Shown here in pieces: positions 1 to 64,000 of a stretch of DNA of 64,000 nt (position 1 is its first letter; every line of letters starts with the position of its first letter). Source of the DNA: an uncultured delta proteobacterium (GTDB taxonomy: Bacteria; Myxococcota; Myxococcia; Myxococcales; Myxococcaceae). Position numbers and translations under genes: made by a program. The notes under the pieces were generated by a model. The model made no database searches. It was not told the origin of the DNA and saw only the letters and a program-made list of their open reading frames with translations. The stretch is taken from assembly GCA_963711265.1 (NCBI GenBank), contig CAVQDL010000016.1, positions 13,235 to 77,234 on the forward strand, given 5' to 3'.

Positions 1-271
1 GACCTTTGTCCCCCAGCTCCAATTCCATCCCCATCGCCTCGACGGGGATGAGGATGTCCGAAAAGACGATGGCCGCGTCCACGCCAAGGCGGGTGACAGG
101 CTGAACCGTCACCTCGGCCGCGAGCTCGGGCGTCTTGCAGAGCTCGAGAAACTCCACCTTCTCGCGGATGGCGCGGTACTCGGGGAGGTAGCGGCCAGCC
201 TGCCGCATAATCCACACGGGGGTGACGTCGACGGGCTGGCGGCGCGCGGCGCGCAGGAGACGGTCATTCAC
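1..271 (-). CDS. hemE: uroporphyrinogen decarboxylase, 5' (N-terminal) part only; the gene continues past the left edge
   Basis: The reverse strand translates as [55 protein letters not shown]..., the HemE N-terminal signature ([14 protein letters not shown]). There is a GTG start at 271. Confidence 0.75.
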
Positions 272-454
272 GGGTAGTCCAGCCTAGCGCCCCGGCGGGA
301 GCTGGCGCGGCCGAAATACGAAGGCAGAGACTCACCGCGGCGACTCGTCACGACTGCCTCTTGAGGGGGGGCCAGTGGCGGCGCGTCCTTGACACCCCGG
401 CAAGTCCGCCAGTATGAGCCGCCCGCTGCACGTTGTAGGGTGGAGAAGGGAGTC

Positions 455-526
455 GGGCGGGTAGCTCAGCGGTAGAGCATCGCCCTTACAAGGCGAGGGT
501 CACAGGTTCGACCCCTGTTCCGCCCA
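455..526 (+). tRNA. tRNA-Val (anticodon TAC)
   Basis: Canonical cloverleaf GGGCGGG-TA-GCTCAGCGGTAGAGC-A-TCGCC CTTACAA GGCGA-GGGTC-ACAGG TTCGACC CCTGT-TCCGCCC-A. CCA is not encoded. Confidence 0.9.
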
Positions 527-541
527 AGTCGTCGTCGTGCT

Positions 542-615
542 GGGGAGTTAGTTCAGCTGGTTAGAACGCCGGCCTGTCACGCCGGAGGTCACGGGTTCAA
601 GTCCCGTACTCCTCG
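542..615 (+). tRNA. tRNA-Asp (anticodon GTC)
   Basis: Cloverleaf GGGGAGT-TA-GTTC AGCTGGTTA GAAC-G-CCGGC CTGTCAC GCCGG-AGGTC-ACGGG TTCAAGT CCCGT-ACTCCTC-G. Confidence 0.9.
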
Positions 616-674
616 CTTTTCACCCAGTAATTCGGGGGTTCTGGTTCTTGTCACTCAGTGGTGGGTTTTGACGA
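593..674 (+). repeat. left direct repeat (attL-like): the tRNA-Asp 3' end (gggttcaagtcccgtactcct) plus the 30-nt block ttcttgtcactcagtggtgggttttgacga
   Basis: The same 21-nt tRNA 3' fragment and 30-nt block recur contiguously at 10087-10137. Extra partial copies (gggttcttg tandem units and ttcttgtcactcag at 714-753) suggest repeated integration scars. Confidence 0.6.
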
Positions 675-1272
675 AAAGCTGATTAGGCACACGCGTTTAG
701 GAGTCTGAGACGGGTTCTTGGGTTCTTGGGTCTTGGGGGTTCTTGTCACTCAGCCGCAGCCAGGTTGGGCGCGCATTGAGGCGGCATCCCTCGTGGCACC
801 TCGCCGTAGACTCCGGCGCATGCTCCCCCAGCTCGTCTTGGACTCGTACGCCTTCACCATCGTCCACCGCGACTACCGCGAGCCGATAGCCGATAGCGAT
901 GGCCGATGGCGCATGGTTCCAGGCGCGTGAGGACCTGAAAACCGACCCGCTGACGTGCTCCATGCTGACAGTGCCGAAGGAAAAAGCTCTGGTGCTCAAC
1001 CTGCCCGACACCATCAAGGCAGGCACTCCGCTGAGCTTTGTGCTGCAGCGCGGAGCCGGCGCTGCCACGCTGGCGCTGCGAGTTGAGACGGCTGAGCTGG
1101 GAAAGCAGTTCAATGACGCGTGGAACTAGACCGGCCGTAATTCAGTCCAGCAGCGCTTCGCGCTGACGGGCGTAGTCGAGTCGTACAAGGAGGCCTGACC
1201 CCTGCCGCTGCCAGGGCGCCCCCACCGGTCCGAGGAGACGAGGTACTGTCTTGCAGAGTCCCGAGGGGCTGC

Positions 1273-4005
1273 ATGGCCGAATCAAATTCCGAGAACGCGG
1301 GTCAGGATGAAACCCTCGCCTCCGGGCAGAGGGTCACCGCCGCCGTTTCTCCGGAGTCTGACGGCCCAGGGCGACTCGGCCCTTACCAACTTCTGGAACT
1401 CATTGGCGAGGGTGGCATGGGGGAGGTGTGGCTCGCCGAGCAGCTCGAGCCCCGGCGCAAGGTGGCCATTAAAGTCATCAAAGCGGGCATGGACACCAAA
1501 CAGGTGGTGGCGCGCTTCGAGTCCGAGCGCCAGGCCCTGGCCCTCATGGACCACCCCGCCATCGCCAAGGTTTTCGACGGCGGGAGTACGCCCGAGGGCC
1601 GGCCTTACTTCGTCATGGAGTACGTGGCGGGCGTCCCGATTACGGAGCATTGCGACACGCACAAGCTGTCCACCACGGCGAGGCTCGAACTCTTCACCGA
1701 GGTCTGCGAGGGGGTTCAGCACGCTCACCAGAAGGCCATCATCCACCGGGACTTGAAGCCGTCGAACATTCTCGTGTCGCTGGTGGATGGGAAGGCTCAA
1801 CCCAAGATTATTGATTTTGGCATCGCCAAGGCCACCGGCTACCGGCTCACCGAGAAGACGCTCTTCACCGAGTTGGGCGCCATCATCGGCACGCCCGAGT
1901 ACATGAGTCCGGAGCAGGCCGACCTCACCGGACAGGACGTGGACACGCGGACGGACGTCTACTCGCTGGGTGTCCTCCTCTATCAGCTTCTCACCGGGGA
2001 ACTGCCATTCGGCTCGAGAGACTTGCGGTCCTCCAGCTATGAGGAGCTGCGCCGAAAGCTGAGAGAGGTGGAGCCGCCTCGGCCCAGCACCAAGCTCAGC
2101 ACCCTGGGGGATGGCGCGGCGCTCACCGCGAAACGCCGAAGCACCGACCCGGGCGCACTCCGACACCAGCTGGAGGGAGACCTCGACGCCATCACCATGA
2201 AGGCGCTCGAGAAGGAACGCGCTCGGCGGTACGGCACGCCGTCGGAGTTTGCCGCAGACATCGGGAGGCACCTCCGCAACGAGCCGGTGCAGGCCCGGCC
2301 GCCCAGCGTCGGGTACCGCGTCGGGAAATACGTCCAGCGCCACCGCGTGGGAGTGGGGGCGGCCGTCGGCCTGGCCGCGCTCCTGGTGTCATTCGCGGTC
2401 CTCATGGCAATTCAGGCACGGCAGACCGCTTTGGAGAGGGATAGGGCCAACGCCGAGAGAGACCGGGCCGATCGTGAACGCCAGGCGTCGGAGAAGGTCT
2501 CGGCGTTCCTGGCCAACATGCTTGGGACGTTGAAGCCGGAGGCGCTGGGGACTGCGCTCTGGACGGACCTGCACCAGGGCGTCGCGACGACGCGGCGCAG
2601 TCGCGGCGCATCCGACCAGGAGGTGGCGAAGGCCATCGCCTCGCTCGACGAGGATCTTCGCGGGGTGAGCCCGACCCAGACGGCGCTTCAACTCCTGGAC
2701 GCGCAGGTCCTCGACCGGGCCGGGAAGACCGTCGAGCGAGAGATGGGCTCCGACCCGAGGACCGCCGGGAGTCTGGAATTCACTCTGGGGAAGACCTACC
2801 GCAATCTCGGTCTCTACAAGCAGGCCGAGGAACACGCCCGGCGCGCAGTCGAGATCCGACGCCGCGCCTTTGGTGTCGAAAGCCTGGACACCCTGCAGGC
2901 CATGAACATCCTGGCTGTCGTTTATTATTACGAAGCGAATTACGGCGAGGCAGAGAAGCTCGACCAGGAGACCCTCGCCGCCAAACGACGGATGCTCGGA
3001 CCGGAGCACCCCGAGACCCTCCAGTCGATGAACAACCTTGCGATCGTCTACGACGCCGAGGGGCGCTACGACGAGGCCCTGAAGCTCGACCAGGAAACCC
3101 TGGACGTCAAACAACGAGTCCTGGGGCCGGACCACCCCGACACGCTCAATTCGATGAACAACCTCGGAATGGTCTACTTCGACAAGGGCGACTACGAGAA
3201 ATGCGAAGAGCTCATGCGCGAGGTGCTCGACATCAGGCGCCGGGTGCTTCCAGACCGACCGGAAACCCTGGACTCCATCAACAATCTCGCTGAGGTTTAC
3301 AACGCTCGGGGCCGTTATCGGGAGGCTGAAGCGCTCTACCGCGAATCTCTGGAGGCAAAGCGCAGGGTCCTCGGGCCGGAGCATCTGGCGGCGCTCCAGA
3401 CGGCGCAGAACCTCGCCGACGTGTATGCGGCGGAGGGTCGCCATGAGGAGGCCGAGAAGCTCTCTCGCGAAACCGTGGCAATTTCACGGCGGGTGCTCGG
3501 CGCCGACCACTCCCTGACTCTCGTGATGATGGGCAGCCTCGCTCGCGCCTATGCCGACGAACATCGGTACCGGGAGGCAGAGCGGCTCGCGAGCGAAGTG
3601 CTCGAAACCTCTCGGAGGGTGCTCGGTGCTGATCATCCGAGCACGCTGGCAGCCCTCTCACGGCTGTCAGACGTCGACAATGCCCAGGGTCTCTTCGCAA
3701 GGGCGGCGCCACTGGCCCAGGAGGCGCGCGCCGGATACGAGCGCATCGGGAGCAAGACCGGCCCGGGCATGGGGAACGCCCGCGCCGCGCTCGGCCGCGC
3801 ACTATCCGGTCTGAAGCGCTACCCCGAGGCCGAGGGCGAGTTCCTCGGCGCGGAGCGACTCCTGTCCGCCGGCAAGGGCCGGGACTACAAGCAATGTCTC
3901 GAATCGGTAGTGGAGATGTACCGCGCCTGGGACAGGTCCGAGCCCGACAAGGGCCACGCCGCACAGGCGGCGACGTGGAAGGCGAAGTTGGACAGTCCTC
4001 GATGA
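1273..4005 (+). CDS. serine/threonine protein kinase with a C-terminal TPR-repeat domain
   Basis: Kinase motifs are GEGGMGEVWLA, VAIKVIK, HRDLKPSNIL, DFGIAK and GTPEYMSPEQ. A TM segment follows, then more than 8 TPR-like repeats (NNLAIVY..GRYDEA). Confidence 0.9.
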   Translation: MAESNSENAGQDETLASGQRVTAAVSPESDGPGRLGPYQLLELIGEGGMGEVWLAEQLEPRRKVAIKVIKAGMDTKQVVARFESERQALALMDHPAIAKVFDGGSTPEGRPYFVMEYVAGVPITEHCDTHKLSTTARLELFTEVCEGVQHAHQKAIIHRDLKPSNILVSLVDGKAQPKIIDFGIAKATGYRLTEKTLFTELGAIIGTPEYMSPEQADLTGQDVDTRTDVYSLGVLLYQLLTGELPFGSRDLRSSSYEELRRKLREVEPPRPSTKLSTLGDGAALTAKRRSTDPGALRHQLEGDLDAITMKALEKERARRYGTPSEFAADIGRHLRNEPVQARPPSVGYRVGKYVQRHRVGVGAAVGLAALLVSFAVLMAIQARQTALERDRANAERDRADRERQASEKVSAFLANMLGTLKPEALGTALWTDLHQGVATTRRSRGASDQEVAKAIASLDEDLRGVSPTQTALQLLDAQVLDRAGKTVEREMGSDPRTAGSLEFTLGKTYRNLGLYKQAEEHARRAVEIRRRAFGVESLDTLQAMNILAVVYYYEANYGEAEKLDQETLAAKRRMLGPEHPETLQSMNNLAIVYDAEGRYDEALKLDQETLDVKQRVLGPDHPDTLNSMNNLGMVYFDKGDYEKCEELMREVLDIRRRVLPDRPETLDSINNLAEVYNARGRYREAEALYRESLEAKRRVLGPEHLAALQTAQNLADVYAAEGRHEEAEKLSRETVAISRRVLGADHSLTLVMMGSLARAYADEHRYREAERLASEVLETSRRVLGADHPSTLAALSRLSDVDNAQGLFARAAPLAQEARAGYERIGSKTGPGMGNARAALGRALSGLKRYPEAEGEFLGAERLLSAGKGRDYKQCLESVVEMYRAWDRSEPDKGHAAQAATWKAKLDSPR

Positions 4006-4200
4006 AGGTGACGGTGCGCTCGTCACCATCGCCTAGCGACCCCGAGGTGCCCCCGGGCTGAGGCCGCCCTGCACCCAGGGCTATGCGGGCGGCCGCAACT
4101 GTGATTGGTTCCTTGGGTGTGGGAAGCGCCCGCACGGTCATTGGTGGTAGAGGTACGAGGACGGCAGGGCGGGCAACCCCTCGCCAGACCGAAAGGTGTC

Positions 4201-5085
4201 CTACGCTTCGCGCGGCATCGCGCCCGCGAGCAAAAATACGGCGCCGCAGAACATTAGGGTATCTGCCAAGTAATTGAGGCCATTGTCGATGCTGGCGCGT
4301 TCCACTACTGCGATCGGCAGATAGACGACCAACTCTAAGAAGAGCACTGTCAAGCCCAGCGATGTTGCGGCCGCGCGTGCTTTCCTGCCGACAAGCAAGA
4401 GAGTCCCCGCGAATGCGTAGACCACGGCCGCCAGATACGTCCAAATGGCGTGCCCGTAGACGTACTCCGGCGTCACCGGCCTCAGCGGAACGCCGGGGAC
4501 GTGATTGCCGTGCATGAATTGCTGAATGCTGTAAACCAGCACCGGAATTGCAATGAAGTATCGCGCAACCGTTGCAAGGCCGCGCTTGCGCGACGACTCT
4601 GTGAGGCTAGCTGCCAGCGCCAGAGCGCCTCCGCTGAAGGACAATTCGCGCAGCGCGAGCGTGAGTGCAAACCGATCGCGCGGGTCTTCTGCCCAACCTG
4701 GGACGTCCATCAGCACGACGAAAAAGAAGAACGTCAGGGCGAGCAAGCTTGCCGAAAGACGCGTCTGAATCCCCGTCACCAGGCTGACCGCTGCTGCGAT
4801 GAAACAAGCACCGATGAAGTACGCCCAAAAGTGATGCCACGGAATCCACGCTGGGACGATCGACGCGATGCCCTCCGTCCGCGTGAAATGTTCGGTGCCA
4901 AATGCCGCGAGTGGCGCCGCATAACAGACTGGCCCGAGCAGGATCAGCTTGTCGAAGCCTCGCGCCTTTGACCAATCGTGGCGAAGAACAGGCGCGACCA
5001 GCCAGATCGCAAGAACCGCTCCACCGACAAGGTACGACCACGTCACCTCGCTGGGAATCGCTCCTCTCACCACGATGCTTTTCAC
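4201..5085 (-). CDS. polytopic membrane protein, DoxX-like
   Basis: 294-aa ORF with about 7 hydrophobic helices and no soluble domain. Confidence 0.5.
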   Translation of the reverse strand: MKSIVVRGAIPSEVTWSYLVGGAVLAIWLVAPVLRHDWSKARGFDKLILLGPVCYAAPLAAFGTEHFTRTEGIASIVPAWIPWHHFWAYFIGACFIAAAVSLVTGIQTRLSASLLALTFFFFVVLMDVPGWAEDPRDRFALTLALRELSFSGGALALAASLTESSRKRGLATVARYFIAIPVLVYSIQQFMHGNHVPGVPLRPVTPEYVYGHAIWTYLAAVVYAFAGTLLLVGRKARAAATSLGLTVLFLELVVYLPIAVVERASIDNGLNYLADTLMFCGAVFLLAGAMPREA

Positions 5086-5606
5086 CCTCCCTCCGCCCTA
5101 GCCCGATGTTCCCCCTTCCCTGGGCGCTACGGCAAGGATGCAGCAAGCGGGTGCTGCGCAGCTGTGACTGGCGCCCCTACGGTCCCATGCTGGGCCGTAC
5201 CTCGGACTCACCCTCGAGCTGCCGCCAGTACCTTCGGGTGCGGCTGTTGCATCCTCGGTTTGCGGCGCCTCAGGTGCTTCAGAGCGACCGGAGCACTCGA
5301 ACACGGCCATCTGCTGGCTCGCGGTCGGTCGGGAGTGGTTGTGGACGACCTGGATGGCGTCCGGCGAAAGTCAGAACGCTCCGGACATCTACCTGGACGT
5401 GTGCTCGGTGGCGATCTCGGGGCCGGGCCAGCACGTCGTCCATGGGTCAGCATCATCATCGTCAAGCGGACCCGTAGAGGAACTGGTCTCGCCCGAAGCG
5501 GCTCGAGCGCTGGTGCAGAAGACGGTTACCCGCTTGTGGCGCCTCACGGCGGGTTGGCGTCCGATTACGTCCGAGGTAGTAGGCTGGCGACTTCGAGCCG
5601 GTCCCC

Positions 5607-6065
5607 CTAGAGCGCGGCCAGCACGTCGAGCGCCAGGGTCTTCTCGGCGCTCATCTGCTGGGGCTGGTCCTTCACTCCGTAAACCTTGAACAGGAACACC
5701 GTCTGACCCTTCTTGACGTAGAGCACGGCATACGGTGCCAGTGTCGCGTAGAACGCGTCGTCGCCGAGTCCGGGCGCTGGCGTGATCTTAGTTCCGGGAA
5801 GTGGGCCCGTCTTCACCCGGTTCCATTGCTCCGGGGGCCAAAGTGACAGGGTGACGATGACGTGCGGCGTCGCCGAGGTCCACGAGCAGCCGGTCGTGCC
5901 GATCGGCTGACCGGCGCCAAAGCCCCCGCCGAGCGCGGCGGCGACCTGCGCCGGGGTCAGCAGCTTGCAAGGCTCCGGGCCCGCCTGGGAGGCGCCGGCA
6001 ACGGTGAGCAGGCCGACTGCGCAGACCAGCCACCACCGGAAGGAGCGCCACCGTCTCCAGCTCAT
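5607..6065 (-). CDS. secreted/lipoprotein of unknown function
   Basis: The start was moved to the internal Met: MSWRRWRSFRWWLVCAVGLLTVAGASQA is a signal peptide. The upstream extension in the ORF track has no RBS logic. Confidence 0.5.
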   Translation of the reverse strand: MSWRRWRSFRWWLVCAVGLLTVAGASQAGPEPCKLLTPAQVAAALGGGFGAGQPIGTTGCSWTSATPHVIVTLSLWPPEQWNRVKTGPLPGTKITPAPGLGDDAFYATLAPYAVLYVKKGQTVFLFKVYGVKDQPQQMSAEKTLALDVLAAL

Positions 6066-6139
6066 GCCCCACCTCCAGAAAAGCAGCGGATTCATTGCAC
6101 CCATTCCCGGTCTCGGGCAAGAGCCGGAAGTGCTGGGCG

Positions 6140-6340
6140 CTATTTGTGCGAGAAAACCTCTGGCGTTCGCGTCTTCGGATTTCGCACTGCCTCGAAGAAA
6201 AGCTCGACATCCTCGGCCGTAATGCGCAGGGCATGCGAAACGCGGACGTGCCGCAGCTTCCCGTCGGCGCACAGCCGGTAGATGGTGACAGGGTTCACCC
6301 GCAGCCTTGCCGCAGCCCCGCGCACGGTCAGGAGTGGCAC
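6140..6340 (-). CDS. excisionase-family (MerR/AlpA-like) helix-turn-helix DNA-binding protein
   Basis: LLTVRGAAARLRVNPVTIYRLCADGKLRHVRVSHALRITAEDVELFF matches the excisionase-type HTH. A GTG start at 6340 avoids overlap with the TetR gene, but the ORF could extend to 6421. Confidence 0.55.
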   Translation of the reverse strand: MPLLTVRGAAARLRVNPVTIYRLCADGKLRHVRVSHALRITAEDVELFFEAVRNPKTRTPEVFSHK

Positions 6341-6350
6341 GGTACGCGCT

Positions 6351-6998
6351 TTAGCGGTGCCCGTCGCGCGCCGCAATTCCACGCCGCGGCAGGAGCACCA
6401 AGTCGGCCGCTTCCTCAGCATCTTTGAGGAGCGTCTTGCGCGGCGTGCCTATCCGCGCACGCATGGTCAGGCCACGAGCAAAATCCGTGACTTGGATCGC
6501 GCGCACGGCTACCGGAAAGTCAGGCGGGATGTCTCCCACACGGATCCCGTCCCGGAAACGGCGCTCCACCAGCGCCTCGGCGCCCGCGACAGTGCTCTGC
6601 AGGAACCGCCGAACCTCAGCGTCGTTCACAAGCGGCGCGACGCACACCAGAAGGCAGCCCCGGGCGGACCCTTTCTCGGTCGCACTTTCGACGGCGTACC
6701 TCAGAAAGCCCGCGATCGAGTCGCGAAGACCCTGTGGCGAGAGGAGTGCCTTCGCGGCTGATGCGCCCTTCCGTTCTGCGTACGCCCTAAGGACGCGCAA
6801 GAATATCGCCCGCTTGTCCCCGAAGACGGCATACAGGCTTGGCCGTCCCACACCCATTCCGGCGACGAGATCGTCAATCGTTACTCCGTCGTAGCCTTTC
6901 GACCAGAAGACCTGAGTCGCCTTTTCCAGCGCCCCCGTCTCGTCGAAGCTGCGCGGTCGTCCCCGCGGCCTAGCTGTATTTTGAATCATCTGGTTCAA
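6351..6998 (-). CDS. TetR/AcrR family transcriptional regulator
   Basis: N-terminal HTH GRPRSFDETGALEKATQVFWSKGYDGVTIDDLVAGMGVGRPSLYAVFGDK, 215 aa. Confidence 0.85.
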   Translation of the reverse strand: MNQMIQNTARPRGRPRSFDETGALEKATQVFWSKGYDGVTIDDLVAGMGVGRPSLYAVFGDKRAIFLRVLRAYAERKGASAAKALLSPQGLRDSIAGFLRYAVESATEKGSARGCLLVCVAPLVNDAEVRRFLQSTVAGAEALVERRFRDGIRVGDIPPDFPVAVRAIQVTDFARGLTMRARIGTPRKTLLKDAEEAADLVLLPRRGIAARDGHR

Positions 6999-7045
6999 AA
7001 CTCATTGACAATGGCCATCGCACGAATATATAACCGAACAGTTCG
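6979..7045. promoter_or_regulatory. divergent TetR/SDR control region: inverted repeat TTTTGAA-N8-TTCAAAA (6979-7000), sigma70-like TTGACA-N16-TATATA (7005-7032), palindrome CGAACAGTTCG (7035-7045)
   Basis: This is an AT-rich island inside 70% GC DNA, sitting between divergent TetR (6998) and SDR (7117) genes. The palindromes lie in operator positions. Confidence 0.4.
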
Positions 7046-7116
7046 AAATTAGCAAGCCGGCCCTGGCCTCGCGGGGCCTCACGACTCGACCTTCCCCCTT
7101 CACCACGGAGCCGCCC

Positions 7117-8076
7117 ATGGAACATTCGATCGCGCTCGTCACCGGCACCACCTCCGGGCTCGGTCATGCGGCAGCCCGCTTGCTCGCCATCGAGGGCTAC
7201 CGCCAGGTCATCGTCACCGGGCGCAGCCTGGCCCGGGTTCAAGAGACGGCCGCTCAACTCGCGGCTGAGACCAAGACACAGGTTTTCACGCCGCTGGAGC
7301 TGGATCTGGACGCGCCGACCAGCGTTCAATCCGCCCTCGCCGAGCTGGTCAAGCGAGGTCGGCCGATCGATTTCCTGCTGCTCAATGCAGGGATGGTCCC
7401 AGGCAAGAAGCGCGTGATCACGGCGGCAGGCGTCGAGGCGGCTCAGGCCCCGCTGATCGGCCATCATCAACTAACTGTCGGGTTGCTCCGCGCCAACCTT
7501 CTAAGCCCCAACGCGCGGATCGTTATCTCCGGCGCAGAACCTGCCCGAGGGGGCGTACCCCTGTTCAGCTACACCGACGTGCCAGCCTTCGCGGCCAAAT
7601 ACCACCAGGGTGACCGAACCGCCGCTGTGGAAGCCCTGCTGCGCAACGGGCCGAACGTGAGGTACGTGCCCAACAATGCGTATGCCGACGCGAAGCTCGT
7701 TATCGCTTGGTGGGTCGCGGCGCTGGCGCGGCGGCTACCCTCCGGCATGGCCGTGTACGCTGTCTCGCCCGGTGCGGCGACCGACACCAAGGTGGTGCGA
7801 AACGCTGGCCCGGCGCTGAAGTATCTGTTTATCCCAATCGTGAACCTCATTCCCGGCATGAATCAGACGCCGGAGACCGCGGCCCGTCGGTACCTCCAGG
7901 CGTCGGAGTTCGGAACAGACGTCTCAGGGCAATTCTTCGCCTCGGCTCAAGGGAAGGTCACAGGCCCAATTGAGGCGCAGCGCCACCCACACCTCCACGA
8001 TCGCGCCAGCCAGGAAGCCGCGTGGCAGGCCATCGTCAAGGTCTCTGGCGCCGATTTCTCTTCCGCCGCAACTTGA
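7117..8076 (+). CDS. short-chain dehydrogenase/reductase (SDR) family oxidoreductase
   Basis: The Rossmann motif VTGTTSGLGHAAA is present. It is divergent from the TetR gene. Confidence 0.85.
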   Translation: MEHSIALVTGTTSGLGHAAARLLAIEGYRQVIVTGRSLARVQETAAQLAAETKTQVFTPLELDLDAPTSVQSALAELVKRGRPIDFLLLNAGMVPGKKRVITAAGVEAAQAPLIGHHQLTVGLLRANLLSPNARIVISGAEPARGGVPLFSYTDVPAFAAKYHQGDRTAAVEALLRNGPNVRYVPNNAYADAKLVIAWWVAALARRLPSGMAVYAVSPGAATDTKVVRNAGPALKYLFIPIVNLIPGMNQTPETAARRYLQASEFGTDVSGQFFASAQGKVTGPIEAQRHPHLHDRASQEAAWQAIVKVSGADFSSAAT

Positions 8077-8361
8077 GAGCGGCGTCCTGAATGAGAGCCC
8101 GATCGCGGCTGAACTGATCCCGGTGACCAGAGTCAGCATTGCGATTGCGGAGCTACGTGGGCGTCCATGGGGCCTTAAGGTCTTTTGAACTAACTAGTTC
8201 ACAAATCACTTGACCGCAGCCTGCGCGTCTGATTATAGTTTTCCCGGCCCTTCAACGGCACTGGGTTATCCGTTTCGCTGCGTGGCGACCTTTCCGTGGG
8301 AGTCCCGCCGTGAACGACTGCCGCGCGGCCGTTAACCCGCTTCCCGCGATCCGGTGCGATT

Positions 8362-9096
8362 TCAGATGGCCGAGAAGCCGCCGTCGACAGACAACTCCAC
8401 CCCATTCACGAAGCTCGAATCGTGTGAAGCAAGAAACAGCGCCACTGTCGCAATTTCCTCAGGACGACCCATCTTTCCCCGCGGGATCAGGGATTCGAAC
8501 ATCCGCTTTGCCTCCCCGGTCAAAACCTGGTCCTGCATCGGTGTGGCGATCGGTCCCGGGCTCAGCACGTTTACCCGGATATTCCTGGCCTTCAGTTCGT
8601 TAAGCCAAGTGCGTGCGAATGAGCGCAACGCCGCCTTGCTCGCCGCATACACACTATAACCGGGAAAACCTTTCACCGAAGCAACTGACCCGGTCATGAA
8701 GATTGATCCGCCATCGTTGAACAGCGGCAACGCCTTCTGAACCGCAAACAGCGTGCCGCGCGTATTCAGACCGAAGGCCGCATCGAAGTGCTGCTCGGTA
8801 ATCTCGCCCAGTGGTACGGCTTCGCCCGTGCCAGCGCTCGCGTACAGGATGTCGATCTTGCCCTTCACCCGCTTGACCGTATCGAACAGGCGGTCGAGGT
8901 CTTCGAGATTCGCCGCGTCGCCGCGAACGCCGGTCACGTTGCGGCCAATCGCCTTCACCGCCTCGTCGAGCACCTGCTGTCGCCGGCCGGTGATGAACAC
9001 ATAGGCCCCTTCTTCGACGAATAGTTTCGCCGTCTCCAGCGCCATGCCGCTCGATCCACCCGTAATGACTGCAACTTTGCCTGCCAGCTTTCCCAT
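8362..9096 (-). CDS. SDR family oxidoreductase
   Basis: Motifs are AVITGGSSGMAL, the YAASKAAL catalytic Y..K and SPGPIATP. Confidence 0.9.
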   Translation of the reverse strand: MGKLAGKVAVITGGSSGMALETAKLFVEEGAYVFITGRRQQVLDEAVKAIGRNVTGVRGDAANLEDLDRLFDTVKRVKGKIDILYASAGTGEAVPLGEITEQHFDAAFGLNTRGTLFAVQKALPLFNDGGSIFMTGSVASVKGFPGYSVYAASKAALRSFARTWLNELKARNIRVNVLSPGPIATPMQDQVLTGEAKRMFESLIPRGKMGRPEEIATVALFLASHDSSFVNGVELSVDGGFSAI

Positions 9097-9125
9097 GACT
9101 GTTCACCTTTCGTCGTGTATCTTGT

Positions 9126-9138
9126 GGATCACTGATCC
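9126..9138. promoter_or_regulatory. palindrome GGATCAcTGATCC between divergent SDR and TetR genes (candidate TetR operator)
   Basis: A perfect 6-bp inverted repeat lies in the 56-bp intergenic region. Confidence 0.35.
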
Positions 9139-9176
9139 GGATATACGGTTCAGTGCTCCACTTGTCAAGGCAACCG

Positions 9177-9758
9177 ATGCGAGCCGACGCCAGGAAAAAT
9201 CACAGCCACCTGCTTGCGGTCGCGCGTGACGTCGTCACCGAGCACGGCGCCGATGCGTCCATGCGAGACATCGCCCGTCGGGCCGACGTCGGGTTGGCCA
9301 CATTGCTTCGTCATTTCCCGACGCGAGAGGCCTTGTTCGACGAGTTGCTGCGTACGAAGGCGGACGCTCTGACGCAGAAGGCAGCCGAGCTCGAAACGTC
9401 GAAGCCACCGGACGAAGCGCTCGTGTCCTGGTTTCGCGAAGGGGTGGCGTTCGTCCAAAGCTATAGCGGCGTTTGCGCCTTGATGGCGAGCGCCCACGCG
9501 GACCCGGACTCCGCGCTTTACGCTTCAAGCACAACGCTGCACACAGCCGGCGCGCGACTACTCGCCCGTGCTCAAGCCGTGGGAACGGCGCGCGCCGATA
9601 TGGATGGGGAGGACCTGTTCGCCCTGATGTCGGCGCTCGGCTGGGCGGTCGGCCAACCCTCATTCGCGCCGCGGGCCGATCATCTCTTTCGGATTATCGC
9701 GAGCGCCATCCTGACAAACCCATCGAGTAGCGACGTCAAGAAAGCGAAGCGTGCTTGA
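9177..9758 (+). CDS. TetR family transcriptional regulator
   Basis: The HTH motif is RDVVTEHGADASMRDIARRADVGLATLLRHFPTREALF. The start could instead be at 9153. Confidence 0.8.
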   Translation: MRADARKNHSHLLAVARDVVTEHGADASMRDIARRADVGLATLLRHFPTREALFDELLRTKADALTQKAAELETSKPPDEALVSWFREGVAFVQSYSGVCALMASAHADPDSALYASSTTLHTAGARLLARAQAVGTARADMDGEDLFALMSALGWAVGQPSFAPRADHLFRIIASAILTNPSSSDVKKAKRA

Positions 9759-10086
9759 AGACCGTGCCGTTTCTCCCGGCTGACCCAGCCGGGCCTAATG
9801 GTTAGTTTCGAGATTCGTATCACGCCCGACGGCCGCGCCAATGGCCATCGAGTACTGGCAGAGCCTCGGCTACCTCTACCTTTTGAACGGGCTCGCTCGC
9901 CTCGGCGCTGAAAGTCTTCGGAGAGCTTGTAGGGGTAATTTCCGTCTCCAGTATTTCTCCAAGCCGGGGGAGGATTCGGGGGAACTCTGGAGGACTCGAG
10001 GGGACCAGATAGGCGCCCAAGTACCGAGGAGGACAAGCTTTTCGAGAAGCGACGTGTCATCGCGGGCTTGCGAAACCCCACCCCAA

Positions 10087-10137
10087 GGGTTCAAGTCCCC
10101 TACTCCTTTCTTGTCACTCAGTGGTGGGTTTTGACGA
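10087..10137 (+). repeat. right direct repeat (attR-like): a partial tRNA-Asp 3' end fused to the 30-nt block
   Basis: The sequence gggttcaagtcccctactcct + ttcttgtcactcagtggtgggttttgacga duplicates 593-613 and 645-674. Confidence 0.6.
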
Positions 10138-10186
10138 GGTTCAAAGACACCCGACTCGGGCGGGACGTGGCCATCAAGCCGGCAGT

Positions 10187-11353
10187 CTAGGCCCCCCACA
10201 CCTCGCGCAGAAGGCGCAAGAAGTTTCCCCCGAGCACCTTGGCGATTTGCAGATTGGAGTACCGGCGCGCGCTCAGGAGCTCCGCCAGACGCTCGAAGCG
10301 GTTTGCCACGTTGAGGTCCGGGATGAAGGTGTACACATTCGCATCCTCGCCGGGCGCCGCGATGCCCAGCTTCTTGCGCTCATTCACCTCATCGGCAAAC
10401 CTCTTCTGGAACTCCGGCGTCACCGCCACGGGCGAAATGGTGCCGTCCGTCCCGACGCCTACGTGGTCTTCCCCACAGACATCTAAGGCGTGCTGGATGT
10501 GGCGGAGGACGTCCTCGGCCATTGGCTGCCCTTGGGTGCGCAGGTATGGCATGAGGTAGATGCCAACGTAGCCGCCACGTTCTCGAAGCTTGCGCAACTC
10601 GGCGTCCGTCTTGTTGCGAGGGTGTGGCGCAACGGCGGCACAGCCGGTATGCGAGATGGCCACCGGCTGCCTCGAAGCGTCGATGGCCTCCAGGGTCGTG
10701 CGCTCGCCAGCATGGGACAGGTCCACCAGCGCCCGCTGGGCATTCAGCCGGGCGATAAGCTTCCGCCCAAACTCGGAGAGGCCCGCGTTACCCGGCTCCA
10801 TGCAGCCGTCGCCCACGAGGTTCCGGCGGTTATACGTGAGCTGAAAAATCCGAACGCCCAGGTTCCAGAAGGTCTCCACGCGCTCTAGGTCCTCGCCCAA
10901 CGGCGTCGTGTCCTGAAAGCCGTAAATGAGTCCCAGCCTGCCGCCGCCTTTAGCGTTGGCGACGTCGGCCGCCGTCCGGACTTCCAGAAGCACGTCGGGG
11001 CGCGCCGCGACCTGCGCCCTCCAGTAGGCTAAGTTGCGGATGGTTCTATCGTAGTCGCGCGCGTAGCTGCCCACGCCGCTGACGGTGAGATTCACGGCCG
11101 TCAGGCCGGAGGCGCGGACGTCTGCGAGAGCGGCTGCGCTGAGGGGCGCGAAGTCGTCGCTGCCATAGACACCGGGGCCACCGAGCGAATCGATGACCAC
11201 CGCGTCGCGGTAGCCGGGCCAGCCACCCGCCTTGGCAGGCGCGGCACGCACGACACGGCGCAGGGAGGCCGTCGACGTGACAAACAGCGACAGAAAGGTG
11301 CGGCGCGGAAAGAGATGCGGCATGGGCCTTGTGGCGCTCGGGCATGTTCTCAT
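10187..11353 (-). CDS. membrane dipeptidase (peptidase family M19) with a Tat-type signal
   Basis: LTYNRRNLVGDGC...VDLSHAGERTTLEAIDASRQPVAISHTGCAAVAPHPRNKTDAELR matches the M19 core. The N-terminus MRTCPSATRPMPHLFPRRTFLSLF carries an RR motif. The start is either 11353 or 11323. Confidence 0.85.
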   Translation of the reverse strand: MRTCPSATRPMPHLFPRRTFLSLFVTSTASLRRVVRAAPAKAGGWPGYRDAVVIDSLGGPGVYGSDDFAPLSAAALADVRASGLTAVNLTVSGVGSYARDYDRTIRNLAYWRAQVAARPDVLLEVRTAADVANAKGGGRLGLIYGFQDTTPLGEDLERVETFWNLGVRIFQLTYNRRNLVGDGCMEPGNAGLSEFGRKLIARLNAQRALVDLSHAGERTTLEAIDASRQPVAISHTGCAAVAPHPRNKTDAELRKLRERGGYVGIYLMPYLRTQGQPMAEDVLRHIQHALDVCGEDHVGVGTDGTISPVAVTPEFQKRFADEVNERKKLGIAAPGEDANVYTFIPDLNVANRFERLAELLSARRYSNLQIAKVLGGNFLRLLREVWGA

Positions 11354-11475
11354 GTGTGCCAGGAGACTGGGGGCGGCATCTTGAGCCAAACCGCGGTACG
11401 ACAGCCCTCGGGCGCTTTGCCTTGCGGTCGCCAGGTTCTTGGCTGACCCTTGTCCGCCCTGACGGAGGGCTTTCG

Positions 11476-13323
11476 ATGCGAAACAAGTCAGTGCAGGCTT
11501 GGGCCTGTCTCGTCCTCGCGACCGTTTCGGGGTGGACGTGGGCGAAGCCTGAGGAGGTAGGACCGGGCTACGACATTTCCATGAGCCGGATGGTGCCCAT
11601 GCGGGATGGCGTCGAGCTCGAGGCATGGATTACCAAACCCTCCCACCTCCAAGGGAAGGCGCCTGCCGTCCTCACCCTCACGCAGTACGACATCGACGAC
11701 GAGCGCCGGGGCGGCCCCCGGGGGGAAGCCCCGGGCTTCGCCAAGCGGGGCTACGTCTTCGTCCAGGTGCTGGTGCGTGGGCGCGGGCGGTCGGGTGGCG
11801 TTAAGAGCGACAACATCGGGCTGCAGGTGGGGCGCGACGGGTACGACGTGGTCGAGTGGATTGCTGCCCAGCCGTGGAGCGACGGCCACGTCTTCGCCTT
11901 TGGCGGCTCCTACGTGGGCATGACGCAGTGGCGCATCGCCGCGCAGCACCCCCCGCATCTCACTGCCATCGCCCCCTACGTGCCAATTTATCCGGGCTGG
12001 GACATCCCCAACACCAACGGCATTCCCCAAGCGTGGACAACCGTCATTCTGGGACTCGTCTCCGGACGCCAGCTCAACAATGGCTTCGGCGCAAACCCCT
12101 CGTATTGGATGGGGAAGATGCTCGAGCACTATGCCGCTCAGCGGCCCTTCTCCGAATTGGACGAGGCCATGGGCATCGCCGCCGACGACTGGTGGATGCA
12201 GGACGCGCGCGGAACGAGGCAATCCTTCTTCAAGATGTGGCTCGACCACGTGGGCGACGAGGCTTTCAACCTCGCGGCAGAACCCAAAGCTCAGGACTAC
12301 GCCCGGATGGACTTCCCCATCCTGACCGTGACGGGCTTCTTTGACGATGACCAACCGGGCACGCTTCGCTACTACCGCGCCTACGTGGCCCACGCCCCGG
12401 CCGCAGCGGTGCGACGCCACTTCTTCGTCATCGGCCCGTGGAACCACGGAGGCACCCAGAAGCCGAGCAAGGAAACCGACGGACTCGCCGTGGCCGACGC
12501 CGCCGTCTTGGACATGACGAAACTGCACGCGGACTTCTACGACTGGGTGCTGGGGCGCGGGCCGCAGCCCGGCCTTCTCCGCAACCGCGTTTCGTATTTC
12601 ATGATGGGCGCAGACGAGTGGCGCTATGCGGTCAGCCTCGAGGCCGCATCCTCTGGCAAGGAGGAAACCTTCTTCTTGTCGGCCCCAGAAGGCACGCCCG
12701 ATGACGTCTTCCATTCGGGGCGGCTGCTAGCGAAGGCGCCATCAGCCGAGCCTCCGGCGATGCTTCTTAGCGACCCGCGGGAGCTGCCGGAATTGGAGGT
12801 GGCCAACTACGCCCGTGCCGAGGACCTCACGAGCCAGTTCCGCGCATTCCAGAAGCGCGCCCTCAACTTCCATTCCGGACCCTTTGAGAGGGACACGGAG
12901 GTGGCAGGCCACATTCACCTCACCCTCATCGTCCAGGCCGACGCCCCCGACTTCGACCTCTGGGCGCAGCTCTTGGTGGTGTTCCCTGACGGCTCGGCGG
13001 TGCACCTGGGCGAGGACATACGTCGCGCGCGTTTCCGCCACAGCCCGTTCCAGCAGGAGCTTCTCAAGCCCGAGGAGGTGGTCGAGATTCCGTTCGAGTT
13101 TCTCTGGACGGCGCGGCGGATTCCGGCCGGAGCGCGGCTCCGGCTCACCGTGGCACCCCTCAATTCGCCCAGCTACCAAAAGAATTACAACAGCGGCGGG
13201 CGCGTGGGGTACGAGTCCCTAAAGGACGCGCGGACGGCCCACATTCGCCTGTTTCACGATGGCGCCCATGCGAGCCGGCTGGTGCTGCCCTTGGCTGCCC
13301 CATCGGTTGTCTCCGTCCCTTAG
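11476..13323 (+). CDS. CocE/NonD family alpha/beta hydrolase (S15 Xaa-Pro dipeptidyl-peptidase-like), secreted
   Basis: GGSYVGMTQW is the GxSYxG nucleophile motif. The signal peptide is MRNKSVQAWACLVLATVSGWTWA, with RBS ggaggg upstream of ATG 11476. Confidence 0.85.
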   Translation: MRNKSVQAWACLVLATVSGWTWAKPEEVGPGYDISMSRMVPMRDGVELEAWITKPSHLQGKAPAVLTLTQYDIDDERRGGPRGEAPGFAKRGYVFVQVLVRGRGRSGGVKSDNIGLQVGRDGYDVVEWIAAQPWSDGHVFAFGGSYVGMTQWRIAAQHPPHLTAIAPYVPIYPGWDIPNTNGIPQAWTTVILGLVSGRQLNNGFGANPSYWMGKMLEHYAAQRPFSELDEAMGIAADDWWMQDARGTRQSFFKMWLDHVGDEAFNLAAEPKAQDYARMDFPILTVTGFFDDDQPGTLRYYRAYVAHAPAAAVRRHFFVIGPWNHGGTQKPSKETDGLAVADAAVLDMTKLHADFYDWVLGRGPQPGLLRNRVSYFMMGADEWRYAVSLEAASSGKEETFFLSAPEGTPDDVFHSGRLLAKAPSAEPPAMLLSDPRELPELEVANYARAEDLTSQFRAFQKRALNFHSGPFERDTEVAGHIHLTLIVQADAPDFDLWAQLLVVFPDGSAVHLGEDIRRARFRHSPFQQELLKPEEVVEIPFEFLWTARRIPAGARLRLTVAPLNSPSYQKNYNSGGRVGYESLKDARTAHIRLFHDGAHASRLVLPLAAPSVVSVP

Positions 13324-13872
13324 CGAGCGCATTCCTCCTCCCGGAACGCCCTTCGCTTGCATCCGGAGCGTTGGGCATCGGCAGTCGGGCGGTGGGTGGA
13401 GCAGGCGCGGGCTGACCAAGGCAAGAGCACGCGTCCCCTGACGAGAAGGAAGACCCTTGGTAACCCAGTGAACCCCGTGAGTATAGGCGGTGAGCCGTGC
13501 GGGCCAACCAGTCGAAGCGCAGTTGCAGGCTGTGGTCGCTGTACTTCACCTTTTCGCCCGCGCTCCGGACTGTTGACGCGCTGCCAGATGATGCCAACTT
13601 CGGTGGCTTGGCTTGAGTCCGGCCGCGTCGATTCGCTGCAGCGCCTCACACCAGCGGGGGAGGGCATCCCCGCCAACCCGCTTCGCTCGGCGTCATGTAA
13701 AGTAGCCACTTCGGCACTCGATTGGGGCAGCGCATGCATCTCCAACAAGGTTGCGTTCCACCCCCGTAAGGCAAATGGTGCTGCTGCAGACATGGAAGCG
13801 ACTTCGGCGCCCTGCGTCGCTCAGGAGACCGGGAAGGCAAACGCGCCCGGGTGGGAGAGGAGGCTTGTGTAA

Positions 13873-14674
13873 ATGAAAGTCCAAGCACTGGAAGCGGCTG
13901 TCGAGCCTCTCGTGTTGCGTCGGGACGAAGAAGGGGTGGTGACGCTCACCCTCAACCGGCCCAAGCAATTCAACGCCATCAACGACAAGATGCTGGCCGA
14001 GATGCAATCAGCTCTGGACGCCTTGGCCGCGGATTCGTCGGTCCGCGTCGTCGTCATCGCCGGGGCCGGCCGCGCCTTTTGCCCCGGTCACGACTTGAAG
14101 GAGATGCTCGCCAATTCGAATGAAGCCTACGTCGGCGCCCTCTTCCAGAGGTGCTCCGATGTGATGCTGTCGATTCGGAGGCTCCCACAGCCTGTCATCG
14201 CCAAGGTCCACGGCATTGCCACCGCGGCTGGCTGTCAGCTTGTGGCAGCCTGCGACCTGGCGGTTGCCTCGGACGATGCGAGGTTCGCCACTTCCGGCAT
14301 CAATTTTGGGCTTTTCTGCGCCACGCCTGGCGTCCCTGTGTCTCGCAACGTTTCACAGAAACGTGCGTTTGAAATGCTGATGACGGGCGCCTTCATCGAC
14401 GCTCCGACAGCGCTGGCTTGGGGACTTTTGAACCGCGTGGTGCCGCCGGCTGCAGCTCGACGCGGCGGTGGCGGCGCTCGCCTCGGAGCTGAAGAAGAAG
14501 CCGCGCGCCGTGGTGGCTACCGGCAAGCGATTTTTCTACCGTCAGCTGGAGGAGAAACTGGCGGACGCCTACTCCGACGCGAGTAAAGTCATTACCGGCA
14601 ACATGCTGTCCGAAGATGGCCAGGAAGGTGTCGGCGCCTTCGTCGAGAAGCGCGCGCCGCATTGGCGAGATTGA
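13873..14674 (+). CDS. enoyl-CoA hydratase/isomerase (crotonase) with an apparent 1-nt frameshift near 14440-14470
   Basis: The N-terminal part (13873-14586) has VRVVVIAGAGRAFCPGHDL. The C-terminus (AVAALASELKKKPRAVVATGKRFFYRQ...EGVGAFVEKRAPHW) continues in a second frame (ORF 14468-14674). RBS gaggagg precedes ATG 13873. Confidence 0.6.
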
Positions 14675-15160
14675 AATTCCCTCGCTCGTAGGCCGATCGT
14701 TCCATTCGCGCCTGCCACCAGAGCGGGGCGCGCCGAAGGGACGCCGCCCGCGCCGTCTCGGGGGTTCGAGGTCGATGTCAACTACGTCGGCAGACGAACC
14801 TCCGTCTCTTCCTTCTCCAGGACTTCTCCAAGACGGGGGGGGATTGAGCGGAACTCCAGAGGATTCATGCGGACTCGGACCCGGGCTCAAGCGCCTCGAA
14901 AAGACAGCTCTTTCGACGAAAAGCCCCGTGCCAGCGCTGGAGCGAGAAGGGCACCTGCCGCACCGTTATTCGCCACGAGGTCACGGAACGAGGAGCGGGC
15001 CGGATGGTCGCTGCAAAACCCCATCGGTAGCACCGTCGACGTTGAGAACGCGACGTAGAGCAAACCCCGTCGAGTCGGCGCGCATGTCGGCGTCCAGGAA
15101 GCTCGCCGCGTTCAATCCCGCCGCCCGCGAACCAGGACCGGGGCCAGCCCCCGCGGCTCG

Positions 15161-17608
15161 TCATTCCTGCTTGTCGGTGTCGGAGCGGGAGGACGGGTCC
15201 GAACCTCCGGGCCCACGGAGTAGGGCCGGAATGGACGGAGGGACCGAGACCAGGTGCACCTCGTTCTGGGGGAAGCAGATGCCGGCCTCACCCAGCACGC
15301 GGTCGATGGCGGTCCGCACCTCGCTCGCCACCCGGTCACGGATGTCGTCCGGCGTCCATACCTGAAGCTGGAACTTCAGCGCGCTCTCCCCGAAGCCTAC
15401 GAAGAGCGCGAGCGGCTCGGGAGTCTTCAGCACTTCGGGATGTGCCCCGGCGACCTGCAGCAGCAGTTCCCGGACGCGCTCGGGCGACGTCGCCTCGGCA
15501 ACGGCGACGTCGATGTCGGTCCTGCGCCGGCGGTCGGAGAGCGTCCAGTTGGTCAGTTCGTTGGAGATGAGGTGCGCGTTGGGGACGACCACTTCGGAGC
15601 CCTCGTCGGTGGCCACGGTGCTCGAGCGGATCCCGATCCGCCGCACGGTTCCAGTAACCTTCCCCACCTCGATGACGTCCCCCACCTGAACCGGGCGCTC
15701 ATAGAGGAGGATTAGTCCGGAGACGAAGTTGTTCACCACGTCCTGCAGACCGAAGCCAATGCCCACCCCGAGGGTGCCGACCAGGACTGTGAGCCGGGTC
15801 AGCTCCGTCCCCGAGACGAGCACGGCGAGCACCGTGCCCACGGCGACCACGGCGTAGGTCGCGGTCCGCGAGATGGCGGTGTGCACTCCACGGCCAAGGT
15901 CACGGGTCTTCAGTCCCTCGCTGAGGACAAACCCCACCAGCCGCCCGAGCAGCACCGCAATCCACAGAGTGATGGCGAACGCCAACACGTCGCCGAGCGA
16001 CAAGTCGAGCGAGCCCACCCGCGCCCGCCATGAGACGACCTGCTGAACCATGTCCGAGATCGGCCCATCGATTCGGAAGAGCCGGGCGGTCGCGAAAACC
16101 CAGAGCAGGCCGACGGCCCAGCGCAGGTAGCGCGTCCCGCGCTCCTGGAACAGCTCGGTGTTGCCGGCAACCAGAGGCCTGCGGCTCACTCTGGGGTTGC
16201 GGAGCACGACGACCAAGAGGCCCTCGAGGATCTGAAGGACTCCGGAGAGCAGGAGCAGCAGCGCGCCGCTGTACATCGTCCCGCTGGCCAACAGCCGCGC
16301 GAGCGCCACATTGCCGACGAGGTTGGCCACCACCGAGGCGAGGAGAAGTCCGATGCCCGCGATCAGCGCGGCCCGGAAGAGCGGACGCCAGCGCTCCGAC
16401 GGAATCTCTGCCTCCAAGCGGCGCCGGCGAAGAACGTCCAGGAGCACCGCCGTCGCCGCGAGGCTGACGGCGAGCATGATGAGCCGCCGCAGCAGCGACA
16501 GGTCGGGGGCGAGGGTGGAGACGATGTGGATGGCGACGATGACCCCCAAGGCGAACACCGAGCGTCGGGCCCGTGCCGGGATGACGCTCTGTCCCGCGGC
16601 GAGGAAGGCCGCCAGCATCCCGAGGAGGAAGACCTGGGAGACGACCACCGGGCGTCGCTGCAGCCAGACCATGGCAATGGTGAGGGTCAGGAGCGAGGCC
16701 GCGGCGATGGGATGCCGAAGCACGTCGACCGCGGTCGCGATGCTGGCGTCGCTGGCCATCTCCGCTTCGAACTGCGCGCGTCCCCGCCAGAGAGCGAAGG
16801 TGAGGGCCGTCAGGAAGCCGAGGAGCAGCAGGATTCGCCCGCTGTGGCTCCGAACGAAGTCCTTCAGAGCGGTGGCGTGGGTGCGGAGCGTCCGGATGAT
16901 TTGCTGCCGGACCTTCTCCACCTGCGTCGGGCGTGAAAGCAGCTTCCAGAGCGGGACGCTCTCCACCTCGAAGAGCTGCTCGGCCTGGAGCGCCTCCGCC
17001 TGCGCCACGCGGCCCAGCGCGTCGCCGATGCGCATCCGGACCGTGGCCACCTGGCTCTGCGTGGCCAGCAGCTGACCGAGCTGTGTCCGCGCCTGTGCGG
17101 CCTTCGCGGCGATGGAGGCGCTCAGCGCGGCGATGCGCTCCATGACTGGAGGGGGGGCCCCGTCTTGCCGGGCCTGGGCCTCGGTGAGCGACCAGACCTC
17201 GTCCATGCGTTGTAGCTCTTGGCTGTTCTCGTAGACGGCGCGCACGGCCGACTCGAGCCCCTCGTCCCAGGCGGAGAGGGTATCGTCCGCCAGCTGGAGC
17301 GCCGGGCGGACATCGGCCAGGTCCTGCTTCGGGGGCAGTGGGCCCGTTCCCGCCAGTGGATCGGTTCTCGAAACCAGCGAGGGGAGCCCCTCCTGCACCT
17401 CCTCGAGCAGCTGGCGGTCCGCGAGGGGCTTCGCCATCGAATTGAGGGCGCGGTGGGCCTTCTCGGCGGAGCGGAGGACCTCGGGGAGCGAGATCGCCGA
17501 GGGCCCTGCATCGCGCGACTCGGACACCGGGGCAGGTTCGGGCGCCGGCGATGGAGCCTCTGGCCCGAGCGGCCATTGGAGAAGGGCGGTGAGGAGCAGG
17601 AGCCGCAT
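15161..17608 (-). CDS. MscS-family mechanosensitive channel, large MscK/KefA-like form with a periplasmic coiled-coil domain
   Basis: It has a signal peptide, a long coiled-coil N-domain and about 10 TM segments. The MscS core is GFGLQDVVNNFVSGLILLYERPVQVGDVIEVGKVTGTVRRIGIRSS. Confidence 0.85.
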   Translation of the reverse strand: MRLLLLTALLQWPLGPEAPSPAPEPAPVSESRDAGPSAISLPEVLRSAEKAHRALNSMAKPLADRQLLEEVQEGLPSLVSRTDPLAGTGPLPPKQDLADVRPALQLADDTLSAWDEGLESAVRAVYENSQELQRMDEVWSLTEAQARQDGAPPPVMERIAALSASIAAKAAQARTQLGQLLATQSQVATVRMRIGDALGRVAQAEALQAEQLFEVESVPLWKLLSRPTQVEKVRQQIIRTLRTHATALKDFVRSHSGRILLLLGFLTALTFALWRGRAQFEAEMASDASIATAVDVLRHPIAAASLLTLTIAMVWLQRRPVVVSQVFLLGMLAAFLAAGQSVIPARARRSVFALGVIVAIHIVSTLAPDLSLLRRLIMLAVSLAATAVLLDVLRRRRLEAEIPSERWRPLFRAALIAGIGLLLASVVANLVGNVALARLLASGTMYSGALLLLLSGVLQILEGLLVVVLRNPRVSRRPLVAGNTELFQERGTRYLRWAVGLLWVFATARLFRIDGPISDMVQQVVSWRARVGSLDLSLGDVLAFAITLWIAVLLGRLVGFVLSEGLKTRDLGRGVHTAISRTATYAVVAVGTVLAVLVSGTELTRLTVLVGTLGVGIGFGLQDVVNNFVSGLILLYERPVQVGDVIEVGKVTGTVRRIGIRSSTVATDEGSEVVVPNAHLISNELTNWTLSDRRRRTDIDVAVAEATSPERVRELLLQVAGAHPEVLKTPEPLALFVGFGESALKFQLQVWTPDDIRDRVASEVRTAIDRVLGEAGICFPQNEVHLVSVPPSIPALLRGPGGSDPSSRSDTDKQE

Positions 17609-17714
17609 CGGGGCCGAGCCTAGCGCCGGCCGTGGGGGGCGCTAGCTGATTGAGAGGTCAGTCCCGGCGATCCGCAATTGACCAGCCCCGCACCCTTTCC
17701 CTGTGTCGCGCTCG

Positions 17715-19217
17715 TCATCGGTCCGGGGGTGTCCCGCCGTCGGAGGGCAGGGCCTTCTCCCGGGCGGTGCGCTGGACCTCCCGCGCGGCGACCAGCAGGC
17801 GGTAGGCGACGTAATACTTGTAGATGTTCCGGACATAGGTGGTCGTCTCGATCCCAATCTTCTCCGCGACCACGACCTCGACGTTGTTGAACCACCGGTC
17901 GGGGTCAAGCCCCCGGCGTTGCGCCTCGCGCCGCAGCCGGGCGATGGCTCCGGGCCCGGCGTTGTAGCTGGCGAAGGCAAAGAGCGGCCGGTTCACTGCA
18001 TCGAACGAGGCCTTCGGGAAGTTCCGGGTCATCAGCTGGCTCATGTACTTGGTCCCTGCGTGGATGTTCGGCTCGAGCTGGGTGATGTCGCCGACCTTGA
18101 GATCCGCGGCGGTGGATGGCAGGACCTGCATCACGCCGATCGCGCCGGCGGGACTTCGAACCTCCTGACGGAGCTTGGATTCCTGGAACCCCTGGGCAGT
18201 GAGCAGCAAGGGATCGAAGCCGTACCTCTCGCCGTACTTGTCGAAGAGCCCGATGGTCTGGTCGAACCGTCGCACATCCTCGGAGCGGGCGTTGTTGGTG
18301 ATCTGTTTGATCCGCCGCTCGAAGGTCGCGATCCGGGAGTCCAACCCGCCCCAGTTGCGGGAAGTGGCGGTGAAGAAGCCGGCCAGCTCCGCCGCGAGCT
18401 GGGGACTGCCCTTGCGGATCGCCCATCCGATCTGCCCCTCGTCACGCAGCGAGAGGTCGGTGCGGACCTGTATCTTGGGCAGCACTTGGCTCCAGATCCG
18501 CGCCAACCAGTCGTCCACCACGGTCAGTTCGAGAATGCCGGCGTTCAGCATCTCCAGAACGTCCTCGTCCTCGAGCGCCTCCGGCAGGGGCATGACCTGG
18601 ACCGGTGCTCGACCGCCAGCCTTGAGCCGACCGTTGAGAGCTTCGAGGCTCTCGGCGTAGGTGCTCGAGGCGCGCACGTGCACGGTGTGGCCCGACAGGT
18701 CGTCGAGCCGCTCCAGCGCGGGCGCAGACGGTCCGGCCACCACGACCTCGTTCACAGTCGAGAGTCCAGTCAGGGCCACGAAGTCCACGCGCTCGCGACG
18801 AGCATCGGTGATCGTCAGGTTGCCGGCCGCGATGTCACCGAGGCCCTCCTCGATCCCAGCGAGCAGCTTGTCCCGGGTGGTCGCAACGAGGACGACGGTG
18901 ACCGGGCGCTTCCCGAGACGCGCGCCGTACTTGGTGTTCAGGAACCGCTCGAACTCGCGCACCAAATCGGCGGTGATGCCACGTTCGTGCCCCCGATCGC
19001 TGAAGAACAGCGTCCTGCTGTAGGGGACGAGCACCCGGATGACCCGTCTCTCGAGCATTGCGTCCAGGTCGCCCTTCCACGCAGTGTTGGAGAGCGGGAA
19101 CTGGTGGGGCGCCTCACGTTCCTCCTGGCCCGCCGCAACTGCCGAAATCACGAGCGCCGACAGAGCCGCCCACGTCCGGACACGGAGTGCGGAGAGGCGA
19201 AGACCCGGAGTGTTCAC
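17715..19217 (-). CDS. mltF: membrane-bound lytic murein transglycosylase F
   Basis: There is an N-terminal PBP3-like solute-binding fold plus a C-terminal SLT domain (GAIGVMQVLPSTA, YNAGPG). Confidence 0.85.
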   Translation of the reverse strand: MNTPGLRLSALRVRTWAALSALVISAVAAGQEEREAPHQFPLSNTAWKGDLDAMLERRVIRVLVPYSRTLFFSDRGHERGITADLVREFERFLNTKYGARLGKRPVTVVLVATTRDKLLAGIEEGLGDIAAGNLTITDARRERVDFVALTGLSTVNEVVVAGPSAPALERLDDLSGHTVHVRASSTYAESLEALNGRLKAGGRAPVQVMPLPEALEDEDVLEMLNAGILELTVVDDWLARIWSQVLPKIQVRTDLSLRDEGQIGWAIRKGSPQLAAELAGFFTATSRNWGGLDSRIATFERRIKQITNNARSEDVRRFDQTIGLFDKYGERYGFDPLLLTAQGFQESKLRQEVRSPAGAIGVMQVLPSTAADLKVGDITQLEPNIHAGTKYMSQLMTRNFPKASFDAVNRPLFAFASYNAGPGAIARLRREAQRRGLDPDRWFNNVEVVVAEKIGIETTTYVRNIYKYYVAYRLLVAAREVQRTAREKALPSDGGTPPDR

Positions 19218-19317
19218 GCTCGGAGCCTAGCGAACTCCTCCACCGCGGTTCAAAGAGGAGCCGCCACCGCCACGGACGCGGTGCTAGTGTCCCTGGCCTG
19301 CAAGTCAGGAGGACACC

Positions 19318-19494
19318 ATGGCGAAGACGGGTGCCAAGGACAACCGCCGGGACGGTGCCGTGCGGAAGCGCTCCCAGGTGAAGAACCGGCGGACCGGCCT
19401 GTGGATCAAGCGAAGCACCAAGACCGGGCGCTTCCTCGACGTGAAGACGAGCGGCGGGAAGTTCAAGGGCGTGCGGCGCGAGAAGAAGCGGTGA
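19318..19494 (+). CDS. small, highly basic hypothetical protein (58 aa)
   Basis: A strong SD (aggagga) sits 6 nt before the ATG. The product is MAKTGAKDNRRDGAVRKRSQVKNRRTGLWIKRSTKTGRFLDVKTSGGKFKGVRREKKR. It is below the ORF-track length cutoff. Confidence 0.5.
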   Translation: MAKTGAKDNRRDGAVRKRSQVKNRRTGLWIKRSTKTGRFLDVKTSGGKFKGVRREKKR

Positions 19495-20130
19495 TGGCGC
19501 CGCCCGCGTGCTCTCTCTCTCGGAGACCGACTACGCGGGGCCCATCTCGCGCTCCACTCACCCCTGAGTAACCGGTTGAGCGCTCCCCCCGGGGAGTGCG
19601 TGCCTAGCGATGCCGAGCCGTGCCTTGACCGTCCCTGGCACTGCTGTCCGAAGCCGCTGCGTGCATGGGACCGTGCCGAAGCAGGGCAGGGGGAGGTGGG
19701 GGGAGGGCACGGTGGCCAGTGTCGCGGCCGATGAGTTGTTGGACTGCTTTCCGTGCTTCGGGCAACGGCCCGAGGGTTGTTGGCGATGGTCGGTCCCCTT
19801 TCGACGCAAGGACCGTCATAGCGATGACGCGGCCGCCGGCAGCTTCACGAAGCTGGCCTGACGCGTCGTCTGCGCCTGGCCGAACCGCACAGGTACCTTA
19901 AACTTGGGCGCATCGAACGTGTGCGGGGTGAACTGTTGGACGGGCTTACTGAGCCTCGGCACCGAGGCGATTCCAAACCCGCGGCGGGGCTCCGCCCATC
20001 GTCGTCGGAGCCGTACTCACAGTGCGCTTGGCGGCGGGCGAAGTCCTGCGCGTTGAGCCGACGGTAAATCGACCGTGTGGGGCACCCATTGTGCTATCCG
20101 GCACCTCCCCGACGCACTAGGAGGCCGGTC

Positions 20131-20436
20131 ATGCGCATGCTTATGCACATTGAGCTCCCACTGGAGCCGTTCAACACTGCCGTTCGGAATGGAACCGCAG
20201 GGCAGAAGATGCAGCGAATTCTCGAGGCCATTAAGCCCGAAGCCGCCTATTTCTCAGAAACCCACGGCCACCGCGGCGGCGTCCTAGTCGTGAACGTGAA
20301 GGACCCCTCCGATGTCCCGGCTCTGTCCGAGCCCTGGTTTCTCACGTTTAACGCAGAGGTAGAGTTTCGGATCGCCATGACGCCCGAGGACCTCTTGCGC
20401 GCGAACCTGGATGCGCTGGGAAAGAAGTGGGCTTAG
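20131..20436 (+). CDS. hypothetical protein (101 aa)
   Basis: RBS aggagg precedes ATG 20131. The ORF-track entry starts 54 nt earlier without an RBS. Confidence 0.55.
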   Translation: MRMLMHIELPLEPFNTAVRNGTAGQKMQRILEAIKPEAAYFSETHGHRGGVLVVNVKDPSDVPALSEPWFLTFNAEVEFRIAMTPEDLLRANLDALGKKWA

Positions 20437-20573
20437 AGACTTCGTCGATCGAAATGCTGACAGCCCGTGGCGCGCTACGTTTCCATGCTGCACGGGCGCG
20501 TCCAGACGGGTGACGTGCAACAGGCCCTGGAAGCGATTTGGGGCTCGCGGTCAGCCCGAACGCGGCCATCCCG

Positions 20574-21221
20574 CTAGCCGTGCTTGGTGAGCACCACGTG
20601 GGTAGCACCCGCTGTCGGAACGTGTTCGGTGCATCGGTAACCGAGTTTCGGGACATCGATGCCGGCGAAAAAGGGCTCTCCCGAACCGAGGAGCACGGGC
20701 GCGACGGCCAAGTGCATTTCGTCGATGAGTCCAGCACGCAGGTACTGCCGGAGGGTGGCGACGCCACCGCCGAGCCTGACGTCCCGCTCCTGGGCGGCGT
20801 CCCTGGCGCGTTCGAGCGCGGCGTGGATTCCATCTGTCACGAAGTGAAACGTCGTTCCACCCGCCATGGTGAAGGACGTGCGCGGGTGATTCGTCAGCAC
20901 GAAGACGGGCGTGTGGTAGGGCGGATTGTCGCCCCACCAACCCTTCCACGTCTCATCGGGCCAGGGACCTCGGACGGGTCCAAACATGTTCCGGCCGATG
21001 ACCCACGCGCCGATGTTGTGGAATCCCCGCGCTGCAAACTCATCGTCAGTACCCGTGGTTCCACCAGCCTGGTCAAACATCCTGCGAAAGGTGCGTGTGG
21101 CGAAGGCCCATTCGTGCAGTGCCGACCCACCAACGCCAAGTGGGTTGGCTAGGTCCTGGTTGGGGCCAGCACCGTAACCGTCGATGGAAATGGCGAAGGC
21201 GTGAACACGAAGCTTGGACAT
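20574..21221 (-). CDS. dihydrofolate reductase-family protein (RibD C-terminal domain-like)
   Basis: MSKLRVHAFAISIDGYGAGPNQ...VFVLTNHP...DEMHLAVAPVLLGSGEPFF fits the RibD_C/DHFR fold. Confidence 0.8.
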   Translation of the reverse strand: MSKLRVHAFAISIDGYGAGPNQDLANPLGVGGSALHEWAFATRTFRRMFDQAGGTTGTDDEFAARGFHNIGAWVIGRNMFGPVRGPWPDETWKGWWGDNPPYHTPVFVLTNHPRTSFTMAGGTTFHFVTDGIHAALERARDAAQERDVRLGGGVATLRQYLRAGLIDEMHLAVAPVLLGSGEPFFAGIDVPKLGYRCTEHVPTAGATHVVLTKHG

Positions 21222-21502
21222 GGGGGCACCTTTCTCAGCACCTGCCTGCTTTCAACGGCCCGGTGGCATCCACGGCCAAGGACGTGTTCGGCGACTCCCG
21301 CCACCTCGAGCGAGAGTTTCAGACCATTCACTGAAGCCAGGGAAGTCTCCAGCGTCCCTCCCGCCTTCTTCAATGGTCTTGAGGCGTTGAGACGGTAAGT
21401 CGCCCGCCCGGGGGGCGGCGGGCGCGACGGTCCGTCCTATGGCGAGCCGTCCCGTGCCACCAAGCCTCCGGACGCCGAGGAAACGGATACCTGGAGGGTG
21501 CC

Positions 21503-22435
21503 ATGTGGAAGCACATGTGTTTGCTGGGCAGTCTGTTGTGCGGCTGTGGTGGGGCCGAGCGGCCAGAGTCATCGCTCGTCGGGGCGCTGCCCTCGCGGCA
21601 AACGCTGGAAGTGGTGACTCCGGACAGTGGTGCAGCGACGCGGTCACAGGGTCCCTCGCCCGTCGAGACGGCTCAGCTGTACGTGTTAACCCGGGCGACC
21701 ACCGCCAACGTCAACGAACTGGTCGGCGGGGTACTGGACACGGTCGGTGCCATCTCCCGGAACCCACCGAGCGCCGTCGGCCCTGACAGTGCAGCCTGGG
21801 GTCCCATCAGCGACGCGCTCTCGCCCGTGGCATGGCGACTGGCCATCAGCCGGCTGGGGCCTGCCCAGCACGCATTCCAGCTGGACGTCCGCTCCAAGGC
21901 TGGAGCTGACCGGGATTTCCAACCCTTTCTCCACGGCACATCCGAAGGGGTGAGCCCAGGTGGTCCTACCTTGGGCGCCTTCTCGGTGGACCTTGGCGTC
22001 GTCCAACGACTCGACCCGGTCGCGAATCCCAATGTCGGCCAGATTGTCGCATCGTGGCAACTCCGGACCAGCGGGCGCGAGGTGCACGTCGTCCTTCAAG
22101 GTGTCCACGCACCCGATGCGCCGCCCACCAACGCCGACGTCGTCTCGGTCCTGTTTCCCGATGGTTCCGGTGCCCTGGCCCTCGACGCTGACGCAAGTCT
22201 CCTCGCCAACGGCGATGTCCTGCAGGTCAGTCGCGTAGGCTCGCACTGGATTGCCACCGGAGCGGGTCGGGCCGATGCCGAGGTGCATCAGTTGGATGGC
22301 GGCGGGGGCGCGCAGATGACCGAGTGCTGGAATGCCAGGTTCGAGACCGTCTACGTCCGCGCCGAGACGAGCACGGGCGACGCCGGCACCCAGGGCGATT
22401 CGTCGGCATGTGTCTTCGCCAACCCCCTCCAGTAG
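21503..22435 (+). CDS. secreted (possibly lipo-)protein of unknown function, first gene of the ECF sigma operon
   Basis: The signal peptide is MWKHMCLLGSLLCGCGG. RBS ggaggg precedes ATG 21503, and it sits directly upstream of the sigma factor gene. Confidence 0.6.
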   Translation: MWKHMCLLGSLLCGCGGAERPESSLVGALPSRQTLEVVTPDSGAATRSQGPSPVETAQLYVLTRATTANVNELVGGVLDTVGAISRNPPSAVGPDSAAWGPISDALSPVAWRLAISRLGPAQHAFQLDVRSKAGADRDFQPFLHGTSEGVSPGGPTLGAFSVDLGVVQRLDPVANPNVGQIVASWQLRTSGREVHVVLQGVHAPDAPPTNADVVSVLFPDGSGALALDADASLLANGDVLQVSRVGSHWIATGAGRADAEVHQLDGGGGAQMTECWNARFETVYVRAETSTGDAGTQGDSSACVFANPLQ

Positions 22436-22455
22436 GTGTCTGATGGCATTGACCC

Positions 22456-22983
22456 GTGAAGCCCGGAGACCTCGAGCGGCATATCGCCCAACTCCACCCG
22501 GCAACCTTCGCCTGGGCACTGACGTGCTGCAGCTGGGACAGGACGGAGGCTGAGGAAGTGCTCCATTCGGCCTACCTGCGGGTGCTCGAGGGGCGGGCTC
22601 GCTTCGCGGGGCGTTCCTCCCTCAAGACGTGGCTTTTCTCCGTTGTCCGGACGGTGGCGACGGAGACACGCCGCCGCCGTTGGTTCCGGGACGTCGCGCT
22701 GAAGCGCTGGCTCGACAGGACGCCGGAGCGCGACCACATCGCTGGCCCCGACGAGGCGCTGGCCTCGAAGGAACAGGGCGCGCTGGTACGCAGCGCCCTG
22801 CAGCAACTCGCCGCCCGTCAGCGGGAGGTGCTGGACCTCGTCTTCTTCCACGGGCTGACCATCGAGGAGGCGGCGCAGGTGATGGGAGTTGCGCTTGGTA
22901 CGGCCAGGGTCCATTACCAGCGCGGGAAGCACCGTCTCCTCGCGCTGCTCACTCCGGAGGGAACGAATGAAGCCGGACGATGA
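22456..22983 (+). CDS. ECF (sigma-70 family group IV) RNA polymerase sigma factor
   Basis: Region 2 (TWLFSVVRT) and region 4 (REVLDLVFFHGLTIEEAAQVMGVALGTARVHYQRGKHRL) are both present. Confidence 0.85.
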   Translation: MKPGDLERHIAQLHPATFAWALTCCSWDRTEAEEVLHSAYLRVLEGRARFAGRSSLKTWLFSVVRTVATETRRRRWFRDVALKRWLDRTPERDHIAGPDEALASKEQGALVRSALQQLAARQREVLDLVFFHGLTIEEAAQVMGVALGTARVHYQRGKHRLLALLTPEGTNEAGR

Positions 22984-23338
22984 CGACATCCTGCGGAAAG
23001 CATTTCGCGAGGCGCACCGCAAGGACACCGAACGCATGCCCTCCTTCGACCAAGCATGGAGGGCAGCACGACGCAGCGGCCAGACTCGCCCCTCCGCAGT
23101 ACCGTGGCTCGTGACATGCGCCACCTTGGTCACGGCGGCGGGGCTGGCGGTGTGGCTGGTTAGCCAGCTCGGCCCTCCGCCAGCCCAGCTCCCCACCGGG
23201 GCCGCTTGGAGGGGCCCGACTGATTTTCTCCTCGAGACCCCGGGGTTGGTCACGCTGCGGACCGTCCCCCAGCTGGTCCCGACCCTCCCTGACTCAGTCT
23301 TGCGTCCGGACCCGGCCGCCCGTCGAGGCAATCCATGA
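22967..23338 (+). CDS. anti-sigma factor (single TM)
   Basis: It starts MKPDDDDILRKAF, overlapping the sigma gene stop by 17 nt. One TM helix is present (VPWLVTCATLVTAAGLAVWLV). Confidence 0.6.
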   Translation: MKPDDDDILRKAFREAHRKDTERMPSFDQAWRAARRSGQTRPSAVPWLVTCATLVTAAGLAVWLVSQLGPPPAQLPTGAAWRGPTDFLLETPGLVTLRTVPQLVPTLPDSVLRPDPAARRGNP

Positions 23339-23802
23339 CTCGCCGTCCAACTGGTCGTCCGCTCTTCTACTTGCTCGCCGTCCTGGCGCTGTCCCAGCCT
23401 GTCGCGGCTCAGGAGGGACAGAAGCCTTCGCCCGCCGCGCACGGCACCCAGCCCAGCGACCCCATCGGCGGCAGACTCTTCCCGCCGGAGCTCATCATGA
23501 GCCACCAGGCGGAGCTCGGCATCGACGAGCGTCAGCGCGACGCCATCCTCAAGGAACTCGAGCGCGCGCAGGCGCAGTTTCCACGGCTGCAATGGCAGCT
23601 GCAGGCGGCCACCGAGCAGCTGAGCAGTCTCCTCGACGCGCCGAAAATCGACGAGGCCAGAGCCCTGGCGCAGGCCGCTGAAGTCATGAAGCTGGAGACG
23701 GAAATCAAGAAGGCCCACCTGGGGCTACTCATCCGAATTCGCAACCTGCTCACCGACGCACAGCGGTCGAAACTCCTCGAGCTCAGGCGAGCAACGCCCT
23801 AG
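23335..23802 (+). CDS. periplasmic Spy/CpxP-like protein (LTXXQ motif family)
   Basis: It has a signal peptide and the motif LTDAQRSKLLEL. Its start overlaps the anti-sigma stop (ATGA). Confidence 0.65.
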   Translation: MTRRPTGRPLFYLLAVLALSQPVAAQEGQKPSPAAHGTQPSDPIGGRLFPPELIMSHQAELGIDERQRDAILKELERAQAQFPRLQWQLQAATEQLSSLLDAPKIDEARALAQAAEVMKLETEIKKAHLGLLIRIRNLLTDAQRSKLLELRRATP

Positions 23803-23924
23803 ACGAGTCCGCGCTCCCTTTTTCACCGGGCGACCCCCAGCCGACCGTCGCCGACTCTTCCTCGTGCCAGCGGTGGCACATCCGACCACTCACGCCGAGC
23901 CGCAGAGGGTGGCGCAAGTGGGGT

Positions 23925-26814
23925 ATGAAGATGGGCATGCGCATTGGCCTCTCGGCCCGACCACCGGCCACCCGCTCCTTGCTCCGGGCCGCCCTTCTGG
24001 CGCTGGCCGCTTGCCACAGCTCGCCTCCGCCTCCGGTGCCGTTTGTCAAGCCGACGTTCACGTTCGAGAGTGGCCCCGTCCGGCCAGTCGTGCTCTCCCC
24101 GGACGGCTCTCGGCTGTTCGTCGCCAACACCTCGAATGGGTCACTGGACATCTTCAGCGTGGCAAACAGCGGCCTCTCCTTCGCTTCTACAGTTTACGTC
24201 GGGCTCGAGCCGGTCGCGGTCGCGGCCCGCAGCAATACCGAGGTTTGGGTCGTCAACCAGGTGTCTGACAGCGTCAGCATTGTCGACGTCAGCAGCGCCG
24301 CCTCCGCACGTCGTGCGGACGCTCCTGGTTGGCGACGAACCGTGCGACATCGTCTTCGGTGGTACCGGCGGAAGTCGGGCCTTCATCACCACGGCCCACC
24401 GCGGACAACAGCGGACCGACCCCTCCCTGGCGGGGATTCCGGGTGCCGGGGACCCCCAGCTGACGACCGCCGGGGTCGGTCGCGCAGACGTCTGGGTGTT
24501 CGACGCTACCGCGCTCGGCACCAGCGTCGGCGGAACACCGCTGGCAGTCGTCTCGCTCTTCGGTGACACGCCGCGGGCACTCGCCGTCACGCCCGACGGC
24601 AACACCGTCTATGTCGCAGTCTTCAAGTCGGGCAACCAGACGATGGCGACCTCGTCGTTGCCCTGCGATGGCTTCGACACCTCCGACGCTGGGCCTGGCT
24701 GCACGGTGCTGGGCGTGACGGTTCCCGGTGCGCCCCCGGGCCCTGCGACCGACTCTGCCGGTCGCAACGCGCCGAAGGTGGGACTCCTCCTCAAAACGGA
24801 CGCCCGTGGCACGTGGCGGGATGTGCTGGGCCGCGACTGGACCAGCGCGACGGCCTTTGGCTTGCCGGACCAGGACGTCTTCGCCATCGACACGATGACA
24901 CTGCAGACAACCGCCACCTACTCGCGCGTGGGGACGACGCTCTTCAACCTGGCCGTGAATCCCGCGAGTGGTGTCGTCTATGTCTCCAACACGGAGGCGC
25001 GAAATGACCTGCGCTTCGAAGGCCCCGGAATCTTCGCGGGTCAGACGCTGCAGGGGCATCTCGCAGAGGCGCGCATCACGGTCCTGAGCGACGGGGGCGT
25101 CCAGCCTCGGGCCTTGAACAAGCACATCAATTACTCGGTGCTGCCGGCGCCAGCCACGACCATGCAGCACAGCCTGTCCATGCCGCTCCAACTGGTGGTC
25201 AGTGCGGACGGGAAGACCCTTTACGTGGCGGCGTTCGGGTCATCGAAGGTTGGCGTGTTCCCGGCGGCGGCAATCGATAACGACTCCTTCGACCCCGTCA
25301 CGCTGAGCGTGAACTACCTCTCCGTGAGTGGGGGGGGACCCGGTGGTCTCGCGCTGGACGAGACCAATCATCGCCTCTACGTCACCACGCGTTTCGACGA
25401 TGGACTCTCGGTGATTGACCTCGCGACGGGCCTCGAAACCGTGCACCTCCAGCTTGTAAACCCGGAGCCGCCGGCGGTTACGGCCGGGCGCCCATTTCTC
25501 TACGACTCGACGCGCACCTCCTCCAACGGGGAGGCGTCCTGTGCGAGCTGCCACATGTTCGGCGACAAGGACAACTTGGTTTGGGATCTCGGCAACCCGG
25601 ACGGCGACACCGTGACCACGCCAATCAACATCAAGCTCAGTGCGGGGGCGGCCACCCAACCAAACATCAACGGGAGCGGCCAGGTGGCCGTGCTCCACCC
25701 GATGAAGGGCCCGATGAGCACGCAGACGCTGCGGGGGCTGGTGAATCACGGACCCATGCACTGGCGAGGCGACCGGGTGGCGGGCTTCTTCGGCACCGAC
25801 ACGAGGACAGCCCCGCCCTACGACTCGACGCTGGGCTTCAAGAACTTCATCGTGGCGTTCAACAGCCTGGTCGGGCTGGGCCCCGCCTTTCCCGATGCGG
25901 ACATGCAGACATTCGCAAACTTCGCACTCTCCATCGTCATGCCGCCCAACCCGGTGCGGGCCCTGGACAATTCGCTCAACCCGGCACAGGCGGCAGGCCG
26001 GTCGTTTTTCCTTGGCTGTGATGGGCTCGACAGCGTTACGGGGGCCCCCGTCCAGTGTCCTGACGGGGGTCCGCCCGCGAGCGGCGGTCACTTCGCTGAC
26101 GGCATCCGAATTCAGACGCTCGGATTCACCTGCCAGGGGTGCCACGTCTTGAACCCGGCCATGGGCTTCTTCGGAACCGACGGTGAGAGCAGCTTCGAGG
26201 CACTCCCCCAGACGGCGAAAATCCCGCAGCTCAGGAACCTCTACGACAAAGTGGGCATGTTCGGTTCCCCACCAAATCTCCGGACAGTCCCCGGTGACAA
26301 TGCCTATACGGGCCCTCAGGTACGCGGCGTTGGCTTCGAGCACGACGGCAGTGTCGACACCATCTTCCGCTTTCTTCAGGCAAACGTCTTCCAGAGCGCA
26401 GACGGCGCGCGCATCGGCTTCGCGGGGGGCGACCCGCAACGCCGAAACGTCGAGCAGTACCTTCTCGCCTTTGACAGCGACCTGGCCCCCATCGTCGGCC
26501 AGCAGGTCACCCTTCGCGCAGACAATGCCGCAAATGTCGGACCGCGCATCGACCTCCTGATTGCGCGTGCAGGCACGCATTTCGCGTCGCAGATTCTGGG
26601 CTCGAATGCGACGGAGTGTGACCTCATCGCCCGTGTGGTGGTCGGCGGGGCGGCAAGGACATTTCTGCTGAAGACGGACGGGACCTTCGCGCCGGACGAC
26701 GGGCCAGCCCTGTCGGATTCGGCGTTGCGTTCCTTGGCAGCAATGCCGGGGCAGGAAGTGACTTACACCTGCCTGCCTCCCGGCTGGGCCACCCCCCGCC
26801 CTGCAACCCCATAA
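23925..26814 (+). CDS. lipoprotein fusing an N-terminal YVTN-type beta-propeller to a di-heme cytochrome c peroxidase-like domain; interrupted by a -1/+2 frameshift near 24295-24310
   Basis: Frame 1 (from 23925) has a lipobox (LALAAC) and propeller repeats (SPDGSRLFVANTSNGSLDIFSV...VWVVNQVSDSVSIVDV). Frame 2 (from about 24300 to 26814) continues with PPHVVRTLLVGDEPCDIVF... and two heme-c motifs, CASCH and CQGCH. Confidence 0.7.
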
Positions 26815-26866
26815 ACCGCGCGCTGCGCCGCGGCGTCTTCAGTCGACTGACATCGACAAGCGTCGC

Positions 26867-27244
26867 TTAGCCCGTCGCGCGCACCGCCTCGTAAAGGGGT
26901 TGTATTTGAACGAGTCCGGGTGTGGGCGGCCCTCGCTGTCGGTCTGTACCAGCCGATGATGTCGCGGAAGGGCGCGTCACCATGTGGGTTCGCTGTGCGT
27001 AGATGTACTCGCCGGCGGCGACCTTCGCCCCCTCCAGGATTCCGGGCCTCACCGACAGCCCGCCCTTCATGTAGCGCGTGAAGAGCTCGACGAAGTACGG
27101 AGCGGTCGCCAGAGACTTCCAGTTGGCCTTCGCGCCAGGCTCAGCGAAGTGTCCGACGACGACGACTTCGGACGCCGCTGTCTTTGACTTGTACGCCAAC
27201 ACCAGGGACGCGGTGTCGGCCCGGGCAACCTGCACCAGCACCAC
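26867..27244 (-). CDS. hypothetical ORF, possibly a gene remnant
   Basis: 125 aa with coding-like GC3 bias (YFVELFTRYMKGGLSVRPGILEGAKVAAGEYIYAQ). It has no recognisable domain or convincing start context, and the surrounding 26820-27800 region otherwise lacks genes. Confidence 0.3.
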   Translation of the reverse strand: MVLVQVARADTASLVLAYKSKTAASEVVVVGHFAEPGAKANWKSLATAPYFVELFTRYMKGGLSVRPGILEGAKVAAGEYIYAQRTHMVTRPSATSSAGTDRQRGPPTPGLVQIQPLYEAVRATG

Positions 27245-27805
27245 GAACGGTGGATTCCTAGATGCGATTCCTCAGGCGGGCCCCACCCGGCCCGACGCAC
27301 CAGCGCGGAGATTCGCTCTCGGAACGAGCTGTCGTCGTTGCGCAGCTTCCAGGGCTCACTCCCTCGAGACGAGGGCTTCTGTCTCGCCTTCCTTCGCCCA
27401 GGCGTGGAGACAGAAGGTCCCAAGACTCAAATCCTGCCTTGGCGACCCCCTGGGAATCCCACCGCCCGAACGTGTAGTTGTACGACGCACTTCGTTGTGC
27501 GGTGGAGCCGTCCGGGTGCGGTTTTGCGGAGAGCGGAGGACACGAACCTCAGCCCCGGTCTTGGGGCCGCACCGTGTAGCAAACGGGCCGCCAGGCCTCC
27601 TGGCGTTCACTCTCCAGTAGCGGAAGGCGGAGGTCTTGAACCCCAGTCACTTGCGCGACCGCATCCGTTTCGAGCGGAGCCCAGACGCATGTCCAGTTCA
27701 CCTTCCAGTTTCGTCACATACTTGGGCCCGACGACGCCTGGGCCCGTCCACCCCGTTGCGAGGGGCCGTCCAGGACGCACGCCTGGAGGGCCCCTCGCCC
27801 GCCTG

Positions 27806-28348
27806 TTAATCTTCCAGTTCGGTGTTCCAGTACGCCACCGACTGGAGCCACTGCTTCCACGGCTCGGGCATTCCCTTCCGCCACGTGAAGGTGAGGCGCA
27901 CGACGTCCGGAAGCGACTTCGGCTTGGCCGGCGCCTGGACCAGCTTCATCCCGGACTGGCCGGGCGTGCGTCCCCCCTTTCGCTGGTTGCAGGGCGTGCA
28001 CGACACCACGACGTTGTCCCAGGCGGTGTGGCCACCCTGCGCCTTGGGCACGACGTGGTCATAGGTGAAGTCGTGGCGGGGGACGGACCTCGAGCAGTAC
28101 TGGCACTTGCCCTTGTCGCGCGTGTAGACGTTCTCCCGGTTGAACTTGATGCCCGTCCGCTTTCCCCGGATGGCCCGGAGGAACCGAATGACCGCGGGCA
28201 CCCGGAACTCGAGCGTCACGCTCCGCACCGTCTTGTCCTGGTACTCCTCCACCACTTCCACCTTTCCCTCCCACAGCAGCGTGATGGCCCGCTGCCAAGT
28301 CACGCGAGCAACGGGGAGGTACCTGATGTCCAGCACGAGTGTTTCCAT
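27806..28348 (-). CDS. HNH endonuclease (McrA-like)
   Basis: CQYCSRSVPRHDFTYDHVVPKAQGGHTAWDNVVVSCTPCNQRKGG is the HNH CxxC...H...N...CxxC core. Confidence 0.85.
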   Translation of the reverse strand: METLVLDIRYLPVARVTWQRAITLLWEGKVEVVEEYQDKTVRSVTLEFRVPAVIRFLRAIRGKRTGIKFNRENVYTRDKGKCQYCSRSVPRHDFTYDHVVPKAQGGHTAWDNVVVSCTPCNQRKGGRTPGQSGMKLVQAPAKPKSLPDVVRLTFTWRKGMPEPWKQWLQSVAYWNTELED

Positions 28349-28387
28349 CGCTCGCTCCTTTCCGCGGCCGGCGGCCGCCGTTCAAAG

Positions 28388-28476
28388 TGGTACCCCGAGG
28401 GAGAGTCGAACTCCCATGCCCGTTGGAAGGGGCGCCAGGGTCTGAGCCTGGTGTGTCTGCGTTTCACCATCGGGGC
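28388..28476 (-). tRNA. tRNA-Leu (CAG), type II, CCA encoded
   Basis: The reverse complement is GCCCCGA-TG-GTGAAACGCAGACAC-ACCAGG CTCAGAC CCTGG-long variable arm-GGGAG TTCGACT CTCCC-TCGGGGT-ACCA. Confidence 0.8.
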
Positions 28477-28483
28477 GTTTGTG

Positions 28484-28556
28484 TACCGGACCAGGGAATC
28501 AAACCCTGCGCAGCCTCCATGTGAGGGAGGCATCACCTTCAGGTGGACTGTCCGGC
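28484..28556 (-). tRNA. tRNA-Val (CAC)-like with an aberrant D-arm
   Basis: The acceptor is GCCGGAC/GTCCGGT. The anticodon arm is CCTCC CTCACAT GGAGG and the T-arm is CAGGG TTTGATT CCCTG. The D region (TCCACCTGAAGGTGAT) folds only with a 4-nt loop. Confidence 0.55.
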
Positions 28557-28559
28557 ATG

Positions 28560-28630
28560 TCGTGACGGCAGGAGTCGAACCTGCGCTGGCGGCTTATGAG
28601 ACCGCTGCCTTTCCACTTGGCGACGTCACG
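28560..28630 (-). tRNA. tRNA-Met (CAT) (or a lysidine-modified Ile2 tRNA; the two cannot be told apart here)
   Basis: CGTGACG-TC-GCC AAGTGGAAA GGC-A-GCGGT CTCATAA GCCGC-CAGC-GCAGG TTCGACT CCTGC-CGTCACG-A. Confidence 0.7.
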
Positions 28631-28635
28631 AGGAG

Positions 28636-28707
28636 TGCCCCAGCAGGGATTCGAACCCTGACCTTTCGTTTAGAAGACGATGGACCTTCCAGTTAATCGA
28701 CCGGGGC
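28636..28707 (-). tRNA. tRNA-Arg (TCT)
   Basis: GCCCCGG-TC-GATT AACTGGAA GGTC-C-ATCGT CTTCTAA ACGAA-AGGT-CAGGG TTCGAAT CCCTG-CTGGGGC-A. Confidence 0.7.
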
Positions 28708-28709
28708 AG

Positions 28710-28778
28710 TACCCCCAGAGCGAATCGAACGCTCTCACCACGGTTCGTAACCGCGGGGCCGGGTCCATCGGTGGGGGC
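28710..28778 (-). tRNA. tRNA-Arg (ACG), shortened D-arm (69 nt)
   Basis: The acceptor is GCCCCCA/TGGGGGT. The anticodon arm is CGCGG TTACGAA CCGTG and the T-arm is GAGCG TTCGATT CGCTC. The D region is only 16 nt. Confidence 0.6.
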
Positions 28779-28785
28779 AAACAGT

Positions 28786-28855
28786 TACCCCGTGACCGAG
28801 TTGAACGGTCTCGCTCGCCTTCGGACGGCGGGGTCCAGAATCCGCTGGACGGGGC
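28786..28855 (-). tRNA. tRNA-Arg (CCG), D-stem shifted toward the acceptor (70 nt)
   Basis: The acceptor is GCCCCGT/ACGGGGT. The anticodon arm is CGCC GTCCGAA GGCG and the T-arm is GACCG TTCAACT CGGTC. Confidence 0.6.
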
Positions 28856-28873
28856 GCGACATGGGAACAGCAA

Positions 28874-28943
28874 TGGACCGTCCAGGGATTGAACCTGGCG
28901 AGCTCGGTGTGCAAAGCCAAGCGGCACTCCAGTGACACGGCCC
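28874..28943 (-). tRNA. tRNA-Ala (TGC) carrying G3:U70, truncated D-arm
   Basis: The acceptor GGGCCGT/ACGGTCC gives a G3-U70 pair. The anticodon loop TTTGCAC is identical to the E. coli tRNA-Ala(UGC) loop. The T-arm is CCAGG TTCAATC CCTGG. The D-loop is about 2-4 nt. Confidence 0.55.
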
Positions 28944-28961
28944 GTCCTTTACAACCACGTA

Positions 28962-29034
28962 TGCCGCCCGCTGGAATCGAACCAGCGTCTCCCGGGCTTC
29001 AACCGGGCGCCTTGACCACGTCGGCCAGAGCGGC
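28962..29034 (-). tRNA. tRNA-Phe (GAA)
   Basis: GCCGCTC-TG-GCC GACGTGGTCAAG GC-CCCGG TTGAAGC CCGGG-AGAC-GCTGG TTCGATT CCAGC-GGGCGGC-A. Confidence 0.75.
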
Positions 29035-29042
29035 ATTTGTAG

Positions 29043-29114
29043 CGCCTCGTACGGGAGTCGAACCCGTCTCACCCAGTAGACAGCCGGGGACCTTCACCAG
29101 AGGGACAACGAGGC
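29043..29114 (-). tRNA. tRNA-Asp (GTC)-like, with U37 and a weak D-stem
   Basis: The acceptor GCCTCGT/ACGAGGC is a perfect pair. The anticodon arm is CCCGG CTGTCTA CTGGG, the T-arm is ACGGG TTCGACT CCCGT and the discriminator is G. Confidence 0.6.
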
Positions 29115-29119
29115 ATCAG

Positions 29120-29202
29120 GGCGACTGGCGAGAGTCGAACTCGCTCGAGGCCTTCGCCTCGCGGGGCCACAACCCGCTGGTCCACCGTTGACCGTCGGCC
29201 GC
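29120..29202 (-). tRNA. tRNA-His (GTG)-like with G-1/C73 but an unexpected long variable arm (83 nt)
   Basis: GCGGCCG-AC-GGTC AACGGTG GACC-A-GCGGG TTGTGGC CCCGC-GAGGCGAAGGCCTC-GA-GCGAG TTCGACT CTCGC-CAGTCGC-C. An encoded G precedes position 1. Confidence 0.5.
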
Positions 29203-29208
29203 CGTACA

Positions 29209-29279
29209 TAGGGACGGTTGGAGTCGAACCAACGTCTTGCGCTTATCAAGCGCACGCTCTGCCATTGAGCGACGTCCCC
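29209..29279 (-). tRNA. tRNA-Ile (GAT)
   Basis: Fully canonical: GGGGACG-TC-GCTC AATGGCA GAGC-G-TGCGC TTGATAA GCGCA-AGAC-GTTGG TTCGACT CCAAC-CGTCCCT-A. Confidence 0.85.
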
Positions 29280-29371
29280 ACAAAGTGCGACTGCAAGCAG
29301 AAGCCCGTTGGGTCAGCTCGCCCGTTTTCCGTCTGGGCGGGACCATGCGGCCGAGACCCTGCTTCACAAGA

Positions 29372-29444
29372 AGGCGCCGGGGGGAGTTGAACCCACCGTT
29401 CCCGGGTTGAGAACCCGGTGGCCTGCCCGTTGGCCGACGGCGCC
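29372..29444 (-). tRNA. tRNA-Glu (CTC)
   Basis: GGCGCCG-TC-GGCC AACGGGCA GGCC-A-CCGGG TTCTCAA CCCGG-GAACG-GTGGG TTCAACT CCCCC-CGGCGCC-T. Confidence 0.65.
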
Positions 29445-29505
29445 GTGACCCTCTGCTGTTGGGCAGCCGACGCCTGCCCTTCTCCTCATGGTGCGCGCCC
29501 TGGAA

Positions 29506-29578
29506 CTGACCGGGCAGGACTCGAACCTGCGCAGACGCGGGTTAACGGCCCGCCGCTCTTCCGCTGAGCTACCGGTCA
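29506..29578 (-). tRNA. tRNA-Asn (GTT) with U1:A72, G73 and an unusual C33
   Basis: TGACCGG-TA-GCTC AGCGGAA GAGC-G-GCGGG CCGTTAA CCCGC-...-GCAGG TTCGAGT CCTGC-CCGGTCA-G. The T-loop TTCGAGT and U1-A72/G73 match Asn identity. Confidence 0.7.
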
Positions 29579-29592
29579 AGGTTGCCTCCTTG

Positions 29593-29663
29593 TTCCGGCA
29601 CAGGGATTCGAACCCCGATGGGCCGCTTCAAAGACGGCCGTCCTGCCGTTAGGCGATGCCGGA
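29593..29663 (-). tRNA. tRNA-Gln (TTG) with U1:A72
   Basis: The acceptor is TCCGGCA/TGCCGGA. The D-arm is 3 bp (CCT AACGGC AGG), the anticodon arm is GCCGT CTTTGAA GCGGC and the T-arm is CGGGG TTCGAAT CCCTG. Confidence 0.65.
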
Positions 29664-29668
29664 GTGAG

Positions 29669-29740
29669 CTGGGGCGGAAGGAGTCGAACCCTCATTCCTG
29701 GGTTCAGAGCCCAGTGGCCTGCCAGTTGGCCGACGCCCCA
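29669..29740 (-). tRNA. tRNA-Gln (CTG) with U1:A72, G73
   Basis: TGGGGCG-TC-GGCC AACTGGCA GGCC-A-CTGGG CTCTGAA CCCAG-GAAT-GAGGG TTCGACT CCTTC-CGCCCCA-G. Confidence 0.8.
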
Positions 29741-29744
29741 CTGA

Positions 29745-29816
29745 AGCGGGAGGAGGGGGTCGAACCCTCATCGTCGGTTTGGAAGACCGATGCTCTAGCC
29801 GTTGAGCTACGCCCGC
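29745..29816 (-). tRNA. tRNA-Gly (TCC) with U73
   Basis: GCGGGCG-TA-GCTC AACGGCTA GAGC-A-TCGGT CTTCCAA ACCGA-CGAT-GAGGG TTCGACC CCCTC-CTCCCGC-T. There is one C:U mismatch in the acceptor stem. Confidence 0.75.
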
Positions 29817-29820
29817 AGAA

Positions 29821-29906
29821 TGGATGGGGTGAGGATTGAACTCACCAGTGTCCCGGAGGACGCCGCGGTTACGGCACGGTGGACCACCCTTGGTCACATC
29901 CCATCC
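29821..29906 (-). tRNA. tRNA-Tyr (GTA), type II with a long variable arm, C33
   Basis: The acceptor GGATGGG/CCCATCC is a perfect pair. The anticodon arm is CCGTG CCGTAAC CGCGG, the variable arm is GTCC TCCG GGAC and the T-arm is GTGAG TTCAATC CTCAC. Confidence 0.7.
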
Positions 29907-29910
29907 AAAG

Positions 29911-29981
29911 TGGGTCCTGAGGGGATCGAACCCTCTCCAGCCGGTTAAGAACCGACAGCTCTACCCTTGAGCTAAAGACCC
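29911..29981 (-). tRNA. tRNA-Lys (CTT)
   Basis: GGGTCTT-TA-GCTC AAGGGTA GAGC-T-GTCGG TTCTTAA CCGGC-TGGA-GAGGG TTCGATC CCCTC-AGGACCC-A. Confidence 0.85.
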
Positions 29982-30071
29982 CAGTTGGGCCGGCCCGTCC
30001 GGCGTTGGACGGACGGGTGGCCCCACTGTCGCTGCTATTCTTGAATTTCAGAGAACGCCAACGGCTGAAAG

Positions 30072-30143
30072 AGCCCCTACAGGGAATCGAACCCTGACCT
30101 TCGGTTTACGAAACCGATGCTCGACCAACCGAGCTCCGGGGGC
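30072..30143 (-). tRNA. tRNA-Thr (CGT)
   Basis: GCCCCCG-GA-GCTC GGTTGGTC GAGC-A-TCGGT TTCGTAA ACCGA-AGGT-CAGGG TTCGATT CCCTG-TAGGGGC-T. Confidence 0.75.
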
Positions 30144-30147
30144 ATGG

Positions 30148-30215
30148 CAGGCCGCGAAGGGATTGAACCTTCCGAAGCAGGTTTTGGAGACCCGCTCGCG
30201 CCCAGCGCGCGGCCT
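30148..30215 (-). tRNA. tRNA-Trp (CCA) with A1:U72, G73 and a compressed D-arm (68 nt)
   Basis: The acceptor AGGCCGC/GCGGCCT is a perfect pair. The anticodon arm CGGGT CTCCAAA ACCTG is nearly identical to the E. coli tRNA-Trp arm. The T-arm is GAAGG TTCAATC CCTTC. Confidence 0.6.
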
Positions 30216-30682
30216 AAAGTGTGCGGGGAGCCCAAATACGAGAGGCCGGGGACCCCTGCTGGGTCACCCGGCCTCGTGAGCGCCAATCCTTCTGTTGGAT
30301 TAGCGATTCACGAAGTCGGGTGCGCCTCGAACGCTTCTGCCCGGATTCTCTTCGGGCAGGGAAACGACTCGGGCGGCAAGGGATGAGGCCCACGCACACG
30401 AGCGGATGGACGCCGGTCGATGGGCGCTGGCCCTCGCGGCGGTCTCTCCTCTTGGTGCTTGAAATCGCGTGGTCATCATCGGCTCGCTCCGACTTCCTTT
30501 TGCTTGAAGCAAGGTATTCCCGTCACCGTGGGCGAGTCAAGCGCGGGCCCTTGGAGCCGCTGAGGCGCATCTTTCGATGGCAAGAAAAGGATTCGCCAGT
30601 CTCGCCGCGCGGACGCTTCTCGGAACGAAACGTTGCTCGCGCCGTGCCCCAAGTCGCGCCGGGCGACGACACCAGGGGCGGT

Positions 30683-30711
30683 TTGACATGTTTCCAAAAG
30701 AGGCTTATGAG
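30683..30711 (+). promoter_or_regulatory. sigma70-like promoter TTGACA-N17-TATGAG
   Basis: A perfect -35 hexamer (30683-30688) and a 4/6 -10 (30706-30711) lie in a gene-free region 200 nt upstream of an intrinsic terminator on the same strand. Confidence 0.3.
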
Positions 30712-30717
30712 CGCGCC

Positions 30718-30926
30718 TTCTTCTTTTCGAGGCCCGTCGTGAAACTCAAGACCAACCGCCAAAGCCCAATAGATTCATTCCTCGCAAGCCATTGCTTGCG
30801 CAGGTCCGGCCTCGGTCTGGGCGTCGTGACCTCACCTCCGGGAGGCAGTCGCTAGGCGTTCACGCCAACGCGCGCCCTTTACCGGAGGCCGGGTTCCCGA
30901 CAAAGGAACCCGGCCTTCTTCTTTTT
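30718..30926 (+). ncRNA. candidate small RNA (about 210 nt) running from the predicted promoter to the intrinsic terminator
   Basis: No credible ORF lies between the promoter (30683-30711) and the terminator hairpin with its U-tract (30887-30926). It sits between the tRNA array and the tRNA-Pro-like remnant. Confidence 0.3.
30887..30926 (+). terminator. rho-independent terminator: GGCCGGGTTCC-cgacaaa-GGAACCCGGCC followed by TTCTTCTTTTT
   Basis: An 11-bp perfect GC-rich stem with a 7-nt loop is followed by a T-rich run. This is very unusual in this GC-rich DNA. Confidence 0.55.
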
Positions 30927-31093
30927 GGCTTTACAAGAATATGGCGGTGCGCCCATGCGGCGTCGCGGGGCCGCCCGGAGAACCTCCGGTCTGGGAGCTT
31001 GGCTCCCTAGAAACTGGATGTCCTCTCCGGGCGTCGCTCGCGCGCGTTCCGCGCCTCGGGCTCCGCTCGGCAATGAGACCGGCCGTGGACGGA

Positions 31094-31164
31094 CTCGACA
31101 AAGCTCTTTGGTAGAGCACTGGACTTGGAATCCAGAGGCGAGGGTTCAAATCCCTTAACTCAGC
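31094..31164 (+). pseudogene. tRNA-Pro (TGG)-like pseudogene: intact D, anticodon and T arms but a non-pairing 5' acceptor strand
   Basis: The D-arm is GCTC TTTGGTA GAGC, the anticodon arm is CTGGA CTTGGAA TCCAG and the T-arm GAGGG TTCAAAT CCCTT has the Pro-type T-loop. The 3' strand AACTCAG-C faces 5' CTCGACA, giving only 3 of 7 pairs. Confidence 0.5.
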
Positions 31165-31459
31165 ACGGGGGTCGCAAGACTCCCGAGGCGCCGGTCGCGA
31201 GCCGGCGCTGCATCTGGCCGGACGGTGACGCCGGCCCGCGACGGGTTTGCCGCTGCCTCCCCATCCCGGAAGACGCTGCCGCAGACGTCTTGCGTCCGAG
31301 TGCCTCCCGGGCCCGCGAAGCAGCCGCCCCGGCGCGCGCCGACAGACCCTGCCGGAGGGGGACAAATGCAGCGGCCCGTGAGGGGCCGGCGCCTCACTTT
31401 TTTTGCCGTACCCAGACTTCACCCGAAGCAAAACAGCAGACGAAAGGAGGAGGTTGACC

Positions 31460-32542
31460 ATGCGAATCGACATTTCCCTGAAGGAGCGCGTCCTCGTCTA
31501 CGTGGACGGCAAGCCGGTGCGCTACCTGAGTCCGGGCCGTCACCGGCTGCGGGTTCCGTTCTGGAGTGAGGCGGAGGTCGAGCGCTTCGACACCGACGCG
31601 CTGGTGGCCGACCTCCGTGCCGAGGCCCTGGCCCAGGTGCCGGCGAGCGACCTTCGCCGGCTGACGCTGGCGCCGGACGAGCGGGCCGTGGTCAGCCGGA
31701 AGGGCCGCCCGGTGAAGTGGCTGCAGAGCGGCGAGCGTCAGGTCTGGACCGTCGACCCGAGCGTGACCGTCGAGGTCATCGACGTCTCCGGGGTGGCCGC
31801 CGAGCCACTGCGCGACGAGGTCAAGGCCCTGGTGCCGGCAACCGACTACGTCGAGGCGACGGCTGCCGAGGGCACCACCGTGGTCCGTTATGTCGACGGC
31901 GCGCTCGACGCCGTCCTCGGCCCGGGCCGTCATGCCGCCTGGACGGTGCGACGCAAGGTCAACCTGGCGGTCATCGACCTGCGGGAGCACCAGCTCGCCG
32001 TCAACGGCCAGGAGGTGATGACCAAGGACCGGGTGTCCCTGCGCCTGAACCTCAGCGCGGCCTGGCGGGTCGCCGACCCGCGTCGGCTGGCGACGGTGGC
32101 GCGCGCGCCGGACGAGGTCCTCTACGTGGCGGTGCAGCTGGCCGCCCGCGAGGCCGTCTCCACGCGCACGCTGGACGAGCTGCTCGCAGCGCGCGAGCAG
32201 CTGGGACTGCACCTGGCGCCCACCGTGGCGCAGCGTGCGGCCACCGTCGGGCTGGAGCTGCTGGACCTCGGCGTGAAGGACCTCGTCCTCCCGGGCGAGA
32301 TGAAGACGCTGCTCAACCGGGTCATCGAGGCACAGAAGGAGGCGGAGGCCAACGTCATCTTCCGGCGGGAGGAGACGGCGGCCACGCGCTCCATGGCGCA
32401 GACGGCCAAGGTCCTGGCCGAGAACCCGCTCGTCGTCCGCCTCAAGGAGCTGGAGGCGTACAAGGAGCTGGCGGCCAAGGTGGGCCAGGTGCACCTCGTC
32501 CTCGGCGAGGGCGCCCTGCCGCAGCTGCAGCTGAAGACGTGA
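31460..32542 (+). CDS. SPFH/band-7 (stomatin/prohibitin-like) domain protein
   Basis: RBS aggagg is 10 nt before ATG 31460. The C-terminal SPFH core is LDLGVKDLVLPGEMKTLLNRVIEAQKEAEANVIFRREETAATRSMAQTAKVLAENPLVVRLKELEAY. Confidence 0.85.
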   Translation: MRIDISLKERVLVYVDGKPVRYLSPGRHRLRVPFWSEAEVERFDTDALVADLRAEALAQVPASDLRRLTLAPDERAVVSRKGRPVKWLQSGERQVWTVDPSVTVEVIDVSGVAAEPLRDEVKALVPATDYVEATAAEGTTVVRYVDGALDAVLGPGRHAAWTVRRKVNLAVIDLREHQLAVNGQEVMTKDRVSLRLNLSAAWRVADPRRLATVARAPDEVLYVAVQLAAREAVSTRTLDELLAAREQLGLHLAPTVAQRAATVGLELLDLGVKDLVLPGEMKTLLNRVIEAQKEAEANVIFRREETAATRSMAQTAKVLAENPLVVRLKELEAYKELAAKVGQVHLVLGEGALPQLQLKT

Positions 32543-32787
32543 CAGGTTGGGGGAGGGCCCGCGCGCGGACCAGGCGCGGGCTCTCTTTTTTTGGAAGGCG
32601 CCCGGACACCAAGTCGGCCACCCGACCCCCGCGGAGGAACGTTCGGCCATGGCAGCCAGCGTCACTTCCTGCGCGCGACGCGTCAGTTAAGGCGTCACCC
32701 CCTCCCCCCTTGGGTGCGCATGTCGACGGCCTTAGGCTGGACTGGCGCCAGGCACGAGCACCGGGGGGGGAACAGCCATCGGGCGGC

Positions 32788-33798
32788 TCATCCGGCAACG
32801 AGTTCGAATCTCAACTCGCCCAGCTTCTCCACGCTGCAGGCCACCTTGTCCCCGGGCTTGAGCCAGACTTGCTGCGCCTCGGGCTTCCCCGCAATGACGC
32901 CCTCGGGAGTCCCCGTCGAGATGAGGTCCCCCGGGAGAAGAGTGAAAACCCGCGAGACGTAACTGATGATTTGGGCACAGGAAAAAATCATGTCGCTGGT
33001 GTTGGACGACTGGCGCTGCTCGCCGTTGACGCGGCATTCCAGCGCCAGCTTCTGGGGGTCTCCCACCAGGTCGGCGCCCACCAGCCACGGGCCCACCGGC
33101 AGAAAGCCGTCGGACGTCTTGCCCAGCATGAATTGGGAGGCCTTTCCGTCGCGGAACTGGAGGTCCCGCGCCGAGAAGTCATTCCCGGTGGCGTAGCCAA
33201 ACACGTAGCTCAGCGCCTCGGCCTCAGTCACCTTCTGGGCCGTCTTCCCGATGACGACTTGCAGCTCGACCTCGTAGTCGAACTTGGAGGCAACCTGGGT
33301 GGGTAGCTTCACCTTTCCCCCGTGCCCGGAAAGCGCGTTGTTGTACTTGTTGAAGAGGACGGGCGCCTTTGGGATGGGCACCCCCGCCTCCTGCGCGTGT
33401 CGCCTGTAGTTGTAGCCCAGCATGATGATTTTCTGCGGCGCGGTCATACACGGGCCAAACACGGCCGCGCCCTCCGAGACGAAGGCCCCCTTCAGCGAGT
33501 CCGCCCCCGCCAGGACGGCGTGTAGCCCCGGTAGGTTTCGCCCGGCGATGACGTCCTCCGTCGTTCCCGGGACGGCCACCCGCAGCAGCACCCCTGCCTT
33601 GCCCACGTCGAGAATGCGCTCGCCCTGCTTCACCCCAAGGCTCGCGCCGGCTGGGGTCCGCAGCATGCAGTACGTTAGCGCACGGGTAGACACCGTGCCT
33701 TTCGTCTCTCCAGTAGCCGTCGCTCCCCGCCCGGGAAGGAGGGTCGCCGCAGCAGCTGCCCCCGCCGCTTGCAGAAGCTTTCTTCGCGTCGTGCCCAT
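32788..33798 (-). CDS. fumarylacetoacetate hydrolase (FAH) family protein with a Tat signal peptide
   Basis: MGTTRRKLLQAAGAAAAATLL is a twin-arginine signal. The FAH core is FDYEVELQVVIGK...GDLISTGTPEGV. ATG 33798 has GGAG 9 nt upstream. The ORF-track extension upstream is Arg/Pro/Gly-rich junk. Confidence 0.8.
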   Translation of the reverse strand: MGTTRRKLLQAAGAAAAATLLPGRGATATGETKGTVSTRALTYCMLRTPAGASLGVKQGERILDVGKAGVLLRVAVPGTTEDVIAGRNLPGLHAVLAGADSLKGAFVSEGAAVFGPCMTAPQKIIMLGYNYRRHAQEAGVPIPKAPVLFNKYNNALSGHGGKVKLPTQVASKFDYEVELQVVIGKTAQKVTEAEALSYVFGYATGNDFSARDLQFRDGKASQFMLGKTSDGFLPVGPWLVGADLVGDPQKLALECRVNGEQRQSSNTSDMIFSCAQIISYVSRVFTLLPGDLISTGTPEGVIAGKPEAQQVWLKPGDKVACSVEKLGELRFELVAG

Positions 33799-34070
33799 TC
33801 GGGAGTCTCCCTTTTTTGGACGGCGCCAGAGGGTAGCCCAACGACTCCTCCCTGTGCGCAGGGCACGCGCGGGACTTTGCGTGGGGGGCGCCTTTGCCCA
33901 GCATTCGAGACACTTCCCGTAGCCCCTGTGTGAGCTCCGGGCGGAAGCAGGAGGCCGTCTTGTCGGCGGCCCCAGCGGGGCACTGAGGGGTTCGTCCCGG
34001 GCGGGGACAGTCATCCAACGACTCACCCTTGTGTTTTTGCCCCGGGGGCCCGAAGCGGCCGCTCTCTCCC

Positions 34071-35663
34071 TCACGCGTCGTCCGGGAGGTCCGCCCTGGG
34101 CACCGTCACCCACCGCGCGAGGAGAAACACCGCCGCCATGACGGTGTAGCCCGCCGCCCAGGGCCAGGCCGGCGTCAGGGACAGGACGGTGTCCGCCGGC
34201 GCCCAGCGGTAGGAGTGGAGCAGCCCTACGGCCGACAGGGCCGCTCCGCCCAGGCACCAGGCGCCCGCCTCGACGAAGCGCCGTTCAATGACTGCCACCG
34301 TGGCAGCCGCCAGCAGCATGCTGCTGAGGATGAAGCCCTGTTCCAGCCGGAGCGCACCGTCGAGCCAGATGTCCGAGCGCTCGAAGACGCCGAGCAGCTG
34401 CGGGGAGAAGGGCGGCCCGTTCGGTTCTCCCACGCCGGCCGCGTGCAGTCCGGCCTTGGCCATGTAGGCGCCCCAGCCTGCAATGCTGGGGAGGAGGCCC
34501 ACCACCACGGCCGGCGCGTGCCGGGGCGGCGTCGCCTGGAAGGCTTGGGCGGCGATGACGATGCCAATCCACAGGACAATCGCCATCCCGGCGTCGATGG
34601 GGACGGCCCAGGCAATCCACCCCACCGTCCCGGTGAAGCAGATGACGCTCATGAAAGCGCCGTTCAGCACTGAATACCCGGCGCGCGCCCCCATGGCTTT
34701 CCAGCCTGGGTGGCCAATGTAGAGGGTCGTGGGGAAGCACGAGCCGAATGCACAGGCAGCCAGCGTCCCGATGCCATTCACCGCGAGCGAGCTCCGGACG
34801 GGGTACACGTCGCCGGCGGCGCGCGCCGATTCAATATTTTGAAGGGAACCGATGGTGGCGAAAAGGCCCATGGGCAGGATGACGGAGAAGTAGCCAAGGA
34901 GGTAGTGCCCGGACAACGCGGTGAGGAGCTCGCCGAGGACGGGAAGCGGCAGGTGCAGCGCCGGCGGCGCGGGCGCCGGGCCCGTCGGGGCCAGGCCCGT
35001 CGCCCACGCGAAAGCCGCGCCGAGCGCTACTGCGACGAAGCCCCCGGGCAACCCTCCCCGGAAGGAGACGCGGCCAAAGTAGACGAGGAAGATGACGGCC
35101 AGCGTGCCGAGGCCGATGACGGGCCGGCTGTAGGTGCGAAAGAGGAAGCCAATCGAGATGAAGGTGAGGGCGATTCCTGCCAGCGTGGAGAGGAGCGCCG
35201 CGCGTGGGGTGGACTTTCGGATGCGCTCGGCCACGGTGCTGCCCAGAAGCTCAATCATGCCGGAACCGAAACAGGCCACCAGGCCCGCGTGCCACGCAAT
35301 ACGGGATGGGTCCGCTTCCCCCGCGGCCTGGGCCGCCAGCTTGGCCGGCAGCATGACGAGGAAGACGTAGGCGAACAGCGACACCGTGTTGATGCCGTAC
35401 GGCAGCGCGCAGACGTCCGAGCGCCCGGTGCTGCGGCCAAGGCGCATGGCCTGCCAGGCGTAGAAGACGTTGCCCACCACCAGCGAGACGGCCGCCCCCG
35501 GCAGCACCCGGCCAAACACCAGCGCGTCCGGAAAGCCGAGGACGGTGCGGCAGAGGGCGGACAAGACGAGGAGCTGGACGAGGTTGTCGAGCGCAAGGCC
35601 GAAGAAGCCGTCGACGTCTCCACGCACGAACCACCGCACGGGGGCCGGGGCGCTGAACGTCAT
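34071..35663 (-). CDS. polytopic permease (NCS2/xanthine-uracil-like or related transporter)
   Basis: About 530 aa with at least 12 TM helices and a [19 protein letters not shown]-terminal motif. The family assignment is tentative. Confidence 0.6.
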
Positions 35664-35761
35664 GCCGTGTCTCCACATGCGCGCATGCGGGGCGAGCATG
35701 GCACGGGCCCTCCCGCTGGGGCCCAGCAGCTTTGCCCAAGGAGGGGGTGACCCCCCAGGGG

Positions 35762-36340
35762 TCAGCTTCTGTCCGTGTCCACCAACGCTTCTATTTTCGC
35801 CAGCGCCTCGTCCAGCACCACGCGGACCTTCTTCATGATGGCCGGGCTCAGCCTTCCGTGGCGCGCGGCGTGGCGGAAGACCTTGAAGAGGCGGGTGGCG
35901 TGCTTGATGAGGTCCCCCAGCTCCTCGGCGTACTCCTCCCAGCTGGACGCTCCAGACCTTTCATAGAAATCATCCACCTCGTCGCGGTGCTCCTCGAGGT
36001 CTCGCTTCCCGTCCGCGGTGATGGCGTACACCTTCCGCCCCTCGTGCTCCTCGACGCGTGCGTGGCCGAGTTCCTCCAACAGCTGCAAGGTGGGGTAGAT
36101 GACGCCCGGGCTGGGGCGGTACGTCCGGCCGCTCCGCTCCTCGATGGCCTGCATAATCTCGTAGCCGTGGCGGGGTTGCTTTTGGATGGCGTCGAGGACG
36201 AGGTACCGCACGGCGCCGCGGTCTGCCCGGGGCGGCGGCCCACCGAAGACGTCCCAGAAGTCCGGGCGCCCTCCCTGTCGCCGCCCACGAAAGCTCGGGC
36301 CCATGAAATGGCGCTCCCACTCCCAATGTCGCTCGTGCAT
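35762..36340 (-). CDS. PadR family transcriptional regulator
   Basis: YLVLDAIQKQPRHGYEIMQAIEERSGRTYRPSPGVIYPTLQLLEELGHA is a PadR winged helix. The alternative start is 36304. Confidence 0.8.
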   Translation of the reverse strand: MHERHWEWERHFMGPSFRGRRQGGRPDFWDVFGGPPPRADRGAVRYLVLDAIQKQPRHGYEIMQAIEERSGRTYRPSPGVIYPTLQLLEELGHARVEEHEGRKVYAITADGKRDLEEHRDEVDDFYERSGASSWEEYAEELGDLIKHATRLFKVFRHAARHGRLSPAIMKKVRVVLDEALAKIEALVDTDRS

Positions 36341-36579
36341 GCCGTACCTCCAGGAGATGTGTCGAACAGCTATATCTATAGATAGCTCGCACCTGGGCCC
36401 TCTGCAACCCTCCGACGCCTAGGAGAGGGCGCCTAGGCGACAGGCGTCCCGTGGGGCGCCTCCCGCTCCAGGGCAAGGCGTGACGCCGCGCGGCGACGGG
36501 ACTTCGCTGGCTAGCGACGTCAGACGGCCGGTCGGCGCTGGACTAGCGTGCCGCGGGCCCGCCGGTTTGAGGTGCGCCC

Positions 36580-38223
36580 GTGAAACTGCTCCAGCCGACA
36601 CCTCCACCGTATGACCCGCTCCTCTGGGCGGAGAAGCCGCTGCCGGAGCGGGGGCGCATGGTTTGCCAGGCCTGGGCCCTGCAGGGGTACGGGACGCCCG
36701 TCGGGGCCTACGCCATCCACGCCGTGAAGGTCCTCCTCTACATCGGCGCCTGGGTCTTCTTCTGCGGCTTCACCCCGGGACTTGGAGGGCTGGCCTCCCT
36801 CTCTTCGTGGTGGCTCGCGCCGGTTGCCTTCCAGAAGGCCATTCTGTGGAGCATGCTTTTCGAGGGACTTGGCCTCGGGTGCGGAAGCGGACCCCTTACC
36901 GGCCGCTACTTCCCGCCGTTCGGCGGCTTCCTCTACTTCCTGAGGCCGGGCACCACGAAGCTGCCCCTCTTCCCTGCCCTGCCGCTGTTGGGTGGCACGC
37001 GGCGGAGTTGGCTGGACGTGGGGCTGTACGCGGCGCTCCTCGTCGCCCTGGTGCGGGCGTTGGTGGCTCCAGCGCTCACCTGGTCCCTCCTCGGCCCGGT
37101 GGTGGTGCTGGTGCCGCTCTTGGGCCTCGTCGACCGGACGCTGTTTCTCGCGCTGCGGGCCGAGCACTACTGGACGATGACGGTGTGCTTCGCCTTCGCC
37201 ACGCCGTGGATTGCCGGCGCCAAGGCGGTGCAGCTAGCGCTGTGGTTCTGGGCGGGCTTCTCGAAGCTGAATCACCACTTCCCGGCCGTCGTCTGCGTCA
37301 TGACGAGCAACAGCCCTGTCCTGCGTTTCCCATGGCTGCGCAAGCGCATGTACCAGCGCTATCCCGACGACCTCCGGCCATCCCGGCTGGCGGAGTGGAT
37401 GGCGCACGCCGGCACGGCGCTGGAGCTGGGCGTCCCCATCATCCTCCTTCTGTCGCCGGGCGGCCCGTCGCTGGTGGTGGGGATGGTGCTCATGCTGATG
37501 CTTCACCTCTACATCACCAGCAACGTGCCGATGGGCGTCCCCATCGAGTGGAACTTCATGGTGGTGTATGGAGCCTTCGCGCTCTTCTGGGCGCACCCGG
37601 ACGTCACCCTTGGTGCGTTGGGCCCGCCCTGGTTGGTCGCCTTCCTCCTCCTCATGCTGGTCGCCCTGCCCTTGGCGGGAAACCTCTTCCCGCACCGCGT
37701 CTCCTTCCTGTTGGCCATGCGCTACTACGCCGGGAACTGGGCCTACGGCGTCTGGCTGTTCCGCGGCGACAGCTACCGGAAGCTGGACAAGCTGACGAAG
37801 AGCGCGCCGTGGGTGTTTGACCAGCTGGCGCGCTTCTATGACAAGCCCACCTCGGTGGGCCTGTTTGGAAAGGTCCTCAGCTTCCGCCTCATGCATCTGC
37901 ACGGGCGCGCGCTGCCGCTGCTGCTGCCGCGCGCCGTGGAGCGCTTCGAGGACTATGAATATGTCGAGGGGGAAGTGGTGGCCGGGCTGGTGCTGGGCTG
38001 GAACTTCGGGGACGGGCACCTGCACCGCGAGGACTTGTTGCGCGCGGTGCAGGCGCAGTGCGGCTTCGAGGCGGGGGAGCTCCGCTGCATCTTCGTCGAG
38101 TCGCAACCCCTGGGCCGCTCCACCCTGGCATTCCGCATTCTGGACGCGAAGACAGGGCTCTTGGAGGCCGGCACGCTGGAGGTGGGGGAGCTGCGCCAGC
38201 GTCAGCCCTGGGCCGCGGCGTGA
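36580..38223 (+). CDS. DUF3556-like polytopic membrane protein
   Basis: 547 aa with multiple TM helices. It is translationally coupled to the downstream oxidoreductase. Confidence 0.7.
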   Translation: MKLLQPTPPPYDPLLWAEKPLPERGRMVCQAWALQGYGTPVGAYAIHAVKVLLYIGAWVFFCGFTPGLGGLASLSSWWLAPVAFQKAILWSMLFEGLGLGCGSGPLTGRYFPPFGGFLYFLRPGTTKLPLFPALPLLGGTRRSWLDVGLYAALLVALVRALVAPALTWSLLGPVVVLVPLLGLVDRTLFLALRAEHYWTMTVCFAFATPWIAGAKAVQLALWFWAGFSKLNHHFPAVVCVMTSNSPVLRFPWLRKRMYQRYPDDLRPSRLAEWMAHAGTALELGVPIILLLSPGGPSLVVGMVLMLMLHLYITSNVPMGVPIEWNFMVVYGAFALFWAHPDVTLGALGPPWLVAFLLLMLVALPLAGNLFPHRVSFLLAMRYYAGNWAYGVWLFRGDSYRKLDKLTKSAPWVFDQLARFYDKPTSVGLFGKVLSFRLMHLHGRALPLLLPRAVERFEDYEYVEGEVVAGLVLGWNFGDGHLHREDLLRAVQAQCGFEAGELRCIFVESQPLGRSTLAFRILDAKTGLLEAGTLEVGELRQRQPWAAA

Positions 38224-39662
38224 CGCCGCCGGACGTCGTCATCGTCGGCTCGGGTCCCAACGGGCTTGCAGCCGGCGTCTTCCTCGCCCGCGCCGGCGCC
38301 TCCGTCCTGCTTCTGGAGGCGAAAGCCAGCGTCGGGGGCGGGCTGCGCACGGCCGCCCTCACCCTGCCGGGCTTCGCCCACGACGTCTGCTCGGCCGTCC
38401 ACCCGATGGCCATCCTCTCCCCCTACCTGCGGCAGCTGCCACTGGACGCGCATGGCCTGCGGTGGATTCGTCCCGCGGCGTCGCTGGCCCACCCGCTGGA
38501 CGATGGGACGGCGGTGCTGTTGCCACGTTCGCTGGACGCCACCTGTGCGGAGCTGGGCGGTGACGCGGACAGTTACCGGCGGCTGGTGGCCCCCTACCTC
38601 GGCCAGCCCCAAGCCCTTCTCGAGGATGTCCTTGCCCCCCTCGGGATTCCCCACCACCCGGGACTCATGCTGCGCTTCGGGCTTCAGGGCGTTGCCTCCG
38701 CCACCAGGCTGGCCCGGCGCTTCCAGGGCGCGCGGGCGCGAGCGCTGGTGGCCGGGTGCGCCTCGCATGCCATTCTGCCGCTGGAGAAGCTACTGACCGG
38801 GGCCGTGGCCCTCCTCTTTCTCGTCACGGCGCACACCGAGGAGTGGCCGGTGGCCGCCGGCGGCTCAGAGGCCATCGCCCGGGCCCTGGCCAGCCTGCTG
38901 CGCTCTCTCGGTGCAAGCATTGAAACTGGCAGGCAAGTCCGCACGCTGGCGGACCTCCCGCCGGCGCGGGCATACCTTTTTGACACGAGTCCGGCGCAGC
39001 TGGCCGCCATTGCCTGGCCCGTCCTCCCGCACCGCTACGTGCGCCGGCTGCGCCGCTACCGCTATGGCCCGGGCGCCTTCAAGCTGGACTGGGCCCTGGA
39101 CGGCTCCATCCCCTGGAAGGACGCCCGCTGCCTGCAGGCCTCCACCGTCCACCTGGGCGGGACGCTGGAGGAGATTGCAGCCTCGGAGGCCGCCGTCTGG
39201 CGCGGCGAGCACCCGGCGCGGCCCTTCGTCCTCCTGTGCCAGCAGAGTGAGATAGACGGGACGCGGGCGCCCTCGGGCAAGCACACCGGCTGGGCCTACT
39301 GTCACGTGCCGGCCGGTTCCACGCAGGACATGACGGACGCCGTTGAGTCGCAGGTGGAGCGCTTCGCGCCGGGCTTTAGAAGCCGGATTCTGGCCCGTCA
39401 CGTCACCGCCCCGGCGGACCTCGAGCGCTACAACGCCAACTACGTGGGCGGCGCCATCACCGGTGGGGTGGCGGACATGGGCCAGCTGTTCACCCGCCCC
39501 GTGGCGCGCTTCAACCCCTACACGACGCCCCACCCGCAGCTTTTCATCTGCTCGGCCAGTAGCCCCCCGGGCGGTGGCGTGCACGGCATGTGCGGATACC
39601 ATGCCGCACGCTCGGCGCTGCAGCGGCTGCCGCACCTACGCCCCGCGGCGCTCTCGGGCTGA
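38220..39662 (+). CDS. NAD(P)/FAD-dependent oxidoreductase (phytoene desaturase/CrtI-like)
   Basis: VVIVGSGPNGLAAGVFLARAGASVLLLEAKASVGGG is a dinucleotide-binding fold. The GTG start overlaps the upstream TGA (GTGA). Confidence 0.85.
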   Translation: MTPPDVVIVGSGPNGLAAGVFLARAGASVLLLEAKASVGGGLRTAALTLPGFAHDVCSAVHPMAILSPYLRQLPLDAHGLRWIRPAASLAHPLDDGTAVLLPRSLDATCAELGGDADSYRRLVAPYLGQPQALLEDVLAPLGIPHHPGLMLRFGLQGVASATRLARRFQGARARALVAGCASHAILPLEKLLTGAVALLFLVTAHTEEWPVAAGGSEAIARALASLLRSLGASIETGRQVRTLADLPPARAYLFDTSPAQLAAIAWPVLPHRYVRRLRRYRYGPGAFKLDWALDGSIPWKDARCLQASTVHLGGTLEEIAASEAAVWRGEHPARPFVLLCQQSEIDGTRAPSGKHTGWAYCHVPAGSTQDMTDAVESQVERFAPGFRSRILARHVTAPADLERYNANYVGGAITGGVADMGQLFTRPVARFNPYTTPHPQLFICSASSPPGGGVHGMCGYHAARSALQRLPHLRPAALSG

Positions 39663-39747
39663 CGTGTCCGAGAAGACACTCCTGGATGCCAAGGCACAGG
39701 CAGGTCCCGTCCCGCCCAGCATGGAAAGCTGAGGCGGGCTTCGCCTG

Positions 39748-40113
39748 TCAGGAGCGGAGAGAGAGGGCCTCGACGTTGTTGCCGTCCGGGTCCAGAAGGA
39801 AGGCCGCGTAGTAATGCGGCCCGTAGTCCGAGCGCACGCCGGGTGCCCCGTGGACGCGGCCCCCTGCCTCCACGCCCACCCTGAAGAACCGGTCGACGGC
39901 CGAGCGTTCCGGGGCGCGAAAGGCGACGTGGATGCCCGGACCCACCGGGCCCTTGGCGAGGTACAGCCAGAAGCCAGGCTCCCCGGGCGGCCCGAAGCTG
40001 GCACTCGTCTCGTCCTGAGAGTGGAGCACGTGGCCAAGCGTCCCCAGCGCGGCCCGGTAGAAGCGGACGCTCGCCTCCAGGGACTTCACCTTCAAGCCGA
40101 TGTGGTCGTACAT
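39748..40113 (-). CDS. VOC (glyoxalase/bleomycin-resistance/dioxygenase) family protein
   Basis: 121 aa, MYDHIGLKVKSLEASVRFYRAALG...HVAFRAPERSAVDRFF...LLDPDGNNVEA. The upstream ORF-track extension is spurious. Confidence 0.8.
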   Translation of the reverse strand: MYDHIGLKVKSLEASVRFYRAALGTLGHVLHSQDETSASFGPPGEPGFWLYLAKGPVGPGIHVAFRAPERSAVDRFFRVGVEAGGRVHGAPGVRSDYGPHYYAAFLLDPDGNNVEALSLRS

Positions 40114-40338
40114 GAGGCCAAACCCCCGGACACGCCGCCTAACCCTACGCTGGACGGCCGGGCACACCCAAGGCCCCTCAGGGGCGCGTGCCACCCTTCG
40201 GGGTCCCGCGGGGGCGGAAACAGGACGGGCGCTCCACAGTACAGCCCGCATGCTGCTTGGCGTGGACGACCCGCTGCGCCACGGCCTACTGTCGCGCGCC
40301 GTTGTCGCGGTTCCATGTTCTCCACGCGAAGGTGCTCC

Positions 40339-41052
40339 ATGACGATGAGAGGGTGTCTCTTGCTGGTGGCCGTCGTCGGTGTCCTGGGTAGCAGCTCCAG
40401 CCGGGCGCAGCCGGCGGCAGCCGGCGACGGCGGCCTCGGCGAGCGCATTGCCGCCATCAAACGGTCGCTCGCGGTGAGCCAGCAGAACCTGCGCACCTAC
40501 CAGTGGATTGAGACAACGGCGGTCAGCCTCAACGGCGAGGAGAAGTCCCGCACGCAGAACACTTGCTACTACGGCGCCGACGGGAATCTGCAGAAGGTGC
40601 CGCTCTCCGCGACGCCACCGCCCGCTTCGAAGCCCGGGCTGCGTGGCAAAATCATCGCATCGAAGAAGGCCGAGCTGAGCGACACCATGAAGCAGGCGGT
40701 GGCGCTCGTGAAAACCTACGTGCCGCCGGACCCGCTCCTCCTCCAGCGGTGCAAGGACGCCGGCAAGGTGGCCATCGAGATTCTGCAGCCCGGCAAAGTC
40801 GTCCGCCTCGTCTTCCGCGACTACCGGCTCCCGGGCGACTTCCTGGCCATTTCGCTGGATGTCACCAGCAACAAGCTGCTCGGCTTCAACGTCAGTAGCT
40901 ACCTTGGCCAACCCTCCAGCCCCGTCACCATGGATGCGCAGCTCGGCTCTCTCAACGACGGCACCACCTACCCGGCCAATATTAACCTCGCCGCCAAATC
41001 GGCTGGAATCTCGGTGGCCATCACCAACTCCGGCTACCGGAAGATGAATTGA
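40339..41052 (+). CDS. secreted hypothetical protein
   Basis: The signal peptide is MTMRGCLLLVAVVGVLGSSSSRA, 237 aa. The upstream part of ORF 39814 is junk. Confidence 0.65.
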   Translation: MTMRGCLLLVAVVGVLGSSSSRAQPAAAGDGGLGERIAAIKRSLAVSQQNLRTYQWIETTAVSLNGEEKSRTQNTCYYGADGNLQKVPLSATPPPASKPGLRGKIIASKKAELSDTMKQAVALVKTYVPPDPLLLQRCKDAGKVAIEILQPGKVVRLVFRDYRLPGDFLAISLDVTSNKLLGFNVSSYLGQPSSPVTMDAQLGSLNDGTTYPANINLAAKSAGISVAITNSGYRKMN

Positions 41053-41098
41053 CGCCTGGCCGGGGCCGCAACCCTCGCCTGGCTGTCTGCACTGGCAA

Positions 41099-43381
41099 TC
41101 AGGGCGACTGCAACAGCAGGACCCAGTCCAGGGAGTTGTCTGACGTTTTCCCCGGCGGCATGAAGGTTGCGGTTCCGGTGTTGGGGAATGGGCTTCCCGA
41201 AACCGAAGCGTAGGTCCCACTGGAGGGGTCGAACCACTGGGCCCGTGTCGTGCCCGCCATTTTGGTCATGTCCACCGTGACATTCGTCGAAAATGTGAAG
41301 TACGCCAGGCCCAAGTGCCCGTCCGGGGTCACCGCCCCAAGGACGTAGTTGTCGGAACCGTCCGAGCCGAAGCCGGAGAGCAGGAGGTTCTTGTTGCCGC
41401 TCGGGTTATCGGGCACCAGGTCCATCCAGTCGAGCGGCGCGAAAAACTGGGTCGCCAGCATCGCGTTCTTGCCACCGGGGCTTCCAAGAGCTGCTTTCCA
41501 GCCGGTGTACTTGCCGTCGTTGGAATACGAATTGTATTGCTGGTTGGCGTCGGTCGACGTCCAGAAGTTCCACACCGGGTTGATGCCGAAGACGAAGCCG
41601 AATTCCCCGGACAGCATCGGCTGGTACATGTCCGACCGGAGCTGCAGCGGCGTCGAGGCGTGCTCATTCTCGTAATAGCCCTCAATCCAGAAGAGGGGGC
41701 GCACGCCGTGGTCCGCCGTGAAGCCCTGGACGGTGAACTGGTAGTTGTGTGGAGGCGATTCGACGTAGACCGTGTCGATGTCGAGCCAGCTCGGGTGCGG
41801 GGACACCCCGTACCCGGGGAAGCTCGGCTCGCCTCCCCAGTGCGCCGTCATCAGCTGGGTGCCACCCCCGGTCTTGATGCCGTTGACGATGCTCGTCACC
41901 ATGAGCAGCTCTGAGGAATTCTTCGGCGTGTAGTCACACCCGTTGACCCAGATGATGTTGGGGTACGCCGTGGCGTTGTACCGGGTGCCGATGTACGTGC
42001 CATATGCGGTGAGCCCTGCATTTCCGGTCGCCGCCATGTCGTTGAACCACCCGTCCGTCCCTGCCGGTCCTGCGTAACCCACGTATGCTGGCGCCAGCAG
42101 CACCAGCATGTTCCGGCTGAGCGCCTGCTGCAGAAACCAATCGACGTGATTGAAGTAGGCGTTGTTCGGCGTCGACATGTCATTGCAGTACGACGTCCCT
42201 TCGGTGCTGGGGCAGTTTCCGGACACGCGCCCGGTGAACGGGATGTCGCCGTTCGCATTCGCCCAGTTGGGGATGTGCGAGGTGAAGGAGTGCTCCACCA
42301 GGTTGACCAAGATGGTGTTAAAGCCGCGGCTCTGTCGGTCATTCAGGTAGGCGAGCGCATCCGCCTCGCTGAGCTGGGCGATGGCTGACCAGGCCGCATC
42401 GCCCTGCATAAGGAACGGCTTCCCCGTCGCATCGACGACGTAATTCTTGCTCGTAGCAATGCGCAACGGGAACATCCCCTGGGCGCTGACGGTGATGGCG
42501 ACGGACGCCGTCGTGCTTCCGAGAGAATTGCTCGCCGTGACGACGTAGGTCACCGTGGCAGCGGTCGCCGTAGGGACGCCACGGATGGCGCCCGTCACCG
42601 GGTTGAGGCTAAGCCCCACGGGCAGCGCGGGCGAGACGGAATAGGAGGACACGGCTCCGCCACTGCTACTCGGCAGGTTCGCCGGGATGGCCACCCCCAC
42701 TGGGTAGCTTGCGGGGTTGCTTGAATAGACGAGGTTCGTCGGCGGCCCGGTCGGCGCGCTCGGCGTCACCGGTGCCGAAGCCGCGCTTGCCGGCCCCATC
42801 CCGACTGCATTCACGGCCGATACGGTGAAGGTGTAGCTGGTCCCGTTGCTGAGGGCCGTGACCACGGCTGTCGTGCCGCTGAAGGCGATGGCCGCCCCAG
42901 AGGCCGGGGGGCTGACAGCAATGCTGTAGCCGGTGATGGGACTACCGCCCGTGGAGGTGGGCGCCACCCAGGAAAGGGACGCAGACTGGTTGTCGGCGAC
43001 AGCGAGGACGTCGGTGGGTGCGCCGGGGACGTCCGGCGTCGCGACGGGGCCACTGGCCGCAGCCGGCCCCGCCCCGACCGCGTTGGTGGCCGAAACCGAA
43101 AAAATATATGTCACGCCGTTGGCGAGACCTGTCACCGACGCCGTCGTCCCGGTGACGGTGATGACAGCGGCCGGCGTCGCTGGGGAGACGCTGATTCGGT
43201 AGGAAAGAAGGGGGCTCCCGCCATTGGAGGCGGGCGCTGTCCAAGTCAGGCTGGCAGTCCGGATGCCCACCGTCGCCGACACGCCGCTCGGCGCGCCCGG
43301 AACAGTCGAGGCCTGCGTCCCGCCACACGCGACCAAGAGGGTCATCAGGGCCGTGGCTGCAACGTGGCCGGGAATTCCCAT
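41099..43381 (-). CDS. lipoprotein with two fibronectin-III-like repeats and a C-terminal glycoside-hydrolase-like (DUF4038/GH140-type) domain
   Basis: The lipobox is LLVACGG. RBS GAGGAG sits before ATG 43381. The tandem repeats are PGAPSGVSATVG..LTWTAP and PGAPTDVLAVAD..LSWVAP. The catalytic-domain assignment is tentative. Confidence 0.7.
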   Translation of the reverse strand: MGIPGHVAATALMTLLVACGGTQASTVPGAPSGVSATVGIRTASLTWTAPASNGGSPLLSYRISVSPATPAAVITVTGTTASVTGLANGVTYIFSVSATNAVGAGPAAASGPVATPDVPGAPTDVLAVADNQSASLSWVAPTSTGGSPITGYSIAVSPPASGAAIAFSGTTAVVTALSNGTSYTFTVSAVNAVGMGPASAASAPVTPSAPTGPPTNLVYSSNPASYPVGVAIPANLPSSSGGAVSSYSVSPALPVGLSLNPVTGAIRGVPTATAATVTYVVTASNSLGSTTASVAITVSAQGMFPLRIATSKNYVVDATGKPFLMQGDAAWSAIAQLSEADALAYLNDRQSRGFNTILVNLVEHSFTSHIPNWANANGDIPFTGRVSGNCPSTEGTSYCNDMSTPNNAYFNHVDWFLQQALSRNMLVLLAPAYVGYAGPAGTDGWFNDMAATGNAGLTAYGTYIGTRYNATAYPNIIWVNGCDYTPKNSSELLMVTSIVNGIKTGGGTQLMTAHWGGEPSFPGYGVSPHPSWLDIDTVYVESPPHNYQFTVQGFTADHGVRPLFWIEGYYENEHASTPLQLRSDMYQPMLSGEFGFVFGINPVWNFWTSTDANQQYNSYSNDGKYTGWKAALGSPGGKNAMLATQFFAPLDWMDLVPDNPSGNKNLLLSGFGSDGSDNYVLGAVTPDGHLGLAYFTFSTNVTVDMTKMAGTTRAQWFDPSSGTYASVSGSPFPNTGTATFMPPGKTSDNSLDWVLLLQSP

Positions 43382-43808
43382 GACGTAACTCCTCAAACAG
43401 CCTCCACCTTCGGACTTCCCGGGTTTGCCCTCATCCTCCTATCGCATTGAGCGCCCTGCCTGGTACAGGCCGGGCACCCGTGCGCGTGGCCGGGTTGCGT
43501 TGGACCCAAGGCGCGCCGGTGGACGAAACAGCTGCACGTTGACCCGAGAAGTGAGCCTTCTTCACACCCAGCGCTGCAGATGGGTGCGTCGTCGCAAGGG
43601 AGCGATGCTTGCCTTAAATGCGAACCGATTTTTCTTGGGGCACTTCATGATCGCGGACGTGCCGGCGCAGCTGGGGGCCTAGGGTGAAGCTCACCCGCAG
43701 CGGCTAAATGCCAGGCCCACCTCTTCAACGGCGACACGAGGGGAACCAGCCGCTTGTGCGGAGGCACGGACTGGCTGCGGCCAGGCGTAAAAAGGGCTGC
43801 CGGACTTC

Positions 43809-44918
43809 ATGCCGTTAATCTGCAACTACTACGTCACGCTGCGCTGCAACCAGCGGTGCGTCTTCTGCAATATTCCGCATACCAACGCTGGCAGGCCGGA
43901 CCGCGAGCCGAGTCCCGCGCAGCTGGTGGCCAACCTGCGGGACCTCAAGCGGCTGGGCGTGCGCCTGCTCGACGTCACGGGGGGAGAGCCTCTCCTCTAT
44001 AGGCACGTCATCGGGCTACTGACGCTGGCCAAGCGAAGCCGCCTCCGGACCACCCTCACCACCAACGGCATGCTGTACCCGAAGTTTGCGAAGGCGCTGG
44101 CGGGAAAGGTTGACGCGCTCTTGTTCTCCGTCGAATCCCCGGACGCTGCCGAACACGACCGCATCCGGGCCACGCCCTCCTTCCAATTGGTGATGGAAGC
44201 CCTCCGCCTCGCGCGCCACCTGAAGCAGGACCTCTTCCTCTCGCACGTGGTGACGGATGAGTCCGTGGACCGCGTCGACGAGATGGTTCGCTTTGCAAGG
44301 CAGCAGCGGGCCATCCTCTTCCTCAACCCCTGCTTCTCCTTCTTCGGCAACGGCGGCCTCGCCCCGGAGAGGGCACAAGAACTCCACCAGTACGTCGGGC
44401 AACGGGACGTCATCGTCGACAGGGCCCAGCTTCGCCTCATCGCATCGGGCGGAAACGACCCGGCTGCACCCATCTGCCGCGCAGTGACGTCCAGCGTCGT
44501 CCTCTCGCCGGACAACCGGCTGTGGCTGCCTTGCTACCACTTCCGGCAGGCGGGCATCCCCATCGAGAACAACCTCTATGACGTTTACACCAAGCACCCG
44601 GCGGTACAGGACGCCAGGCGGACGCAAGGGACGCATGCCTTCTGCACCGGCTGCACGGTGTACTGCTACATGCGGAGCTCGCTGGGCTGGAAGTACCCCA
44701 TCGACACTGCAGCCCTGGCAGCACACTACGTCCGCGAGCGGGTGCGCCAGCGGGTGAAACGGGCACTTGGACCGCCGGAAGCGCCGCCGGCAGACCCGTC
44801 CGGAAGCGTCCACCCCGTCGTCCGTATGACGGCTGGGGCGGACCGAGCGGGCGGATGCCGGCCAGGCGCAGGAAGCGTCTCGGCGTCAGCGGTGCGGCCG
44901 CTTACCAGCGGACAATGA
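43809..44918 (+). CDS. radical SAM protein with a C-terminal SPASM/twitch-like Cys cluster
   Basis: The N-terminus is RCNQRCVFC (CxxxCxxC), then GGEPLL. The C-terminal cysteines are ...CRAVTS...PCYH...FCTGCTVYC. Confidence 0.8.
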   Translation: MPLICNYYVTLRCNQRCVFCNIPHTNAGRPDREPSPAQLVANLRDLKRLGVRLLDVTGGEPLLYRHVIGLLTLAKRSRLRTTLTTNGMLYPKFAKALAGKVDALLFSVESPDAAEHDRIRATPSFQLVMEALRLARHLKQDLFLSHVVTDESVDRVDEMVRFARQQRAILFLNPCFSFFGNGGLAPERAQELHQYVGQRDVIVDRAQLRLIASGGNDPAAPICRAVTSSVVLSPDNRLWLPCYHFRQAGIPIENNLYDVYTKHPAVQDARRTQGTHAFCTGCTVYCYMRSSLGWKYPIDTAALAAHYVRERVRQRVKRALGPPEAPPADPSGSVHPVVRMTAGADRAGGCRPGAGSVSASAVRPLTSGQ

Positions 44919-45708
44919 AGTCCGCGTAGTCGCCTTCGGCGGGTGACTGGGAGTTGTCGCCGTCCGTCATGAGGCCGAGACCAACGAAGTCCGGGACGTC
45001 CTGCAGCTTGCCTCCGTAGTGCTTGACGAACTCAGCTCTCGGGTCGACTTCGACGGTTTCCCAGACGTTGAGCGGACCGCCGGTCCGCAGAAGGATGGTG
45101 TCCCGGTCGAAAAACCACCCGCGGGACGACACGCAGGAAGTGCCAGGGGTCCCCAGGGTGCTCCACGCGTACTTGATGACCATGATTTTGATGCCTGCCT
45201 TGAAGGCGAGAAAGACGGAGGCGGCGTTGTCGGAGAAGCCCGGCCCACAGTCGTTCGAGTCCTTGGGGAGGGCGTGGACACGCCAGCGCCAGCTCACCTG
45301 CTTGACCGTGTGCCAGGCCTTGTCCGGGGTTTCCGCGTAGAGGACGACGTTTCCCAAGGGCGGGGTGTACACGCCCCGAATCATCCGGGTATCCCCTTCA
45401 CTCACCACCTCGTAGTAGTTGACCGGTCCCGAGTCCTGGGTGAAGACCTTGAACTTCTCCAGCGGAATGACCGTCTGGTGCTCGCCGATGGCTGGTGCCG
45501 GCACGGCACGGATGACGGGACCTGAGCTGCTGCCAGTGGCTGGGGCCGGCATGGCACGCATGGCGGGGGCCGACGTGCCATCAACGGCCGCAGCCGGCGT
45601 GGCACCGGTGGAGGGGGACGGGGTGCCGCCGTCGATGAGGGCGGGGCTGCCGCCATCGGCGAGGGCCGTGGCGAGGACAGCCATGAGCAAGTGACTGGCG
45701 TGGGGCAT
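44902..45708 (-). CDS. secreted DUF3047-like protein with a low-complexity Pro/Ala N-terminal region
   Basis: It has a signal peptide and repeated AMRAMPAPATGSSSGPVIRAVPAPA units, then a conserved 170-aa C-domain. Confidence 0.65.
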   Translation of the reverse strand: MPHASHLLMAVLATALADGGSPALIDGGTPSPSTGATPAAAVDGTSAPAMRAMPAPATGSSSGPVIRAVPAPAIGEHQTVIPLEKFKVFTQDSGPVNYYEVVSEGDTRMIRGVYTPPLGNVVLYAETPDKAWHTVKQVSWRWRVHALPKDSNDCGPGFSDNAASVFLAFKAGIKIMVIKYAWSTLGTPGTSCVSSRGWFFDRDTILLRTGGPLNVWETVEVDPRAEFVKHYGGKLQDVPDFVGLGLMTDGDNSQSPAEGDYADFIVRW

Positions 45709-45864
45709 GGAAAGGGGGGGGCTGACAGGGTGGGGTGAGCGGCTCTCCTAACGCGGAAGGCGCCCCGGGTCGATGGGACGTGCCGCCCAGGCCGCCTGCC
45801 TACGTGAGAGGGTTTCGGGCAGGCCCCGCAGAGGCCGGGCCTCTCCGGGGAGTGCCCGCAGCAG

Positions 45865-46410
45865 TCAACCAGGAGCGTCGAGCACGCGAAGTCGCTCGAG
45901 TTGGCGAATCGACCGGGACGGCATGCCGTCTGTCAGCACCACCAGGCGAAAGGGCCCGACGTCGGAGGTGAGCGGCTTTCCGTCGACCTCCCAGGCCAGC
46001 AGGGCCACCGTTTGGCCCATGCCCTCCGACACCTCCGCGCAGCTGAAGACGGCCTGGAAGCCGTCGCGGGCGGTGGCCACCAGCACTTGGCGGTAGCCCT
46101 TCACCTTCTGCGACAACGGGACGTCCTTCCCCATCGGCCCGGGCGTGAAGCCGAAGTGAGCCAGCACGTTGTCAACGCGGACCCCCTTCACCTGGTGGGT
46201 TTCGCCATGGGCAGTCCAAGCCAGCGTCACCGGTCCGAGCCGCTCGAGTTCAGCCACGCTGACGGTGCCCGTCTTGGGAAGCGAACCGTCCACCCGGACG
46301 GAGGGCGCCGGCGACGCCTCGAGCGCGACCGTCCCGGTGGGCAGAAGAGCCAGCCCCAGGAGGAACGACCACCGGAAGGCCCAAGGCCTACTTCGCAACC
46401 AGGACCTCAC
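45865..46410 (-). CDS. periplasmic molybdopterin-dependent-oxidoreductase-like (Oxidored_molyb domain) protein
   Basis: It has a signal peptide. GPFRLVVLTDGMPSRSIRQL resembles the sulfite-oxidase-family GPLRLVVPG...VKWL motif. Confidence 0.55.
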   Translation of the reverse strand: MRSWLRSRPWAFRWSFLLGLALLPTGTVALEASPAPSVRVDGSLPKTGTVSVAELERLGPVTLAWTAHGETHQVKGVRVDNVLAHFGFTPGPMGKDVPLSQKVKGYRQVLVATARDGFQAVFSCAEVSEGMGQTVALLAWEVDGKPLTSDVGPFRLVVLTDGMPSRSIRQLERLRVLDAPG

Positions 46411-46591
46411 TTGCCTTGATGATGACCGTCACCGCGTCCCCTGCCTTGAGGCCGAGTTTCTCCGCCGAAGCCCTGGTGATGGTGGACACCAACTCGTTCC
46501 CCCCGACATCCATGATGACTTCTGCCGTCAGTCCGTCGGTTTTCACGGACTTCACCTTTCCCTTGAGCTGGTTGCGTGCGCTGAGTTCCAT
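46388..46591 (-). CDS. mop: molybdenum-pterin-binding protein Mop (single TOBE domain molbindin)
   Basis: MELSARNQLKGKVKSVKTDGLTAEVIMDVGGNELVSTITRASAEKLGLKAGDAVTVIIKASEVLVAK is a TOBE domain. Confidence 0.8.
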   Translation of the reverse strand: MELSARNQLKGKVKSVKTDGLTAEVIMDVGGNELVSTITRASAEKLGLKAGDAVTVIIKASEVLVAK

Positions 46592-46608
46592 GTGAAGCCC
46601 TCCCACAA

Positions 46609-47589
46609 CTAGAAGTTCAGGATGTAGGTCAGACGGTAGGCAATGGAGTACGCCGGGTTGCTGGTGAGCGGAAAGTCGATGCCGAACATGAGGGAGTTCT
46701 TCGGGATGAACCAGAAGCGGATGCCGGGGGTCAGGCTGAGGATGGTGCTGATGTTGGTGCCGTCGAGCGGCGTGGTGCCGGAGAACTCGAGAAAGGTCGT
46801 GAAGTTCCCAAGCACGGGCGTGTTGGCGGGCAGCCAGGTCTCGGCCAGGGAGAGTGCGTAGCTGAAGTCATTCGTCGTGGCTCCCTTTTTGGGGGAGCCG
46901 ACCTGGTTGTCGTAGGTGAACGAGTAATACAGACCAAATCGGCCCAGCACCGGGACGACGGCGCCCATGTCTTGCCAGCCGGTGAGGGTGTAGCTCATGG
47001 TGGTCGTCGTCTGCCCGATGCTCTTGTTGGGAAACGCCACCTTGTAGTTGAAGGCGTAAGAGGCGGTTTCTGTGTCCACCAGCTGGAAACGCAGAATGGC
47101 GCCACCCCCAGGACCGTTGACCGGGGCCCCACTGGGCGGCTGATTCCACTGGTAGTTGGTGATGACCTCGAGCATGAGGCGTCGGTCCACCGCGTAGGCG
47201 ATGAGCGCATTCGCGAGCTGGGTGTCGTGCACCTTGGGGTTGTTGTTGACAGCCGTGTAGACGTAGTCGAGTCGGAACTCCTGCTCGAGGAAGTTGGTGG
47301 TGACGCGAAGCAAGGCCATGTCCGGCGTGCGGCGGTGACGGTGGACCCAGGCGTTGGCCCACCCCTCGGTGAAGAAATTCAACAGGGTCAGGTCCGCGGG
47401 CTGGCCACCTTCATGTTCCGCTGCCATGTCCGCGTGGGCCATGTCCAGCGCGCCCGGCGGGGCGGCAACGGCGCCCTCTGGCTGTGGTGCCTCTCCGGAC
47501 TGCTGCGCCGCTGCTCCCCCCGCCGACACCACCGAGACGAGGGTGCAGACCAAAACCGACCGTGCAAGTGGCATGTTCCCTCCCGACAA
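46609..47589 (-). CDS. outer-membrane beta-barrel porin
   Basis: It has a signal peptide, alternating amphipathic strands and a C-terminal ...YRLTYILNF ending in an aromatic residue. Confidence 0.7.
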   Translation of the reverse strand: MSGGNMPLARSVLVCTLVSVVSAGGAAAQQSGEAPQPEGAVAAPPGALDMAHADMAAEHEGGQPADLTLLNFFTEGWANAWVHRHRRTPDMALLRVTTNFLEQEFRLDYVYTAVNNNPKVHDTQLANALIAYAVDRRLMLEVITNYQWNQPPSGAPVNGPGGGAILRFQLVDTETASYAFNYKVAFPNKSIGQTTTTMSYTLTGWQDMGAVVPVLGRFGLYYSFTYDNQVGSPKKGATTNDFSYALSLAETWLPANTPVLGNFTTFLEFSGTTPLDGTNISTILSLTPGIRFWFIPKNSLMFGIDFPLTSNPAYSIAYRLTYILNF

Positions 47590-47716
47590 GGCGACCGCAG
47601 GACGTCCCCCGGCGGCTTTTGCACCGCCCGGCCATGGTTGAGAGACGAATGCTCCTCATAGCAACCTTAAATCGGGCTTAAAAGATCTTTATGTGCCTTT
47701 TAGTTACTTGCCGTGC

Positions 47717-48646
47717 ATGGAACGTCAGATGAGCGGTCCACCGCCCCCGCCCGAGGAGGCAGCGCGTGCCCGCCCGGGCGCCCCCTCCGTGCTGCTCACG
47801 ACAGCCGAGGTGGCAACGTTGCTCAGGGTCCACCCCAAGCACGTCTACCGTCTCCTCAAGAAGGGCCTGCCGGCGCGACGGGTCGGCTCCGAATGGCGCT
47901 TCGACCGCGCGGACGTCCTCGTCTGGTCGGGTGGCGCCACGCCGGCGGCCGACGCCGAAGCGCCTGTGGCCGCGCCCTCCGCGGGTGCCCCAGCCCTCGT
48001 CGCCGGCAATGGCGACGTCGTGCTCATGTCGCTGCTCCGGCTGGCCGCAGGCCAGGGCCCGCCGCTGCTCGGCTTCGTCCAGGCCGACCGGCGCTCAGGC
48101 CTGGACCTGCTGGCCGCGGGCGCCGTGCTCGCCACCGGAGCACACGCGGGCGGCTTTCCGACACATGTGGGCGTCGAGCGGGTCGCTAGAATCCATCTCG
48201 TCCGGCGCGAGATTGGCCTTCTGACGCGGCCCGGGGAAAAGGTCCTGCACCTCGAGGAGCTGTCCCAGCGGCGCCTCGCCTCACGGCCGACGTCCGCCGG
48301 CGTCCGCACCTACCTCGACGCGGCGCTGCGGGGGGCGAAGCTGGACCCCGAGCGCGTCCACCGCCGGGCCCAGCTGCTGTCCTCGCACCTGGACGTCGTC
48401 CTGGCCGTCGTGTCCGGGGGCGCCGACGTGGGCCTCGCCTCCCGGGCGTGGGGCGTCCGCGCCGGCCTCGACTTTCACCCACTCGCCACGGAGGCCTACG
48501 GGCTGCTCGTCAAGGCGCGGGACCTGGGCGAGGCCCCTGTCGTCCGCGTCTGCGAAGTCGCCCAGGGCTCGGCGTTCCGTTCCGAGGTCGGAGCCATCCC
48601 GGGCTACGACGCCGACGGGGCGGGCGACATCCGGTACGACGCCTGA
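47717..48646 (+). CDS. transcriptional regulator: N-terminal excisionase/MerR-type HTH fused to a periplasmic-binding-protein-like (molybdate-binding-like) domain
   Basis: The HTH motif is LLTTAEVATLLRVHPKHVYRLLKKGLPARRVGSEWRFDRADVLVW. The C-terminal domain has an alpha/beta PBP-like pattern. It is divergent from the porin-Mop operon. Confidence 0.65.
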   Translation: MERQMSGPPPPPEEAARARPGAPSVLLTTAEVATLLRVHPKHVYRLLKKGLPARRVGSEWRFDRADVLVWSGGATPAADAEAPVAAPSAGAPALVAGNGDVVLMSLLRLAAGQGPPLLGFVQADRRSGLDLLAAGAVLATGAHAGGFPTHVGVERVARIHLVRREIGLLTRPGEKVLHLEELSQRRLASRPTSAGVRTYLDAALRGAKLDPERVHRRAQLLSSHLDVVLAVVSGGADVGLASRAWGVRAGLDFHPLATEAYGLLVKARDLGEAPVVRVCEVAQGSAFRSEVGAIPGYDADGAGDIRYDA

Positions 48647-48665
48647 GGGCAGTGGGGCCCCACAG

Positions 48666-49208
48666 CTAGGCGGCAGCTGGCCGCTGGGCCAGCGCCCAGG
48701 TCGGGCTGACAATGACGGCGACGCCCGCGACGAGGAGGAGCAGGCCGAAGGTGCCGAACTGCAGGCAGCCCAAGGCGCCCGCCAGCGTGCCCACGGCGCC
48801 GGCCGCCCCCAGGAAGGCCCGACGACCTTCAGGGAGGGCGATGCTTCGCCAGGCAATGACGCCGCCGGCGGCGATGCCGCCGGCGAGGCAACTCACCAGG
48901 CACAGCGTCGTGCAGTCACGGAGGCCACAGCCCATGCCGGCCTGCATGGCGAGCGCAGGCACGAACAGCGGCACCAGGCCCGCTGCCAGCCCCGGCAGCA
49001 CGGCCCGGGCGCTCACACGGCGCCAAATGCCCGCGCCCAGCGCGGCGGCCAGTAACAGGCCACCGAGAAACGGCACCTGACTCTGGTGAGGCCGACTCAT
49101 CACGTATGCCACCAGGGCGACGGCCGCGGCAAGGCCAGGCAAGGCGACGCGAAGTCGCCCAACTTCATAGCTGAAGCGTGCGCGACGCAGCAGTTCAGTC
49201 GAGTCCAT
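48666..49208 (-). CDS. membrane anti-sigma factor candidate
   Basis: It starts MDSTELLRRARFSYEV, overlapping the sigma gene stop by 14 nt, and has 4-5 TM helices. Confidence 0.55.
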   Translation of the reverse strand: MDSTELLRRARFSYEVGRLRVALPGLAAAVALVAYVMSRPHQSQVPFLGGLLLAAALGAGIWRRVSARAVLPGLAAGLVPLFVPALAMQAGMGCGLRDCTTLCLVSCLAGGIAAGGVIAWRSIALPEGRRAFLGAAGAVGTLAGALGCLQFGTFGLLLLVAGVAVIVSPTWALAQRPAAA

Positions 49209-49725
49209 AGCGCGCCCTCCAGGCCGCTCGCAGACGGTGGACTGCTCGTTCGAGGCGTTTGCGGAACGTCGCCCCCGGCACCTCCGGCCGCGGCTCCAGC
49301 TCAATCCACGCAAGCAAGGTGTGCACGTCCTGCGCTGTCATCGTCCCCAGGACCTCCCCCAGGGCGCCACGCAACTCCTCTCGGGCCACGCTACGTTCCG
49401 CCTCGCCGTCGACACTGCTGGTGGCCAAGGGGGCGTCCGACGTCTCGCGGCGCCGGGTCCGCTTCCGCGCGAGGGTGCGGCATTCGGACGTCGCCACGGC
49501 GAGTGCCCAGCCCAGCGCATCCCCCTGCACGTCGAAGTCGGAGACCTGGAAGAAGAGTTTCTCCAAGGCCACCTGGGTCGCATCCTCCGCGTCAGCGTCG
49601 TTGCGCAGCATTCTACGACACCAGCGAAGGACGAGCGGGTGGAGCGCGTCGAAGACCGGGCGCAGCGCGCGCCGGTCTCCGTTCGCGAGGCGAACCATGC
49701 CTGCTTGAAGCTCCTGGCGCTCCAC
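49195..49725 (-). CDS. ECF RNA polymerase sigma factor
   Basis: Region 2 is DAEDATQVALEKLF and region 4 is DVHTLLAWIELEPRPEVPGATFRKRLERAVHRLR. Confidence 0.8.
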   Translation of the reverse strand: MERQELQAGMVRLANGDRRALRPVFDALHPLVLRWCRRMLRNDADAEDATQVALEKLFFQVSDFDVQGDALGWALAVATSECRTLARKRTRRRETSDAPLATSSVDGEAERSVAREELRGALGEVLGTMTAQDVHTLLAWIELEPRPEVPGATFRKRLERAVHRLRAAWRARYGLD

Positions 49726-49987
49726 CCGGTCGATTTCGCTCCGTCGTCGGCCCCCGTCTAGGGGCAGAACGGGCAGTGCGGGAAAAGACAGGCAGCACCG
49801 GCCGTGGAGGCCAACGCCGCCAGAGGCAGGGCCAGCACCGCGACGAACGCCAACTTCGCCTTCCAGTTTCGCATCGAGACACTCCCAATCAAGGAGGCGG
49901 GCCAGAAGTGGCCCGGCTCACCTGGCTATGGGCGCAAGCCGGGGTGAACGTGACCGCCCCGCCCAAAGGGGACCCGGCTGCCGCCTT

Positions 49988-52900
49988 CTAGGGCTCGGGA
50001 CCGGCCGGCGACGGCAGAATGCGCCCGCCGCCCGGCTGGAGGATGTCGAGCTTCTCGTCCGCCCGGTGGTCCTTGGCGATGAGCACGTAGATCGCCGGAA
50101 CGAAGAAGAGCGTGAACAGCGTGCCCGATCGCCATGCCCGGTCACCAGCACCAGGCCGATGCTGTTTCGCGCCGCGGCGCCCGGCGCCGGTCACGAGGGT
50201 CAGCGGGAAGTGGCCGGCGACCGTGGCCACGCTGGTCATGAGGATGGGCCGCAGGCGGGTCAGCGCCGCCTCCTTCACCGCCTCGATCTTCGCCTTGCCC
50301 GACTCCTGCAGCGTGTTGGCGAACTCGACGATGAGGATGCCGTTCTTCGAGATGAGGCCCACCAGCGTCACCAGCCCCACCTGCGAGTAGATGTTGAGGG
50401 TCGTGGTCCACCCGTCGGTGAAGAAGTGGATCTGCGGGTTCGGCATCTTCAGGAAGGTGAAGATCAGCGCGCCGAAGATGGCGAGCGGCACCGAGCCGGC
50501 GAGGATGACGAAGCGGGTCGCGGAAGCTGTTGAACTGCGCCGCGAGCACCAGGAAGATGAGGACGACCGCGAGGCCGAAGGCCGGCAGGAACTTGTCGCC
50601 CTCCTGCCGCAGCTGGCGCGACTCGCCCGTGTAGTCGATCTTGTAGCCCTTGGGCAGGATGCGTGCCCGCCTCGTCCTCGAGGAACGTCGAGGCCGTCGT
50701 CGAGCGAGCGCGGCGACGCCGCTGATCTTGACCGCGTTGAGCTGCTGGAAGCGGTTGAGCGAGCGCGGCATCACGCGTGTCCGGATGGTCGGCGATGGAG
50801 GACAGCGTCACCAGCTGCCCGTTCGGGCCGGTGACGTAGATGTCCTTGAGCTGCTCCGGGTTCAGCCGGTCGACGCGCAGCACCTGCGGGATGACCTTGT
50901 AGCTGCGGCCCGGCGATGCTGAAGCGGTTGACGAAGTTGCCGCCCAGCGCCGCGCCGATGTCCTGCGCCGACCTGTCTGCAGGTTCAGGCCCAGCTGCGC
51001 CACCTTCTCGCGGTCGATCATCGATCTCCGACTGCGGCTGGTCGAGCTTCACGTCGATGAGCGGCGGGAAGGCGAACTGCCCGCTCTTGGCCGCCGCCTT
51101 CTCCTGACAGCTGGCGGGCGAACTCCAGCACCTCGCGGTCTCGGCCGTCGAGGCGATGACGAACTCGATGGGGAAGTTGCCGCCGCCGGGCAGCGCGGGC
51201 GGCGAGCACGGCGAAGGTCTGGATGCCCGGGATGACGGCGACGCGCTTTGCTGCACCTCGGGGAGGATCTGCGCCGACGTTCCGCTTCCGCTGGTCCCAC
51301 GGCTTGAGCCCGTCACCCCAGAAGCCGCCGCTGGGGAAGGTGATCTGGAAGGTGAACTGCGTCTCGGGAATGTCGACCAGATGGCCTGGTTCACCGCCCT
51401 GGTCGAGGGCGATCAGCTGGTCGAGCGTGGAGTTGGCGGGCGTGTTGACGATGCCGAAGATGACGCCCTGGTCCTCGGTCGGCGCCAGCTCCTTGGCGGA
51501 CATGCTCGAACATCGACGACCGCCAGCGACGCTCAGCACGCCCCAGGCGATGTAGATGATGCCGCGCCGTGGCCAGCGACGACGTCGAGCGCCTGCCCGT
51601 AGAGCTGCCGGAAGCGCTCGAAGCCGCGCGTTGATGCGCGCGGGCCAGCCCGCGGTGGTCGTCGCCCGGCCGGAGCAGGTACCGCGACATCATCGGCGAC
51701 AGCGTGAGCGCGACGACGCCGGAGATGGTCACCGCGCCGGCCAGCGTGAGCGCGAACTCGCGGAAGAGCGAGCCGGTGAGGCCGCCCTGGAAGGCGATCG
51801 GGGCGTAGACCGCGGCGAGGGTGATGGTCATCGCGATGATGGGCCCGACCAGCTCGCGCGCGCCGGCCAGCGCAGCGTCTGCAGCGGCGTCATCCCCTCG
51901 CGGAGGTGACGCTCGACGTTCTCCACCACGACGATGGCGTCGTCGACGACGAGACCGACCGAGAGCACGATGGCGAGCAGGGTGAGCAGGTTCACGGTGA
52001 AGCCGAACACCTGCATCAGGAACACGGCGCCGATGAGCGACACCGGGATGGCCACCACCGGCACCAGCACCGAGCGCAGCGAGCCGAGGAAGAGGAAGAT
52101 GACGATGACGACGATGAGCAGCGTCTCGGCCAGCGTGCTTCACCACCTCGTCGATGGCGCTCTGGATGTACTCGGTCGCGTCGTAGGCGACGGTGGCCTT
52201 GATCTGCTCGGGCAGCTCCTTCTGGATGCTGCGCCATCTCGCACCCGCGCCCGCTTGATGACGTCGAGCGAGTTGGCGTTGGGCAGCGCCCAGATGCCCA
52301 TGAAGACGGCCGTCTTCCCGCTGAAGTGCGACGTCGGCGTCGTAGTCCTCGGCGCCGAGCACGACGTCGGCCACGTCCGACAGCCGGACGACCGCTCCGC
52401 CCGTCTGCCGGATGACCAGCTGCTTGAACTCGTCCACCGAGCGCAGGTCGGTGTTGGCGGTGAGGTTGACCTGGACCAGCGAGCCCTTGGTCTGGCCGAC
52501 CGCCGCCAGGTAGTTGTTGGTGGCCAGCGCCTGGCGCACCTGCGCCGGGCTGACGTTGAGCGCGGCCATGCGGTCGGGCTTGAGCCAGATGCGCATGGCG
52601 AAGGTGCGGGCGCCGAGGATGTCCGCGCGCTGCACGCCCTCGATCGCCGAGAGCCGCGGCTGCACCACGCGGACCAGGTAGTCGGTGATCTCGTTCTGCT
52701 TCAGGAACTCCGAGGAGAAGCTCAGGTACGCCGCGGCGAACTGGCTGTCGGCCGATGTCGATGTTGAGGACCGGGACCTGCGCCTCGGGCGGCAGGTCGC
52801 CGCGCACCTGGTCGACCTTGGAGCTGATCTCGGCCAGGGCCTTGGTCGGCGTCGTAGTTGAGCCGCAGGCGGGCACGTGATGGTGGAGAGGCCCTGGCTG

Positions 52901-53152
52901 CTGGTGGACTCGATGTAGTCGATGCCGTCGGCGGCGGCGATGACGCGCTCGAGCGGCGTGGTGATGAAGCCGCGCACCAGGTCCGCGTTGGCGCCGACGT
53001 AGACGGTGGTCACGGTGACGGCCGCGTTCTCGCTGCGCGGGTACTGGCGGACGTTGAGCGAGCGGATGCGCCTGGACACCGGCGATGACGATGACGAGGT
53101 TGACGACGATGCGCGATGACCGGCCGCCGGATGAAGAGGTCGGTGAAGCTCA
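49988..53152 (-). pseudogene. RND-family efflux permease (AcrB/CzcA-like) broken by at least 8 frameshifts, while keeping the normal ~1055-codon length
   Basis: RND segments appear in alternating frames: MSFTDLFIRRPV (start 53152), [125 protein letters not shown] and ...TLFTLFFVPAIYVLI. Confidence 0.7.
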
Positions 53153-54381
53153 TGTCGCCTTTCCCTTCAGCGGTCGATCTGGCGTTGGGGGCTCAGCTCG
53201 CGGCCGGGGACGAGTGTCGTTGTTCACCTGCACCGACTGCCCATTTCGCAGCTTGAACGCGCCGTTGCTCACCACCGTCTCGCCAGCCTTGAGCCCGGAC
53301 ACGACGGCCACGAAGTCGCCCCGGCGCTCCCCGGCACGCACGAAACGCTGCTGCGCGAGCGAGCTCGCTCTTCCCGTCGGCACTCTTCGCCTGCTCGAGG
53401 ACGTAGACCGAGTCGCCGTAGGGCGCGAAAAGGATCGCGGTGGCCGGAACGATCAACAGCTGCTCGACCTTGTCCGAGAAGACCTCGACGCTGGCGAACA
53501 TGCCAGGCGTGAGGCGGCCGTCGGGGTTGGCAACCGTTGCCCGCATGCGGACGTTGCGAGAGGTCGGGTCGACCTCCGGATTGATGGTGGTGACAGTGCC
53601 GTCCCAGGTCGCGCCCGGGAACACGTCGATCGTGACGGTGACTTTCTGGCCTAGCTTGACGTCCGCGAGCGCCTGCTGCGGCAGCTGAAACTCCGCGTAG
53701 ATGGGCGTCACCGTCTGCAACGAGACGATGGGCGTGCCGGAGGACACCACCTGGCCAAGCTCGACCTGGCGGATGCCGACGCGGCCGTCGAATGGCGCCC
53801 GGATGATCTTCTTCGCGATGAGGGCGCGGAGGTTGGCGACGCTGGCCGTTGCTTGCACCGCCCGCGCCTCTGCCGCTTGGAGGTCGGCTTCGGTGTTGAC
53901 GAGGTCCTTGCGCAGCCGACGGGCGCGCTCCAGGGTTTGCTTGGAAAGCGCCTCATCGGCGAGCGCCCCCTGCAGCTGGGCGTCTTCGGCGGAGGTGTCG
54001 AGGCGAACCAGGAGCTGTCCTTGCTTGACGAAGGCGCCGTTCTCGAAGGCGATTTCCCGCACGGTGCCAGTCAGCTCGGCCCCCAGCGTGACGCCCGCGC
54101 ATGGCGATAAGCGTCCCCACTGCGGAACGCTCCGGCCGCCACTCCACGGCTTGCACCTTGGTGGCCGTGACCGACTCCGGCGGCGGTAGCATGGTCTTGC
54201 CCGCCTTAATCATCGTGCCAATCTGGCCGACCTTCACGCCCGCCAGAATGAGTACAATCAACAGCAAGCCCCCGATGGCAATCAGCCAGGGGCGCAGCCG
54301 GCGCGGCTTGGACGGAGCGACGGCCGGGAGGGTCTCCTCGGGAACTTCATCCCGGGGTTGGGCTTCAGCAGGACGGAACAT
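53153..54381 (-). pseudogene. RND efflux periplasmic adaptor (membrane-fusion protein, HlyD family) with at least 2 frameshifts
   Basis: The N-terminus MFRPAEAQ...LIAIGGLLLIVLILAGV...VTATKVQAVEWRPERSAVGTLIAM shifts frame near 54100. The core is in ORF 53193-54062. The authentic C-terminus (GDFVAVVSGLKAGETVVSNGAFKLRNGQSV) lies in yet another frame (53150-53383). Confidence 0.7.
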
Positions 54382-54950
54382 GGTCGGGGGCCGGCAGGAA
54401 AGAGTTCGGCAACGAGATACCCATGTTCAGGTCCTTTGGCTTGCGAAAATGCATGAAGACCGCTGAATTCGCGGGAGCTCATTCTGTTTTGTTCCGGACG
54501 GCGACGGGGCACTCAGCCACCGCACCCCGAGCGGGGTGTTGGATGCCCTCACTCAGAGAAGGTTTCGCAACGGCCTTCCTGCCTCAACCCCCCCCCGGGG
54601 CAGGCCTACGGGCCGGCCCAAGGCCGATTGCCACTCACTGCCCGGATGGGGGGGGCGGGAGGCCCTGGGCCGCCGAGGAGGGGATTGCCGCAGAATGAGA
54701 CCCTTGCTCGCCCGGGACCCCTCCCCCCTTTGGGGCAGCGACTTACCGAGGCGCCGAAAGGGGGCATGGCAACTGGCGGCGGTCATCGGGGGGGAAGTGG
54801 GGCGTGCGTGGCCGGCCCCAGAAGCACCGCGCTGACTCGCCCGGGGCGTGCCCCCGCGGTAGGGAAGCCCTCCGGTTCTTCCGTTGGTCAAGCTCCCGAA
54901 GCGCCGAAGCGGGGTAGAAGCAGGCGCACGCAGGCGAGGAGGCACCCCAC

Positions 54951-55196
54951 GTGAGTACCGAGGCGGAGCTGAAGTCGGAACTGGAGCGTCTGAGGGCAGA
55001 GAACGAGGCGCTCAAGACGCGCGGCAGCAAGGGCGTGTCGATGAAGGTGAGCGAGAAGGGAGGCGTTTCTGTCTACGGCCTGGGGCGCTTCCCCGTCACT
55101 CTCTACCAGGAGCAGTGGCTCAAGCTGTTGGACCTGACCGAGGACATTCGCGCCTTCATCCGCGAGCACGAGAGCGCCCTCAAGAAGAAGGGCTAA
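54951..55196 (+). CDS. hypothetical coiled-coil protein (81 aa)
   Basis: GTG start with gaggagg 10 nt upstream. The product is [22 protein letters not shown]... Confidence 0.5.
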
Positions 55197-55204
55197 GGCC
55201 ACAT

Positions 55205-55345
55205 GTCGGGTCCGGAGCGGGATTCGCGATGGTCTTTGCTCTCCTCATCTCGCCCCTCCTCTGGAATCTCGGCACCTGGTACCTCGGCCTGCCCGGCTCC
55301 AGTTCCCACACCCTCATCGGCTCCATCATGGGCGTGGGCCTGGCC
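55205..55345 (+). pseudogene. internal remnant of a PiT-family inorganic phosphate transporter (about 47 codons)
   Basis: [47 protein letters not shown] aligns with E. coli PitA residues about 95-140 ([46 protein letters not shown]). There is no start or end. Confidence 0.55.
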
Positions 55346-55889
55346 AGCTGCTGGCCGGCCGTCCGCGGGGGGCTGCGGCGGGGACTAGACCGCCCGCCAG
55401 CAGCGTGTCGGCGTCGCTGACCTCGAACATGGACGGGGCCTCAATGTTGAGGAGCTTCACCACGCCGTTCTCGACGAGCATGGCGTAGCGCTGGGAGCGG
55501 ATGCCCATCCCGCGGGCGGTGAGGTCCTGGTCTAGGCCGAGGGCCTTGGTCCAGAGGGCGCTTCCGTCCGCGAGCATGCGGACCTTACCGTCGGCCTTCT
55601 GGTCCTTCCCCCAGGCGCCCATGACGAAGGCGTCGTTCACCGAGACGCACCAAATCTCATCGATGCCCTTGGCCCGGAAGTCGTTGTAGCGGGCCACGTA
55701 GCCCGGGACGTGCTTGCCCGAGCAGGTCGGGGTGAAGGCGCCCGGGAGGCCAAAGACGATGAGACGCTTGCCCTTGGCCAACTCCGACACCTTGAAGCTG
55801 TTCGGGCCCACCACGCAGCCCGGAGTCTCCTCTTCAATCATCTCGGTCAACGTTCCGTCGGGAAGTCGTTCACCAACACGAATGGTCAT
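55326..55889 (-). CDS. peroxiredoxin, Prx5 subfamily
   Basis: [22 protein letters not shown] has the peroxidatic Cys in the PGAFTPTCS context. Confidence 0.85.
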
Positions 55890-56842
55890 GGATTTCTAGT
55901 CCTCCTCGAGGGGGCTGTGCTTACCACACTGCCCGCTCGGGGCCCGAGTGTCGGGCGGAAGGGCCCGGTCGCCAGCGCGCGAAACTCCGTCATCGCCGCG
56001 CTGGGGCGGCGCCCCTCCACCTGCAGCCAGGTGAGTGTTCGGCGCAGGACGAGGTCCTCGACGGTGAGGGCGGCCAGCTCGCCCCGGGCAATCTCCTTCT
56101 GGACGGCAAGGATGCTGAGGATGGCGAAGCCCACACCGGCGGCGGCCAGCTGCTTCATGACCTCGTTTTCGCTGATTTCGAACAGCCGGGCCGGCGTCAC
56201 GCCGCGGTTGCGCAGGGCGGCCAGGACGACGTCGCGCGTCCCGGCCCCCTCTTCCCGGATGAGATACAGCTCCTCAAAGAGGCGCGCCGCCCGAAGGCGG
56301 CGCACCTGGGTCAGAGGGTGGGCCGGGGCCACCACCGCCACCAATTCGTCCTCCATCCAGGGGGACACCTGGACCCGGGTGTGGCTGACCGGGCCCTCCA
56401 CCACCCCCAACTCGATGGTGTTGGCCAGAAGCGCCTCCAGGACCGCCCGGGTGTTGGCCGCCACCAGGGTCAACTCGATGACCGGGTGACGGGCGTGGAA
56501 AGCGCCCAGGATGGGCGGGAGGAAGTAGCTGGCCACCGTCAGACTGGAGCCCAGGCGCAGCGACCCGCGTCGCAGCCCGCGCCGCTCGGCCAGCGCCTCC
56601 TCGGCGGCCCGTTCCTCGCCGAACAGCACCCGGGCGTGGGCCAGCAACACCCTCCCCTCCTCGGTGAGGCCGACCCCGCGGGCACTCCGCACCAGTAGCT
56701 GCGTGCCTAGCTGGGCCTCCAGCTGTCGCACCGCCTTGGAGATGGCCGGCTGGCTGACCCGAAGCACCCGCGCAGCCGCCGTGAAGCCTCCCCGCTCGGC
56801 CACCGCGGCGAAGAGACGAAGCGAGTTGAGATTCATCGCCAT
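55886..56842 (-). CDS. LysR family transcriptional regulator
   Basis: The N-terminal HTH is LRLFAAVAERGGFTAAARVLRVSQPAISKAVRQLEAQLG. Its stop overlaps the peroxiredoxin start. Confidence 0.85.
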   Translation of the reverse strand: MAMNLNSLRLFAAVAERGGFTAAARVLRVSQPAISKAVRQLEAQLGTQLLVRSARGVGLTEEGRVLLAHARVLFGEERAAEEALAERRGLRRGSLRLGSSLTVASYFLPPILGAFHARHPVIELTLVAANTRAVLEALLANTIELGVVEGPVSHTRVQVSPWMEDELVAVVAPAHPLTQVRRLRAARLFEELYLIREEGAGTRDVVLAALRNRGVTPARLFEISENEVMKQLAAAGVGFAILSILAVQKEIARGELAALTVEDLVLRRTLTWLQVEGRRPSAAMTEFRALATGPFRPTLGPRAGSVVSTAPSRRTRNP

Positions 56843-56950
56843 AGCTAAAAGTTATTGTATGCACACCAAGAATGTCTTGGCGATCTCGCTGGTCGGAGTG
56901 CACCTTCTTGCCTGCAGCGGCACTGACGCCGCCTTGAGGAGAAGACAGCC

Positions 56951-57106
56951 ATGTACAAGTTCAATGACAAGCAGCGGCAGCGCCTTCTGGAAGACGCCCT
57001 GGTGGCGGACCTGCTCGGCCCGGCGTCCAGCCTGAAGCCCCGCGTCCAGAAGACGGCCGTCCGGCCGGCGCCCCCGGCAGCGGTTCCCCAGGCGCCGGGC
57101 CAGGCG
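56951..57106 (+). CDS. small hypothetical protein (51 aa)
   Basis: gaggag sits 10 nt before the ATG. The product MYKFNDKQRQRLLEDALVADLLGPASSLKPRVQKTAVRPAPPAAVPQAPGQAAA has a low-complexity tail. Confidence 0.35.
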
Positions 57107-57170
57107 GCGGCCTAACCACCCACTCGGGCGGCATCCACAGGAAGGGCACCTGCGCTATAGAACCAGCGCC

Positions 57171-58181
57171 ATGCACCGCCTCCTTCTTGCCGCCTGTGTT
57201 TTGACGTCGGCCGCCGCCCTCGCACAGGCGGACGCCGGCAGCCCGGCCACGCTGGCCCTCCATGCGCTGGTGCTTCAGCCTGGCAGTCCAGGCCGCGTCG
57301 GGATGGACTACCTGGGCTACGAAGTCACCACCAACCAGGTGTGGGTTCCCGGCGGAAACACCGGCCGCGTCTTCGTCATCGACGCGACGAGCGAAACCAT
57401 CCGCACCGTCGAGGGCTTTCCCACCAAGGAGAAGGAAGGACGGACGCTGGGGCCGACGTCGGTGACCTTCGGGCCGGGGCGCGCCTTCGTCGGGAACCGG
57501 GCCGACTCCTCGGTGTGCTCTGTGGACTTGCGCACGCTGCAGCGCGGCGAGTGCGTGGCGCTCCCGGAGGCGCCGGATGGCCTGGCCTACGTGGCCACCA
57601 CCGACGAGGTATGGGCCACCACACCGAGGTCGCGCTCGCTCGTCATTCTCTCCGCGGCCAAGCACGGCCTGCCCATGGCCGGGCACATCCAGCTGCCGGG
57701 CGAGCCCGAGGGCTACGCGGTGGACCTGGCCGGGGGGCGTTTCTTCACCAATCTCGAGGACCGGAACGAGACGATGTCCCTCGACGTGCACACCCGGTCC
57801 CTCTCCGGCCACTGGCCCACCACCTGCAGTGCCGACGGGCCGCGCGGGTTGGCGCTGGACGCGGCCCACGGCGTGCTGGTGGTGGCGTGCACCGACCGCC
57901 TGGTGTCCTTCACCCTCAGCCCCAAGCCCGAGCGGCGAGGCAGCGTGGAGACCGGCCTGGGCGTCGACAACATCGACTTTGCCGCCAAGACGGGCACGGT
58001 GTGGGCGGCCGCCGGCAAGGCAGAGCGGCTGACGCGCGCCCAGCTTCTCCCCGACGGCTTGCTACACCCCTCCGGGGAGGCGCACACCTCGCCCGGCGTC
58101 CGGGTGGTGGTGGTGACGCCAGCCGGGAAGGCCTTCGCCGCGGACTCCGCTGGTGGACAACTCTGGGTGGCTGGCCCCTAA
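57171..58181 (+). CDS. secreted beta-propeller (YncE/lactonase-like repeat) protein
   Basis: It has a signal peptide. The repeats are VWVPGGNTGRVFVIDATS, LAYVATTDEVWATT and VLVVACTDRLVSFTL. Confidence 0.7.
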   Translation: MHRLLLAACVLTSAAALAQADAGSPATLALHALVLQPGSPGRVGMDYLGYEVTTNQVWVPGGNTGRVFVIDATSETIRTVEGFPTKEKEGRTLGPTSVTFGPGRAFVGNRADSSVCSVDLRTLQRGECVALPEAPDGLAYVATTDEVWATTPRSRSLVILSAAKHGLPMAGHIQLPGEPEGYAVDLAGGRFFTNLEDRNETMSLDVHTRSLSGHWPTTCSADGPRGLALDAAHGVLVVACTDRLVSFTLSPKPERRGSVETGLGVDNIDFAAKTGTVWAAAGKAERLTRAQLLPDGLLHPSGEAHTSPGVRVVVVTPAGKAFAADSAGGQLWVAGP

Positions 58182-58402
58182 GGGCAATGCCGTTCAGTTA
58201 AGGCCCAAGTGGCTGGCGCGGGCTGATCGCCACGCCAAGCCAGCGTCCGATGGGCACAAAGGAGCTGCCGATGGTTCTGATCCGGCATCTGGCTCAAACG
58301 TCCCTAAGTGATCGGCATTGCCCCTAAGGAGCCCCCGGAAGCCAGCGTCTGGGCGTCGGGGACGCCTGGACAGACGTGTCACTTTGTGTCACAATGTGAC
58401 CC

Positions 58403-58699
58403 ATGCCAAAGTCAGATCCCACAAGTCGCGCTCGCAAGGAGCGGGTCATTCACACCCGCGTCCCGGCGCCCCTCGAAGCGGAGTTGAAGCGCTTCGCCGA
58501 GGAACTGCGCATCCCGGTCTCCAACCTCATCCGCACCATCCTCGAGGACGCCCTGGCCGCCGCTGACCAGGCCGGCGAGCGCGTCGAGCGTGGGCTGCGC
58601 GACAGCGCGGCGCGGCTGGCGCATGGGCGGGACCATCTGCGGCGCACGCTGGTGGGCCGGCTTCCCGCCGGGACCAGCCGAAGGGGCCGCCCATCATGA
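58403..58699 (+). CDS. putative ribbon-helix-helix DNA-binding protein
   Basis: ERVIHTRVPAPLEAELKRFAEELRIPVSNLIRTILEDAL is RHH-like. Its stop overlaps the desaturase start (ATGA). Confidence 0.45.
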   Translation: MPKSDPTSRARKERVIHTRVPAPLEAELKRFAEELRIPVSNLIRTILEDALAAADQAGERVERGLRDSAARLAHGRDHLRRTLVGRLPAGTSRRGRPS

Positions 58700-59469
58700 C
58701 AGCCATCCTCATCTTGTTGGTGGCGCACTGGGTGACGTCCATCTTCGCCCAGACGCTCTTCTTGCACCGGTACGGCGCGCACCGGATGTTCACCATGAGC
58801 CCGGCCTGGGAGCGCTTCTTCTACCTGTTTGCCTTCGTCGCCCAGGGCCCTTCCTTCTTGGTTCCGCGCGCCTACGCCATCCTGCACCGCCAGCACCACA
58901 CCTTCGCGGACACCGAGCAGGACCCGCACTCCCCACGCTTCTTTTCCAACGTGGCCAGCATGATGTGGCACACCAAGCACCAGTACGACGTCTATGCCTA
59001 CCGGCGCGGCGAGCCGGAGGAGCGCTTCCTCGGCGGAACGCCGGAGTGGCCCTTCATCGACCGGCTGTCGCAGCGATGGACCACGCGCGTCGCGTTCGCC
59101 CTACTGTTCGTCCTCTTCTACGTGCACTTCGCCCCGTCGGCCTTCTGGTTCCTGCTGTTGCCCGTGCACTGGACGATGGGGCCCATCCACGGTGCCATCG
59201 TCAACTGGTGCGGCCACAAGTACGGCTACCGCAACTTCGACACCGACGACGTCAGCCGGAATACCCTCCGGCTCGAGTTCGTCACCATGGGCGAGCTGTT
59301 CCAGAACAACCACCACCAGTTCCCGACACGGCCCAACTTCGCCGTGCGCTGGTTCGAGCTCGACCCGGCCTACCAGCTGATGCGGCTTCTGGCCTGGGCC
59401 CGCATCATCCGCTTCGTCCCGGCGCAGGCCGCCCTGCCGGTCGTACCGGAAACGGCGGTCGCGGGGTGA
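58696..59469 (+). CDS. membrane fatty-acid desaturase
   Basis: The three His boxes are HRYGAH, HRQHH and HNNHH, with TM helices. Confidence 0.85.
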   Translation: MTAILILLVAHWVTSIFAQTLFLHRYGAHRMFTMSPAWERFFYLFAFVAQGPSFLVPRAYAILHRQHHTFADTEQDPHSPRFFSNVASMMWHTKHQYDVYAYRRGEPEERFLGGTPEWPFIDRLSQRWTTRVAFALLFVLFYVHFAPSAFWFLLLPVHWTMGPIHGAIVNWCGHKYGYRNFDTDDVSRNTLRLEFVTMGELFQNNHHQFPTRPNFAVRWFELDPAYQLMRLLAWARIIRFVPAQAALPVVPETAVAG

Positions 59470-60188
59470 TGCGGGATTTCCCCGCCTCGGACCGACCCGC
59501 CTCGGTGCTGGTGGCGCGGGAGGTGGCGGCCTTCGCCGCCTGGTCGCTGCTGCACCCCTTCGGCTGGAGGCCGCAGCGCAAGCGGACGCCGCGGCAGCAG
59601 CACCAGCGCACCGTCGTTTTCGTCCATGGCTGGGGCAGTAACCGCAGCGGCTTCCTCCCCCTGTCCGCCTACCTGCGCGCCCATGGCATCCGGCAGATGC
59701 TGGCCTTCGACTACCAATCCTCTTCTGGCATCGAGCGCGCCGCCGTGGCCCTCCGGGACTTCCTGCGGCACGCCGTGCGCGGGGGGCGAATCGACCTCGT
59801 CTGCCACAGCCTGGGTGGCGTCGTGGCCCGCGTCTACCTCGAGCAGCTGGCAGGGGCGCGACGGGTCGACCGCTGCATCACCCTCGGGACGCCCCACCGG
59901 GGGACCTACAACGCCTACTGGTTGGGCACCCGCGTCGGGCGGGAGCTCCGTCCGGATTCCGCGCTCCTGGAACGGCTAGCCCGCACGGCGGGCCAGGCCC
60001 CCGGCGTCCGCTACACCTCGGTTGTCGCCGGCTCGGACAACATCATCATCCCGCGCGTCTTCGCCGCCGGAGACGACCTGGTCCTCGTGCCGGACGTCGG
60101 CCACCTGGGCATGCTGTTTTCGCCGGCGGTGGCGCGGGCGGTGCTGGACCGGCTGCTGCCACGCCAGATTTGCGTGGCGACACCGTGA
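59469..60188 (+). CDS. alpha/beta hydrolase (lipase/esterase-like)
   Basis: VVFVHGWGSN is an oxyanion-hole region and CHSLGG is the GxSxG nucleophile. Its start overlaps the upstream stop (TGATG). Confidence 0.8.
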   Translation: MRDFPASDRPASVLVAREVAAFAAWSLLHPFGWRPQRKRTPRQQHQRTVVFVHGWGSNRSGFLPLSAYLRAHGIRQMLAFDYQSSSGIERAAVALRDFLRHAVRGGRIDLVCHSLGGVVARVYLEQLAGARRVDRCITLGTPHRGTYNAYWLGTRVGRELRPDSALLERLARTAGQAPGVRYTSVVAGSDNIIIPRVFAAGDDLVLVPDVGHLGMLFSPAVARAVLDRLLPRQICVATP

Positions 60189-60270
60189 CTTCACTGGAAG
60201 CGACCACCGAGAGTCGTTAGCCCATCCCGGACTGGACGGCGGAGCTGTCCTCTGGGAAGGTGCCTTTAAC

Positions 60271-61206
60271 GTGCTGCGCTACAGAGCCGACGTCCGCACC
60301 CTTGGAATTCTCGCGACTTACGCCGCCCTCTTCATCACGGGGTGGATGGTGGCGCCCACTGGGCCGCTGCTTTGGGCGTGGGTGGCGGTGCTGTCCTACA
60401 ACTCGTGGCTGTGCGCGGTGGTGGCCCACAACACGGTCCACTGCCCGGTCTTCACCCAGCGCTGGATGAATCGTGCCTTCCAGGTCTGGGTCAGCCTGTC
60501 CTACGGCTTTCCCATCAGCGAGTACGTGCCCGGTCACAACCTCTCCCACCACCGCTTCACGGAGATGCGCGAGGACGTCATGCGCACCAGCAAGGTGCGC
60601 TTCCAGTGGAACTTCCTCAACTTGGTCTTCTTCTTCCCCGCGGTAACACCGGCTATCCTCCGCGGCAACGCGCGCTTCAAGCAGCTGCGGGGCAGCAAAA
60701 TCTCCGCCTGGCACAACCAGTTCCTTCTCGAAGCGGTGGTGGTGTGGGGCCTGAAGGTGGTCCTGCTCTTGGTCGATTGGCGCAAGGCGCTGCTGTTCAT
60801 GGTGGTGCCGCACCTGGTTGCCAACTTCGGCATCGTCACCATCAACCTGCTCCAGCACGACGGCTGCGACCCGGAGCATCCCGTCAACCACTCGCGGAAT
60901 TTCGTGAGCCCGCTGTTGAACTTCCTGACCGTGAACAACGGCTACCACGGCATTCACCACAACGAGCCAGGGCTGCACTGGAGCCTGCTGCCGGCCGCGC
61001 ATGCCGCGCGCATGCGGCCGACCCTTCACCCCAACCTCGAAGAGCGGTCCATGGTCGGCTACATCTTCAAAGCCTACGTCTACCCAGGGAGGCGCCTGGC
61101 CTATGACGGCAGGCCGCTGGTGGTGAAGGACCTGGGTCCTGACCGCGACTGGGTCCAGCCCGAGGACGCAGACTTCGCGGGAAGCCGCACCATGGCCCCG
61201 GCCTAA
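60271..61206 (+). CDS. fatty-acid desaturase family membrane protein
   Basis: The His boxes are HNTVHC, HNLSHH and HGIHH. The GTG start is preceded by ggaagg. Confidence 0.8.
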   Translation: MLRYRADVRTLGILATYAALFITGWMVAPTGPLLWAWVAVLSYNSWLCAVVAHNTVHCPVFTQRWMNRAFQVWVSLSYGFPISEYVPGHNLSHHRFTEMREDVMRTSKVRFQWNFLNLVFFFPAVTPAILRGNARFKQLRGSKISAWHNQFLLEAVVVWGLKVVLLLVDWRKALLFMVVPHLVANFGIVTINLLQHDGCDPEHPVNHSRNFVSPLLNFLTVNNGYHGIHHNEPGLHWSLLPAAHAARMRPTLHPNLEERSMVGYIFKAYVYPGRRLAYDGRPLVVKDLGPDRDWVQPEDADFAGSRTMAPA

Positions 61207-61240
61207 AGTCCCGGGGAGTCGGCGCCGGGGGGGGGAACGC

Positions 61241-61684
61241 TTAGCGCTCGCTGCCGCGCAACGCGGCGCCGGCGGCCTTCACATGCGCAGCAAGCTGCTC
61301 GACGTCCACCGGCTTGCCCAGCCTCCCCACCACCAGCGCGGAGTCCGGCGCCACCTTCTCCAAGACGGGGTAGGCCGAGACGAGGACAAAGCGCAGCCCG
61401 TCGGCGTCCGCGCGCCGTGACAGCGAGTGAAGTAACTCCGGGCCGCTCGTTCCGGGAAGCATGAGGTCCAGAATCAGCACCAGCGGGGGCCCCACCTCCT
61501 CGACCAGACGCTCGGCGGTGGCCGCGTCCTCGGCCGTCAGGACGGTGTACCCGCGGCGCACCAGAGCATTGCGCAGGTAGGCCCGGAAGAAGGACTGGTC
61601 ATCCACCACCAGCACCAGGGGGCCCTGCGCGCTGGCCGTCGCCGAGGCGTGCACGACGGCATATTTGCCACCCCAAGCCGGCAT
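61241..61684 (-). CDS. single-domain response regulator (CheY-like receiver)
   Basis: VLVVDDQSFFRAYLRN...LVLILDLMLPGTSGPELL...FVLVSAY. The start is taken at the internal Met, but the ORF may extend to 61747. Confidence 0.75.
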   Translation of the reverse strand: MPAWGGKYAVVHASATASAQGPLVLVVDDQSFFRAYLRNALVRRGYTVLTAEDAATAERLVEEVGPPLVLILDLMLPGTSGPELLHSLSRRADADGLRFVLVSAYPVLEKVAPDSALVVGRLGKPVDVEQLAAHVKAAGAALRGSER

Positions 61685-61842
61685 CAGAAAAGTGGGTGCC
61701 CAGGGACACCCGAAGGCCGCGGCCCTGTGGTCCAAAGGGCGCCGCACCGGCGCAAACCCGCTCCGTCACGGAACCCCACCGTCCGCGGCACGGGTGGGCG
61801 CCGCCGGCCCGTCTCTTCCCCCAGCGTGGAGGGGGCGAAGGG

Positions 61843-62148
61843 CTAGCGTCCGGTCGGGATGAAGGGCTGCCGACGAAGCGCTTCGGCGACGGCGTCCAGC
61901 GTCGGAGCGGCAGGGGCAGCGGTCGCGGCGGGCGCGTGGTGACCCAGCACGTTGCGCAGTTCCTGTTCGAACTTCACATTGCCGGCTGCGATTTCGCGCA
62001 GCGCGGTGACGGTAGGCTTGTCTCGGCCAGAGGGCACGGTGCAGGTGGCTCCGGAGAGCAGCTGCTTGGTGCGTCGGACGGCAAGGATGGAGAGCGCGAA
62101 GCGGTTCTCCGCGTACGGACCGCAGTCTTCAATCGTGACTCGCGCCAT
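61843..62148 (-). CDS. rpoZ: DNA-directed RNA polymerase subunit omega
   Basis: MARVTIEDCGPYAENRFALSILAVRRTKQLL matches the omega-subunit signature. Confidence 0.8.
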   Translation of the reverse strand: MARVTIEDCGPYAENRFALSILAVRRTKQLLSGATCTVPSGRDKPTVTALREIAAGNVKFEQELRNVLGHHAPAATAAPAAPTLDAVAEALRRQPFIPTGR

Positions 62149-62333
62149 ACGGAAGGGGTTAGCACGCCCGTCCGGGGGCAGCAAACTTGGGGGGCGCACC
62201 CCGGGCAAGACGTGCGCCTGGCGGCTGGCCAAGTGCTGAAGGCGGTTAGGGGGTCCTGGCCTTCGGGGCGTCCGGAGCCAGTTGCTGGACGAGGAGGTCG
62301 CTGAGTTCGTCCACTGCGTCGCGAGCGCGCTCA

Positions 62334-63455
62334 TCACCGGCGTTGGCCGTCACCAGCACTGCCGCGTGAAGTCTCGGGATGACGACGATGCGGGCAGTGT
62401 TGTAGCCGTTGCTGCCATTGTGGGTGAGCAGCTTGCGGGGAGCCGAGGGTGGTGACGCCCCAGCCCATCGCGATGTCCTTCCCCGGCCCAACGCCCGGGA
62501 CTTGCAGCGGTTCATGCAGCTTCCGGAGCGACGCGTCGGTGAGCCAGCCTGCCGGCCCATCGCCCGCGTGCGCCGCGGCAAACCGCGCCCAGGCGTCGAG
62601 CGAACAGTGCACCGTGCCAGCCGGGCCCATCAGGGGTGGGTTGTCCTCGGCGGTCGGTGCGTAGACGCCTTTGTCGACATCGTGCCCCCAGACGGCGCTC
62701 GGGTGTGCCGCGGTCGCGGTCGGGCCGAAGCCGCACCCAACCATCCGCAGCGGCGCGAAGACTTCCGCCTCCACCAGCTGCTCCCAGGGCCTTCCGGTGA
62801 CGTGCTCCACGACGTGGCCGATGATGAGGTAGTCGTAGTTCGAGTACACGAAGCGCGTTCCCGGCGGCAGCGTCGGGCCCTTGGCGAGGAAGCGCTCGGC
62901 CATGTCCGCGCGCTGGTGCTCGAGCGTCCAGTGCTCGTCATCGAAGCCTTGGGTGAATTCCGGGGTGAAGGCGCCGCCCCCGGGCAGGCCGGCGACGTGA
63001 CGCAGCACCATTTCCAGCGTCACGCCGCCGAAGGCGGGGCTCATCTTCGTGTTCGGGAGCGCTTCTGCCAGCGTCTCGTCCCAGCGCAGAAGGCCCCGCT
63101 CGACCAGCCGGGCCACCACCGAGGCGGTGATGGCCTTCGTGTCCGACCCGAGATGAAAGGCATCCGTCCGCTGGACGGGGTCCGAAGCATCGACTCGGCG
63201 TACGCCAGCGACGGCGGTGCTGGGGACGCCGCCCCGGACGACCGACGCCCCCATGGCAGGAATCCCGTGCTGCGAGCGCACCTGGGCGACTTCCAAAGCG
63301 AGTGCTCCCTCCGGCTGGGCGTCCTTCGGAGAGGGAGTGGGCAAGGCGCTGGCACAGGCACCAAGCAAGATGGCCAAGGCAGCCTTGCCGCCTGCTGTCC
63401 GGCGCCAACCCCTCACCGCCTCCGGCATGGTCAAGCCCTCCCCGGGGGGTTGCAT
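62334..63455 (-). CDS. beta-lactamase-family serine hydrolase, lipoprotein
   Basis: The lipobox is LLGAC. The SxxK motif is in HLGSDTKAITASVVARLVERG. Later motifs are YSNYDY and HDVDKGVYAPT. Confidence 0.8.
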   Translation of the reverse strand: MQPPGEGLTMPEAVRGWRRTAGGKAALAILLGACASALPTPSPKDAQPEGALALEVAQVRSQHGIPAMGASVVRGGVPSTAVAGVRRVDASDPVQRTDAFHLGSDTKAITASVVARLVERGLLRWDETLAEALPNTKMSPAFGGVTLEMVLRHVAGLPGGGAFTPEFTQGFDDEHWTLEHQRADMAERFLAKGPTLPPGTRFVYSNYDYLIIGHVVEHVTGRPWEQLVEAEVFAPLRMVGCGFGPTATAAHPSAVWGHDVDKGVYAPTAEDNPPLMGPAGTVHCSLDAWARFAAAHAGDGPAGWLTDASLRKLHEPLQVPGVGPGKDIAMGWGVTTLGSPQAAHPQWQQRLQHCPHRRHPETSRGSAGDGQRR

Positions 63456-63501
63456 CCGCCATCCGCCCCGTGGCGAGAAACGGCCCGCTTCTTTCCTGTG
63501 G

Positions 63502-64000
63502 CTACTTCAGTCCGGCGTCCGGACGCCACGTCACGCCCAGCTTGGCCAACATCTTCATGGCATTGGAATTCCTCGGATTCATCTTCAGGGACTGCTGGTA
63601 GCTTTCGACGGCGAGCGCTGTCTGGCCTGAAGTCAGGTAGCCGTCGCCCAGGCTGTCGTAGGCGTTCCAGTCGTCCGGGTAGAAGGCGACATTGGCCGCG
63701 AAGATGCGAATGGCATCCTCCGTCTGACCAGCACTCAGAAGGCTATAGCCAACCCCGTTGAGGTCGCCGGGCCCGAATCTCTCCTTGGGCCCCCGCGCGC
63801 GCTCCGACGCGTAGTCCGAGAGGGCCTTCTCGGTGCCCAGCTTCCGGGAAACAGTCAAGAAACGGAGGAAGGGTGAGGTGGGCTCTTGGGTGTAGGACTT
63901 CCAGCGGTACTCCTTGGCGATGCTGGCCGTCAGAGGGCCGAAGAGCGCGTACCCCACGTCTGAGTTGGTCATGATGGCGACGCCCTGGCCCGAGTCAGAA
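63502..64000 (-). CDS. partial gene: the C-terminal TPR region of a serine hydrolase-like protein, running off the right edge
   Basis: The frame stays open upstream of Met 63972 (GQGVAIMTNSD...). TPR-like repeats follow (AIRIFAANVAFYPDDWNAYDSLGDGYLTSGQTALAVESYQQSLKMNP). Confidence 0.55.
   Translation of the reverse strand, partial: SDSGQGVAIMTNSDVGYALFGPLTASIAKEYRWKSYTQEPTSPFLRFLTVSRKLGTEKALSDYASERARGPKERFGPGDLNGVGYSLLSAGQTEDAIRIFAANVAFYPDDWNAYDSLGDGYLTSGQTALAVESYQQSLKMNPRNSNAMKMLAKLGVTWRPDAGLK

Follow-up and report, generated by a model that had tools for sequence, protein, structure and literature searches.

Does an efflux operon whose two genes are broken into pieces in all three reading frames record the recent loss of a pump, or a flaw in the written record of genes that still work? 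The question is posed by the minus strand between 49988 and 54381 of the window (the whole stretch of 64,000 nucleotides analysed here), where peptide segments of an RND permease and of its periplasmic adaptor alternate among all three frames and neither gene retains an intact ORF. A first-pass annotation had already reported RND and adaptor segments in several frames, a description that our analysis bears out; it went on to favour a real operon gathering recent or compensating indels, and offered a local error hotspot as the alternative. We find it probable instead that the ~39 frameshifts are a consensus artefact, in which two variants of the operon were merged, and that the organism most likely carries an intact operon of an ordinary kind.

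The identity of both genes is clear once their frames are restored. Syntenic with an intact 401-aa gene in the closest relative, L001 (93% nucleotide identity), the frame-restored adaptor matches the RND_mfp profile TIGR01730 over positions 1-321 of 322 with 246.6 bits (cutoff 94.9). The frame-restored permease aligns over residues 1-1021 with the 1017-position profile NF007133 (its positions 1-1010; E=0) and over residues 4-1014 with the NCBIfam profile RND_permease_2. Its scores lie under the curated cutoffs of NF007133 (1104.6 bits; cutoff 1763), NF033617 (1063 bits; cutoff 1250) and TIGR00915 (707 bits; cutoff 940). The predicted product is certainly a member of the general RND permease family; these scores do not support its placement in any named NCBIfam subfamily, and therefore place the pump in a myxobacterial branch. 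Most similar to it are intact PF00873 proteins of 1041-1046 aa from Myxococcaceae MAGs, and orthologues at 79-90% identity bear the same domain; the closest protein in a search of 5.8 billion was P0001 of L001 (88% identity to an approximate query), and a scan of genome contigs likewise returned the L001 contig as its top match (90% identity). Exact look-ups of three proteins encoded nearby gave no hit to a second assembly of the strain, two of them perhaps because a different start codon had been chosen. The permease is strongly conserved, with ~80% amino-acid identity across families.

In its arrangement the operon resembles AcrAB/MexAB-type (HAE1) systems, with an adaptor gene followed by a permease gene of ~1040 aa and full-length profile matches for both, but it has no adjacent outer-membrane factor gene and is followed instead by a gene for an ECF sigma factor (Table 1). 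That gene, syntenic in L001 and L002, is intact, with no indels relative to L001, and forms the edge of the insertion hotspot.

Table 1. Coordinates, strand and defining evidence of the features discussed, numbered from the first letter of the window
Feature	Coordinates	Strand	Remarks
Isolated +1 'GCAG' (readable as GAG plus CAG), non-homopolymer	14452..14455	+	Inside enoyl-CoA hydratase gene
Isolated +1 'GCCG' (readable as GCC plus GCG, both Ala)	24297..24300	+	Joins ORF 23925.. to ORF ..26814
ECF sigma factor gene	49195..49725	-	Directly downstream of pump gene; TIGR02937 sigma70-ECF match
RND inner-membrane permease gene (HAE1-type, ACR_tran)	49988..53153	-	3166 nt vs 3129 nt in L001
Insertion hotspot	50127..54097	.	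37 insertion events in 3971 bp
RND periplasmic adaptor (membrane-fusion protein) gene	53167..54381	-	Ends mapped via L001 alignment
Conserved 81-aa ORF	54951..55196	+	81-aa gene also in L001 and L002
PitA/PHO4 phosphate transporter relic, ~52 codons, internal	55193..55348	+	tblastn, NCBIfam, Pfam
Peroxiredoxin gene (AhpC/TSA, Redoxin)	55326..55889	-	+1 G in G-run at 55398

DNA alignment to L001 and L002 placed ~39 frame-breaking indels in the two genes relative to their intact syntenic orthologues, comprising 37 insertions and 2 deletions; the earlier estimate of about 10 frameshifts was thus too low, the actual density being about four times greater. Three +1 insertions fall in the adaptor gene (54097, 53359 and 53180), together with an in-frame +6 at 53196, while the pump gene carries 34 insertions (thirty +1, three +2 and one +4) and two deletions, of 2 nt at 51250 and of 1 nt at 51134. 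The pump gene exceeds its L001 counterpart by 37 nt and the adaptor gene by 9 nt, which speaks against the suggestion that compensating indels had left the total length intact. Insertion density peaks at 50500-52000, which is also the stretch most diverged from L001 by per-500-bp identity and indel counts; that insertions are commonest where the gene is most variable is a point in favour of merged haplotypes.

A comparison of indels per kb with the neighbouring sequence, proposed in the first-pass annotation, confirms that the excess is local: against the 37 insertions in under 4 kb, the 18 kb of flanking sequence aligned to L001 holds ~3 frame-breaking indels in coding sequence, and frame assignment by a composition-based Viterbi model puts at least 15 same-strand switches of frame in the operon, as opposed to 3-4 candidates in the remaining ~60 kb. 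Across the whole window we count four frameshift candidates outside the operon, at about 14452, about 24299, 62434 and 55398, so that the statement that the rest of the 64 kb has two frameshifts stands as to locality and fails as to number.

The inserted bases have a distinctive character. Deleting them yields an open 401-aa adaptor gene and an open 1042-aa pump gene with no stops, and the restored genes have dN/dS values against L001 of 0.25 (adaptor) and 0.18 (pump), compared with 0.02-0.28 for 20 neighbouring genes. Homopolymers are extended by 2 of the 33 single-base insertions, where 50% would be expected (p=5e-8), and a codon third position is touched by 32 of 38 insertions (p=0.013). 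Each of the 27 single-base pump-gene insertions adds a base that occurs, among 10 orthologues, in the column immediately beside it. Simulated random insertions, once re-aligned, would do so at a rate of 0.43 (p about 1e-10), and the excess persists when the null is matched to the neighbouring bases (p=3.6e-9). With codon positions assigned through L001 codon coordinates, the variable site implied by these matches lies at codon position 3 in 19 of the 27 cases, and the inferred alternative allele is synonymous in 15 of them, fewer than close strains would give, with some assignments ambiguous.

Several multi-base and some single events can moreover be read as the union of two in-frame alleles, the second of which is found in an orthologue: ACGT as ACG plus CGT, GCTG as GTG plus CTG, ACGG as AGG plus CGG, and ACAG as ACA plus ACG. 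No such clean union was obtained for the deletions at 51250 and 51134 or for the multi-base events at 51376 and 51241. A mosaic test found the pump gene nearer to distant orthologues (L007, L010, L011) than to L001 in several 150-nt windows, and uniformly nearer to these three than L001 is, a pattern for which GC3 composition could account.

Because the insertions are local, outnumber deletions 37:2, avoid homopolymers, supply the orthologue allele of the adjacent site and, when removed, restore both genes, a merging of two haplotypes in the consensus explains them best. From the shape of the sequence we infer a read population of two haplotypes: an assembler or polisher would, across ~4 kb, have combined two operon versions that differ slightly, derived either from co-assembled strains or populations or from a collapsed second copy, and at many sites of substitution between them would have written both alleles consecutively, choosing neither. 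Each site with a doubled allele would then produce a +1 insertion, and two such sites close together a +2. The local error hotspot named as the alternative in the first-pass annotation is a better explanation than decay, with the difference that the errors are non-random and look as though both alleles of variant sites had been placed side by side. Three observations weigh on the other side of a merger, namely its confinement to ~4 kb, the synonymous share of the inferred alleles, and the four events that are not clean unions.

Consensus errors of this kind have a precedent. In early FALCON consensus sequence, indels arose computationally at positions where the merged haplotypes disagree, and these threw out of frame genes that the organism carries intact (Korlach et al. 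2017, Gigascience, PMC5632298); long-read metagenome assemblers, for their part, collapse ~98.7%-identical strains into one consensus (PMC8302730). The likeness to the FALCON errors is that the extra bases of the window are alternative alleles of an adjacent site. Whereas that case concerned a diploid bird genome, the variants here, as read from sequence alone, would come from bacterial strains or populations, or from a collapsed copy. Our literature search, which turned up this direct precedent, did not find the signature described for bacterial MAGs.

How well would decay in the cell account for the same observations? A genuine, very recently inactivated operon, that is, a young pseudogene with the insertions in its DNA at a locus where the PiT phosphate transporter is being lost as well, seems to us improbable, even though the frameshifts stand in the given sequence, the genuine PiT relic is 800 bp distant, and PiT content varies among relatives, so that the neighbourhood does change. 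The operon shares with natural pseudogenes multiple frameshifts in a gene with intact neighbours, but differs from them in being dominated by insertions, in avoiding homopolymers, in the link of its extra bases to wobble sites and orthologue alleles, in lacking stops and in a dN/dS that is not relaxed. Mira, Ochman and Moran reportedly described in 2001 a deletion bias in the decay of bacterial pseudogenes, the reverse of what we see; spontaneous +1 events favour homopolymers, which these insertions rarely extend; and we know of no mutational process that would, in all 27 cases, insert the orthologue allele of an adjacent wobble site. Taken together, the ratio of insertions to deletions, the avoidance of homopolymers, the wobble adjacency, the matching alleles and a restored gene that is stop-free, with normal dN/dS, leave decay unsupported, and with it the first reading of the operon as gathering recent or compensating indels. 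Slimmer still is the chance that the organism's DNA really contains the extra bases, as the product of a very recent burst of +1 events, each placing an alternative allele beside the resident base at a polymorphic site. Aberrant processing of heteroduplex mismatches, following recombination with a diverged RND allele, is a conceivable route to real insertions, which would amount to an undescribed mutational mechanism and to the inactivation of genes during recombination; on the evidence, this is unlikely.

Other artefacts must be set against a merger of haplotypes as well. Homology- or reference-guided polishing, in which a draft 'corrected' with related genomes or a mixed read set receives relatives' alleles beside its own bases, would make a second haplotype in the sample unnecessary; it agrees with the presence of all 27 inserted bases in orthologues at the adjacent site, and the RND gene, being very conserved, would attract homologous sequences more than its neighbours do. 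Real strain mixtures, however, yield the same pattern equally, and we found no such polishers documented as making insertion-only errors; we consider this reading unlikely. Random read errors, left unpolished where a noisy long-read assembly had low coverage, would fit the local nature of the hotspot, as the other isolated frameshifts in the window fit an assembly with some errors, but they should include deletions and errors of homopolymer length, ignore codon position and match the adjacent orthologue allele in ~43% of cases rather than in every one, and the pump gene's divergence profile, with its dN/dS of 0.18, shows no sign of too many non-synonymous substitution errors; such an origin is very improbable. 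Programmed recoding, with ribosomal frameshifting or transcript editing decoding the frameshifts, has preserved overall length in its favour and nothing further. The insertions are absent from 10 of 10 aligned orthologues and from the listed homologues, which have single intact ORFs of 1034-1060 aa; this alignment of the orthologous operon, a check put forward in the first-pass annotation, contradicts conserved programmed frameshifts, and ~39 events in 4.4 kb without a common slippery motif are incompatible with known recoding, whose probability here is negligible.

The PiT fragment next to the operon has a different history. Its earlier description as a stub is borne out by tblastn, which aligns it with residues 84-135 of the 498-aa PHO4 protein of L002 (85% identity, E=5e-22), and by profile matches to NCBIfam PitA (positions 87-134 of 498; 67.4 bits, cutoff 800) and Pfam PHO4 (E=6e-11). 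It keeps ~10% of a PitA/PHO4 transporter, without a start or a membrane-complete domain. At the same syntenic place the PiT gene is intact in L002 and L004, survives as a 3' remnant in L006 and is absent from L001. Judged by these alignments, the fragment is a genuine relic of deletions on both sides rather than a gene. It illustrates natural decay by large deletions, unlike the insertions of the operon; as the outcome of a different process it lends no support to operon decay, for which it had been taken as a sign of a locus shedding genes, and it is unrelated to the efflux-operon frameshifts. The 81-aa ORF beside it, which in relatives immediately precedes the PiT gene in the same orientation, shows 97.5% amino-acid identity to L001 with a dN/dS of 0.06, and has no match in Pfam or NCBIfam.

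The main relevance of these results is to the quality control of deposited records. Taken at face value, the deposited record would lead to the annotation of an efflux operon that is dead, or of a series of ORF fragments, though the organism's pump very probably works. The signature consists of insertions alone, no lengthening of homopolymers, and an extra base that is the orthologue allele of the adjacent site. It is easily computed without the reads, and could separate errors of a merged-variant consensus from genuine pseudogenes among long-read genomes and MAGs for which reads are not at hand.

Two of the frameshift candidates outside the operon, those at 14452 and about 24299, look the same in signature as the operon insertions when their letters are read as paired codons, a further point in favour of merged variants. 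In the enoyl-CoA hydratase gene, Pfam ECH_1 positions 3-175 are matched in one frame (13873-14451) and positions 182-250 in the next (14453-14671); the second frameshift was read by eye from the sequence, and both of the parts that it joins match Lactonase-type weakly. The extra G at 55398 replaces the last 3 codons of the peroxiredoxin gene with a 23-residue tail, giving a product of 187 aa instead of 167.

Translation of the three minus-strand frames bore out the first-pass annotation's observation that the two-gene efflux operon of the window is frameshifted: RND and adaptor peptide segments repeatedly switch frame. A large protein search with a rough, hand-joined pump protein retrieved intact RND permeases in their thousands, 1034-1060 aa long, with Myxococcaceae and Anaeromyxobacteraceae MAGs providing the best matches. 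The closest relative, L001, is a MAG from the Myxococcaceae (isolate Chersky_835, contig JADGRA010000077.1) and is collinear with window positions 63437..41072, the flanks matching at 94-95% nucleotide identity; exact-protein look-ups, a genome scan and the large protein search yielded no relative closer than this. L001 and a second relative, L002, have the same gene order: LysR regulator, peroxiredoxin, the position of a PitA/PHO4 phosphate transporter (PiT), 81-aa ORF, adaptor, RND pump, ECF sigma factor, 180-aa gene and HTH_17/PBP gene. The 570 bp of non-coding DNA separating the adaptor gene from the 81-aa ORF include a 42-bp segment (54852-54893) that is missing from L001.

Alignment to the orthologous operon in relatives and a comparison of indels with the neighbourhood, both checks proposed at first pass, were carried out by mapping the extra bases against L001 and L002 (against L001 over 22 kb). 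The adaptor gene has three +1 insertions and one in-frame +6 relative to L001, while the pump gene shows 34 insertions (thirty of +1, three of +2 and one of +4) along with two short deletions, so that the operon contains approximately 39 frame-breaking events rather than the ten or so originally counted. Nor are the indels compensating, as had been suggested: the L001 counterpart of the pump gene is 37 nt shorter. The flanking sequence, 18 kb of which was aligned to L001, contains few indels, mostly intergenic or in-frame, with about three breaking a coding frame. Across the full 64 kb, a Viterbi frame analysis based on composition independently placed at least 15 same-strand frame switches within 50019-54340 against 3-4 candidates elsewhere. 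These results confirm a genuine, local hotspot.

Features of the efflux operon, frameshifts elsewhere in the window and the PiT relic
Feature	Position	Strand	Details
Periplasmic adaptor gene, first of two-gene efflux operon	54381..53167	-	
RND permease gene, second of efflux operon	53153..49988	-	
+1 frameshift splitting enoyl-CoA hydratase gene	14452-14455	+	GCAG, readable as GAG + CAG; same signature as pump gene
Probable +1 frameshift linking ORF 23925-24566 to 956-aa ORF ending at 26814	24297-24300	+	GCCG, readable as GCC + GCG
+1 A vs L001, homopolymer-type, beta-lactamase-family gene	62434	-	
+1 G vs L001, homopolymer-type, last codons of peroxiredoxin gene	55398	-	187 aa vs 167 aa (20 aa longer)
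Internal PiT relic, ~52 codons	55193-55348	+	residues 84-135 of 498-aa PHO4/PitA, 85% identity, E=5e-22

Outside the operon, two isolated frameshifts share the non-homopolymer form of the operon insertions. One splits the Pfam ECH_1 profile, with positions 3-175 read in one frame and positions 182-250 in the following frame; the other lies in a gene whose large product has weak beta-propeller/lactonase-type matches. The two homopolymer-type differences could each be real or an ordinary homopolymer error, in either the window or L001; given these further frameshifts, the record as a whole is not error-free.

The abundance of frameshifts had been read as an operon in decay, but once the window-specific extra bases are removed, both genes are free of stop codons and encode an adaptor of 401 aa and a pump of 1042 aa. 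Their dN/dS values against L001 (0.25 and 0.18, respectively) fall inside the range of 20 neighbouring genes (0.02-0.28), pointing to normal purifying selection on the sequence beneath the frameshifts. The indel spectrum, 37 insertions to 2 deletions, also runs against the deletion bias typical of bacterial pseudogenes, and the adjacent PiT relic reflects loss by large deletion, unlike the pattern in the pump gene. Only 2/33 single-base insertions extend a homopolymer, where 50% would be expected of random insertions here (p=5e-8); slippage mutation or typical homopolymer read errors would give the opposite pattern. A real young pseudogene is thus very unlikely, as is, about equally, a hotspot of random read errors, one form of the alternative raised at first pass.

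What the inserted bases are argues for a narrower form of that alternative. Of 38 insertions, 32 immediately precede or follow the third position of a codon (p=0.013). When the pump gene was aligned with 10 orthologues, each of its 27 single-base insertions matched an orthologue allele of the directly adjacent column while differing from the window's own base there; in 19/27 the variable site falls at codon position 3. Simulated random insertions, none extending a homopolymer and re-aligned in the same way, match at a frequency of 0.43 (p about 1e-10 for 27/27), and a null preserving the left, inserted and right bases gives p=3.6e-9. By eye, many events are the shortest string holding two in-frame alleles: GCGC (GCG + GCC, both Ala), ACGT (ACG, Thr, as in relative L007, + CGT, Arg, as in most orthologues), GCTG (GTG + CTG), ACGG (AGG, found in relative L006, + CGG, both Arg), ACAG (ACA + ACG, both Thr) and CTGCAGAC, which contains both CTGCAG and CTCAAC. 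Insertion density tracks local variability, peaking at 50500-52000 (identity to L001 0.85-0.88) and falling to zero at 53500-54000 (0.95).

We consider it probable, from these sequence patterns, that the frameshifts are an artefact of a consensus merging variants. The operon sequence would then be a common supersequence of two versions that differ slightly, both bases being retained at sites of difference, which would account for the excess of insertions, homopolymer avoidance, frequent wobble placement and orthologue alleles alike. The two isolated frameshifts of like form elsewhere in the window lend this reading support. The versions could be co-assembled strains or populations, the unusual conservation of the RND pump protein (~80% aa identity across families) favouring cross-recruitment of reads; they could instead be a collapsed second copy or, in a variant we regard as unlikely, alleles brought in by homology-guided or reference-guided polishing. 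Computational errors of this kind are known: Korlach et al. (PMC5632298) described indels introduced into a long-read consensus where merged haplotypes differ, and report their removal by phasing. In metagenomes, long-read assemblers merge strains that are ~98.7% identical into a single consensus (PMC8302730). Weak points of the merged-variant reading are its confinement to ~4 kb, inferred alternative alleles that are synonymous in only 15/27 cases, and two deletions and two multi-base events that do not resolve cleanly as allele unions. The pump gene's dS to L001 exceeds that of most neighbours roughly twofold (0.30 versus ~0.13), and several of its 150-nt stretches lie nearer the distant orthologues L007, L010 and L011 than L001 (for example, 0.95 to L007 versus 0.90 to L001); a chimeric consensus, real recombination or a GC3 composition effect are all possible sources.

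The PiT fragment itself, backed by NCBIfam PitA and Pfam PHO4, stands, though not as a sign of efflux-operon decay. An intact 498-aa PHO4/PitA occupies exactly the same position, flanked by the peroxiredoxin gene and the 81-aa ORF, in L002 (6030-7526) and in another relative, L004 (5977-7470); L006 keeps only a frame-broken 3' remnant (7180-7691), and nothing is left in L001 (7891-8007). This range of states across close relatives implies that PiT loss in the clade is genuine, repeated and independent, and that it proceeded by large deletions, as is expected when bacteria lose genes.

Elsewhere in the window, fifteen tRNA genes (Leu, Met, Arg, Phe, Asp, His, Ile, Glu, Asn, Gln x2, Gly, Lys, Thr and Trp) form a 1.8-kb array (28388-30215, minus strand) that directly adjoins an HNH endonuclease gene (27806-28348, minus strand). 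The array may be derived from a mobile element or phage, with an integration-site remnant; a partial tRNA-like match (31102-31156, plus strand; Rfam model positions 9-63) lies ~900 bp past it.
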